Shown: piece by piece, positions 1 to 64,000 of the stretch
Layout of the letters: each line of letters starts with the position of its first letter
How positions within the stretch are numbered: position 1 is the stretch's first letter
NCBI RefSeq assembly: GCF_002113885.1
Contig: NW_018408770.1
Location: 536,115-600,114 of the forward strand
Source: Mizuhopecten yessoensis
Lineage: Eukaryota
Length of the DNA stretch: 64,000 nucleotides
Reading direction: 5' to 3'
The notes under the pieces: generated by a model
Told to the model about the DNA's origin: nothing
The model's database searches: none
Seen by the model: the letters and a program-made list of their open reading frames with translations, nothing else
Translations under genes and position numbers: made by a program

Positions 1-475
1 CCTCCCAGGAATGCTTTTGATCAAATATGATTGATATCCAGTGCACAGTTCTACAGAAGAAGTCGTTTGTAGCAATATAGCCAAATTGCCCCCTTTTGGC
101 CCCGCCCCTAAGCCCCCTGAAGAGTCAGCCCCACCATTTGTACAATTTTTAATCACCACCACCTAGGGATGCTTCCAGTCAAATATGGTTGATATCCACT
201 TCTTAGTTCCAGAGAAGAAGTCGCTTAAAGCAATATGGGCAAATTGACCCCTTTTGGCCCCGCCCCTCAGCCCCCTGGGGGGTCAGCCACACCATTTGTA
301 CAATTTTAAATCCCCACCACCTAGGGATGCTTCCAGTCAAATTTAGTTCAATTCCAACCGGTGGTTAAGAAGAAGAAGTCGTTTAAAGAAATTGTTGACG
401 GACGGACGGACGGACGACTGACGCCACGGTATGGCATAAGCTCACCTTGGTCCTTCGGACCAGGTGAGCTAATAA
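1..475 (-). mobile_element. Helentron-type non-autonomous element (HINE-like), 5' part, with ~158-bp internal repeats
   Basis: reverse strand TAGCTCACCTGG subTIR, inverted copy GGTGAGCT, (GTCC)n microsatellite, tandem internal units. Confidence 0.8.
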
Positions 476-2554
476 TATGACAGAAAAGTATTGGGGGGGA
501 AATTCCCCAGGAATTAAAACCCAAATGGAACGAAACGAGGAATTGGAAATAACTAGTGAGTGAGAGCCCTAAGTGTGTCAATAGCTATCGACAAAAGGGA
601 TAATATTATTGTCACTATTGGACTTACCTGATTTCCAATTTACTGATGCGTATCTCAAGCGCTCCAGCGTCTGTCTGTCGACACTTGGGTGCCACCTAGC
701 AGTGAAAGACTTCCCCAGTCACACCCACTGGCCCAAAACCATTTGTCAACACTTCGCATCCTGGATACTGCTCACGCCAATTCACACCCTCTCTCTGAGG
801 AGCTGCGAGTGAAAAAAATAACAGTTAATACATTTTTATTTTCGACTGAATTTGAAGCTGGACTACAAAAATAGGTGGAAACAAGGGTGGCTAAGTACCC
901 AATGTTAACCTTATGAGAGAATCAGTTAAACCGAATGAGAAATTTTACACCAGTCTGTATGAATTAACATACACACTCAACTTTCATCAGAATAGAGGAG
1001 ATACCTTATTTCTTTAAACAAGTCTCAATACTTTTTTAGATCCATTCCCACGATGGCACATCAAAATAGTTGCATATACTGTTTTAGTACGAGACATTTT
1101 AAAGGACAACAATTTATACCTATTAGTAAAATATCAACTCTGTCCTAGTGTAAAGGACACAACTGACTTGATGATATAAATATTGATCACTTAATTTGTC
1201 CTTGATACCAATTTTTTACCATTGAATATAATGTGAACTGGCATACAGAAGAACAAGGAAGTGAAACATTAGTAACTACCGGTATTAACATATGGCCTTT
1301 TTATGTATTTTGTGATTCTGTCAAGAATGATGACGCATTTCCTCCAAAATAAATTACGTTTAATTAAGAATCACAACTCAAGCATGTACCTGTCCATTTT
1401 AAATAACCTTTATATCCAGGAAGTTTCATTGAATTACTTTCCCATGCTTACCATTATGAACAAAGAGGAAAATGACGTGTGGCTTTGACCTTTTATCAAG
1501 AATTATATAACGGTTATGAGACCGTATCACATGCAAATACAAGCTGTAAGAATAAAATGGACACACAGTTAAGAGCACTACGTGTTACATAGTCTCCAGT
1601 TTCCACTACATTAGTCTAGGAATAGATCAAGTTTGGCCTAAAAATGAGTTATGTGGTTCTAGTTTAATCCTACACAACCTATTTTGACATTGGACCTCAA
1701 GCCTATAGCTTTTGAGCTAATTTTAAACAAGTGCTGTTAAGGTCAAGATTTTTTCCTATATAACTTACATAATTTTTGGCATTTAAAGAAAATACATTTT
1801 GACCTATAGAGTTAGGTCTAGATCAAATAAAAAATAAATAGTGAAATTACTCAGCAGTCTGGTAATGTTTTATCAAATTGTACCAGATTTTCACTAATTA
1901 GTGTTTTGGTGACCATTATAGGGCTGAATCGTCGCCACTTGACAATGGATAACAAACGTCATGAAACTGCATTGGAAGTAAGCTAATGATGATGTGTAGG
2001 GAGGGAGTTTAGTCTGTTGCCACCTGGACAGTCTACGCACAAAGGCTGTCATTCATCCTGGCTTCAACTAGTGTCACTTGTGCCCACATAAACACATTAC
2101 ATGCACAGAAGACACCCCACGCACAGGTGTTAGGTATTGCCTCCGTCTCCCAGTCCTAAAATCACCCCAACATCTTAAATCATTGATCCGCCAGGTTTGT
2201 AGGCCTAATGCCTCCGACACTATATCTATGGGATTTTACACCTCAAGTCTTGACTAATAAATAGTAGCATCTATATCAAGCCCACACTCATGGCACCCAT
2301 GACATGTAAAACCTTTCTAGACGATCATGTACTATACTTGAAACCAGACACAACATCAAAGACAATACACATTTTCAATGTCTTCAAAGTCAAGTGTGTA
2401 CAATCTCGTGTCCAAAATCAGCCTTCTCTATATTCTCAATATAGTCTGTCCTAAAGTCTACCTTGTATACATTCTTATATTTCTAAACATTTTCTTCAGG
2501 ATGGTAAGTATGGATTATGGGAGGTTCTTTTTACACAACCAATAAAATTTTCTA

Positions 2555-2606
2555 TGTGACGTTTCGATGACTAGTACGATATGTACACTGTCACCCTCAT
2601 CAGACA
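2555..2606 (-). ncRNA. minimal type I hammerhead ribozyme motif (Penelope-like element type)
   Basis: minus strand UGU-CUGAUGA-G-GGUGAC...GUCAUC-GAAA-CG-UC-ACA: catalytic core, stem II and short stem I. Confidence 0.6.
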
Positions 2607-2679
2607 AATGACCAATGAAGCGTATGCACACAAAGGTGTAAAATGTGTACGAGTTGTCCATAAAAACGATAAAATGATA

Positions 2680-2793
2680 AACGCTGGAAACACATGTTCA
2701 ACAGTGGTTATATATGTACCAAAATGACAAAGCGTAGCTGAATTGAGTCATTTCGGTACATATATAACAACTATTGTACATACGTTTCCAGCG
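2680..2793. repeat. inverted repeat, ~50-bp arms
   Basis: ACGCTGGAAAC...GTTATATATGTACCAAAATGAC versus GTCATTTCGGTACATATATAAC...GTTTCCAGCGT. Confidence 0.8.
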
Positions 2794-3066
2794 TATTTTC
2801 AATATCTCCTATCATTTCTTTTTGTCTCCTTTCCTAAGGTCAACATTGTACTGTACATAACTCTGTATTCCCTGTCCCAGACAACTTTCTATGCATGCAC
2901 ATCAATGTCTTTCATTCCAATATCCGCCTCGTATATAATTTTCCATATTTCCTGACCTAAGGTCAACCTTGAATATATTTTTATTGTTTTATTGTCTCCT
3001 AAGGTCAACCTTGAATATATTTTTATTGTCTCCTTTCCCAAGGTCAACCTTGTAAATTCATTTTAT

Positions 3067-3870
3067 ACAACATTGAGGCCCATTGGTCCAACAATACTTT
3101 CAACCTCATTAGATTAAAATCTCTTTATTTGTACTGAAGGTGTAGTCTTTTAGATGATTTCACCTAACTTTCCTATTTGCCCCCATACCTGCCTCCAGGG
3201 CCCGGGGATTATTTTTCCCAAATAAGATTAAAATCCACTGTTTAACACTGAAGGTGTACAATTTCAAAGATTTACCCCTATTTCCCATATTGTGTCCCAC
3301 CACTCACACTCCCATGAGGCAGCATCTTTTACCAGGGTATACAATATCAAGTTCCCTTGGACCAGATATCCTTAATCTCAAATTAGCTTAAAATACTTTT
3401 ACCTGCAGTGAAGGTGTATAGCCTAAAGATTTATTCTTATTTCCCCTGTTGGACCCAATTCCTAATGCAAATATAGGTTCACATCCGTCTTTTATAGAAA
3501 ATAAAATTTCTTTGGCTGAGGAATCATTTATGTCATGTATTTTTCCTCTGTCCAAGGGGAGGGGAGTACACCATTCATTTACATTAAAAAAATAGTTCCC
3601 TGGGGCCAGGGATTCTTCATAACAAGTTCCGCTAAAAAATTAACTTGGGATTTCAAATATTTAATCTAATTTCCCCTATTAAACATTAACTCAACCCTTT
3701 TGCTCCAGGGAAGCACACCCTTCATTTATAAAAGATCAAGTTCTCTTGCTCGAGTGTAACTTGTACAAGTATAACAGATCAGGTTAAAGTCTCTTCCTCA
3801 TACTGCAGAAAGAGGATTTTAAAGATTTAGCCCTAATTTCTCTTGCTTAGTCGTGTTGCGCTGTAAACTT
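3067..3870 (-). mobile_element. decayed HINE-like element related to 31352-32562
   Basis: recurring aaagattta..ctatttccc, cttcatttata and cccttgg..cag motifs about every 150 bp, complementary to the 31.4-kb element. Confidence 0.55.
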
Positions 3871-4410
3871 AGTCCCCTTTGTCCAAGAATACTTCACATC
3901 AGCTGTTCGAGACAAGTCCTTTTTAAAATGAAAAAAAGTGTAAACTTTAATCTGCTGTTTTTCAACAAATCAAACAAAAGCATAAAATATTCAGTGTGCA
4001 GTGAAAAAAATGGCAAAACTTCATTGAAATGCTGAAATCAACTATATTGCACTGTTAATTTGGGCAGGGGCCTTTGTCTTATTTTGGGAAGAAAATACAC
4101 CTATTGGGAAGCAAATGTTCAAGAATAAACTGCATGGGGAATTTGGCAAAAATATTAAAGTTCCCTGAAATTTTCCAGAAAAAGACCTCGACCAAAAACA
4201 ATAGTTATGAAAACATACTTTGTTATTGGCTTCAAATAGTTTGCTGAGGTAATATAAAATTACATGAGAATTAAGGTGAATTCCAGGTTCTGGTAGTAAT
4301 GTTTTTTTATAAATACCTGATACTTGGAAAACTTGGAGAGATATCACATAAACCCAGGTACAGTGGAAGGGAAATAACTCTATATTTAGACTAAATGCAG
4401 GTTATAAATG

Positions 4411-4538
4411 TGTAACAGGAAAGGAAAAATGCACTGCCAGACCGGGGTTCGAACCCGGGACCTTCCAAACTCTGGACGGACGCTCAACCAATTGACCTAT
4501 CTGGTCGCCGACGATCGACCCAGTCCAGTTCCGTTACA
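4411..4538 (-). mobile_element. solo LTR of a tRNA-containing miniature LTR retroelement
   Basis: TGTAAC...GTTACA termini, perfect 4-bp TSD AATG, tRNA-like core at 4435-4506, homologous to the LTRs at 62224-62583. Confidence 0.85.
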
Positions 4539-5459
4539 AATGTATTGCTTTTGAAAAATTCTTAAACTTTAAAGATGAGTCCCCATCAATTTTTTGTATT
4601 TCTAATTATCAATAGTATGCTTTTCTTGTAATGCAATATTATGGATATATAGCATATGAAAAGTACAAAATGGAGCATTATATCTCATTGCTTTTTATTA
4701 CATTTCAAAATATCATCCTGATAGATTGTAAGCTAACAAGTGGCTGCTTTCTTTAAAAACTCATATTCCGATATGTATTAGGGCAAAACAAATTTCAGGT
4801 GCGTTATGATGGCCCAGTTCTGCAAGCAATAGAAAATTTATGTTAACTTGCCGGAACGACCACTGCAAAGTTTTGTATTGAATATTAATTACTATATCCA
4901 CAGCTTTATTTATGCTAGACCATATGTACATTATAGAGGTTAATACCTATATATAATATATCTATGTTTTTGGACCAGTAGATATCACCGATAGCCGAAT
5001 ACTTCAAATCAAATTAATTTGACCGACCAATGCTGGAATCAACATTCTAACCCAAATGTTCTGAGCCTAGGTTTTGCCTGCCCTTGATGTGTCCTTTCAA
5101 TTAATACATCAATAACCAAAACTTTTACCATTTCATTACGTTTTTAACAAACATAATTTAGAAGATTTTTTTTTATATGGTAGCTTATTTAATTCATCAT
5201 AAGGCCCCATACTAATTTTGAAACTATTTTATTATTATTCTGACACTTACAGTATCTTTAGAACTTTCTAAATAGTGTTTCTGGAAATGTCAAAAACTTC
5301 TTTAACTAGAAGTTAAAGAAGAACTAACATTAATGCTAAATGGGTTTTTTTATGATGGTTGTCAAATAGTGCCAAAAGTCAGCGAGAACTTAACATGTAA
5401 ATAAGTACTTAAATTGTTTTTCTTTAAACTAATACAACCGGTCACTAATAACACTAACA

Positions 5460-5720
5460 TTCTTACTCCCACAAACCCCAGAACATGATACAGAAGCGAT
5501 CATTACGCTACATACCATTACAGAATGGCATCTCCTTCCAATTAACTATCACCCATCGTACACCACTAGAAGAATTTAGAGCAAGCACCTGGTGACTTAC
5601 ATACTAGAAGACACACACAAACATCAAAACAATCAATCCATGACATTTTTAACTTTTTTTATCTAACAGCAAAATACCATTCCACATCATGATTTTGAAT
5701 CTTAACGGGAAGAAGAAGAA
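5460..5720 (+). mobile_element. decayed LINE 3' end
   Basis: HTITEWHLLP resembles the ..TI.EWN.LP ORF2 C-terminus; (GAA)n tail. Confidence 0.4.
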
Positions 5721-6434
5721 TAATTACAAATAATAGAAAATATCACTGTACATTAGTTCAAACTCACAAAATGCTGCCAAGTTAAACCCCCATCCGCTCA
5801 ATCGGGCAGACCGGGCAACCCTCTCCAACCATAATCATCAATACTGATAGAGGACTATAGAATGATTATAAACAGTAGATAAGGACATTTGTATTTAAAG
5901 GGAACAACTCATGTTTTTGTTAACAAAGTCCTTCACTCAATTGTGAGACTGCTTATTGCTTAAATTATAATGTTAAGCATTAAAATTGTCAATTAGTGAA
6001 TTATTCATTACCACATCAGTTATTTTCAATATGAAATCATAAATCTCAGTCTCACAAGCCTACAGTCTCCCTTTTCGGACTCCAAAATTCGCTTAAAGGT
6101 TGCATGATTACAGTTTAGAAAAGTTATATGGTAATCTTAGGCCATTCCCTTGGTCTTGCACTTTTTGAGTTTTGTTTTGGCAGACTTTTCTTAAAATTAC
6201 TTCAGTTTTAAATCACATTAATTTGTTACTATTTCCTTGTTTATATTATCGGTAACACTTAAAACAACTCGTTCAAACTGTGAATTCAATTGGTTAATTT
6301 CTAAACAGTATTGTGTTTCCTTTGAAATTTTCGCGGAATATTACCTTTCATTTTCCTAAGGTAAACCATTGCCACGTTCCGCATGAAAGCGGAATGTTTA
6401 CAAGCGTTTAGTTGACCTTATTTAATGTCTTCAA

Positions 6435-6471
6435 TGCGCATGCGCGCTATATCAAAATAAATCGCCATTTT
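6435..6471 (+). promoter_or_regulatory. FCHO promoter motifs: NRF1-like TGCGCATGCGCG and YY1-like CGCCATTTT
   Basis: motifs 35-70 nt upstream of the ATG in a locally CpG-richer stretch, typical of housekeeping promoters. Confidence 0.6.
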
Positions 6472-6505
6472 CTGTATCTCTCCAGATGATTTTAATAAGT
6501 CCAGG

Positions 6506-6532
6506 ATGACATCATTTGCAGATCACTTCTGG
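6506..6532 (+). CDS. FCHO2: FCHO exon 1 (MTSFADHFW)
   Basis: ATG at 6506, donor GTATGA; joins GEKNNGF to give the conserved FWGEKN start. Confidence 0.9.
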
Positions 6533-9500
6533 GTATGACATTTGGACTTTTAAATTAGCAGTTGTGCATTTGCTATATCAACTACTCTGTTTCACGGGTG
6601 GTTATTGCAATCGCAAATGTTCGCCATTTGAAAAAGGGGGTGTACCCTGTCCCTGTCAAGTGTCGGTGTGGCGACTGTCAGCGTGCAAGAGATGCCTTAT
6701 GGTCGATTTGTACCTTACGGAATAAATCAAAGAAATGGAAAGTTTTCGTTCTTGAATGATAAATAGACATATTCAACTATTAAGTTTGGGCTTTTTAGTG
6801 TATCTAATTTTATGTACCCAATCGTATCATGGCGTCTCTTTCGAATGCAGACGGTTGTACTCATTCTTACAGAAATCCTACTAATTCAAAATGCCCTGAA
6901 TATCTGTAATCCTTTATGACGCTTAAAGACGACTCATTAAGATCTTTCATACTAATCAATATACAATGCTATATTTGAAGTGGTTTTGTTCTCGCGAAAT
7001 AAAATGAAAGTGTCGTTTACACTTTGGCAAAACATGTATTCAAGGAGGAAGGGAGATTTATGCCTAAGCTTATACATGTATATACATTTTCATGTTTGCC
7101 CGCAATATCCAAGTTGATTTTTGAGCAGGTCACACAAATCAATCTGTCTACCAGTTTCTATGGTGAAACTAAATCAGGATAAATGTGTTGCATATTGTGT
7201 ACTTATTTGGTAGACTAAAAGTAAATCTATCAAGCATTAACTTAACCTTATGCTTCACAATGTGACCATGTAAATGGTGGAAAAGAAAATTCAATGAAAC
7301 CATCTGTTCATGAATTAAGTTGGCGAAGTTTCATTTTCAAACTGACAAGTATTGAAAATATATCCGAACTGGACTGAATCCATTGTTAACGTCTAGTTAG
7401 CTCAATGGTTTTGACTGTCCGTCTTGTGTTTGGATGACCCAGGTTTGAAACTAGCTGGTTAGAGGTCTGGCCATGCAGTTATCTCCATCATGTAATGCAA
7501 ATTTTTGAAATAAAAATGTCATCCTCCATGGCAGAATATGGGTACGATTCTGTTTGAGGGGATTGACTTACGAGTTAAAAGAAATGCAATTCAAATTAAC
7601 TGAATTTTCATTTATCTGAACTGGAATTTTGAACCACAGTACATATATATGTTACCTGTAAAGCTCACAATTTGGCTATGCTTCACAGCCACACTAAAAA
7701 CAAAGAGTGTTAGCTAGGTATTAATGTTATTAAACTAACTAAGCCTCTTATTTTTCAGTGTTAGTTGGTGCACTTGGATTTGTTCTCGCTCATAACCAAG
7801 CCAAGTAGCTTGTTATACTGACTTATAGTGCAACATAGTGTTACCAACTTCTGGTGAACTTCACTTGGAAACAAAAATCTATAACATCAGGTAGCCTAGT
7901 ACATAAAAATCAAAGAATGATAAAGACATAAATTAACACATTGTGTTAAAGCTTTATTTTTTATTTTCAGGGAGAGAAGAACAATGGCTTTTTCGTGTTG
8001 TATCATAACATGAAACATGGCCAAACAGCATCAAAGGAATTCATTGATTTCCTTAGGGAGAGGTATGTACAGTAGTCGTCAACAAAACCTAAATCTGTTA
8101 TAACAAAGATCAGTAAAGTTCTTGGCTTTTTATTTGTTTTAATACCAACAGAAAACAAGTTACTTGAGTCCAGTTTCCTTCAAGATTCAATAATTTTTAA
8201 CTATTGTCATACATGTTTAAATACAAACTTTAGCTCTGTTGAACTGTTAATTATTGCGACAAATAATAATAACCAATTTACTATAGCTGGAACAGAAAAG
8301 GATACATTTTCTCACAATAAGCTAGAAATATTATTCATTTTAACGTAATGAAGAGATTCTGAACAAGGCAAAGTTGTTTTGTTTGTCTAACTTGAGTTTA
8401 AGTAAATATTCTGAAGACAAAAGTTTTTACTGAGTTTCTTTTTAAAACGTTAAATTTAAAAGTAGTTGGATAAACATGATAAACAATTATCTATAATTAA
8501 TAAGATCTTTTTCTTGCATGTATATTGATTTTTTTAACCAGGGTAAAATAGTGCATGCTTGAGAACCATAACTTCACCATTTAGTTTGATGTTGCATAGC
8601 ATTATGACATTCTGTTTTATGCAGCAAAAATTCAAGACAAGACTATTACCTGTATGTGTTGTTTAATCATTACTTTGGTTGTTTATCCTATCCCCCAGGG
8701 TTAGGCATATACCTAGAGTATATATATATAGTTGTGTGAGAAACTCATTAAAAATGTGTATTGCTTGTACTTGACAGCTGTAAGGTGGAAGAAAGCTATA
8801 GCACACTACTTAACAAGCTAGCTCGGACTGCTGCTACTAGTGCTCAAGTCGGGTAAGTCACGACCGGCATCACAGATGTCCAGCGGCACATCTCAGACTG
8901 GTCAGTTTGGGTTAGGAATACATGTACAGTATAAAGTAAAAAATGATGGTACATGTATACCAAATATTGAAAGAATTGACAACAAAAACAAACCTGTTCT
9001 TGTACTATAACCCTTTGAAAAGAGGTTCAATATGAGTAAAGGCTGGATTGTAATGTATAAGAAAAAGTCTAGCAATGACATTGCAGAGCAATAAATGTCT
9101 ACCTGGTACATTAAAGTCAGAATTACTCGTTAGCAAATACTGATTCCATGGTATAGTAAAGTAGCTACAACTTCTGAGATGCATGTTTATCTGGATTTTC
9201 AAGTAAGAAAGACTAACAAATTATAAGCCAGCATGTCTAGACAATGTTAATTTGACCCTACTGTTTTTTTCCACCAGGGCGGTGAAAGGAGGCAATTATG
9301 AGTAAACAAATTTACTAACTTTATTTCATTTTTTTTTTTAAATGTTCTTCACAAAGTGCAAAAAATGAATTGATGTGTAAATATAAGCATTATTCTCGAA
9401 AAAGTGATTGCTGTTTTTTCAAGTGTAAATCAGCAACAGTTTTTTGATGAAACTAAATAACATCTGATTGAACCATTATATATACCTATTATAACTAGCC

Positions 9501-12500
9501 AATTAATGGTGTATTTTACAATGACAATGCATGACAGACATTTGAGTTGAAATTTGTATTTTATATAAAGTCATGTATTAATCTGACGTCCTGAAAAAAA
9601 GACAATGAATATAATCACTTTACTCGGAATTTTGATATTAATCAACCAAGATTATAAATCATGATTCTTTCATTGCTTATATTTTCATTGTCAAATTATT
9701 TTACAGTTTCCATGGTGGTGGCTTAGAAAATTGAGATTTAAATATTCAGTCCAGGGACTGGGTGGAGGGGGTAAGGGATTGTCTCTTTTGAAGAGATGTA
9801 GTAAATGGATGAAACAAATCCTGGATTTATATGTAAATTATTTTTTTCACTGAATTTTTCAGGGCGGTTATATCTTCATCATAAATATGGTATATAAAAT
9901 TGAAAATTTAATATGTATTTATATTTCATTGACTAAAATAACCAGTAAATATTTTGCAATTTTAATTGATAGTTGATTTCATTGTCAAAGTACATGTACA
10001 TGTTGTAATGTACACATGTATTGACTAAAATATACAAGTAGATATAGTATGGTCAATTACATATCAGATGGTATCTAATTTTAAAGAGCCACTCCCAACT
10101 ACGTATTAGACATAAATCTTATTCACACTTATCTGACTCGGTCATTTGTGTACTAGACAAAGTACTCACAAATGTCATGCCAATGTTTTTAAATACCCCC
10201 TCTCATAAAATCTAAGGGTGAATTGTTCTTCTCCTATTGAATCCAAAGAGAACCTTAGATAATGCAGATGATACGACATTGCCAGTCACACAACCAGCTG
10301 CACAGCCAATTACATAAAATATCTCAGATAGTGTCTAGGTACACCCGTGTAAAGCAATGACCTCTCCCTGTAGAAGTTCACCCCTACACCTCCCATTGTC
10401 TTCAATCCACATTAGAACTTTTTATATTAAAAATAGCATTACCAGCTCATCTCAAAAATGGGAATCAGTTAATCTGTCTGCTAATACCGTTATATGGATT
10501 AAACAAGAAGTGCTTTGATCAAGATAACATAGAAAGTTATTAAAATGTAAATCCCATTGAATGTTTAAAGTCCTAAATGGACAGTTATTTGATAAAATAA
10601 CTTGTTGAAAGAATTCAAGATTGTATCTTGATAAACATATTATAACTTACTGACTCTTAGTCTCGATGATATGAGGTAGGCAAACTACTAATCTCTACAC
10701 ATATGCTTTACTGTACTGACTCATGTGTGGTTGCAGCACATTTGCCCCATTCTGGACTGTGCTAAAGACACTAGCGGAGAAGCTTGCCACACTACATACA
10801 CAGTTACTGCATAGCTGGACAGACCTGATAAAGGATGTCGCCCGCTACAATGATGATCAACACAAACGACACAAAAATGTATGTAACATCCATCTTCATG
10901 TCACGAGTAATTAAAGGATTAAGTATCATCCTTTTGAAACTGGTTTGCATTGCACATGTGCATTGCTGAATAGCTAGAGACATATACGGGGTTTGGGTCG
11001 TAATGTCAGTTGGGTGGGATGGAATTCATTTAATATTGTAGAAAAGAGAAAAGGGACAATTTGATTTGTGTCAATGTGAATATAACAATAGACCATAAGT
11101 AAGTATGACCATTCATGATTTTTTATTTAATTTTCATTGCTTTTAATTTCAGATGAAAGAAACCGAGTCAGGAACACAAGAAATAGTTCATTCCATACAG
11201 CAGACTACAACATCATTACATAAAGTAAGATTCTCTCCACCGTCAGTAAAGATTATTAGACTCTTTCATGCCCAGGGGTGTAGGATAGGGAAATTCCATC
11301 GGAGGGTTTTGCCAAATTTGAAAATCTGGAGGATGTAATTTCCCTATCCTACACCCTTGGGAATAAAAGAGTATTTTTCTCTCAGTATTTGATCACCAGA
11401 ATAAGCTCAGAAACCATGGAAATGTGTATGGACAGGCCTCCATTTTCAATATCGATTTTCCCTGTGAGCATCTTTAGACGAAAACAGATTAGCCAGACAG
11501 ATTTAGTATACCCCATATTTGCAAACACATGTTTGTGCAGAAAAAATAATCACATCTTTCTAACATGTACAGTAAATATATATTAAAAGGTTTTAATTTC
11601 ATCACATCGCCTTTTCCACATTGCGGCATCAGAGAGTTCCAGATTAGTGACGTCACGTCATTGTTGAGCCATTGTGACGTCATGTCGCGTGAAATGGGAT
11701 GTAAGATAGAAATGTCCTACACCCCTTTCTTACCCTGGACAGCTCTATCTTACACACAGGGAAATGAGAGAAAAATATATCATTACTGGTACTTGAAGTA
11801 TGTTTCTCAAGTGAATACAAGTGGTGTGACATGATTTGGTTATGTCACTATGTTCAGCTCACCCGGCCCAAGGTGCTTGAGGAGCTTAATAACTTCTGAA
11901 TTATCAAGAAGTATAGTGTTTAATAGGAGATGTAACATAGTGATACGAATTGTGGAATCCGAGTATCCAACAAAGATTTATAAGGTGTAGACTAAAAGAT
12001 CTCTCCACAAAGACTCATAATGTGTGGGGTAATGATAAAAAGCCTTTTTAAGTTTACCTTGACAATCTTTGGTGTTCATAGGTGCAAAATGAATGACAGG
12101 TGAATGATGCTTTACCATTGGGTCTCTAGTGTATGCTTGTCAACGTGAGGCTTTGTTGTCTCCTTTAGATAATACTGAATAGGTTTGGAGCAATCGCTCA
12201 AGTGACTAAGATTATTAGAGAGCTGTTCATTGATGATGCCCATAAAGCACAGTAATAGCTGGAAAATCTGTTCAAATGACAGAAAACTGTATAAAATATA
12301 AACATATTGATTGAACAGATTGTCTTCTATTCAACAATCAAGCAATGCTTCTTGGTATATATTGTTACTAATTGGTATTCATTCCTGCATGACTATTCAA
12401 AATAATGAGTCCATCATTATATAACTTTGCTATACTCCTAGTTATTTCATTACATCAAGCCATGTTATTCCACCATGTTGACTATTTTCTACATACTTCT

Positions 12501-15500
12501 TAATTCCATTGATAATTCCTTGTTGTGTCTCAAACTTTTATTAGCATGAATAAAAGTTACTTGAGTTTGAAATGTGTGTTAATTTTTAGGCAAAAGAATT
12601 ATACCATACAAGATGTTTAGAGCGGGAAAGACTAAAGAGAGAAAACGCATCTCAAAAAGACATGGAAAAGGTATTCATTCACATATGAATTTTAAATGTT
12701 GTTTTAAATTTTAAAAAATAAAAAATAAAAACATGTCACATGGTTGTGTGATACAATAAACATTCTAAATATCTGAAAATTAGGTCCAAACTCAGTCTAG
12801 TGTGAAATCGGAGCATTCATAATGTGCATTTGAGAAATATTGGTTTATGAAGTATTGTAAATATGTTAAAGAATGTGAAATCTGTCGAGTATAAAATAAA
12901 AAAATAATCATGTTATGTAATATAAGGACTCATAAACATGATAATCTTTACACTGGTATCTTCTTTACTCAGCAATCGTGTTGTTTCCTTTTTTTATTTC
13001 AGGCGGAAATAAAATGTAAAAAAGCTAGTAAGTATGAGAAGATCAGACAATAATAGTTCATCAACACTGTTATAGATAGAAATGAATACATTACAGGTGA
13101 TATTTCTGACTTTATCACAGAAACTACTTGCAGCTCTAAATGTACCTACCTAGATATGGCTGCCTAGTAACAGTGATTAATTCACTTAAGGATTGAATTG
13201 TTAAAAAATATAAGAACATATTTTGAGTTTCTTGATATTTTAAAAATTATGGTGGATATTTCAATAATTTTTTTCACAACTGTGTATCACAAATGTGGCA
13301 AAAGATACAAAAAATCTGTCTCCTGCCAAATTTTTAGAGGCATGGATTCTGTAGTATAATGCTACAAGTGAACATGTCACAATTGGCAAGGCCGATTGTG
13401 TCTTATTTCCACACTAAATACTAACCTTGGATTACTTGGTTTAATGTGATTTTTTTGTGTCTTTGTAACATTCATTAGCATGTGTTTATGATAACATGAC
13501 AGTTATCAGGCTAAGTTACCAGACTTTAGGACCTGTACCATGTTATTAAAAGATACAAACGTATCCTTCATATTGTATAATATACATTTAGTAACTTTCT
13601 GGCATAAATTCATGTTTAGAAAGATAATCACTTAAGTTATACATAGTTTATAACAGCTAATACTTGAAATTTCTTTTACAGGTGACGATTATAAAAATTT
13701 AGTGGATAAATATGCAACTGTTAGAAATGAATTTGAAACAAAAATGTTGGGATCTTGTAAGGTAAGTGGATGTGTGGTATGCCTATATACATGTCAACGA
13801 AATTTTGTTTTACAATATACAAAACTGGGTTTCTATATTATAATGATAGGTGTTAAGGCAATCACATTTAAAAACGTCTTTATAAAATGAAATACTACTT
13901 TTTGTTCTCTAAATTCTCTAAAACCAGTGTGATGACTTCTATGTCGGCCAACTATTGGTTGTGTGTGAGTATTTTCTGGTTGCCATGGTTACTGGAATGG
14001 ATGCCACTTTGAGCCCTGTTATTCACATGTTGATGTTTTAAATACAGTATGTGATATTTGTGTTCATGTTTAAATACAGTATGTGATATTTGTGTTAATG
14101 ATTTAAATACAGTATGTGATATTTGTGTTAATGTTTTAAATACAGTATGTGATATTTGTGTTAATGTTTTAAGTATATGATATTTTGTTCAGCACTTCCA
14201 AGAGCTACAGGAAGAACATATATGTCAGATGAAGGACTTTATTGATACCTACGCCAGAGCCTGGGAAAGTGAACATGCACTGATAGGCCAGGTAGGTCTT
14301 ATATAGATGTTGTGTATACGTAACAACCATGATCTGAGGCCATCGTACTGAAGGAAATACTCTATAATTATTGTGTCCCATTGCAAAGCAAATATGTTCT
14401 GGGCTGAAATATTTTCATACAGTAAATCTTAAATATTATATGTACTTTCATGTCCTGGAAAGTATGCATCCCAACCCCCAGATGAAATAGATGGAGCTAA
14501 GGTTTTACCATTATAGAATGCACTATGGATTTCATATTTTTTTTCAAATAGAATAATTTTTATTTTGTTAATAAATAAGTAAACAATTAATTTTCTGTTT
14601 GTTTTAGGTACACAAAGAATTCAAAGCAAGCTGTGATGAATTATCTGTACAAAAGTTACTAGAAAATTTTATTGCTTCCAAAAAGACAGGAACAGAAAAA
14701 CCAGGTAAGGACAGATAGTTCCTCTGTCAGTCACAGTGTTGTTTGGACCATTCTTTTGAAACACATATAAGATGGTGGGAAAGCAATTAAGACATAGATT
14801 TGATGGGTGCACTTAGTCCTAAGATATATTGATCATGTATTTTCCAGAGTTACATGTATCAGCTATTTTGTAATGGGAGGGTGGATTTAACCCTGAAGAG
14901 CTCATCAGACTTAATGGTGAATAATGTTGATAAAGCTTCAGTGACCTGCTATTCTACTTAACCTTTTAGTAGTCATTACACAAAATAAGGCCATATTCTG
15001 AAAGCTTGTGACTGACCTCACAATGGGATAACAGTGTCCCCTTATTGAACTAAAGTCACTGAAATGTTACTTCACACTGTTGGGCTGAAAAAAATGCCTT
15101 CTGTCAGAGAGTAGCCTGTTGTTATGGTAGTTTGCATCTTAAACAATTTACTAGTAGGTTGTTCTATTTTTAAGTGCCCTCAAGCCACCTCCCCTATATG
15201 TTATAATGGAACAGTCCTTTTGTTGTCAGATGAGTGTGTTGTATAGCAATGACATGATTTGAGTGGTTGTGTAAGATTTGAGTAGGGGTGTTTGTGAAGT
15301 GGAGGTCAAGTTTATACCTAGCTTGTAGGGTGTTAATGTATGTGACATCCTGCTGGATGCCACAACCTATTTGTGTCATTACTCTTGCAATATTAAACCT
15401 TGTACATATACACTGTTCCCTAGGTCCCTGAATAGTATGTGTAAATGTTTTTCTGCAGACCTGTCTGACTTTTTTGATATATTTTTTGTCGGCGTAACTT

Positions 15501-18500
15501 CACACCTTAAGCCAAAAGACACCTTGCCTTGTTGTGTATGCTGCCATTCAACTGCTGTGATGTTATACTATATCTTTTGTAGATACAGGTGACCAGACTG
15601 CAGAGATGTGTCTTTCAATGCTTTGATAGTTATCAAATCAGTTTTCCTTATTTTTTTTAAATCTTTTCTGTTTGAAATTAATTTTTATTCAGGTTTAAAT
15701 TTTCTTTTTCTGCCAACATCTTTTGAAAATCTGAAATTTTAACTTCACTTTCTTTAAGTGTGACTTTTTTGTGTTTTATCATTTGATGTGATTTCTTCAA
15801 ACACTCTTCTACAATTTTTTCTAAATACATGAATCATTCATTAATATCAGAATGTGAAGAAGTTATACTTACTGGATATTCTTTCACTGAATGACTTGGT
15901 CAGTGTATGTGTTTAAACATAGCTGTGTATAAACGTCTGACACTTTGTTCCACCTTTTCTCGTTTGCTAGTCATGCGTTGTTGGGAGTACACAGGTACCT
16001 ATCGTCCTACTTACCATAGCTGTGATGTTTAATGTTGTAAACTTTGTTTAAGACTATGATATGTTGGTATGGATTAGTAGTCTATAACCATAAAAACTGG
16101 ATGCAATGTGATGTTAAGCTTTTAACTAATGAGAGGTGTTGGAATGGCAAACTATCTGAAGTCTGTAAAAACTACATTTTTCAATGAAAAAAATATTGCA
16201 ACAGCAAAATTAATAGTAGGCAAATTATCTTAAATTTTTAGCCCACCATCATCTGATGGTGGGCTATTCAAATCACCCTGCGTCCGTGGTCCGTCGCCCG
16301 TCCGTTGTCTTTCGTCCGTCGTCCGTCCGTAAACAATTCTTGTTATCAGTATTTCTCAAGAAGTACCAGAGGGATCTTTCTCAAATTTTATATGCAGGTT
16401 CCCCTTGGTCCTTAGCTGTGCAGGGAAACTTTTGAGACTGATTGGATAAACAACATGGCCGACAGGCAGCCATCTTGGATTTTGATAGTGAAAGTTTGTT
16501 ATCGCTATTTCTCAAGAAGTACTAGAGGGATCTTTCTCAAATTTTATATGTACGTTCCCCTTGGTCTTTAGCTGTGCAGGGCAACTTTTGAGACTGATCG
16601 GATAAACAACATGGCCGACGGGTAGTCATCTTGGATTTTGATAGTGTGGGTTTGTTACCGCTATTTCTCCGGAAGAACTAGAGGGATCTTTCTTAAATTT
16701 TATATGTAGGTTCCCTTGGTCCTAGCTGTGCAGGGCAATTTTAGAGACTGATCGGATAAACAACATGGCCGACAGGCAGCCATCTTGGATTTTGATAGTG
16801 AAAGTTTGTTATCGCTATTTCTCGGGAAGTACGGGAGGGATCTTTCTCAAATTTTAAATGTAGGTTCCCCTTGATCCCTCGTTGTGTATGTTATATTTTG
16901 AGACTGATCATAAAAACAAAATGGATTAAAAGAAGAACTAAACAGATCTTTCTCATATTGCAATGATCGATTCTATTTCTTTCACATTAAGTACTGTACT
17001 AGTAAATATGTGAAATGACAAACTCACTTTGAAGGTTGGCTTTCATACACATCAGTATTAAGTTTAGATCAAAAGTTACCTCAAGGTGCATTTACCGTTA
17101 ACATGACTCGATCGAACAGATTAGAGGAAAGAAGAGAAAAGATCGAACTGACAAAGAACTAATGAAGATGGTACAACGGTGGGCGCCAAGATCCCTTGGG
17201 ATCTTGTTAGAAAACTGAAAGTGGTTTGATATTGTGGAAAATTATATTTTTATCCCTACCTTTTGCGAAGTGGTGGTCATTGTTGTTTTTCACAATAATC
17301 CATCCCACAATACTGTTTTCTCACTGATTTGATTTTTAACAATTACAAGGTATGCATAGTAGGCATATTATAGTAATCCTCCACCACAACAAAAAAAACA
17401 GTTCCTCAAATCCGGTTGGCTGTCACAGCCAGGGCCTTACATTTCACGCTTATTTTTGTTATTGCTGCCACTGCATGGACTTTGATTAAGAAAACTTTCT
17501 GAAATTTATATTTGATAAATATGGCTGTCTATTCCCAGTGTGTTTCACCAATAGGACAATTTAACCTCATTCTTTTTCCTTGCATGCTACTATTTTCCTT
17601 CTTGCTTGCCTCACCATCGAGATGTTACTACATGGCTATTTAGTAAAACCACTGACTAGATGTGTTAGAACTATTGTGGTGTACATTTCTAGATGTGGCG
17701 TGGGGTTCTGGGTCGGTGAAATGTGGTGCTAGGACAGCAGATTTTGTACAGTGAATTATTTTTCATTGTCAATATGGTGAAGCAAGAACTAATAACTGGT
17801 CCCTCAAGGTGGACGTCTCTCATCTTACACATAGATATGAGAGAATAATATAATCTTTCCCCACCTTGGGGTAAGACAGAAAAATCCCAACCCAAGGGGT
17901 AAGATTTTGAAATGTCTAGCCCGAGGCTTTGCCAAGGGCCAGACTTGCAAGAATCTTACACCGAGGGTAAGTTGGGAATGATTATTTTGCTCTTACATCG
18001 AATACAAGTGGTAATTTTATGAAATACAGATGTTGATTTCATAATTTCCAGCAAATCAGAGTATCGGTGATCTGCAATTGTTGACGTGATGTCATACAAT
18101 TGTAATGACAGGTAAATCCCCCTGTCTTTATAATTACCCCATAGCTAGGGATCTCTGACTGGAAGTGCGGATTTCACTGTCTAATGGGGGAGAACTACCT
18201 ATCTTACCCACAAATGTATGAGAGAATTGGTGTCTAATGGGGGAGAACTACCTATCTTACCCACAAAGGTATGAGATAATTGGTGTCTAATGGGGGAGAA
18301 CTATTTATCTTACCCACAAAGGTATGAGATAATTGGTGTCTAATGGGGGACAACTACCTATCTTACCCACAAAGGTATGAGAGAATTGGTGTCCAATGGG
18401 GGAGAAGTACCTATCTTCCGCACAAAGGCATGAGAGAATTGGTGTCTAATGGGGGAGAACTAACTATCTTACCCACAAAGGTATGAGAGAATTGGTGTCT

Positions 18501-21500
18501 AATGGGGGAGAAGTACCTATCTTCCGCACAAAGGTATGAGAGAATTGGTGTCTAATGGGGGAGAACTACCTATCTTACCCACAAAGGTATGAGAGAATTG
18601 GTGTCTAATGGGGGAGAAGTACCTATCTTACCCACATAGATATGAGAGAATTGGTGTCTAATGGGGAAGAAGTACCTATCTTACCCACAAAGGTATGAGA
18701 TAATTGGTGTCTAATGGGGGAGAACTAGCTATCTTACCCACAAAGGTATGATAGAATTGGTGTCTAATAGGGGAGAAGTACATATCTTACCCACAAAGGT
18801 ATGAGATAATTGGTGTCTAATGGGGCAGAACTACCTATCTTACCCACAAAGGTATGATAGAATTGGTGTCTAATAGGGGAGAAGTACATATCTTACCCAC
18901 AAAGGTATGAGAGAATTGCTGTCTCATAGGGGAGAAGTACCTATCTTACCCACGTAGATATGAGAGAATTGGTGTCTAATGGAGGAGAAGTACCTATCTT
19001 ACCCACATAGATATGAGAGAATTGGTGTATAATGGGGAAGAAGTACCTATCTTACCCACAAAGGGATGAGATAATTGGTGTCTAATGGGGCAGAACTACC
19101 TATCTTACCCACAAAGGGATGAGATAATTGGTGTCTAATGGGGGAGAACTAGCTATCTTACCCACAAAGGTATGAGAGCATTGGTGTCTAATGGGGGAGA
19201 AGAACCTATCTTACCCACATAGATATGAGAGAATGGGTGTCTAATGGGGGAAAACTACCTATCTTACCCACAAAGGTATGAGAGAATTGGTGTCTAATGG
19301 GGGAAAACTACCTATCTTACCCACAAAGGTATGAGAGAATTGGCTATGTGCCCCATCACTCTGCTTTACTAGGAGCTTGTATTAGTCACAGTCAGTGTGG
19401 GGTTTTTGTGGCAGTGATTAACATGCTTTTCATCAGTTTGATCAGGTATTGGTAGGATGTAATGTTTTAATTTTGTGAAGGAAACAGTCTGTTTTCTACC
19501 TCTGATATTGGAATTTTGTGAAGGAAACAGTCTGTTTTCTACCTCAGATATTGGAATTTTGCAAGATATTCAAAATTACTAGAGTATTGTCCTTAAAAGG
19601 GATAACAAATATTACCCAAATCGAAATCTTGAATTTGTCCTAAATTGAAGACCATAATTTTAAATTTACACAAACAAGGACAGTTTTATTGACCAGAAAT
19701 TCTAGATAGAACTTTGCTTCAAAAGAAAAAATGTTCCAAAGATACAAAACACTGAATTGAATTTCAAAGGCAAGCAATAATCAAGGCTTGAAATTGTCTT
19801 GTACACAATATGTTAGTCGTAGCATTGTCAGTCATAGATGGTTACCTGGTCATTTGATTGTTAATTTGTACATAACTCTATCAGCTGCTAATCACTAAAG
19901 AAATGATAATTGTTTGTCTCCTTCAGGTCCAATAGAGTTTGTGGAACCAGACCTTTCGAGTCTGCAAGCCCCTCGCCCTATGTCACCCGAGCCCAATGAC
20001 AAACGTGAGAGCTTCTCTGAGAAGCGTGGACAAGGTAAGCCTCGTTTTCACACATTTTCCATTGATGTTTATGCTTTAAAAGTGGCATACATTTATCTTT
20101 TAATATTTTATAGTTTTATGGGTGGACGGATGTTGTAACTCTAATATGTAACACCTAGTTGTTCTCCGTCCCAAGCTCGACACTAAGTCTCATCTTTGTT
20201 CAGTTCATCATTGGTGATTTATATGTTCTCTAATTGCTCTTTTTTTAAAGTATTTTACTTCAATATTTAACAGCTAAAAACAAAAAATAAAAAAGGAAAA
20301 TCTGATGGGGGGGTGGGGAAACGAAAACAATAACAAACTTAAATGCTGTATTAGTGAGAGAACAGCTTGGTATACCTAACATTTAATGGTGATTTTGTGT
20401 TTAAATAGTAGATTCTCAATGAGTTTCTCCTTACTGTGATCAATTATGATCAAATGTCTAGATCTAGTTGCTTTGGAATTTCCCATTTTCGGTATCTGTT
20501 TTAGAAATTGTCTTTTTTCCTAACCGAATGTCTAATTCCAATTCCTAGATTACATCAGGAAACAAATCAGGACAGCAAAGTTGTTAATAATTGAACAAAT
20601 TCGCAATAATTCTAACAACAAATCACCATGGTATTTACTGCAAACTAATCCATAAACAATGCTGAATAGTTAACTACTAACATCGCAGCATGGAGTAGGG
20701 TTCAGAGGTCATTTAACGTGTCCTTTATCAGCCATCAAAGAGGACATTCACAAGCTTCCTATGTGGACTGTTATACCAAATATATAAAAGTAAAAACTGA
20801 CCAGTTATACCAAATATATACAGGTATGAACTGACCAGTTATACCAACTGTATACAGGTATGAACTGACCAGTTATACCAACTGTATACAGGTATGAACT
20901 GACCAGTTATACCAACTATATACAGGTATGAACTGACCAGTTATACCAACTGTATACAGGTATGAACTGACCAGTTATACCAACTGTATACAGGTATAAA
21001 TGACCAGTTATACTAGCTATATGAGGTATAAACTGACCAGCTATACCAACTGTATTCATGTTTAAACTGACCAGTTATACCTGCTGTTTACAGGTATGAA
21101 CTGACCAGTTATACCAACTATATACAGGTATAAATGACCAGTTATACCAACTATATATAGGTATAAACTGACCAGTTATACCAGCTATATATAGGTCTAA
21201 ATTGACCATAATGATAGCTCAGACTAACATGTATATAAGACGTTTGATGTCTTAGGGGATGACTATTATAGGCTTTTCTTTTCCTTTTCAGATTCTACTT
21301 CTGCTTCTAAAGCTCAACGTACATGTATGCCTTCAGTTTTATACTTTAATTCTCAATAATTTGTCTATGTATAGTAAGAATTACAACATGGTTCCACATG
21401 TTGCATGCACTTTACCAAATGACTGCTGTAAATGAGTAGACCATTGCACCTTCTCTCATCAGCAGTGAATCCCTCCCAGAACGTTCCCCCAACACTATAA

Positions 21501-24500
21501 ACAGCCTGCATAAACCAGTCAGCATCACTCGTGTAGCATCAGACGTGGTGGGCATGTTCAAATAGGAAAAGTTACAATAAATTTTACGATCGTTCTTACC
21601 AACTGACGATAAATTTTACGATCGTTCATACCAATTCATTATAAGACAGAGTGTTTCATTTTTTCACTTAATTTAAGATAACCATACAGCTTTTCATTCT
21701 TTTTTGTTTGGAATTTTCTATCGTAATTAAAATGTATTGTAATACAGATGTAGGTGAAATTTCCATATGAAATATTTTGTCGTAGATTGCCTTAAGTAGG
21801 TATTCAGTGTTCTGTTGTCGTTAACACTAATTGTAACATTATGTAAGTATGGTTGCACTTGTTCTGCTGCTGTAGCAGACATCATTTACTACAGAAGAAT
21901 GCTGAATAAAGGATGTTGGTTGTAAAAGATGTAGAATAAACAATATTTGTGTATTAATAATATGTGAAAGATTGGTAAAACTGAGAGTTAAGACGATATA
22001 GAAATTTACAAATACAGATACTAGTTTCTTTGAGAGCAAATGGTGTGAGAAATTCCAATCAAGTGAGTAACAGAATTGACATGCTTTTTTCCCTGATTGT
22101 CTTCTCCTTCCAGACTCCAGTGGGAGTCCCAGTCCGGTCTTGTCCGACCAACCGGGTCCTCTCAGTCGCAGTGTAAAGCTCCGCGTGTCCAGGACATGTA
22201 ATGATTTCCTCTGTTTTGTTGTGGGTTTGATGTGTGCGCTGTGTCTGTCCAGCCGTCTGTATTGTACAGTAGCCCCCAGTTGACAGCGTTTAATAAGTAG
22301 TTTTCATTAATTTGCTGGTGCTGTAACATGTAGTCTGCATGATCTAACTCAACTCGGCATAGGTGATCACCCATGTACGTAGGATCTGCTGCGTTGGAGG
22401 GTGGGACCTAGTGGTCAGGAACACCCTAGCATGATCAAGGGAATAGTGTTGGAGGGTGGGACCTAGTGGTCAGGAACACCCTAGCTTGATCAAGGGAATA
22501 GTGCTACAGATCACAGCGCTTGTATTTATGTGCACTTTTAATTAATTTGCAAACAAAATGGAAACAATCCATTATGGGGCAAATTTATATCTGAACAGGA
22601 CTTGCAGCAATGTTAGAAGTATATATTTTTGTAAAGGATGATAGAGATAGCTAATAATGTAATGTGGACAGATCACTGTGTATAGATATCAAATAAAAAT
22701 GCATTGAAAGCATAAGGGTACAGGCTGTATTACTAGACTGGGCAATATCATGACCATAAAACCTATTGCCAGAATTTGGTCTTGGAACTGAATGATCGTT
22801 GTTAGGAATTTTGGTCATGTTAGGGTAAAAAATGTTACAGCAAGAGGGATGCAGATGTCTAAAGATTGATGCAGGTTGTTATGTACTTTGGAGGTATGGG
22901 AATGGTAAAATAGGAATATAAAGGGAAGTGTTGTAAGGGTACCTGGTATATTTTATAATGCAATTAGGTCTGGAAGTAAAGGTTAATAAGGGGATGTTTG
23001 GGTTGAATACTAAATGGCAGGTAGAGGTCGTGGAATAAGAATGCCAGAAATACTTATATTACAAGGTACAAGGAAGCTAGTGCTCTATTATGTTACAGGG
23101 TACAAGGAAACTAGTGCTCTATTATATTACAAGGTACAAGGAAGCTAGTGCTCTATTATGTTACTGGGTACAAGGAAGCTAGTGCTCTATTATGTTACAA
23201 GGTACAAGGAAGCTAGTGCTCTATTATGTTACAAGGTACAAGGAAGCTAGTGCTCTATTATGTTACAGGGTACAAGGAAGCTAGTGCTCTATTATGTTAC
23301 AGGGTACAAGGAAGCTAGTGCTCTATTATGTTACAGGGTACAAGGAAGCTAGTGCTCTATTATGTTACAGGGTACAAGGAAGCTAGTGCTCTATTATGTT
23401 ACAGGGTACAAGGAAGCTAGTGCTCTATTATGTTACAGGGTACAAGGAAGCTAGTGCTCTATTATGTTACAGGGTACAAGGAAGCTAGTGCTCTATTATG
23501 TTACAGGGTACAAGGAAGCTAGTGCTCTATTATGTTACAGGGTACAAGGAAGCTAGTGCTCTATTATGTTACAGGGTACAAGGAAGCTAGTGCTCTATTA
23601 TGTTACAGGGTACAAGGAAGCTAGTGCTCTATTATGTTACAGGGTACAAGGAAGCTAGTGCTCTATTATGTTACAGGGTACAAGGAAGCTAGTGCTCTAT
23701 TATGTTACAGGGTACAAGGAAGCTAGTGCTCTATTATGTTACAGGGTACAAGGAAGCTAGTGCTCTATTATGTTACAGGGTACAAGGAAGCTAGTGCTCT
23801 ATTATGTTACAGGGTACAAGGAAGCTAGTGCTCTATTATGTTACAGGGTACAAGGAAGCTAGTGCTCTATTATGTTACAGGGTACAAGGAAGCTAGTGCT
23901 CTATTATGTTACAGGGTACAAGGAAGCTAGTGCTCTATTATGTTACAGGGTACAAGGAAGCTAGTGCTCTATTATGTTACAGGGTACAAGGAAGCTAGTG
24001 CTCTATTATGTTACAGGGTACAAGGAAGCTAGTGCTCTATTATGTTACAGGGTACAAGGAAGCTAGTGCTCTATTATGTTACAGGGTACAAGGAAGCTAG
24101 TGCTCTATTATGTTACAGGGTACAAGGAAGCTAGTGCTCTATTATGTTACAGGGTACAAGGAAGCTAGTGCTCTAGACAAAACTAGGCAGCCCTATCATA
24201 GATTGGTGTACATGATATAACTGTATTCGACTTAATTAGCACCCAAAGCACTTTACAGATCCCCTCCCCCCAAAAATAAAAAATAAAAATTGGGGGATAT
24301 GGAGGTCGAGGTTGCTATTAAGAAGGCTTCATAAGTGTGAATATTTGTTTAAACAGTCATAGTTTCATTAATGTAGAAAAGGCCACCACCAACGATATAG
24401 AATACCCATTGCTAAAAGATAAAAGCAATATTTCTGATTGAAATCTTAAGTTGAGTGTAAAATCTCTGCTTGTTACCTTCCTACTTGGTACTCTTTTTTT

Positions 24501-27500
24501 CTGATATGTGAAATAGTTTGTTGTTGAAACAAACTGCGTTGAAGATGGAACAAATTTCTAGGATATATGTAGTAGCTAGAAAGGGGAGGGGCACTTGAAG
24601 GGGAGGGGCACTTGAAGGGGAGGGGCACTTGAAGGGGAGGGGCACTACTTACGTGGAATACAGTAAACATGTTAACAGATGAAGCCAGGTTAATACATTA
24701 CCACTATCGAGGGGGCTAGGCAGCGAAAAAACCATTGACCTTTACAAGCAGCTGTTAACAGTTGTATCATGTGTTAACTATAGAGTCAGGTGTGGTTTGG
24801 TGTAAAGTTGAGATCATGCATGACGGTGGAAGGACAAAACATGTGGAATGGGGACAGGATATCCATATCCTCTAGGGAAAGAGTTGTCAACTTATCTTCA
24901 ATAACACATCTACTAATGAGAATTTTGCACTTATTTTTGCATATTTAAGCATGCTTCACAACTTTTTAAGGATTTTTTTGTGTGAGCCTATTGCTTCAGA
25001 TTATCTGGTTTCCTGCCGTAAATGCCATATTATATGGAAGCTTTGCTATTCTAAAAATGTCTTCAAGGAAACGTACATTTGTATTGCTTAGGGTAATAAC
25101 ACTGCTACTCTATCATAAGAGACTAATTTTATTTCAGTCGATTATCTCTTCCTCCTTTCAATTCATCTGTGACACAGCTGTTATTTCTACTCACAAACCT
25201 TACATGGACAGGCTTAGTAGGAACTCTTTTGCTAGTTGTACCTTATAGTATGGTTTTACTTCTGATTATTCTTTTGTCTGGTGAGATAAAACACCATTAC
25301 ATGAAATCATTTGGTATGTTCTTGTTAGTTGTGTCATCATATGTCATCAATGGTCCTGTTTTGACAATTTTGTCATGACATGTTGCTGCTTGTATTGGGG
25401 TCATGTCATCACGTCATCATTGGTCTTCTTGCAGAAAGTTGTGTCGTCATTGTTCTTGTTACTGACAGCCGTATTACCATGTGTGTCATCGTTGGTCTTG
25501 TTGATGACAGTGGTGTTATCGTTGGGTCTTGTTAATGAAAATTGTGTCATGTCATCATTGGTCTTGTTGATGACAGTTGTGTCAACATATATGTCAGCAT
25601 TGGTCTTGTTGATGACAGTTGTGTCAACATATAGGTCATTATTGGTCTTGTTGATGACAGTTGTGTCAACATATAGGTCATTATTGGTCTTGTTGATGAC
25701 AGTTGTGTCAACATATAGGTCATTATTGGTCTTGTTGATGACAGTTGTGTCATTGTTGGGTCTTGTTAATGAAAGTTGTGTCATGTCATCATTGGTCTTG
25801 TTGATGACAGTTGTGTCACCGTTGGTCTTGTTGATGAAAGTTGTGTCACGTCATCATTGATCTTGTTGATGACAGTTGTGTCAGCATATATGTCATCATT
25901 GGTCTTGTTGATGACAGTTGTGTCATCGTTGGTCTTGTTGATGACAGTTGTATCATTATGTCATGGTTGGTCTTGTTGATGACAGTTGTGTCAACATATA
26001 TGTCACCATTGGTCTTGTTGATGACAGTTGTGTCACCGTTGGTCTTGTTGATGAAAGTTGTGTCACGTCATCATTGGTCTTGTTGATGACAGTTGTGTCA
26101 ACATATATGTCACCATTGGTCTTGTTGATGACAGTTGTGTCATCGTTGGTCTTGTTGATGAAAGTTGTGTCATGTCATCATTGATCTTGTTGATGATAGT
26201 TGTGTCAGCATATATGTCATCATTGATCTTGTTGATGACAGTTGTGTCAGCATATATGTCATCATTGGTCTTGTTGGTGACAGTTGTGTCATCGTTGGTC
26301 TTGTTGATGACAGTTGTGTCGTCATGTCATAGTTGGTCTTGTTGATGACAGTTGTGTCAACATATATGTCATCATTGGTCTTGTTAATGACAGTTGTGTC
26401 ATAGTTGGTCTTGTTGATGACAGGTTTTTTGTCATGTGCATCATTGATGGCCTTTTTTCTGCGACTGTGTCATCAAATGTCATTGTTTGCCAATAACACA
26501 TTGTATGTCATAACAATTTAGTTTGTGCTGCACACAATTCTTATAAGGTGAAGAAGGTAATAGAATATACATACACATTCCAAAACTACGTATAACTGTG
26601 ATAGAATATATTTTACTGTAAAGTGTCAGTTAGGGGATGTTTAGAACTAAGTTTACATGTTTCAATAATAGACTATAAGTTACACAGTGTGAACAGTACA
26701 GGAATGAATATTTACTTACCAAGTTGATGAGTCTGTGAACCATCTCACAGTAAGGTGTTGTAATCAACTCTTATCCATTGATAACCTCAGATGGTGAATT
26801 TTCCCTGGTCTTTGGGTTTTCTGATTCAGTCTTCTTATCAGAATTTTGCAAATTGTAGGCTATAATTAGAAATATGAAATTGTACACCCAGGTCATAGTT
26901 AAGTACTGTTAAGTGGCACTGTCATAAAGAATTTTGCAAATTGTAGGCTATAATTAGAAATATGAAATTGTACACCCAGGCCATAGTTAAGTACTGTTAA
27001 GTGGCACTGTCATAAAGGATGGTCTGTTGTATAGACACGTAGACCTGCTATAAGGTTTATAATACCACACTGACAAGTTGATATAGGATAATTAGGTAGC
27101 AGTATCAATGCTGCTGAAGTTTTGCTGTACTGAGTTGGCTTCCAGCATGTGACAAGCATTATGTCTACAGTACCAGTAGTTGTCAGTCCATCACACATTA
27201 TCTGTGGCCGTTTTACGAAAGGTGTTTTTGCTAATGTTGTAAAAGTATTGACACCAACTCCTTCCATTTGTACACATTTACCTAGCACAAGGTTAAAGTG
27301 TTTCCAAACAAGATGACATAGTGCAAGGAAATGAAATATCTGTCAATAGTTGTAACATATTTATAAGTAGTATCCATGAAATGCTTTTTGTTCAGGTGTA
27401 ATGTTGCCTCAGTATCAGAGTATTATTTCAAAGATACCGTTTAAAGGTATGTATATTGGATAATATATGTGAAAGATTAATATTTTACAAATATAAATGA

Positions 27501-30500
27501 CGACTTACCAAATATATGTCAATAATCATTTCTGATCATATTGTTCTGTTTCCATGGTGATAATGTCTGATATTATCTAAGTCCTCAGTATTTCTGCTAT
27601 AATGAGAGGATATTTAAGATGCAGAATGTGCAATAGTAATGCCTCCCAACATTTATGTTATCCAGACCTCCGAGATGTAGCATGTCTCAGTTATACTCAA
27701 TGCAGAGGAGAAACTTTATTAAGCATTTTACCGACTCAAGACATTGTATACCCAACATATCTTACTAGGTAAATTGTACTAAGGATAGATATACTTACTA
27801 GGTAAATTGTACTAATGATATACTTTCTAGGTAAATTGTACTAAGGATATACGTACTAGGTAAACTGTACTAAGGATATACTTACTAGGTAAATTGTACT
27901 AATGATATACTTTCTAGGTAAATTGTACTAAGGATATACTTACTAGGTAAATTGTACTAAGGCTATACTTACTAGGTAAATTGTACTAAAACAACATTTT
28001 AAAATCTTATTGGCCAGGATGGTAGTGTGTATTGCTCTCAATATTAAAGGAAACAAGAGTATCTCAGGTGACTCCATACCTTTTCATGTCTGATCAGGAA
28101 ATTAAACCCCATTGTATACCTAATTATCTTACCTGGATATCCGAAATATCTTACCTCAATACAGGTATATCCAACATATCTTAACAGGACACATTGTATA
28201 TACCCCATATATCTAATATCTCAATACAATTTATTACATGCATTCATATACAGTAAAAAAAGCATCCACACTTTCCTCAGCCGTAGCAAGTTCTGCCCAC
28301 ATGTGTGTGAGCATTGGCTGAAAGTTTGATATCACAGTAATACCTGTATTACATATGTGTTGGTTGGTTTCAGTAAAAAGTAATATTGATTCCTAAACAA
28401 TATTTAAAACGTGATATTTCCTTTTAATCGTGTTTGATGCTACTTTTATAGAACTGGTTAATTATTAATAATGACATGACTGTGAGAGAATAGAAGTCTA
28501 CACAAAGACAACATATCCTTTACCTATATACAGACAAAGTTTTACTGAGGTGTTAGTCATTTACTGTTATTTTATGAGGAAGCTACTGTTAGTAGAAATC
28601 AGTATAAAATGCCAGTTATAAATTATTGATGACAACAAGCTATCCGATACAGTGTGAGGTAGGTAGTATATGTGGGGAGTTGTAGCGTGTGCAGAAGCAG
28701 CTAAGTACCTAGTGTATTAGATAATTAATGAAGGTTGGACATGCAGGTGTGAACAGGTAGCTCTTGGACGACACTACCTCCGTATGGTTAGCTTTACACG
28801 TCATAGGCAGTACATCCCCCAAGTATCAATAACAAGTATCTGTATCCTTGTCATACTTGCAAATATTAGGTCTGACTATCGATATCAGGACTGTTTATTT
28901 GGGTTGTAATTTAAGAAGAAAAATGCACCTTGATACAAAATTTACAGAGCAGCTTGAAAAAGTTAGTGCAGAGCTAATGCGTGAAGTATAGTTGGTGAGG
29001 ATAATGATAAACTTGTCTTTACGTACATTGGCCAGAAATGGACGAAATGGTGGTAGAAGCAACACAAACAAATGTATGTGAAGTTTTAAAAACATATGGA
29101 AGGATTACTGTTGTATTCTATTGTTATGATGTCGGATGCTGTTTTGAAGCCTGTTGTGACATCCTACACCCAGTGGAGACTCGTGTCCTGATGGGGACCA
29201 GAATGGCCTCAACAAACTCTGCATGACATCTTGAATATGTGTGATTTTGATTATACATGTAATTTTTTTCATTGATAATCTTTAACTGATCCCATGGAGC
29301 ATTTTAATTACTATTGCACGCCATGCACGTGTGACTAGCACAACAATTTCATGTACTTGTTAACATTGTATATTAACATTGTATTCAGTATTGCCTGCAG
29401 ATTTCCTGCTGTAAAGCAGATCCTTCAGATTACTTATTACCTGTTTTTCGTTATACATCGCAATGTACAATAATTAAGATGTTCTAGATAGTGAGGTATG
29501 GCCTCTCACAAGACTATGGTTTGTCCTATGATATGGTGACTTTGTGTTAACCTTTCCAGCCTTTCTCATTAGACGTAAGCTTGAGAGTTACACCGTTCCT
29601 CTTTGTTCCCTGTGGACACTTGTACCAGCTTGCTTGGGTGCCTTGCATTCAATTGCTTTGGAGATTGTGTTTCTATTATATAGATATTATATTTTTGTTG
29701 GAATTTTTAAAGGAAATTTCATTTTGAAATAAAAGTATGTGCATGAATACATTATATATTGGTGATATTTTACCAGAGATACTTACATGTGTGTAATATT
29801 ATCAATAAGCAATTGTTACTAGGATCATGATGAGCGTACCAAGCATTAAAACCCAAGCTTCCTTTTTTAAGGGAAGTGGTGTTGATGCAGGGGTTTGTCA
29901 CGTGTACTGGTATTTATTAACTAGGCAATTTGGTGACGTAGCTCACAAATTCAACCTCAAGGCAAGACACATTTTAAACAAATTTAAACTTCTATTTGTC
30001 ATTCTTTATTATGTAGATTGATAAAAACAGCTTATCAACTCCTGTTGATTAGAAGGTTTAAAATATGAGCTAAGTGCCAGAATTATACTGTGCTTGACAT
30101 ATACATGTGTGTATTTAATAACAATTATGCATTTTGTCACTTTTTTTTTTTTAAAATAACATATTTGAAACTTCATCCCTAATTTTGTAAATTTTTAGAA
30201 AAATATATGATAAATCAATTGTATCGTGTGACATATTTTATTTCAAAGTGACATTTCCTTGAGATTTTAAACTGCTTGCTGTGATGTGTTTTTGTTGATT
30301 TTCTACATGTGTACTACATTACAGTGTTATATGTTACATAGTAGTTCTAAGTAGATTCTGTCATGTAACCTGTAGTATCAGACGGTAACTTAGTAGCAGA
30401 TGTGTAACCAAGTAGCAATATGTAACTTAGCAACAATGTGTTACTTAGTAACAGATATATATATTATAATTAGTTTTATAATAAGAATTTGTACCTTAAT

Positions 30501-33500
30501 ATTATAATTATAAAGTTAAAAAAAATATAAGCTGCAATAGTTTGAAGATTGATAATAATAATAATAATGGTTTTATTTTTAGAGGGTGCAACTCATTTAA
30601 CAAATAATTAAAATAATTACATATGATATGATCTATTTAGAAGACATCAACAAGGAGTTATAAATTCATCAACATTTGGACTATGAAGTAAATTTCAGCT
30701 GTTTGAATAGTTAATTTGATTGTAATTTTAATAGATATCTTGTATTTAATTTTAACAGATATCTTGTATTTATTTTAGGGTAACATTATGTTAGTGACTA
30801 CTCATAACTACAATATAGTTTTTAAATTCAAATCTGAAAAAATATAAAAGATTTTAATGGAAGTTTCTATATACAGATTAGCTGATGTTAAAGCAAGTGT
30901 AATTTTCCTTTATGATAACCAGTATATATTTTTTTAAAGAAAACACTTTCCAGCAGATTTAGAAAAGAAGAAATAAGTAAACAGCATTCTGTATTTTAAT
31001 CAAAATAGCATTTGTAAAGATTCTAGAACACTGTCCTAGGTATTAAGTTAACAGGTGGTGTTTTACTAGATAGGCATACATGTATGTTTTGTATATTTAG
31101 GGTTTCTGAAAAAGAAAAAGGAAAAGAAGAAGAAAAAGAAGGAGGACAAAGCAGACACTGAATCTGTGTATGTACATCTGATGGGCAGCTGTCAGTAACA
31201 ATATCAGAGTAACCTTCCATGGTTGTAAATGTTTTCAGAGTGCTTATTCACTTGTTGAACATCAGTCTCTGTATCCTATACAAAGTCCTGTAAAACAGAC
31301 AGCAGGCTTTTACCTGAAAGACGAATGATATGTGAAAACTTTAAGTAATTTTATTAGCTCACCTGGCCCGAAGGCCAAGTGAGCTTATCCCATGGTGCAG
31401 CGTCCGGCGTCCGGCAACTTTTTCCTTTAAAATGCTACTTGTCCTGAATGGCTCAGAGGATTTTGACCAAATTTGGTCAGGAGCATCATTGGCCAAAGGG
31501 TTCTCAGTTTTGTATAATCGGAGGGTATAACCCCCCTGGGAGCAGAGGGGCGGGACCAAATAGGGGGAAAATAGGTAAATCTTTAAAAATCTTCTTCTTC
31601 TCAACCAATAGAAGGATTTTGACCAAATTTGTCCTAGAGCATCTTTGGACAAAGAAGACTCAAGTTTGTATAAACGGAGGGTGTGGCCCCTCTGGGGGCG
31701 GAGGGGCGGGGCCCAATAGGGGAAATAGAGGATTTTTTTTCTCCTGCTATACAAGTGAAGGGATTTTAACCAAATGCAGTCTGAAGCATGATTAGGGACA
31801 AAAGAATCAATTTTGTATAAACTGAGGTGTGTGGGCCTCCTTCTAAGGGCAGATGGGTGGGGCCCATTAGGGGAAATAGAGGAAAACATCAAATATCCTT
31901 CTCCTTTTGTACCGATGAAGGGATTTTGACCAAATTTGGTCTGGAGCATCATTGGCCAAAGGGTTCTCAGTTTTGTATGAACGGAGGGTATGGTCCCCCT
32001 GGGGGCAGAGGGACGGGGCCAAATAGGGGAAAATAGGTAAATCTTTAAAAATCTTCTCCTCAACCAATTGAAGGATTTTGACCAAATTTGTCCTAGAGCA
32101 TCTTTGGACAAAGGAGACTCAAGTTTGTATAAACGGAGGGTGTGGGCCTTCTGGCGGCATAGGAGCGGGGCCCAATAGGGGAAATAGAGGATTTTTTTTC
32201 TCCTACTATACAAGTGAAGGGATTTAAACCAAATGCAGTCTGAAGCATGCTTAGGGAGAAAAGAATCAATTTTGTTTAAACTGAGGTGTGTGGATTCCCC
32301 TTCTTTGGGGCAGATTAGTGGGGCCCATTAGGGGAAATAGAGGAAAACATTAAAGATCCTTCTCCTTCTGTACCGTTGAAGGGATTTTAACCTAACCAAA
32401 CTTGTTTTAGAGAATCTTTGGGCAAAGGGAATTGAATATTTATAAATGGAAGATGCAACTTTGTTACTTGTACTCCTTTGATAAACCTGAATGGTACTCA
32501 GCAGGTTTTAAATTGAAAAATAAAATACCAGGTGAGCTATTAAGGCCCCTGGGCCTCTTGTTATGTTTAATTATTGGAAATCGCAAAAGATTTTTTTTAA
32601 CACAATTGTAAAATGAAATGAAAAAGGTAAAATTAAAACAATTTAAATGTTTATTTTGTTTACAGAGACACACAAGAGGGGGTAAGTGTATCGTACATAT
32701 TTATGTACAACTTATGACTGTTTACACAGTCTCATCTAACTAAAATTAAAACTTGCTGTATACGCAGCATTACCGTTGTGAAATAAGATAGAAAAAATAA
32801 ATTTCAAAAGCACCACAGTTGCCATATTTCTTGTCCAGTGTCAGCATGCATAATTTCATAATATTCAAAATTTTCTTTGAATTATCATGACTTTCATTTA
32901 AATAAGAGAGGATGATGTGAATGATGAAATACTTTTTTCCGGGAACAGGTTACTCCCGAGATTGATGATGAGGGTTACCAGATACGTCCTGACGACCCTA
33001 TGGAGAACAATGGGGATAAAACCAGCTGGTACTCCAGTGATAGTGACACAGATTCTGGTATGTCCCAGAGCTTACATTGCTGAGTCATTGATTACTGATC
33101 ATGACACATATAGGATATATACAATGTATACTATAGCATGAACTTCTGACTCAATAATATACATAATAATTTGTGCTTGTTTGGCCATTTACCTTGTGTA
33201 CATTGTGACGTCATGTTACTAACTAGTTTAGTGTGATGACATGTAATTGTGACGTTATGAAGTTGTTCTTTTAAAATACACCAAAAGAGATCCTTGAAGG
33301 GAGAAAGTTGTGTTTTTAGTCGGTCGTTATATATATTTTTTTCTCTACCTACTTCACCACCATTACCACTCTCAATCGTACATGTGTCAACTTTATACCA
33401 GATGACGACAACAAAAAGAAAATCAAAGTGGAGATCCGACCACTCAGCCCCAATGGTGCCCCACCTGTTACCAGTAATGTGAAGGACATAAAAGCTTCTG

Positions 33501-36500
33501 TGGAGGCTCTACGACTCTCTCCTGTAGCAGTATGTATACAGTTATACTGATCTCCTGTAGCAGTATGTATACAGTTATACTGATCTCCTGTAGCAGTATG
33601 TATACAGTTATACTGGTCTACTGTCATAGCAGTATGTATACAGTTATACTGATCTCCTGTAGCGGTATGTATACAGTTATACTGACCTACTGTCATAACA
33701 ATATGTATACAGTTATACTGATCTACTGTCATAGCAGTATGTATACAGTTATACTAATATACTGTAGCAGTATGTATACAGTTATACTGATCTACTGTCA
33801 TACCAGTATGTATACAGTAATGCTGATCTACTGTCATAACAATATGTATACAGTTATACTGATATACTGTCATAACAGTATGTATAGTTATACTGATCTT
33901 GTATCATAAATCTTATTTACAATGAAGTGTTAGCACTTTAAAATACTTTATACCTACAATTTGAAATAATAATTCACACCTTCTTTCTCCTATTGAAGTC
34001 CTTTTATTTTCAATGTATCTTCGGGTAGTATATCACTACTGGAAAATGCCTTAATGATCAGAATTGTCGTTGTATAGTATATTTTGTTTTTCAATTGCAG
34101 AAAAAGAGAAGTCAAACACCAACAGACAAGAAAATGAAAAGGTCCCAGTCCGAGTCGGATACGCTAGAGTAAGTGAGAGCAATGGTTTAACCAATCTGTA
34201 ATTGCGCATACGAAGGCTTGAACTTATCCTTATAATTTTAATGTGCCATTTAACAAATGAATTTGTTAATATTTGAAAGATGAGATTTGTCCACATTACA
34301 TGATCTTCCAGAAAGTTTATTATGATAATGATAAATTGAGAGAAATTGACGGATTTTATCAATTTATCAAAATTTAGCAAAAGATACTTGTTGTCCAGTG
34401 TGTGATTATTTATAAGTTGATTATGAATTTCCTGTTTCCTTTACAGTTCCCTAAAGCCAGCAGGTCTGGACTTGTTAAATTTAGATTTTTTTGCTTCATC
34501 AAGTGCTTCCACCCCCACTGGTGGGGGCTATAACCTCCCCTCCCCACTCTCCCCTATGGCAGACACCCGACTACACAATAGTGCACTGTCTAGTGCCAGC
34601 ACCACCCCTAACAACAGTGAGTATATCACTACAGCACTTCCTTGTCACGGCACCATGTCCAATTAGCTGGTGGCTTTTTTGTCAAGTCTTTCATTTAACT
34701 ATTTTTCTTTTGTGATTGGTATTTGTATGTGTGCTTAGATTCACTGGACCATGACATAACACTATATAATTATACATTATATATATTTGTAATTTGTAAA
34801 ATATCTTGTTATTTTAATTGATTTGGCATTAACTTAAAGTAGCCATCAACATTTTCTTTCTTCTGTTCATTCCAATACAGTCACAAAGCTTAAGCCTGCA
34901 CCAAAGAGAGTCAGTAAGGAAACATACATTTTTTTGTACAGATTGATATTGTATGACTTTGTGTAGGGGAAGGTATGATGTATGAGGAATAAAATGATGT
35001 GGTGAAGGAGAGCTGTGATGGTTAATATGGAGGAAGTATGATGTGAAGGGGAGGTCTGTTGTATGGTGACTTTATGTAGGGGTGGTATGATTATGGTAAA
35101 TGATATAATGATTTGGTGTAGGGGGAAGTATTATTATGGTAAATGATACGATGACTTGGTGTAGGGTTGTTATGATTATGATAAATGATATAATGACTTG
35201 GTGTAGGGGAGGTATGATTATGGTAAATGATATAATGACTTGGCGTAGGGTTGTTATGATTATGATAAATGATATAATGACTTGACGTAGGGTTGTCATG
35301 GTGTTGTTTGCATGGTGACTTGGTGTAGGGTTGTTATGATACAATGACTTGGTGTAGGGTTGTTATGATACAGTGACTTGGTGTAGGGTTGTCATGGTGA
35401 CCATATAAGTGGGATGACACTATCGAGGTGTTTGGTTAAATTCCTTCCTTGTGTGTGTTTCAGTTCTTAGTTGATATGACTCCTGGCAAAAAAGCATTTG
35501 CACCACTGCTTTAAAAGTACTTAAATTATTTCAGAATGATAATTTAGGAACGGATGGATCTTCTGTGATTAACACATTTTAAAGATGGTTATGCAGAAAG
35601 CACAATGGATTATCATTCAAGCCTAAAAAAACAAAATTGGACATTCATTGTCCCTTGCTACACTCCCGCAAATAGCACCAGATATTTTTTTTATTTTGAT
35701 TGATCTCCTTTTCAAAGTTCTACACTAAACAAATTAAAGTTTTAGGAAATGTGCAAAATACATGTATATGACAAAATTCAAGAATTGTTCATGTCATAAA
35801 TTTTTAGCTATTTCAAAACGAAAGGTTGTATGTTTGTATTACAGATATAAGTGGACTATTCAACAGCAGTTCAGGGAGTGACGGGGTGGCAATAAACCCC
35901 CTCCCCTCCCCATCTAGTCACATAACCTCATCTCCTGGTGGTACGGGCATAAGCCTGCAAGCAGCTGCAATCCCAAGGCCATCATCTCGTAACAAAGGCA
36001 TCATACCTCAGGTACGTACACCGGCATTATCTTGTAACAAAGGCATCATACCTCAGGTACGTACACCGTCATCATCTTGTAACAAAGGCATCATCCCTCA
36101 GGTACATACACTGTCATCGTCTCATAACAAAGGCATCATACCTCACGTACATACACTGTCATCATCTCATAAACTGTCATCATCTCATAACAAAGGCATC
36201 ATCCCTCAGCTACATATACTGTCATCATCCCGTAACAAAGGCATCATACCGCAGGTACATACACTGTCATCATCTCATAAACTGTCATCATCTCATAACA
36301 AAGGCATAATACCTCAGGTACGTACACCGGCATTATCTCGTAACAAAGGCATCATACCTCAGGTACATACACTGTCATCATCTCATAACAAAGGCATCAT
36401 ACCTCAGCTACATATACTGTCATCATCCCGTAACAAAGGCATCATACCTCAGGTACATACACTGTCATCATCTCGTAACAAAGGCATCATACCTCAGGTA

Positions 36501-39500
36501 CATACACTGTCATCATCTCGTAACAAAGGCATCATACCTCAGGTACATACACTGTCATCATCTCGTAACAAAGGCATCATACCTCAGGTACATACACTGT
36601 CATCATCTCGTAACAAAGGCATCATACCTCAGGTACATACACTGTCATCATCTCGTAACAAAGGCATCATACCTCAGGTACATACACTGTCATCATCTCG
36701 TAACAAAGGCATCATACCTCAGGTACATACACTGTCATCATCTCGTAACAAAGGCATCATACCTCAGGTACATACACTGTCATCATCTCGTAACAAAGGC
36801 ATCATACCTCAGGTACATACACTGTCATCATCTCGTAACAAAGGCATCATACCTCAGGTACATACACTGTCATCATCTCGTAACAAAGGCATCATACCTC
36901 AGGTACATACACTGTCATCATCTCGTAACAAAGGCATCATACCTCAGGTACATACACTGTCATCATCTCGTAACAAAGGCATCATACCTCAGGTACATAC
37001 ACTGTCATCATCTCGTAACAAAGGCATCATACCTCAGGTACATACACTGTCATCATCTCGTAACAAAGGCATCATACCTCAGGTACATACACTGTCATCA
37101 TCTCGTAACAAAGGCATCATACCTCAGGTACATACACTGTCATCATCTCGTAACAAAGGCATCATACCTCAGGTACATACACTGTCATCATCTCGTAACA
37201 AAGGCATCATACCTCAGGTACATACACTGTCATCATCTCGTAACAAAGGCATCATACCTCAGGTACATACACTGTCATCATCTCGTAACAAAGGCATCAT
37301 ACCTCAGGTACATACACTGTCATCATCTCGTAACAAAGGCATCATACCTCAGGTACATACACTGTCATCATCTCGTAACAAAGGCATCATACCTCAGGTA
37401 CATACACTGTCATCATCTCGTAACAAAGGCATCATACCTCAGGTACATACACTGTCATCATCTCGTAACAAAGGCATCATACCTCAGGTACATACACTGT
37501 CATCATCTCGTAACAAAGGCATCATACCTCAGGTACATACACTGTCATCATCTCGTAACAAAGGCATCATACCTCAGGTACATACACTGTCATCATCTCG
37601 TAACAAAGGCATCATACCTCAGGTACATACACTGTCATCATCTCGTAACAAAGGCATCATACCTCAGGTACATACACTGTCATCATCTCGTAACAAAGGC
37701 ATCATACCTCAGGTACATACACTGTCATCATCTCGTAACAAAGGCATCATACCTCAGGTACATACACTGTCATCATCTCGTAACAAAGGCATCATACCTC
37801 AGGTACATACACTGTCATCATCTCGTAACAAAGGCATCATACCTCAGGTACATACACTGTCATCATCTCGTAACAAAGGCATCATACCTCAGGTACATAC
37901 ACTGTCATCATCTCGTAACAAAGGCATCATACCTCAGGTACATACACTGTCATCATCTCGTAACAAAGGCATCATACCTCAGGTACATACACTGTCATCA
38001 TCCCGTAACAAAGGCATCATACTTCAGGTATGTACACTGTCATCATCTCGTAACAAAGCTATCATACCTCAGGTACATACACTGTCATCATCTCATAACA
38101 AAGGCATCATACCTCAGGTACATACTCTGTCATCATCTCATAACAAATCATCTCGTAACCAAGGCATCATACCTCAGGTACATACACTGTCTTCATCCCG
38201 TAACAAAGGCATCATACCTCAGGTACATACACTGTCATCATCTCATAACAAAGGCATCATACCTCAGGTACATACACTGTCATCATCCGGTAACAAAGGC
38301 ATCATACCTCAGGTATATACACTGTCATCATCCCGTAACAAAGGCATCATACCTCAGGTACGTACACTGCCATCATCTCGTAACAAAGGCATCATACCTC
38401 AGGAACGTACACTGTCATCATCTCGTAACAAAGGCATCATACCTCAGGTACGTACACCGTCATCATCTCATAACAAATCATCTTGTAATAAAGGCATCAT
38501 ACCTCAGGTACATACACTGTTATCATCTCATAACAAAGGCATCATACCTCAGGTACGTACACTGTCATCATCTCATAACAAATCATCTTGTAACAAAGGC
38601 ATCATACCTCAGGTACGTACACCGTCATCATCTCATAACAAATCATCTTGTAATAAAGGCATCATACCTCAGGTACATACACTGTCATCATCTCATAACA
38701 AATCATCTTGTAACAAAGGCATCATACCTCAGGTACGTACACCGTCATCATCTCATAACAAATCATCTTGTAATAAAGGCATCATAGCTCAGGTACATAC
38801 ACTGTCATCATCTCATAACAAATCATCTTGTAACAAAGGCATCATACCTCAGGTACGTACACTATCATCATCTTGCAACAAAGACATCATACCTCAGGGA
38901 CATACACTGTCATCATCTCGTAACAAAGGCATCATACCTCAGGTACGTACACTGTCATCATCTTGCAACAAAGACATCATACCTCAGGTACATACACTGT
39001 CATCATCTCGTAACAAAGGCATCTTACCTCAGGTATATACACCGTCATCATCTCGTAACAAAGGCATCATACCTCAGGTACATACACTGTCATCATCTCA
39101 TAACAAAGGCATCATACCTCAGGTACGTACACTGTCATCATCTTGTAACAAAGGCATCATACCTCAGGTTCATACACCGTCATCATCTCATAACAAATCA
39201 TCTCATAACAAAGGCATCATACATCAGGTTCATACACTGTCATCATCCCGTAACAAAGGCATCATACCTCAGGTATATACACTGTCATCATCTCATAACA
39301 AAGGCATCATACCTCAGGTACATACACCGTCATCATCTCATAACAAAGCTATCATACCTCAGGTACATACACTGTCATCATCCCGTAACAAAGGCATCAT
39401 ACCTCAGGTACGTACACTGTCATCATCTCATAACAAAGGCATCATACCTCAGGTACGTACACTATTATCCCATAGCGAATGCATATTTGAAATTAGGGTA

Positions 39501-42500
39501 AATGAAATGCGTTTTCATTTAGTCGATCAGAAAAGAAATAATTACAGTGTGATCAAATTTACTTTGATGTATGTTTTCTAGATTCCATCACGGTCCTCGG
39601 GTAGGAACAGTCCCGCCTCCATAATGGGCCGGTCAGATAGTATGACCTTCAGCACGACCTCCATGTTAATTGGGTCATCTCGAGGGCCAAGCCCACTGAC
39701 CATCGGCAAGTCTGACACCGTACCTCTGGCCATTGCTTTCACAGAGAATATCGGTGCCTACTTCAAAGGCACAGATGCCACACAGTAAGGACACTTGTTT
39801 CATACATCTCCTCCAGCGCAGCGTTAGGATTTACAAGTTATTAGGTGTCATAGCCTGTTTCATTGATCAGTTTTCTGGTACTATTTACTTAACATTATCA
39901 GTAATATTGAGACAATCTGTGCTAAAAGTTGGGAAATCCTTGGTCAGAGTTTATACCTAACTCGTTTCTTTGTAAGAGTGTCTAATATAGATGTAAAAAA
40001 TTTCATTTATATTGACCTTGGTGATGTATTATTTACAGGTGCATGGTGAAGGTCATTGGCAATGTCATGATGTCATTTCCTGCTGGTGTCGTCAAAGTGT
40101 TCACAGAAAATCCAGCTCCAGCTGTACTGAGCTTTCAAATCAAAAACTCATCTCGACTTAACAACATCATCCTTAATAAACAGTTAATTGTAGAGTGAGT
40201 ATGTCTTTAAATATAAACTTTTATTCATTTTACACCGATTATGAAACTTGTAATTTCAACTTATATTAATCACTCTTGTTGAACCGGATGTAAGCGCACG
40301 GGGGGTCTTATTGTGGGAGTAAACCAGAGTACCTGCAGAAAAACCCACGTGATTGGGCAGGAGACCCCATACTTTTTCACGTCTGATCAGGGAATTGAAC
40401 CCTGCGGCCTTGGTGAAAGGCAAGTGCTCTATCCACTGCACCACCCGACCACCCCAAGAGTATATCTTTCTTACCTGTATTCACTAATGATGCTCTGATG
40501 TCAGACATTTTCTAACATTGACAAGAATTTTACATTGAATTATTATCTATTTCATAATGTACGGATTATCTTACACATTCAAATCCTGTGTGACTAGATG
40601 TGTATGTAGGAGACTTGGAATGTTATTTGTACTTTCATTATGGCTTCCAGAGAATCACACAATGTAGCCGAGGATTGCATTATCTACACATTCAACATGT
40701 CGGCTCTCACAGACCACCTCCGCAGTCAGGGCGAGGAGAACAAATCAGCATCTTATTTCAATATAGATATACTCAAATACCAGGTGAGTACAGATTTACA
40801 GACATTTCACGTAATTATCCACCGAGAATCTCATAATCCCATGGATTGATCTAATAAATCCTGTATTCTGTGTAGAATTGGAGCTGAACATCAGTTTTGT
40901 ATTATTGCGTCATATTTAGTGGGCCATGCTCACGTTCCCCTGAATCCATCTAACGTCAGCATAATTTATGTCCAAGTAGTTTGTGAACACTAACCTACCT
41001 GGTTATGGATATATATAATAAACTTTTTATGTAGTGTCTTACCAAATTCATGATACTAATTCGGTTATTACAGGGGAAGCCCCAGCCTGGTGTGGAGAGC
41101 TGTCCACTCCCCCTGGTGGTGTACTGGAAATGTGAGGACAAGCACACAGACTTTAGGCTAGACTACAAGTATAACCCCAAGTCCATGTCCTCACCCTGTG
41201 CTTTAAAAAACATCACGGCCACAGTGGTGGTCAACGGTGGTGTAGAGAGCATGCAGAGCATCCCTAGTGGCAATTGGTAAGTCGACTCTTAGTCATTTTG
41301 GCTTTGTCAACTATTGGGTTGCCAAAACAGGACTAACATATTTTTCTTCGTATTTATAACCGTAATTATCTGAAATTTAATATTTCATGTTTAACGTTGC
41401 CAAGGGTGGTTACCAATGACACTGTACACCATTACATTCTTGAATGATTAAGACGATACTCACTCTGACGTAGTAGATGCATATTATAACGACTCTAAAT
41501 ATATCAATGTTATTTTGACACATACTAGGTATGTATAACTGTCAAACCATCTCCATTAAAATCACTTGTGTTAACAGATCACTTTTTCTTGTTTCCCATT
41601 GTAGTGATTTCTTTATGAACTGATTTCGAGAAGTGTATCAAGAAACCTCCTGTGTTACAAGACCTTTTTTTAACTTTCCATGGGTGATTTCTTAAGGATC
41701 CCTGGCCACTGCCAAACATGTTATGTCTGAGTGTAAAAATGGCAATGGGGCCAGACTAGGATTCAAACCCAGAACTTCCAATCATCCGTTATAACATCCG
41801 TTATAACCAATCAAATCATCCGTTATAACCAATCAAATCATCCGTTATAACCAATCAAATCATCCGTTATAACCAATCATCCGTTATAACCGATCATCGT
41901 ACAATATGTGTCGCTATAACCAGCTAAGCCACTTGGTCAGCAGTAGTGAACTGGACCAGATGTGGTACAAGGTCAATTCAAAAAAATAAACAGAGGGGAG
42001 GTTTCTGTATGTAAGAAAATGACAGTGGAGTTCTCTATTGTTTTGCTGCACTGGACAAGTATCCTTAAAACAGGACAATTGATGTGTAATAGATATTTAT
42101 TATATTGATACATACGATTTATGTATTAAATTGATACATCATATATGTATTATATCAACACATAATAGTTAAGTTGAGGTATATGTACTGTTACAGTACT
42201 TGTTATGTTGTCAAGAAGTGTTTAACAAACTTCATTTGCTGACAGGAATGAGGAAAATCAGCGTGCCACTTGGAAATTAAATGACTTGGCAGAATTGAGT
42301 GAGGAGGGCAGTGCTGGAAGTATACGAGCCAAATTTAACCTCAAGTCAGGGCCCTCCAAACCGTCAACAACAGCAATGACTTTTATATCGGAGGGGGCCT
42401 CACTAACAGGGATAGACTTTGAGCTAGTGGGAACAGGTTACCGGATATCTCTGTCAAAGAAACGCTTTGCTGCAGGTAGGGCTTCCTAACTCACATTTAA

Positions 42501-43207
42501 TATCTTTATTAGAGATAAAAGATCTGTTGTAAGCAATGTGTTGTGTACCATGGTCATATAGCCTTGTCATGACAAGGTCAGGGGTACAAAGATCTGTCTA
42601 ATGAGATAAGACTGGAACCGATACATTTGTCAGTGTACAGAGGGTCAGGTTTATACAGACACGTTTTTACATGTCAGTATTTAAGGCTATATGCCATTTT
42701 GTAGAGAAATATTAAAGAAAAAAGTTGATACACTTCAAAATTTTGATTTAAGGTAGGTTTCCAAATGACTATTTGTTGGATATCATGTTTAATTTAACTC
42801 AAACTGTATAAAGACATCAGGTTTCATTTTACAATATGAAAGTTGCTGAACATGAGTTAGCAAAACATGAAAACCAGTCATCACAAGTTGGTGAATCTGC
42901 TTCTACCAAAATATTCAGAATATGTCAGGAAAACAAATACTTTATACGTGATTCCATATTCTACAAATCAAAATATCTTGATTCAACTTCATTTTATGAG
43001 TGACGTCACCAAACAATGTGACATAATTTTTCAACCAATAAAAAACAAACTTATACTGTTACAGATCATCAGTAAATATTTCATTTACATTAAATATTGT
43101 CCCATTACATTGTATAAGAAATATCAGTATAGGCAATAGTTATATGCTGTCTTTCACTTCCAGGAAAGTATGTAGCAGATCCGGACTTGAACCAAAGCAG
43201 TGTATGA
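6506..43207 (+). CDS. FCHO2: F-BAR domain only protein (FCHO1/2-like muniscin), 25 core coding exons, ~891 aa
   Basis: Exons 6506-6532, 7971-8062, 8778-8852, 10737-10878, 11153-11224, 12590-12670, 13003-13027, 13682-13761, 14193-14291, 14608-14704, 19927-20034, 22114-22197, 31101-31167, 32666-32681, 32949-33057, 33402-33529, 34101-34168, 34447-34616, 35845-36011, 39582-39784, 40039-40194, 40651-40783, 41074-41276, 42246-42475, 43164-43207. All are GT-AG with matching phases; total 2676 nt. Translation [26 protein letters not shown]...TFAPFW...TGTEKPGPIEF...[10 protein letters not shown]...SSDSD...SRGPSPLT...AIAFTE...FAAGKY matches the FCHO2 architecture recalled from memory. Confidence 0.95.
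7362..7496 (+). mobile_element. decayed copy of the tRNA-containing LTR
   Basis: GAACTGGACTG...TAGCTCAATGG...CAGGTTTGAAA...GGTCTGGC..TGCA. Confidence 0.55.
7971..8062 (+). CDS. FCHO2: FCHO exon 2, F-BAR ([30 protein letters not shown])
   Basis: ttttcag acceptor, GTATGT donor, conserved FCH motif. Confidence 0.95.
8778..8852 (+). CDS. FCHO2: FCHO exon 3 ([25 protein letters not shown])
   Basis: AG/GTAAGT; EE.Y..L.KLA F-BAR motif. Confidence 0.93.
10737..10878 (+). CDS. FCHO2: FCHO exon 4 ([17 protein letters not shown]...HKN)
   Basis: AG/GTATGT; GTFAP.W motif. Confidence 0.95.
11153..11224 (+). CDS. FCHO2: FCHO exon 5 ([24 protein letters not shown])
   Basis: tttcag/GTAAGA, phase 0-0. Confidence 0.93.
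11245..11775. mobile_element. foldback non-autonomous element
   Basis: inverted repeat 11261-11295 / 11337-11371, TGACGTCA palindromes, end TATCTTAC...TGAGAGAA shared with the 17821 element. Confidence 0.6.
12590..12670 (+). CDS. FCHO2: FCHO exon 6 ([27 protein letters not shown])
   Basis: tttttag/GTATTC. Confidence 0.93.
13003..13027 (+). CDS. FCHO2: FCHO exon 7 (AEIKCKKA), 25 nt
   Basis: tttcag/GTAAGT; required for phase. Confidence 0.88.
13682..13761 (+). CDS. FCHO2: FCHO exon 8 ([26 protein letters not shown])
   Basis: ttacag/GTAAGT. Confidence 0.93.
14032..14188 (+). repeat. ~33-bp tandem repeat, ~4.5 copies, abutting the exon 9 acceptor
   Basis: TTTAAATACAGTATGTGATATTTGTGTTAATG repeated. 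Confidence 0.9.
14193..14291 (+). CDS. FCHO2: FCHO exon 9 (HFQELQEEH...LIGQ)
   Basis: ttcag/GTAGGT. Confidence 0.93.
14608..14704 (+). CDS. FCHO2: FCHO exon 10 (VHKEFK...KKTGTEKP), end of F-BAR
   Basis: ttttag/GTAAGG. Confidence 0.93.
16236..17208 (+). mobile_element. complete HINE-like element with ~156-bp internal repeats (~3.5 copies)
   Basis: TAGCCCACC subTIR with inverted copy, (CGTC)n, repeats at 16371/16527/16683/16837, 3' GGTGGGC and hairpin CAAGATCCC-TT-GGGATCTTG. Confidence 0.85.
17821..18177. mobile_element. foldback element centred on CCCGAGGCTTTGCCAAGGG, source of the adjacent 53-bp array
   Basis: nested inverted repeats GTAAGATT...TCTAGCCC / GGGCCAGA...AATCTTAC. Confidence 0.55.
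18178..19343 (+). repeat. 53-bp minisatellite, ~22 copies
   Basis: TTGGTGTCTAATGGGGGAGAACTACCTATCTTACCCACAAAGGTATGAGAGAA. Confidence 0.97.
19927..20034 (+). CDS. FCHO2: FCHO exon 11 ([11 protein letters not shown]...KRGQ)
   Basis: cttcag/GTAAGC; completes the PGPIEF motif. Confidence 0.9.
20795..21208 (+). repeat. 34-bp minisatellite, ~12 copies
   Basis: ACTGACCAGTTATACCAACTGTATACAGGTATGA. Confidence 0.95.
21292..21324 (+). CDS. FCHO2: candidate alternative FCHO microexon ([11 protein letters not shown]), 33 nt
   Basis: strong pyrimidine tract + CAG, GTATGC donor, symmetric phase 1, same start and end residues as exon 12. Confidence 0.5.
22114..22197 (+). CDS. FCHO2: FCHO exon 12 ([28 protein letters not shown])
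   Basis: pyrimidine tract + CAG, GTAATG donor, symmetric phase 1, GC-rich. Confidence 0.8.
22393..22503 (+). repeat. ~55-bp tandem duplication
   Basis: GTTGGAGGGTGGGACCTAGTGGTCAGGAACACCCTAGC.TGATCAAGGGAATAGT x2. Confidence 0.9.
23059..24175 (+). repeat. 34-bp minisatellite, ~33 nearly identical copies
   Basis: TTACAGGGTACAAGGAAGCTAGTGCTCTATTATG. Confidence 0.98.
24581..24646 (+). repeat. 17-bp G-rich repeat x4, G-quadruplex-forming potential
   Basis: (AGGGGAGGGGCACTTGA)n, eight G4 tracts. Confidence 0.85.
25310..26480 (+). repeat. degenerate 30-42-bp minisatellite
   Basis: TTGGTCTTGTTGATGACAGTTGTGTCA core with variable linkers. Confidence 0.95.
26839..27016 (+). repeat. ~88-bp tandem duplication
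   Basis: AGAATTTTGCAAATTGTAGG...GGCACTGTCATAA x2. Confidence 0.9.
27761..27989 (+). repeat. ~29-bp minisatellite, ~8 copies
   Basis: TACTTACTAGGTAAATTGTACTAAGGATA. Confidence 0.93.
29560..29574 (+). CDS. FCHO2: candidate 15-nt FCHO microexon (SFLIR)
   Basis: cctttccag acceptor, GTAAGC donor, symmetric phase 1. Confidence 0.5.
31101..31167 (+). CDS. FCHO2: FCHO exon 13, lysine-rich ([22 protein letters not shown])
   Basis: tttag/GTATGT; basic patch followed by ESV as in FCHO2. Confidence 0.85.
31352..32562 (+). mobile_element. complete HINE-like element with ~155-bp internal units in a ~464-bp higher-order repeat
   Basis: subTIRs TAGCTCACCTGG (31355) and CCAGGTGAGCTA (32528), GCGTCCG repeats, 3' hairpin AGGCCC-CT-GGGCCT, T-rich flanks. 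Confidence 0.88.
32666..32681 (+). CDS. FCHO2: FCHO exon 14, 16 nt (DTQEG)
   Basis: ttacag/GTAAGT; bridges phase 2 to phase 0. Confidence 0.8.
32949..33057 (+). CDS. FCHO2: FCHO exon 15, AP2-activating linker ([14 protein letters not shown]...[10 protein letters not shown])
   Basis: conserved D.EGY.I.P and YSSDSD blocks. Confidence 0.93.
33402..33529 (+). CDS. FCHO2: FCHO exon 16 ([13 protein letters not shown]...LRLSPVA)
   Basis: KK..VEI.P and ASV..L.LSP linker blocks; GTATGT donor. Confidence 0.92.
33518..33908 (+). repeat. 33/36-bp tandem repeat (~11 copies) containing the exon 16 donor
   Basis: TCTCCTGTAGCA/GTATGTATACAGTTATACTGA repeated. Confidence 0.95.
34101..34168 (+). CDS. FCHO2: FCHO exon 17 ([22 protein letters not shown])
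   Basis: tgcag/GTAAGT, phase 0-2. Confidence 0.85.
34447..34616 (+). CDS. FCHO2: FCHO exon 18, Ser/Pro-rich linker
   Basis: ttacag/GTGAGT, phase 2-1. Confidence 0.88.
34881..34913 (+). CDS. FCHO2: candidate FCHO microexon ([11 protein letters not shown]), 33 nt
   Basis: pyrimidine tract + tacag, GTAAGG donor, symmetric phase 1. Confidence 0.55.
34950..35400 (+). repeat. degenerate minisatellite
   Basis: ATGACTTGGTGTAGGGTTGTTATGAT... recurring. Confidence 0.8.
35845..36011 (+). CDS. FCHO2: FCHO exon 19 (ISGLF...[14 protein letters not shown]); 3' end ambiguous because the donor is tandemly amplified
   Basis: ttacag acceptor; first donor CAG/GTACGT; PRP.SR motif. Confidence 0.85.
35979..39465 (+). 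repeat. 45-bp in-frame tandem array (~74 units) of the exon 19 end plus splice donor
   Basis: TCATCATCTCGTAACAAAGGCATCATACCTCAG/GTACATACACTG; ~35 identical core copies with degenerate flanks. Confidence 0.98.
39582..39784 (+). CDS. FCHO2: FCHO exon 20, start of mu-homology domain ([23 protein letters not shown]...YFKG)
   Basis: highly conserved muniscin motif; ttctag/GTAAGG. Confidence 0.95.
40039..40194 (+). CDS. FCHO2: FCHO exon 21, muHD ([16 protein letters not shown]...)
   Basis: conserved SFPAG motif; GTGAGT donor. Confidence 0.95.
40207..40450 (-). mobile_element. tRNA-derived SINE with V-domain-like core
   Basis: minus strand A box TGGTGCAGTGG, B box GGTTCAATTCC, core GTGGGTTTTTCTGCAGGTACTCTGGTTTACTCCCAC, AT-rich tail. 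Confidence 0.8.
40651..40783 (+). CDS. FCHO2: FCHO exon 22, muHD (...[10 protein letters not shown])
   Basis: conserved Y.N.D.LKYQ motif. Confidence 0.95.
41074..41276 (+). CDS. FCHO2: FCHO exon 23, muHD ([10 protein letters not shown]...DYKYN)
   Basis: conserved motifs; GTAAGT donor. Confidence 0.95.
41719..41969 (-). mobile_element. decayed tRNA-containing LTR relative, interrupted by a 22-bp tandem repeat (41781-41893)
   Basis: GCCAGACTAGGATTCAAACCC (B-box complement) and CCAGCTAAGCCA (A-box complement). Confidence 0.45.
42246..42475 (+). CDS. FCHO2: FCHO exon 24, muHD (GSIRAKF...GPSKP...[13 protein letters not shown])
   Basis: conserved motifs. Confidence 0.95.
43164..43207 (+). CDS. 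FCHO2: FCHO last coding exon ([14 protein letters not shown])
   Basis: ttccag acceptor; G.Y.AD terminal motif; TGA at 43205-43207. Confidence 0.92.
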
Positions 43208-44192
43208 TATTAATGGCCGCCACAATGGCGACATAACAACGTTAACTCAGGTGACCTCCCCTAGATCGGACAGCAAGGGCAGCAGGTTCACAGCACACAC
43301 CAACTCTACCCACAACAGGAAATCCGCAGGGCGCAACTCACCATACATAATGGATCTCACAGGACGCAATTACCAAACTGCTACAAAAGATACAGCAGGG
43401 ATCTCACTGATAACATCATTTGCTCCTTTAGACTGTTAAATTTTGAGACACATATTCTGTAAACATGTTAGATTGTTTAAAAAGTATTTTTGTGCAGTTA
43501 AGGTTCATAATATGCCACTATTCATTAGTAATAGTTCATAAAATATTTAGAAAAGAAATCAGTTGCATGCAGTAATATATTATCAATAGACATAAAATTT
43601 AATTAAGTTACATAAAAGTAATACAACATGATGTAGTGATTTGATTATTAAAGTTTTAATCAGAAATGGGCAGGAATAGTTGTCTATACTAGCCAAAATT
43701 TACACACTCCAGTGTCTATGTCCAGTGTTACGTTGGGGCCTGCCAGCCTGTTGTTACCTGTTCGTGGCTGATGACATACTCCAGACCAAATATAGTTATC
43801 AGGAACTCCTAGTCACAAAATCGTACGGCCAATAATCATCACTGTCACCTCCTGGCCTTCGGGCTCCACACTTAACCATTCCGTGAGTGTTACTTCATTA
43901 AGCCATTACACCAGTGTTGTGGTGCAGCGTCCGTCCCCGTCACTAAGTATTGTTTGATGTTGAGGATTTAGCAAATTCAAAATTTCTGAAATTTGAAGTG
44001 GGGAAGATAAAAATAATAAAAGTTTGAAGAACTGTCATTTTTACCAGTAAACTAGATGAGCGATTCAGACTCAGTGAGCTGTTATGTATATGCACCTGTG
44101 AGACTGGCTGATGTTTAAGTATTGCACTGCACTTTGATACTGGCCTCTGATATCACACACTATCCACACTCAGATATCTACTGTTCAGTAGA

Positions 44193-44342
44193 GGGGGGTC
44201 GGGTGGGTTTTCTCCAGGTACTCCGGTTTCCTCCCACATTAAGACCCCTGCACGCTAACATTCGGGTCAACAAGAGTGATTTATTTAAGTTGAAATAACT
44301 TGTTTCATAATTGTTGTAAAATAGATAAAGTTTACATTTACA
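44193..44342 (+). mobile_element. same SINE family, tRNA head internally deleted
   Basis: GGTCGGGTGG joined directly to GTTTTCTCCAGGTACTCCGGTTTCCTCCCAC; 3' half matches the 40207-40450 copy. Confidence 0.8.
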
Positions 44343-47300
44343 GTGGGGTCAAGTAATCAATGTTAACCGTTACCATTGATTACTTTACGTTACTAACGTA
44401 TGTAGTTTCCTGGTTTCTTCACACCATCTCAAATTGATGCTGTGTTAGATATGCTAGGTGAAAATTACTGTAAGAATTGGCTAGAAAGAAATTCAGTGTG
44501 TGATATTGTAGGTCACTATCCCTATTTTAAATTGTCCAATTTCCAATTTGTCTTTCATCTGTGATATGCTTTGTACTGTATGTATGTAATATATTCCTGA
44601 TGGGTCATTTATCACGTAGTTAGGATTAAGAGGCTGTGCAAATAGCAGCTTGTATTTATTCGGATACCTCCATTGTTTCATGTCATTGTAATTTTTAGTT
44701 TATCATTTTATTCTTATTTTGTTTTCTTTGAAATAAGTATTACACTATTTTGGTTAAAGCTATTGGTAGCTAAGATCAGAAAATATCTTTCTGTTCTATA
44801 TCCCTTCAGATACAAAAGCAAATACATAATTTTGTAAAACATGTGTACTCATTGTATAGAACACTATAATCATACATATATACATATGAATGTATACAGG
44901 AATTATACTTGATAAAACTTTATTTGACATAATTGATTGATCAAGGTAAAGAAATATATATACACATGTATTTCATTAAAGGATAGAAAAAATGGGAGCA
45001 CTTCTGTAAGTGGTGTTCAGAAAATGACTGACATCATGATTTGTGGCATTTTACAGTCGAAGGATAACCTTATTCTGAATTGTTGACATTTTTGTGGTTG
45101 TGTTTATTAATCAACAAAATGAGTACTTTGAAAATTAGGTTGTCTTCCTGCAGGAATGAGGGTGATGAATTAGAATCCTATCAAATGTACCGGTATATGT
45201 AATCATTCATTTACTAACTATAGGTCATTGCTGTTAAGGAGAATTTTCGTTTTCCATTGCAAGGAAGTGTTGAATTAAATGGCATTGAATAACAAGGAAA
45301 TCCTACATGTTGAATTAGTAGTTGAAACTTTCAAAACATTGGCAAGATCCTTTCGCATTGTTATCGCTGCCTCATATTTCTGGTTACCTCCCCTTGTCAT
45401 GGCGTATTGTGTCATAGCAAGTTATCTCCCTTTAGTCCAGTATTTTCATGGTAGGTTATACTCCATTTCTTCACGACTAATTATCACCCCTTCATCCAAC
45501 AGACTTATCCTGAAGTACCAGGTATTTGGTGGAAATAGATATACGTTAATTTCTGTTACAGACCATTCTCTAGTCCATTCATTTTTTGAGGCTGCTAGTG
45601 TCAGATTAGTGTGTTTCATTGAATGGTCTTCAAGACTAATTATAGCAGCTAGAAAATTCTGTTTAATTCAAATAACAATGGCTCAAGGGTGTTTCATTCC
45701 ATTCATCACAAGACGGCCATCACTATGAAGTATGGTTGTTTCACCTTGTGTTTCAGAGTCACTTAATATATATACTTCATTCACCATAGATGAGCTAGCA
45801 AAATATATCACCCAGTAGGTATTTTTAAATTTCTGTGTTAGAAACATTTCATGATACAATGTATATCATGGCAACTTACTGGTTTGTATGAAACACATTT
45901 TGTAAATTCTACCTTCATTCGATGTTGACACTTGAGACACTGTACGATAATACGAAAGTTATACAAGCAGTAACCTCACCTTTGGGTCATTACAACAAGA
46001 CTCCTGCAATCTAGCTGTACTAGACATTTTAGAAGTATCGTGATTGGGGAAAAAGATATTATACCTAACAAAATTATTTGGTGTCAGTATTATGCTCACA
46101 AGAACTTTTTTATTATTATTATTAAAAAAGATGTTTAAGTGTTTGGGGTTCTATTCCACCATTTAATTGCTGTTAAATCTTTAGAATTTTGTACCATAAG
46201 AGTACAAGCTATAATACTAAGACAGTAACACAAAAAATCCCGCAAATGTCTTTGGGGAATGTTTACTCGCAATACTGGCTACAGGTATGGACATTTAGAT
46301 TTTAAGTATTTGGTTATTATCTCGTACTCTTTGTTAAAAATATTCATACTGAAGAATGATGTTAAAACTATTCATACTGAAGAATGATATGAAGTTTATT
46401 CTTTATTCGTTGACTCTCTGTCTTAAAAATCAATTGAAAGCCTGAATTAAACCAGGGTATCTGCAACAGAGATATTCACCAAGTAGTATTACTGTTGTTG
46501 GTGTATGGCTTCCGGAATGAGTTAATAACAATATGTCTAGTTTATGAGGCATTACATGTTAAACAGAGGGGACATAATATGTTACCGGTGTATGGGCCGA
46601 GTATTGTTACACAAGATAGCTTTTCTGTATTTGTTTTTGTTCTGTTGAGTGGTTGGTATATATCTTTGTTTTTGTTCTGTTGAGTGTGTGTCATATAACC
46701 CTGGTGCATATTGATGTATTTACAATTGATTTCATCAGAATGATAATAGAAGTGCTCTTGTCAAACATGATTGGACAATGTTAGCCTTTTTTTATTTTCC
46801 TAAATAATAAATGTTGACATGTCAGATCACTAGTTTATAATAATTACTTATATATTACATCAGTTCCTGTCAGATTTGTCTCTGTTATTATACCAAACTA
46901 AACTTTCAATTAATTATAACTTTTCTAGGAAGTATGCTATAATAGAAACCTTAAAACAGTAGGTCCACAAGGATTTATAGTTCACAAAAACAAATGAAAA
47001 CAAGAAATCATGCATTTTATTAAGAACTGTCTTCTTTCTCAATTTCTCAATTTTCAGTTGGAAGGAATCTGCAAAGTCATTGGTTAAACATTTTCAAGGT
47101 TTACTGCAGTAAACTTAGCACTTGTTATAGAAAGAGGGGATTAACCTCTGTAATCCATCACAGACGGGATAGACAGGGTCTCCTTGCATAATCTGATAGT
47201 CTTTGTATACAGGTTATCCTGTATATTCCGACACCATACAGTAGGAGAGAGTCTCCCTCTATGTTCTCACACTAGCTTTAGTTAGAAGGGGATTATTTTA

Positions 47301-47455
47301 TACTTTTTACGGCACATACCTACTTGTTTTACTGATAATTGTTAATGTTCATGATGTGCAATAGTTGTGTAGATAATTATTTGCTAATATTTATTTTCTG
47401 TATACAGAATGTGTATATGGATGATGCCAGTCAGTAGAATTTGACAGTGTTTGCA

Positions 47456-48018
47456 TTAATGCCTGACCAGAAGACGTTTTTTGTCTGGTGTTAACATTAA
47501 TGCCAGACCAGAAGACGTTTTTTGTCTGGTGTTAGCATTAATGTCAGACAAGAAGACGGTTTTTGTCTGGTGTTAGCATTAATGTCAGACCAGAAGACGG
47601 TTTTTGTCTGGTGTTAGCATTAATGCCAGACAAGAAGACGGTTTTTGTCTGGAGTTAGCATTAATGCTTGACCAGAAGACGTTTTTTGTCGGGTGTTAGC
47701 ATTAATGCCAGACCAGACGACGGTTTTTGTCTGGTGTTAGCATTAATGCCAGACCAGAAGACGGTTTTTGTCTGGTGTTTGCATTAATGCCAGACCAGAC
47801 GACGTTTTTTGTCTGGTGTTAGCATTAATGCCAGACCAGACGACGTTTTTTGTCTGGTGTAAGCATTAATGCCAGACCAGAAGACGTTTTTTGTCTGGTG
47901 TTTGCATTAATGCTTGACCAGAAGACGTTTTTTGTCTGGTGTTAGCATTAATGCCAGACCAGACGACGTTTTTTGTCTGGTGTAAGCATTAATGCCAGAC
48001 CAGAAGACGGTTTTGTCC
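47456..48018 (+). repeat. 41-bp hairpin-forming tandem repeat, 13 full copies plus 1 partial
   Basis: TTAATGCCAGACCAGAAGACGTTTTTTGTCTGGTGTTAGCA. Confidence 0.97.
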
Positions 48019-48338
48019 GACCACCTGGCTGTTTACAGCACACATTATTATGTTGTTCTCCCCTCCGAATACAGACAGACTCTTTGATCATTTCCTGATT
48101 TTGTCTCCTGGCCAGGATTTTAATGTATAAATATCTTGGGCAAAATATGTATGGTATTTATGTGGAATAATTGTAAGAGATTTTATCCTGTTTTTAAAGA
48201 AAATGAAAATGCAAGCCAAATGGCAAACCATTAAGAATGTGTTGTCATGGCAGATGTTTACAGTGGTGATGTCATGGTGTATATATTCTTAGATTGGTAC
48301 CAACTGTACATGTATATCCAAATCATTATTTATGGAGG

Positions 48339-48344
48339 AATAAA
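48339..48344 (+). terminator. candidate distal FCHO polyadenylation signal AATAAA (others near 44015 and 46806)
   Basis: upstream TGTA motifs and a downstream GT/T-rich tract at 48360-48380. Confidence 0.45.
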
Positions 48345-48389
48345 TCCTTGAATATCACTTGTGTCCTTATTTTGTTCTTCTGCCTGCAA

Positions 48390-48620
48390 CATATTGACTC
48401 ATATTTGTAATCTATTGACTCACACTTGATTCCTATTGACTCATATATTGTAACCTATTGACTTGCACTTGTAACCTATTGACTCGCTTTTGTAACATTG
48501 ACTCGTGCTTGTGTGCCATATTGACTCGCACTTGTAACCTATTGACTCGTGCTTTTGTGGCATATTGACTCACACTTTTAACATATTGACTCACACTTTT
48601 AACATATTGACTCACATTTT
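48390..48620 (+). repeat. degenerate ~21-bp repeat
   Basis: TATTGACTC recurring ~11 times. Confidence 0.85.
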
Positions 48621-51229
48621 AGGAACATATCCTAACTAGGAGGTACCTCTTTTCCAAAAAGAATGGTCTAAGTTAAACATTGCATGGATAGTGGAAAGGG
48701 GTTATCATTAGTCTGAAGGAAAGCATTGGTGAAAATCAGTCTGAATATAAGCACTGGTGGCAACGAGTCTGAATACAAGCTTGACACAGGAATCCGGCCC
48801 TATCAATGAAAATTTGGGTCATACCACTAACATGGAAACAGCTGAGATGTCGACCCATTACCATATTACATTACACATACTCATATGCTACCATGATTGC
48901 CACTAGGGTCTTGCCTGCCACAGGGGACTTAAGTGTCACATGAAAACTGTTCAGATCCTCACCCTATAACTATATAGCTGCTTGCTGGCAATTCAATCGG
49001 TCATGCTAGCTGGATTACCGCTAGTGCCTGGCACCAATATTGGGGACTTAGTTATATTGTCATAATATAGAAATTCTTATCCTATATAACATAACACATA
49101 TATATATCTCAAATAAATGTGCTATGAAGCATCATTGGTCCTTGGACCTGAGATCATTTGTAAAGGAAGAGTGCAGCTCCCCATTGGAATGCAGGTGATG
49201 ATACAGGCTCTATAGGCCTCTTGTAACCATGAAAAATCATACTTTTACCACTCGTGCCAAAAATCTAAACTGTTACTGCTGCATTCGCAATGTGGAGGAG
49301 TTTTATCCAGGAAGTATGCTAAATTTCAGAAGGATGTATAGAGTGTGTGAATGTGAAAGTTTTTTTTTTAATTCTTTATGGATAAATTGCTGGAAACGGA
49401 CAACTCATTCGGTGCACTGTCCGACTCAAATAATGAATCATAAATCGGTAGTTTTAAACACAGCAGATATTTTGTCAGCAAACTACGAAATAGTGATAGA
49501 CACATGATAGTCTCAATATTGACCTCGTATAGGACACGCCTGGAGATAATCGAGGTTTACAAACTTCCGGATCAGTTTGATACAAAAATTGGTGTCATGG
49601 GGTTATTTCAGTCTTCCTTGCCAGCCAGGCACGGCACGAGTTAGCTCGGGCCTCTTAAGCTCAAAATGAAAAGTTATTTTGGGAATTAATACACAGGCGA
49701 ATCCAGCATTTTTTCACGACGCTCAACCTCGAATGTGTGCACGATCAACGCACCTCCCTCCCCTACATACGAAAGCCGATTCGTTATACTTAGTAATAAA
49801 ATGACTCGTGTCGACGCAGCTCGTTCGGCTTTCGTACCTACACATACACACATACCTTTAGGTGGTTGAGATTATTGAGCCCCCATCCGTAATGCCAAAT
49901 ACTTTCTCAAAAACGCTAAATTCATGATGATTCCCGACCCATCACCAAATGGAACCCAGGCCACTAACTTGAATACTATTTGTAAAAGGAAATCCTCTTG
50001 TATAGCTCTGTTGGATAGGCGTGGAAAGATCGCGGTATATATCAACGTGTGGTTGATGTACCCAACCGGCTTACCATACAATTACTACATTTTTATTTGT
50101 CGTCAACATAAATAGCCCGAGCTTCAATAGACGAAATGGGTTAACATTTCATATCATTATGCCCTGTACAGTTCATAGGTGGTCTCCGACTCATAGTGTT
50201 AAAAGGAAAATTGTACCAATGCATTCCATATAAAAAGTCAAAAAGTCATTGATCGACAAAGCTCCATACCGTCAACTGGGACACGAGTAATTTAGCATTT
50301 TTATTTTAAAACCTATATAGGCCTACCGCTGTACGAAGGAGAAAGTTAAGAGCGGTTGACCTTTTGAACCTGAAAAAATGGTATACCTTTGAAGTTTTGA
50401 AGTCACAAGGGTAGCCGTGCAGATTCATGGTTACCTACATTTAGTGGTTATGCAGAGGTACCAAATATCCTGGGTCACTGTAAACTACGCTATTGTTTAC
50501 TTCATATATCATCGTCTGCATACCAAGGTTCCCAATAACTACTGCATGGCATACTGATAACATCTTTAGATTTGTTTCTACTGATTAAATGTAACGCACT
50601 TAATTGTCAATCGACTCTGCCAATCTATCACAAACGAGGGGTTCGTCACTAGTGTTCTTTGTCCCTTTGTTAGAAGTGACTCGACCTCTGTTCTTGACAA
50701 TGGTTATAATGGACTTAATTTTAGATCGTCTGGCTCAGTGATTTGGTTAAACTCCTAAATATATGTTCCCATTGGTCCATTCCCAATGATCCGTGTACCA
50801 GTACGTCCATCTGATCAGACATGCCGATGTATTGAATAAACCTCTTAAATTTATCAATATTCAACACTCGGGTGATATATTTAACGATACCCCCCTTGTG
50901 GAAATGGTACGCCTGTATAACACGGCCCACTATCAGCCGTTCATATCTCCCAAGCACACTGACAAATATGCGGATCGGGATTATATACAGTGACAAATCA
51001 CCGAATACGGACACTTATGAACCCGTTTTATAACGTCTCACTACTACTACGGTTTTTGCATTTTCCTCTCGACAATCACATGTATACGTTGCTGAAAGAT
51101 CTTGTGGTATAAATAACGTGAATTAAGGAAGCAGTTTGCCACTGTGTCAGACACCGAAATATACAGATCCAGAGGTAATATCTTTTTACTGAAATGAAAT
51201 ACGGAAGATGCTGCTGAATTATTGTTAAA

Positions 51230-53194
51230 ATGATGAAACGACGCTTTACGAAAACATCTCAATCCTACCAGCAAGTTGGACAACATGAGAAGTATGGCAC
51301 CAAAGAAGAAGTCAAGAAGAAAGAAGCCAGCAAACAGAAACATGTGAATCCGTTACGATGTGGCATGTGTTCCGGAACACTACGCAGTCCAAAGTTACTC
51401 CCGTGTTACCATACGTTCTGTTTCAAGTGTCTGGAGGACTACGTGGGGAGAAAGTGTGCCCCCGAGGAGCCGTCATTTCACTGTCCCCTGTGTCTGATGC
51501 AAATTGACATTCCTCAAGATGGCGTCTCTGGATTGACAGACAATTTGTACGTGTTAGTATACGACGCCATGAATGCCTCCAAGAACCCGTGTCAGCAATG
51601 TGAAACTGGAACCGGCGCGGTGGCCAGATGTGTCGACTGTGATGAAAATATTTGTATGTCATGTAAAAACGTCCACCAGAAAATGAAAGCTACCAAAAAC
51701 CACAAACTCGTTCTCTTGGCGGAGCAAGAAAAGATACTCAACGCGTCCCTTTCGCGACAATGCACGTGTCCGGAACATGCAAACGAGGAAATGTGTTTTG
51801 TCTGTAAACCGTGTAACGCACTTTTGTGTTTGCAATGTAAGGATAGTCACCTTGACCATAAGTTAGAGGATGCGTCTGTCGCCGCCAAGGTAAGGAAAGA
51901 GGAACTGTCGAGATTGGCAGACGGTGTGCGTTCATACTTACCGTATATCAAAAACAACATGGCAAAGGCCGACAAAGAAACGGACAGACTTAAGGAAGAC
52001 GTTGACAAGACAAAGCTACATATTGTAGACACTGCCGAAAAGTTGAAAAGGGAAATCGATGCAGCATGCGCAAAGAAGATAGAGAACATTGATGCAACTC
52101 TAAAACAGTATTTGTCATCTATCGAAAGATTCCGTGCGGAAATGGAGCGCGTTTACCTTTCTATAAAGACTCTCGCCGTTATGTCGGACCAAATATTCGA
52201 TCTGGCTCCTGACGGACTGTTACTGCAAACAAATCGCAACATCAGTAAGCGTCTGGAGTCTGTTCCTACCGAGATACCAGCATGTTCTTTAGAAAGCGCC
52301 AAAACGAGTTTTGAGCCGAAATCCGTACCCGAGGAAGACTTATTGGGTGTCACGTCTGTGTCCGTGTTGCCTATCCTCAGGTTTTCCCCGACAGACACTA
52401 AAGTGCCGACATTTTACTGCCCAGGTCGACCCTACTCCATATGCCCAGTGTCCGATGACGAGGCATGGGTTATTTGTGACACCTCGGAGACCATTCAGCT
52501 TTATTCCAAGAACGGGGCAATCCGACAGTTTCTCAAATTACCAGGGGAGGCCAATGACATTTGTTGTTTTCCAAACGGTAGTCTCTTTGTCACAGAACTT
52601 CGAGGACGTGCCATCTGGAAAATTGGAACAGACAATTCTGTGAAAACCTTCACTACCATCGACGACACAGTTCGTGGGGTTTGTTATTTTGGCGGGAAGT
52701 TCTATGTCACGTGCAAGGATTCGAGTCGGCACATGTTGTCCATTTTGACGCAAGACACGGGCGACATTGAAAAGGAGATCGTACAAGACAACGGCAACCC
52801 AATTTTTTGTCATCCAGATCGTCTTTCTGTCACGAGTAGCGGTACTGTGTGTGTGACCGACAGGGGCAAAGATGGCGCTGTTGTCTTTGTCACATCAGAC
52901 GGACACGTGAAGTCCTCATACAGGGGAGAAGGAGGAGAGCAAAATGGGGGACAGAAAGAGCGGTTTGAACCCTGGGGACTTTGTGTGGATCAACACGACA
53001 ACATATTCATATCTGACCGCTTCAATGACGTCATCCATGTTCTCAACGAAAATGGTGTTTTCCAGAAGTTCTTGCTGACTGAAGATGACGGGATAAGGCG
53101 CCCCCTGGGCATAGCTGTGGACAATGCCGGACACATTTGGGTCGGCAATGAGGACGGAAGTATCCATGTGTTCGAATACCTAGAGCTTTTATAA
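51230..53194 (+). CDS. intronless tripartite-motif E3 ubiquitin ligase (RING, B-box1, B-box2, coiled coil, NHL-like propeller; TRIM2/3/56/71-like), 654 aa
   Basis: RING CGMC...LPCYHTFCFKC...CPLC; B-box1 CQQC...CVDCDENICMSCKNVH...H; B-box2 CPEH...CKPC...CLQC..H..H; helical heptad region; NHL motifs FEPWGLCVDQHDNIFISD and PLGIAVDNAGHIWVG. Confidence 0.95.
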   Translation: MMKRRFTKTSQSYQQVGQHEKYGTKEEVKKKEASKQKHVNPLRCGMCSGTLRSPKLLPCYHTFCFKCLEDYVGRKCAPEEPSFHCPLCLMQIDIPQDGVSGLTDNLYVLVYDAMNASKNPCQQCETGTGAVARCVDCDENICMSCKNVHQKMKATKNHKLVLLAEQEKILNASLSRQCTCPEHANEEMCFVCKPCNALLCLQCKDSHLDHKLEDASVAAKVRKEELSRLADGVRSYLPYIKNNMAKADKETDRLKEDVDKTKLHIVDTAEKLKREIDAACAKKIENIDATLKQYLSSIERFRAEMERVYLSIKTLAVMSDQIFDLAPDGLLLQTNRNISKRLESVPTEIPACSLESAKTSFEPKSVPEEDLLGVTSVSVLPILRFSPTDTKVPTFYCPGRPYSICPVSDDEAWVICDTSETIQLYSKNGAIRQFLKLPGEANDICCFPNGSLFVTELRGRAIWKIGTDNSVKTFTTIDDTVRGVCYFGGKFYVTCKDSSRHMLSILTQDTGDIEKEIVQDNGNPIFCHPDRLSVTSSGTVCVTDRGKDGAVVFVTSDGHVKSSYRGEGGEQNGGQKERFEPWGLCVDQHDNIFISDRFNDVIHVLNENGVFQKFLLTEDDGIRRPLGIAVDNAGHIWVGNEDGSIHVFEYLELL

Positions 53195-53219
53195 TGTCCG
53201 TCGGTGATTCTGTGTTCAC

Positions 53220-55850
53220 TAACAATAAGTCGGACAAAAAAACCGGATAACAATAGGTTGGGCACAAAAACCGAAGCTAACAGTAATTCGGGCACAGCAA
53301 TGAGAGTAACAATATATCAAGCACAGAAATATAGGTAACAATAGGTCGGACACACAGCTCGGGGGCATAAAACTGGGGTTCAATAGGTCGGGCATAAACT
53401 GTGGTAAACGAAAGGTCGGGCATACAAAACTGTGGATTACACAATAACTCAGGTACAAAACTGAGGGTCACAATAGGTCAGGCAAAAAATTGAGGGTAAC
53501 AATAGGTCGGGCATAACAAACTAAGGATAACAATAGGTCAGTCAGTAAACTAATGGTAACAATAGGTCAGGCATAAACTGAGGGTAAGAATAGGTCGGGT
53601 ACAAAACTAAGGGTAACAATTGGTCAGGCATAAAACTTAGGGTAACAATAGTTCAGGCATAAACAAAGGGTAACAATATATCAGGCATAAAATTAAGGGT
53701 AACAATGGATCAGGCATAAAACTGAGGGTAACAATAGATTAGGCATAATACTGAGAGTAATTATAGGTCAGGCATAAAACTAATGGTAACAATAGGTCAG
53801 GCATATAACTTAGGATAACAAAAGGTCAGACATAATACTGAGTGTAATTATAGATCAGGTACAAAAGGGTAACAATTGGTCAGGCATAAAACTGAGGGTA
53901 ACAATGGATCAGGTATATAACTGAGGATGACAATAGGTGAGGCATAATACTGAGTGTAATTATAGATCAGGCATAAAACTGAGGGAAACATTAGATTAGG
54001 CATAAAACTGAGGGTAACAATAGGTCAGGCATAAAACTAATGGTAACAATAGGTCAGGCATATAACTTAGGATAACAAAAGGTCAGACATAATACTGAGT
54101 GTAATTATAGATCAGGTACAAAAGGGTAACAATAGGTCAGGCATATAACTAAGGATAACAATATATCAGGCATACAATTAAGGGTAACAATATATCTGAC
54201 ATATAATTAAGGGTAACAATAAATCAGGCATATAATTAAGGGGAACAATGGATCAGGCATAATAATGAGTGTAATTATAGATCAGACATAAAACTGAGGG
54301 AAACATTAGATTAGGCATAAAACTGAGGGAAACATTAGATTAGGCATAAAACTGAGGGAAACATTAGATTAGGCATAAAACTGAGGGAAACATTAGATTA
54401 GGCATAAAACTGAGGGAAACATTAGATTAGGCATAAAACTGAGGGTAACAATAGATTAGGCATAATACTGAGTGTATTTATAGATCAGGTACAAAAGGGT
54501 AACAATTGGTCAGGCATAAAACTTAGGGTAACAATAGATTAGGCATAAACAAAGGAAAACAATATATCAGGCATAAAATTAAGGGTAACAATGTATCAGG
54601 TATAAAACTGAGGGTAACAATAGATTAGGCATAATACTGAGAGTAATTATAGGTCAGGCATAAAACTAATGGTAACAATAGGTCAGGCATATAATTAAGG
54701 ATAACAATAGGTGAGGCATAATACTGAGTGTAATGATAGATCGGGCATAAAACTGAGGGTAAGAATAGATCAGGCATAAAACTGAGGGTAATTATAGATC
54801 AGGCATAAAAATGAGGGTAACAATAGATCAGGCATAAAACTGAGGGTAACAATAGGTCAGGCATAACACTTAGAGTAATAATAGGTCAGGCATAAAACTA
54901 ATGGTAAAGGCATATAACTAAGGATAACAATAGGTCAGGCATAAAATTGAGGGTAACAATAGGTCAGGCATAAAACTGAGGGTAACAATAGATCAGGCAT
55001 AATACTAAGTGTAATTATAGGTCAGGCATAAAACTAATGGTAACAATAGGTCAGGCATATAACTAAGGATAACAGTAAGTCAGTCATAAAACTGAGGGTA
55101 ACAATAGGTCAGGCATAAAACTAAGGGTAACAATAGATCAGGCATACAATTAAGGGTAACAATTTATCAGGCATATAATTAAGGGTAACAATGGATCAGG
55201 CATAATACTGAGTGTAATTATAGATCAGGCATAAAACTAATGGTAACAATAGATCAAGCATAAAACTGAGGGTAACAATAGATCAGGCATAAAACTGAAA
55301 GTAATTATAGGTCAGGCATATGACTAAGGATAACAATAGGTAAGGCATAAAACTGAGGGTAACAATAGGTCAGGCATGAAACTAATGGTAACAATAGGTC
55401 AGGCATATAACTAAGGATAACAGTAAGTCAGTCATAAAACTGAGGCTAACAATAGGTCAGGCGTAAAACTAAGGGTTACAATAGGTTAGGCATAAAACTT
55501 AAGGTAATAATAGGTCAGGCATAAAACTAAGGGTAACAAAGGGTCAGGCATAAACTGAGGGTAAGAATAGGTCAGGTACAAAACTAAGGGTAACAATAGA
55601 TCAGGCATTAAACTTAGGGTAACAATAGATCAGGCATAAACAAAGGGTAACAATATATCAGGCATACAATTAAGGGTAACAATATATCAGGCATATAATT
55701 AAGGGTAACAATGGATCAGGTATAATACTGAGTGTAATTATAGATCAGGCATACAACTAATGGTAACAATAGATCAGGCATAAAACTGAGGGTAACAATA
55801 GATCAGGCATAAAACTGAGAGTAATTATAGGTCAGGCATAAAACTAATGA
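53220..55850 (+). repeat. ~30-bp diverged satellite, 2.6 kb, starting ~25 nt after the TRIM-NHL stop
   Basis: GGGTAACAATAGGTCAGGCATAAAACTGAG consensus. Confidence 0.97.
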
Positions 55851-55917
55851 TATGATTTGTTTGTAATGTAAATATGTGCGCATTATTCTGTTTAAATGTA
55901 ATCTTCAAATTGGAGGA

Positions 55918-55932
55918 AATAAAGAGAATAAA
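55918..55932 (+). terminator. tandem AATAAA, candidate polyA signal of the TRIM-NHL gene
   Basis: two AATAAA just after the 30-bp satellite. Confidence 0.45.
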
Positions 55933-57114
55933 CTGTCGTCGGGCTAGTTTTAATTACATAAATTACTTACCAATACAGATTTAACCTTACGAATGGTCTA
56001 GTTATTCTTTTTTTCTTTAGGTTATCAGTAGTCCTTCAATGATCTGAAGAGTATTTACTGTTTTGCGCGGCGTGGCCTATATATATATATATAGTTACAA
56101 GAATACAAATATAATGAAAATGAATTTGGAGTGCATAAATTTTAAATTGTGATTAAAACTATGTACATAGGCTTATAATAAATTAAATGAATTTGTGGAG
56201 GACAGCTGGTGTGAGCTGTTCGACTGTTGTGACAGTGACTGTATGGGTTGGTAATAAATTCCATTGAGTTAAGGTATAAGAAAAACGTATGGGGCGAGTA
56301 ATTTGAATTTATCTATAGACAGATTCACGTTGAAGTGTTTACAGAAACACTTACAAGACCAACTTACTTCGTCACTCCACAAACCCGATGATATCACGAA
56401 CTTAGTAATTGGCTAATGCTGAAACTAAATGTCAGCCTTTTCATACGTAATACATCAGATAGTCGTGTAATGCGTAATGGGAGATTTTAAATAATATACG
56501 TTAAGAAAAAAAAATACCACTAGTGAAATATAGTGATCTAAATTAAAACAGGTCAGTAATAAATCTTTTTGTTTTATTTATTAATGAAATTGAGACCGGT
56601 GCCTTCATTATAATCTCTACACCACAGTTTGGATGATGTAACGATTCTATTCAAAATTTCAATTGTATTTTGATTTACCTGCATTCATGCAGTCCCGCAA
56701 GATTTATATCATATACAGTTTTCAACAAATATATCCCATAAACCCAGTACAATGTATTATCTTGCATTTATATCCCGTTAAACTATTCAATATAATAGAT
56801 GGTCATATCTCATAAAACTAGACTATCTAGCTCTTTCATAACAGATAGTCATATCCTGTTAAACTAGCGCTATGTTACAGATATTTATATCTCGTTAAAG
56901 GAGCGCTATATACCGGATAGTTATACCCGTAGTATGGTATGGTATATGACTATGGCGTGTAGATCGTTGCATTAATTGCATTTTAAAACATATCAATAAA
57001 AACATCTTATTTAGTATGGGCATTGGTTTCCGCTCAGATTACTCAGGTGGGTAATGTGTGGTTATTTGTCCTGAGGTAAACTTATTTAACCGTTTTAATC
57101 CTGGTGGAGTGAAC

Positions 57115-57277
57115 CACAAGTACCTGAGAATATGTTACAGCTATATTTGGATATAAACTAAGGTGTTCAGAGTAATTTTTATCTAAAGTCGATCTAAACC
57201 CCTAAAACATGTCAAATTACTCTGAACACCCTAGTTTAGATCCAAATATAGCTGTAACAAATGTTCAGGTCCCTGTG
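57115..57277. mobile_element. MITE with ~65-bp TIRs (CAC...GTG)
   Basis: TGTTACAGCTATATTTGGAT...TGTTCAGAGTAATTT versus AAATTACTCTGAACA...ATCCAAATATAGCTGTAACA. Confidence 0.8.
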
Positions 57278-57699
57278 AGTTTGACATGACCTTCGATGGT
57301 TAAAGTCATTTTACATTGGCGAGTCATCGAGGAATAGAACAACATCACCAACAAAAATATATACAAATCCTTATGTCCAGTGTTTCAGTGATAGCAAAAA
57401 TGCCAAATTGTTAATACGTTGAGTTACCTTAGACTGCATGCAAACACGTTGATCGGGGTCTGGTTTTAACCCCTCCAATGATATACACATAATCCTGTAA
57501 TAGAATGCCGATATCATTTCATTATCATTAGGTTCAGACATAATAAAATTAGGAATAGATATAACACCTGCTTTCCATATAAGTGATGTGTTTTTATAAA
57601 CGAGAGTTCTCGTAAACAACGTTTTACCGCTGGCTCTTCTAGTTGTTCAATTAAGCCATTGTCCAAACTTCTTACTACAATTATTAGAACCAGTAAAGC

Positions 57700-58530
57700 A
57701 GGGACAGTCTTATCAATGTTAGACTATATACTCCGGATTAGGAACTAATGGATTGTGGATTTTGCAGAACTCAAAATATCTGTTGAACGATCTTGAACCA
57801 TCAGAAAATCCGACTTTTCCACTCCACACACTACCATATATCAAATTTAAGGGACGCCTTCGCTCCCTTGTTATAGGAAGAAAAGTGAGCGGCGAGATCA
57901 AAAAATGGTTTGAAACTCTTTGGAGCTTAGATCTGTGAAAAACACGTTAAAAATAACGATGAAATATGAAGAGGACGAAATCATGAGAATGATTGAGGTC
58001 CTAATCGATAAATATCTTTGCTGATTTCGGTGGAAAGATTTGCCAGTAGACTGTTGGCCTTCCCTCGGGACACAGTGTTTTTCAAATGAGGCTGATTTTG
58101 TCGGAGAGGTTATCAAGCCTAGGACGGATAAAAACCTTGCCAAACCTAAGCAAAAGACATGTATTTGCCACGTCAATCGTAGATATATTTCCTACGCAAG
58201 CTTCGTACCACAATCTTGCCTTACAACGTGACCAATCGGGCCGACTTTCTACCAAGCTTTAATTGGGTATGACGATTCCGATGGTGAACTTTCCCCTTCT
58301 TGCTAGTAACATTCCTTTACCCCATGCTTACAGATTTAAACAAGACATGTCCCAATTAATTAGGTACCAAGATTTTTGCCCAGGATATTCTGATTTCCAT
58401 GATAGAGGTCTACTGCTGATAAACTTGAAACATATTCTTTTTCAGAGATGCAGGTTGATGCAGACAATGGACAAATTGTATGGTTGCAATCATTTTCTCA
58501 CTTGGAAATGTTCCTTGTGCGGCATGTTTT
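57700..58530 (+). pseudogene. decayed Penelope-like reverse transcriptase fragment
   Basis: MWILQNSKYLL...LPYIKFKGRL and VNFPLLASNIPLPHAY...SQLIRY resemble PLE RT motifs (MWILKNS..LL; VNFPFLSSNIP..PAYG..SQLIRY); many stops and frameshifts. Confidence 0.7.
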
Positions 58531-59165
58531 TACCTCATACGGTGTGAATGCGGTGTGAATGCAGATCACCTCATTAACTGATGTGAGCGTAGTCGGTTTG
58601 AGAATGTATTTCACTATATATAAATCCCTGAACAAATCTCAAGCGTGACTTTCTCACACACACCATCCCCGTTACAAAATATTACCGGAGAGAACGGAGC
58701 AAGTCGGGCCAGTGGCGGATAGGGGTACGATACGTTTTTGACGTCACCTTCATTCTGAACCTGTCGTCATTTGAACTTTTCAGCTAGATTACATCAAGTG
58801 TTTTTTTTGCTTTTTTAAGTATTTCCAATAAATAGGTTAATTTTGACAACCGCTTTCAACAATACTTGCCGGTGTTTGACCGTTACCCTGTACAGTATGA
58901 ACCTATAGTACCAATTAAATGAAGCATCCAGTGCCGCAAGGCCTAAAGTTAATAAAATGAATTGAATCGCTAACACTGTTTCCTGTTGCGTCCCCAAAAA
59001 TGTTTAACAAACCATCAAAATCTGCATAAGCTGGGGCAAGTTGAGTACTCGACCATGAGGAAAGCTCAAACGTGGCTTCAACAATAATCCGATCCTGGAG
59101 GATGCCATGCCCTGATTGGCGCAATTTCATATTGCCCCGTGCCACATTAACTACTATAGCCAGCC

Positions 59166-60161
59166 CACAGGGACCTGAGCATTTGTTACAGCAATATATG
59201 GCTCTAAACTAATTAAGGAGTTACATTTAGATAAGTTTTACACGTTTTAGGGGTTTAGATCAATTTTCGCTAAAAATGCCACCCCTATGTTGATATATAT
59301 CTATATATTAACATTGACTAACAAAGTTAACCCTAACCCCTAAAGCGTGTAGAATTACTCTGAACACCATAATTAGCTTAGGGTCCAAACATATTTTTTA
59401 AAAATTATTATTCAACTTTTTTCATAATCACATTTTACTACGATAACATAAACATTACAATTGTTTCATATACATATATTCGTTCTGTAACTATATATCA
59501 ATCAGAATCGGTTTTTATATATATGAGTCTAACTGTTTACTCATGTATGTACAAAGTTTGTAATAATTTAGAGCATATTTCCATCCGGATATTTCACTTT
59601 TATTTTAAGACAAGTACGGAGTTCCATGACATTTGTAAGTAAGGCAGATCATTGCTATTTTGAATAAATTTAGACGTGAAGTTTTCCGACAGGAATATAT
59701 GGCTCTAAAGACTTTACCCAAAATATGTAAACAATGTCAGCTTAATTAAGTAAGTAAATGACTGGTAAAGTTCCATTTGTATTTGATTTTAAGGTATGTT
59801 TTCCCTTCCAAAATGGTAGGAGCTGGTGTTTTTTTTAATTTACATGAATATATATAGTATGTAATGTAATTTGGCACTTATGTTCTAGCGTATCTTTCAG
59901 CCATAACCAAAATGTTTTTACTAACCTACTGCATTCCCCAAAAAGATGCATAATAGTTTCTCTCTCAAAAGGCGCATCTTTCAGTTTCAGCTAATTTGCA
60001 TCTCATTAATTTTGTGTTGGCATAGATGATCCTGTTTATAATTCTATACTGAAAGTTAATAAGTTTTGTGTCATCAGTTATGTCTCTTGGAATCGAGTTA
60101 AAAGATTCCCAAGATCTTCTAGGGTCCAAATATAGATGTAACAAATACTCAGATCCATGTG
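59166..60161. mobile_element. second copy of the CAC...GTG MITE, right arm split between ~59390 and 60121-60161
   Basis: CACAGGGACCTGAGCATTTGTTACAGC; AATTACTCTGAACACC; AGGGTCCAAATATAGATGTAACAAATACTCAGATCCATGTG. Confidence 0.6.
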
Positions 60162-60496
60162 ACTGTAAAACTATAGGCTTACTAGGCCTTGCAGGGGAAC
60201 TAATTTAACATAGTAAATAAGATATAAATCACGATGTTCTTTACCGTGAAATAAAAAAAAAAATCTGATTTTATTTTTGTAATAACAATCAAACTGGATC
60301 TATATATAGCCCTACTTTCTGTTTCACAGAACGTAACAATCAATTGTTTATTCTAAAATAAAGCAATGTCAGCACAGTGATAATTCTAGGACATAGTAAA
60401 ATCGACTAAAACAAAAAAAAATGTTCCTGTACCAAATGCTTGATCATGGTACGGACTTATGCTGTGGTCGCGATGACCACTTTATCTTCCTTTTGC

Positions 60497-60607
60497 TCAT
60501 GCGCAAAGTGCGCCAAATCAATCGGACCGCACAGCTACAGTACAGTTGCCGTGTACTCACATGTGCCACAGGGTAACATCTTGGTTTCTTCAAGTTCATT
60601 GAAAAAG
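60497..60607 (+). promoter_or_regulatory. probable ELOVL promoter / non-coding first exon
   Basis: CpG-richer patch with NRF1-like CATGCGCA; donor AAG/GTATTG at 60607; acceptor ttttcag at 62952 before the ATG exon. Confidence 0.45.
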
Positions 60608-62223
60608 GTATTGTCACAGAAGAATGTAGAATGTATAAACCTTTCAGACAGCATTATTAGAATTTGCACAAATAATGATTATCGTAAACGTTTATCTCTA
60701 GGCCTCGAAGTAGGAAGTGCTAACAGTCGGCAATGTCGGCATGTTTTTGCATGTGTGCGCCGTGTTTTGTTAACATTGGTTTATGTGTAAAGTTACAACG
60801 ATATGCTTATAAGGATGATTTTGTTGTAGAAATTATACCTTTTCTTCCACAAAGTCCTCCTCGTCTCAGATCTTCAATGCCATATATATATAGAAACCAA
60901 TGTTACAACATCATGTGGTTTAGTGCCTATATATAGTGTATGTGGTGTTATGGTAACCGGTGGAAACGGCACAAATATCAGTGACAACTTATGAAGTTAT
61001 GTAACAACCACTGGGTTATCAATTTCAATCAAATGCAACTCATGCGTAGATATCGAACCCCTCCCGTTTATCCTACATAATGGGAACTTGTAATCCCGTT
61101 TCAATCTCGATAGTGACAGAGAAAATAAGTTTTTACATTTAATTAGCTGATATAGCAAGTTAATTGCAGTTGTTCGAAATGGCTTAGTTTATCATAAAAA
61201 AGTCGTTAACCTAATGTTTTGAAAGTTTGCTATCACTTTTCCTGGTCCTACTACAGCTAGTTCAAATATAAAATAGCTAGCATTGCCATTGTCTTTGTGT
61301 AATTAGATTTGAATCTGCATGAATACATGATCGAGTTGCATGAGTATAAGCATTTTTGGTAAATCATTTCCATAAATTCATGATTACGAATAAATAAATG
61401 TTTTTTAAAAATTATTTTACTTATATGCTAATTAGGTTTTCAGTAGGCAACTGGGCAAAAAACATTTGATTAAAAATCAAGTCATCCACGAAAAGGGTTA
61501 AGTGCACTGATTCAATAATAATCTTTGCTTAAGATTTGAGGAATTTACTGTGATCATGGTTCAATGGATTGATGGGCTTAGGATACTTGTTCCGTAATTA
61601 TAACCAATTAAGCCAAGGACAGACTATATTAGTCATGGGTGAACTACGACAGATATCAATGGAGCATCACCAAATATTTTACAGATAAGGAAATGTTGTG
61701 TGTACATGTATGTACATTATGTAATATGTGATATGTAATATATGGTAGGCCTATATGTTCAAATCATCGGAAACAATCGTGTGCTACCATTGCCTGTGGG
61801 CGGGAAGGGGCCTACACTTAAGGTAGGAGCTGTATTGTATCATGCGGTACTAATTGACAACGTTATGTCGTTAACATATTCAACTACTTGGGAAACGCCT
61901 GTAGTATGGTTATGGTTGAGTGGCTCGTAGTGAGCTGTCACAGTGGAATTAATGGAAAAATTGTATTTGTTACTTTGAGAAAGGAACACATTTAGATTTA
62001 ATCATCTGTGCTGTCATGATCATTTTCTATGTATTACTTTGAAAATATTTTTTTTGGATCAATTTACGTATGAATTTTAATCCTGTTTATACATTTGTTA
62101 ATTTAATACCTGTTACCTCAGGTTCTCCCCATCCTCCGCTTTCCTCTCTGCATGAGTTAGTTCTTGAATTATGTCATCTCATGATCTATGGAACTGCTTT
62201 ATCTTGGGAAAGGACATTATAAG

Positions 62224-62583
62224 TGTAGCGGAACTGGACTAGGTCGATCATTGGCGACCAGGTAGAGTTCGGAGGATTCCTGGTTTGAACCCTGGTCTGG
62301 CTGTGCATTTTTACTCTCCTGTTACAGTGGTGCCTGTGACCAACCCTTGTTTCAAGCATAATGGTGTATGCTTGACAAGGGGATACCCAAACCTGGGTTG
62401 TAATTAGTTGTGTCTTCAGAGACGAAGACTTAGAAAAAGCAGGGAGGAATGTAGCGGAACTGGTCTGGGTCGATCGTCCGGCAACAAGCTTAAGGTAGCT
62501 CAATTGGTAGAGCATCCGTCTAGAATTCGGAGGGTCCCGGGTTCAAACCCGGTCTGGTCGTGCATTTTTCCTCTCTTGTTACA
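62224..62583 (+). mobile_element. miniature LTR retrotransposon (terminal-repeat retrotransposon in miniature) with tRNA-like LTRs, Helenus-like
   Basis: LTRs 62224-62326 and 62450-62583 (TG...CA), PBS TGGTGCCTGTGAC at 62328, PPT 62432-62449, flanks TAAG/TAAC. Confidence 0.88.
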
Positions 62584-62987
62584 TAACCTTGCTAACTTTT
62601 TTATTTAAACAATTCCTTCCTTCCAGTATTTCACAGTAAAATGTAATTTTCAAACTATATGTTTATGCTTCATATACATATGTCAAGGTGTATGTTGATA
62701 CTAAAAATAACTTGCACCTGTACACTGTTGTACTGCTGCACACTACCACCATATAGTGTTCCTAGGGCTAAAGGACTGCATGGAGAAAAACCTGTCTGAA
62801 GGTGAAAACTTTGTCGATCATTACATACCCGAGTAATCAATTGCAAATCTGCTGGAAGACTGTTCCCATGTTTTTAAAGTGCTCCATGTATTTCAGACAT
62901 TTTTTTAGCTAACTCTATTGTCAGTAAACATATGATTGATTTCCATTTTCAGGTAAAAGTAGGCAAGGGCAGTTAGAGAGCTTTAAA

Positions 62988-63890
62988 ATGGCAGTATTCA
63001 TAATGGATGCCAAGAAAATGTGGGATGAAGTTCTTGACCATGCAGGTAAATATATATATGTATAAAGACTATCATACAGAAGTCTAAAATTTTATTACTA
63101 TTTTGTAGATACAATTTTTACCCTATTAAAGTTACATTTAAGAAATTTACCCTTCAAACTAACATTCTATTTAGTGATGTTTATATATTACTTTAGCCTG
63201 CGCTGAACTAGCTTACCTTATATAGGTAATGGTACTTTATTTTTATGAAGTACTGTACAATTATGGTACTTTCTTTCAAAAAGAGTTCTGGACCCACACA
63301 GAGTGACCACGAGTATCGTTTAGGTAATCAATGGTACCCACACAGAGTGACCACGAGCATCGTTTAGGTAATCAGTGGTACAGTGGATATATATGTAGGT
63401 ACATGCTACTATTGTACACAAATAGTTCAGGCATAGATAACATTCTTGCAGTTCTGTTTTGCATACACAGTTATATTTGTATTTGATAATGATAATTGGA
63501 AATATAATTGAAAGAATAAGTGTAAGGTAGCATATACCCCTAAGTGTTAACATATTTACTTTAATGATGGTAGAATAATACAGTTTATGGAAGGTTGTAC
63601 TATGAATTTAGATTTACTGTTGTTTCAGATCCATGTGTGGAGGCTATTGTAATGATGTATATGGCAACAGGCTGTGACTAACTACGTTTACTATTGTTTC
63701 AGATCCGCGTGTAGAGGATTGGTTCATGATGTCCAGCTTCATTCCCAGTCTTGTTATCTGTGTGTTGTATGTTATCATAGTGCAATTTGGTCCTACAATT
63801 ATGGCAAATAGGAAACCAATGGAGATAAAAAATGTCTTGTTGGTGTACAATCTGGGAATGGTGGCCCTTTCTACGTACATTTTTATGGAG
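62988..63890 (+). CDS. ELOVL7: very-long-chain fatty acid elongase (ELOVL7/ELOVL1-like), exons 62988-63045 and 63703-63890; continues beyond the window
   Basis: MAVFIMDAKKMWDEVLDHA|DPRVEDWFMMSS...GPTIMANRKPMEIKNVLLVYNLGMV..YIFME is a canonical ELOVL N-terminus; phases match; paralog assignment tentative. Confidence 0.9.
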
Positions 63891-64000
63891 GTATGTTATT
63901 GTATTACATAGATGTTTACTGGAGTACACACTGACAACATGTACATTATATATTGGTGACAGGAGATTATGAAATATGAATAGGGACTCAAAGACAGTTT

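What the first reader, a model, noticed from the sequence alone, without database searches (positions are those of the whole stretch)
35845..39581. An FCHO exon end plus its 5' splice site amplified ~74 times in frame: a potential ladder of alternative donors
Seen: the 45-bp unit is the last 33 nt of coding exon 19 ([11 protein letters not shown]) plus the first 12 nt of the intron (GTACATACACTG). Almost every unit therefore has a phase-0 CAG/GT donor compatible with the exon 20 acceptor. The exon frame stays open for 3.5 kb, and the length variants I saw add 15 or 18 nt, preserving frame. The first and last donors are GTACGT; the homogeneous core has the weaker GTACAT. Only 129 nt of unique intron remain, and their first in-frame stop is the acceptor TAG itself. 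Established: this region is the disordered linker between the F-BAR/AP2-activating part and the muHD. Inference: donor choice could add 0 to ~1150 aa of basic, Ser-rich 15-mers to the linker, and retention would give a muHD-less protein. It may equally be a neutral VNTR spliced out from the first donor.
Basis: partly seen in the sequence, partly recalled or inferred. Interest (0 to 1): 0.85.

Follow-up and report, generated by a model that had tools for sequence, protein, structure and literature searches.

The report
Intronic minisatellite repeating a splice donor
A 3.5-kb tandem repeat in a scallop endocytosis gene (FCHO2-like) copies the end of one exon plus its splice donor about 74 times, but RNA reads and all gene models use only the first donor, so it is an ordinary intronic minisatellite of a kind already known from human genes.

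Summary
Window 35980-39463 holds a 45-bp tandem array. Its unit is the last 33 nt of an FCHO2-like exon plus the first 12 nt of the intron. It has 73 copies after the exon's own copy, 69 phase-0 CAG|GT sites, and an open frame from 35808 to 39578.

The proposed ladder of alternative donors is not supported.
- Raw RNA-seq reads from three of the four independent studies laid gave 25 reads leaving the exon at 36011 and continuing with the first 30 nt of the next exon (39582). The fourth run had only 2 reads on the stretch.
- No other donor was reported, and depth is zero over the array beyond 36127.
- All nine NCBI isoforms of Mizuhopecten yessoensis carry one unit.

The open frame fits neutrality. 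There are 28 distinct substitution types, P(no stop) is about 0.3, and the synonymous share is 0.32 against 0.27-0.29 expected. The array is absent from the orthologous intron of two other scallops.

Similar donor-spanning arrays occur at another junction of this gene and at two junctions of the Argopecten ortholog. At least two of those three are out of frame.

This is the class described for human F7, IFI6, CBS, LMNB2 and PDGF. The copy number of the 1,574-bp perfect core is unverified.

The parts
35845..36011 (+). Its last 33 nt are the exon-derived part of the repeat unit.
   Evidence: tblastn of XP_021373429. RNA joint from the upstream exon's end (34615/34616) to 35845, and loose ends at 36011.
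36012..36017 (+). Authentic 5' splice site, CAG|GTACGT. It is the only donor seen in use.
   Evidence: 25 reads in runs X19, X23 and X24 end at 36011 and continue with the first 30 nt of exon 20. All nine isoforms read GIIPQ|IPSRSS.
36012..39452 (+). Intronic minisatellite of 73 units (63 x 45 nt, 8 x 60 nt, 2 x 63 nt). Each unit repeats the donor, giving 68 further phase-0 CAG|GT pseudo-donors.
36429..38002 (+). Perfectly homogeneous core: 1,574 bp, 35 copies, no substitution. This points to recent expansion. The assembled copy number is unverified.
39453..39581 (+). Unique 3' tail of the intron, with a pyrimidine-rich tract and the acceptor TAG. That TAG is also the first in-frame stop.
39582..39785 (+). 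Next coding exon (end of the linker, start of the muHD).
   Evidence: 100% tblastn match. Its first 30 nt equal the loose-end consensus of the junction reads.

Best explanation
This is a lineage-specific intronic minisatellite (a probable VNTR) in the Mizuhopecten yessoensis FCHO2-like gene. It arose by tandem duplication of a 45-bp segment that happened to span the exon/intron junction, and it expanded by slippage or unequal exchange, recently in the core.

The whole array is removed as part of one 3,570-nt intron (36012-39581), because the spliceosome uses the most upstream donor. The 68 downstream copies are silent pseudo-donors. The open frame is a by-product of a stop-free unit whose length is a multiple of three.

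Shown here: the structure, use of the first donor, and absence of the array from two other scallop genera. Inferred: why the first site wins (5'-to-3' commitment or exon definition, as shown experimentally for human F7), and that the array is neutral.
For: - RNA reads. 4, 6 and 15 raw reads (runs X19, X23, X24, three studies) leave the exon at 36011 and continue with a 30-nt consensus that equals window 39582-39611. No loose end was reported at any other donor. Depth is 0 in every bin from 36128 to 36545, which includes two core-type units, and no read ran over the stretch's end.
- Gene models. All nine M. yessoensis isoforms and the Ylistrum and Argopecten orthologues contain exactly one unit.
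- Other proteins. No protein of 47-149 aa or 690-2200 aa in the 5.8-billion-protein set carries the repeat peptide.
- Lineage. The orthologous intron is about 236 nt in Argopecten irradians and 377 nt in Ylistrum balloti, with no array.
- Neutrality. There are 28 distinct substitution types, 9 synonymous and 19 not (0.32 against 0.27-0.29 expected). P(no stop) is 0.28-0.36. The GT positions vary as much as the others: 4 units lost GT.
- Background. There are 12 minisatellites inside this 35-kb gene. Donor-spanning arrays also occur at window 33518-33899 (frame closed after 6 codons), at Argopecten L001:34448-36741 (43 bp x 51, not a multiple of 3, immediate TGA) and at L001:6052-8248 (64 bp x 34, frame not read).
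- Precedent. Human F7, LMNB2 and PDGF use only the first donor of such arrays (PMC1557585).
Against: - Coverage is thin: 65 reads in all, from four libraries of unknown tissue. A minor isoform below roughly 10% of junctions, or one specific to a tissue, would be missed.
- In X24, one strand class shows depth 1.36 in bin 36056-36127 and an excess in 36012-36055. So a few reads enter the first one to three units. These may be pre-mRNA or use of donor 2 or 3 (36056, 36101).
- Transcripts from in-frame internal donors would escape NMD. This makes the negative result stronger, but it does not rule out rare use.
- Only the donor side was laid. Donors in the diverged 3' third of the array were not tested directly.
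- Both kinds of indel variant (+15 and +18 nt) keep the frame. They trace to about two events, so chance is about 1 in 9, and probably more given the TCA-TCA-TCT microhomology.
Confidence: 0.8

Rival explanations
1. Functional ladder. Many of the in-frame donors are used, so linker length varies by multiples of 15 aa up to about 1150 aa. Intron retention would give a protein without the muHD.
For: The structure permits it. There are 69 phase-0 CAG|GT sites. Thirteen have the same hexamer as the authentic site, and the frame is open to the acceptor.
Against: - No array coverage and no internal-donor loose ends in four RNA libraries, against 25 canonical junction reads.
- No annotated or database protein carries extra units.
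- No purifying selection on the frame, the peptide or the GT.
- The array is absent in related scallops.
- At least two of the three sibling donor-spanning arrays are out of frame.
- A retained intron would place a stop upstream of five or more exon junctions. That makes it a likely NMD target, which is inference.
Confidence: 0.04
2. IFI6/CBS-like minor use. Besides the authentic donor, only the next one or two pseudo-donors (36056, 36101) are used at low level, adding 15 or 30 aa.
For: - A few X24 reads extend into 36012-36127, while nothing lies further into the intron or in the upstream intron.
- Donor 2 matches donor 1 over the 9-mer and nearly so over 30 nt either side.
- There is human precedent: in IFI6 and CBS the first two pseudo-sites are used (PMC1557585).
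Against: - Fewer than 3 reads at any such site in every run, so no loose-end row appeared.
- These reads can equally be unspliced pre-mRNA.
- No isoform with +15 or +30 aa is in the 90% cluster of nine members.
Confidence: 0.12
3. Assembly inflation. The array is real, but the 35 identical core copies are a gap-filling or assembler estimate, so the true allele may be much shorter or longer. This concerns size, not nature, and is compatible with the best explanation.
For: - The 1,574-bp run has zero substitutions and is flanked by diverged units.
- The genome has 82,659 contigs. From memory, not checked here, the 2017 reference was built from Illumina reads only, and those cannot span such a run.
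Against: - The window has no N.
- A comparable 43-bp x 51 array stands in the chromosome-scale Argopecten assembly, so arrays of this size do exist in scallops.
Confidence: 0.35
4. Recursive (ratchet) splicing. Each unit end, a pyrimidine-rich stretch followed by CAG|GTAC, could act as a zero-length recursive site. The array would then be removed stepwise, leaving the same mRNA.
For: Only the motif: joining the exon's CAG to a downstream unit regenerates CAG|GTAC.
Against: - The intron is short (3.6 kb).
- The tract before each AG is a poor polypyrimidine tract.
- No data bear on splicing intermediates.
Confidence: 0.02

Closest known systems
Human F7 intron 7 minisatellite (37 bp x 5-9), Borensztajn et al. 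2006, PMC1557585
   Same: The first monomer spans the exon/intron boundary, so the authentic donor is followed by identical pseudo-donors. Only the most upstream site is used under normal conditions.
   Different: - F7 has 4 exon nt plus 33 intron nt, up to 9 copies, and a unit that is not a multiple of 3.
- Here there are 33 exon nt plus 12 intron nt, about 74 copies, and the unit is in frame.
- The scanning mechanism was shown by mutagenesis in F7 and is only inferred here.
Human IFI6 (6-16) intron 2 and CBS intron 13 minisatellites (as summarised in PMC1557585)
   Same: Junction-spanning arrays with many pseudo-donors (25 in IFI6, 15-20 repeats in CBS). They set the precedent for limited use of the first two pseudo-sites.
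   Different: In those genes the extra donors are used constitutively. Here no use was detected at the available depth.
Human LMNB2 (100 bp x 10-15) and PDGF intron 4 (81 bp x 16-18) minisatellites (PMC1557585)
   Same: Donor-reiterating arrays in which only the authentic donor is used.
   Different: Fewer copies and a different host lineage.
Sibling arrays in scallop FCHO2-like genes: window 33518-33899, Argopecten irradians L001:34448-36741 and L001:6052-8248
   Same: Same gene family and same architecture: an exon end plus donor, or the donor with 3-4 exon nt, repeated 6-51 times. The first donor is used in all models.
   Different: They sit at different junctions with different units (33/36, 43 and 64 bp). 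The first two hit an in-frame stop within a few codons. I did not read the frame of the 64-bp array.

Membership tests
Minisatellite whose first monomer spans an exon-intron boundary (F7 IVS7 type pseudo-donor array) | Head-to-tail array of units of about 10-100 bp | tested here: met
   45-bp period, 73 units plus the exon copy, 87-93% matches
Minisatellite whose first monomer spans an exon-intron boundary (F7 IVS7 type pseudo-donor array) | The first monomer contains the authentic donor, so the 5' splice site sequence recurs in the intron | tested here: met
   Exon end fixed by the protein match and by RNA reads at 36011. There are 69 phase-0 CAG|GT sites, 13 with the identical hexamer.
Minisatellite whose first monomer spans an exon-intron boundary (F7 IVS7 type pseudo-donor array) | mRNA uses the most upstream donor, or at most the next one or two | tested here: met
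   25 junction reads at 36011 and none reported elsewhere. All nine isoforms carry one unit. Depth is low.
Minisatellite whose first monomer spans an exon-intron boundary (F7 IVS7 type pseudo-donor array) | Copy number varies among individuals (VNTR) | not tested
   No second assembly or long reads of this species could be reached. The reads tool refuses the repeat.
Minisatellite whose first monomer spans an exon-intron boundary (F7 IVS7 type pseudo-donor array) | Pseudo-donors are functional when the first site is disabled | not testable with these tools
   Needs a minigene experiment.
In-frame alternative 5' splice-site ladder / coding repeat | Junction reads or transcripts from internal donors | tested here: not met
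   No loose ends other than at 36011 and no array coverage beyond 36127. No proteins with extra units.
In-frame alternative 5' splice-site ladder / coding repeat | Selection keeps the frame, the peptide and the GT | tested here: not met
   Synonymous share 0.32 against 0.27-0.29 expected. P(no stop) 0.28-0.36. Four units lost GT, about the average rate per position.
FCHO / muniscin gene (host gene) | N-terminal F-BAR, a disordered linker and a C-terminal mu-homology domain | tested here: met
   Exons match F-BAR domain only protein 2-like of M. yessoensis. Pfam muHD hits on three downstream exons. The full proteins carry PF00611, PF22699 and PF10291.

The most novel reading that the evidence does not exclude
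A minority of transcripts, perhaps only in some tissues or only from some alleles, use in-frame downstream donors, most plausibly 36056 and 36101. This would insert 15-aa Ser-rich basic modules just before the muHD of FCHO without triggering NMD. Array length would then become a heritable dial on linker length or on splicing efficiency.
Probability: 0.1. Interest if true: 0.45.

Novelty: new member of a known kind. Interest (0 to 1): 0.27.

Why it matters
As it stands, this is an ordinary intronic minisatellite with no detected effect on the protein.

Its value is as a natural experiment on 5' splice-site choice outside mammals. Sixty-eight extra in-frame donors, twelve of them with the same hexamer as the real one, lie between the authentic donor and a single acceptor, yet the first is chosen. 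That mirrors the human F7 model.

Four donor-spanning arrays in the FCHO2-like genes of two scallops hint that such arrays form readily in these minisatellite-rich genomes. This is also useful to annotators, because open frames through such arrays should not be taken for coding sequence.

Tried and rejected
On the tool's advice I laid the donor-side part 34400-36545.
- The share of sampled words held by possible RNA runs is 0.20-0.30, and 0.23 for X5, the one on record as RNA. That is a little above the 16% of distinct words that are exonic. Most of those runs may be DNA, so I drew nothing from it.
- Exact look-ups of four M. yessoensis isoforms found no contig (also P0002), so no second assembly could be compared.
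- A search with the exon plus two units for short proteins found nothing.
- A search of the species' own genome for the unit found it only at this locus. The exceptions are two 69-70% matches, which are an unrelated 22-bp satellite on contig C5166.
- The search of earlier findings returned nothing near this place.
- I could not retrieve the genome paper to confirm the sequencing technology.
Exons were searched by reference only.
- Rejected: the open frame as evidence of coding. A second frame is also open for 825 codons, and the neutral expectation fits.
Full report
**What is there**

The window is a scaffold piece of the Yesso scallop genome (G000:C5443, 988 Mb in 82,659 contigs). Its + strand carries an F-BAR domain only protein 2-like gene.
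- Exon blocks from 7950 to 43204 match XP_021373429 at about 100%.
- The downstream exons hit Pfam muHD.

TRF reports a 45-bp array at 35980-39463. Read in the exon frame, the exon 35845-36011 ends ...[10 protein letters not shown], followed by CAG|GTACGT. After it come 73 units: 63 of 45 nt, 8 of 60 nt and 2 of 63 nt. Each is made of about 12 intron-derived and 33 exon-derived letters.

The frame is open from 35808 to 39578, and the first stop is the acceptor TAG. There are 69 phase-0 CAG|GT sites. Thirteen are GTACGT, including the first two and the last two, and 50 are GTACAT.

Three qualifications apply.
- A second + frame is also open for 825 codons.
- The core 36429-38002 is a perfect 1,574-bp run whose copy number I could not verify.

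**Is the ladder used?**

Four raw-read RNA-seq runs of 2026 from four studies were laid on 34400-36545. That stretch holds the upstream exon, this exon, nine diverged units and two core-type units.
- As a control, the joint from the upstream exon's end (34615/34616) to 35845 was seen with GT..AG ends.
- At 36011, three runs showed 4, 6 and 15 reads whose remaining letters have a 30-nt consensus identical to window 39582-39611, the start of the next exon. The fourth run, X22, had only 2 reads on the stretch.
- No loose end was reported at any other unit boundary.
- Depth is zero in all bins from 36128 to 36545, and no read ran over the end of the stretch. So no read made of core units was present.
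- The one exception is X24. One strand class has depth 1.36 in 36056-36127 and an excess in 36012-36055. That is a few reads, below the reporting threshold, and they may be pre-mRNA or use of donor 2 or 3.

Transcripts from in-frame internal donors would not be NMD targets (inference). Their absence is therefore unlikely to be due to decay.

Independent support comes from the protein databases.
- All nine NCBI/GenBank proteins of this gene read GIIPQ|IPSRSS with one unit, as do the orthologues.
- Searches with the whole open frame and with the exon plus two units found no protein with repeated units.

**Selection or neutrality?**

Among the 63 standard units there are 28 distinct substitution types (71 cells).
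- Six of the 135 possible single changes to the consensus create a stop in the exon frame. So P(no stop) is 0.28-0.36 for 28 events.
- 9 of the 28 types are synonymous (0.32), against 0.27-0.29 expected without selection.
- Four units have lost the GT, about the average rate per position.
- The +15 and +18 nt variants trace to about two duplication events inside a TCA-TCA-TCT context, so their frame preservation carries little weight.

**Origin**

The orthologous intron is about 236 nt in Argopecten irradians and about 377 nt in Ylistrum balloti, with no array. The array is therefore specific to the Mizuhopecten lineage. The Argopecten/Patinopecten ancestor is dated at about 86 Mya in PMC7090048, and the perfect core points to recent expansion.

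The unit occurs nowhere else in the genome. The only weak hits are an unrelated 22-bp satellite.

The gene is full of minisatellites: 12 arrays covering 9 kb of its 35 kb. Donor-spanning arrays recur.
- Window 33518-33899 repeats the last 12 or so nt of the exon ending at 33529 plus GTATGT. It hits a stop after six codons.
- In A. irradians, a 43-bp x 51 array repeats the end of the ...NKQLIVE exon plus GTGAGT, and the frame hits an immediate TGA.
- Also in A. irradians, a 64-bp x 34 array starts 3-4 nt before another donor. I did not read its frame.
- In all of these the gene models use the first donor. For Argopecten this includes a Logan transcript-derived protein.

An in-frame example among several that are not is what chance would give.

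**Comparison with what is known**

Borensztajn et al. 2006 (PMC1557585) describe exactly this class: minisatellites whose first monomer spans an exon-intron boundary.
- In F7 (37 bp x 5-9), LMNB2 and PDGF, only the authentic donor is used.
- In IFI6 (25 pseudo-sites) and CBS, the first two pseudo-sites are also used.
- For F7 they show by mutagenesis that the pseudo-sites are functional but are pre-empted by a 5'-to-3' oriented selection of the most upstream site.

The scallop array fits the class on every feature I could test. It differs in scale (about 74 copies), in carrying 33 exon letters, and in being in frame. The mechanism is inferred by analogy, not shown.

**Verdict**

This is a real, correctly described structure: a new and unusually large member of a known kind. 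The functional ladder is not supported at present depth. Residual possibilities are low-level use of the next one or two donors (about 0.1) and a mis-sized core in the assembly. From memory, not verified here, the reference was assembled from short reads only.

Noticed in passing
window 33518-33899: A second donor-spanning minisatellite in the same gene. It has a 33/36-bp unit in about 10.8 copies. The first copy is the last 12 or so nt of the exon ending at 33529 plus the intron start GTATGTATACAG. GCA|GTATGT occurs six times exactly, and an in-frame stop comes after six codons. Gene models use the first donor.
   Followed up: partly
L001 (Argopecten irradians FCHO2-like) 34448-36741 and 6052-8248: There are two donor-spanning arrays in the orthologous gene of another scallop. 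One is 43 bp x 51 and repeats the end of the ...NKQLIVE exon plus GTGAGT, out of frame. The other is 64 bp x 34 and starts 3-4 nt before the donor AAA|GTAAGT. M. yessoensis has no array at the first of these junctions (window 40195).
   Followed up: partly
window 7950-43204; L001; L002: 4 of 30 minisatellites in three orthologous scallop genes start at a donor. My rough estimate expects about 0.9 if the founding segments fell at random (Poisson P about 0.01). This is post hoc and the numbers are small. It may be a preference for array birth at 5' splice sites, or it may be chance.
   Followed up: partly
window 18178-19343, 20770-21208, 23054-24175, 25549-26448, 35067-35396: Further intronic minisatellites with 53, 34, 34, 42/107 and 42/29-bp units. 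Several units contain donor-like AG|GTA motifs. About a quarter of the gene's length is tandem repeat.
   Followed up: no
window 34616-35844: Isoform X2 has 12 extra residues ([11 protein letters not shown]...) between the exons at 34448-34615 and 35845. The RNA reads laid here mostly join those two exons directly, so an alternative micro-exon probably lies in this intron.
   Followed up: no
window 51218-53191 (+): A single 658-codon open frame encodes a TRIM-NHL type protein (RING, B-box, coiled coil, NHL repeats). It appears to be intronless and lies downstream of the FCHO2-like gene.
   Followed up: no
window 53364-55845: A 29-bp x 86 tandem array lies just downstream of the TRIM-NHL open frame.
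   Followed up: no
L011 = G000:C5166:1749500-1756000: A 22-bp satellite (about 249 copies, with a 66-bp higher order). Its unit resembles the exon-derived part of the 45-bp unit at about 70%. This is probably chance.
   Followed up: partly
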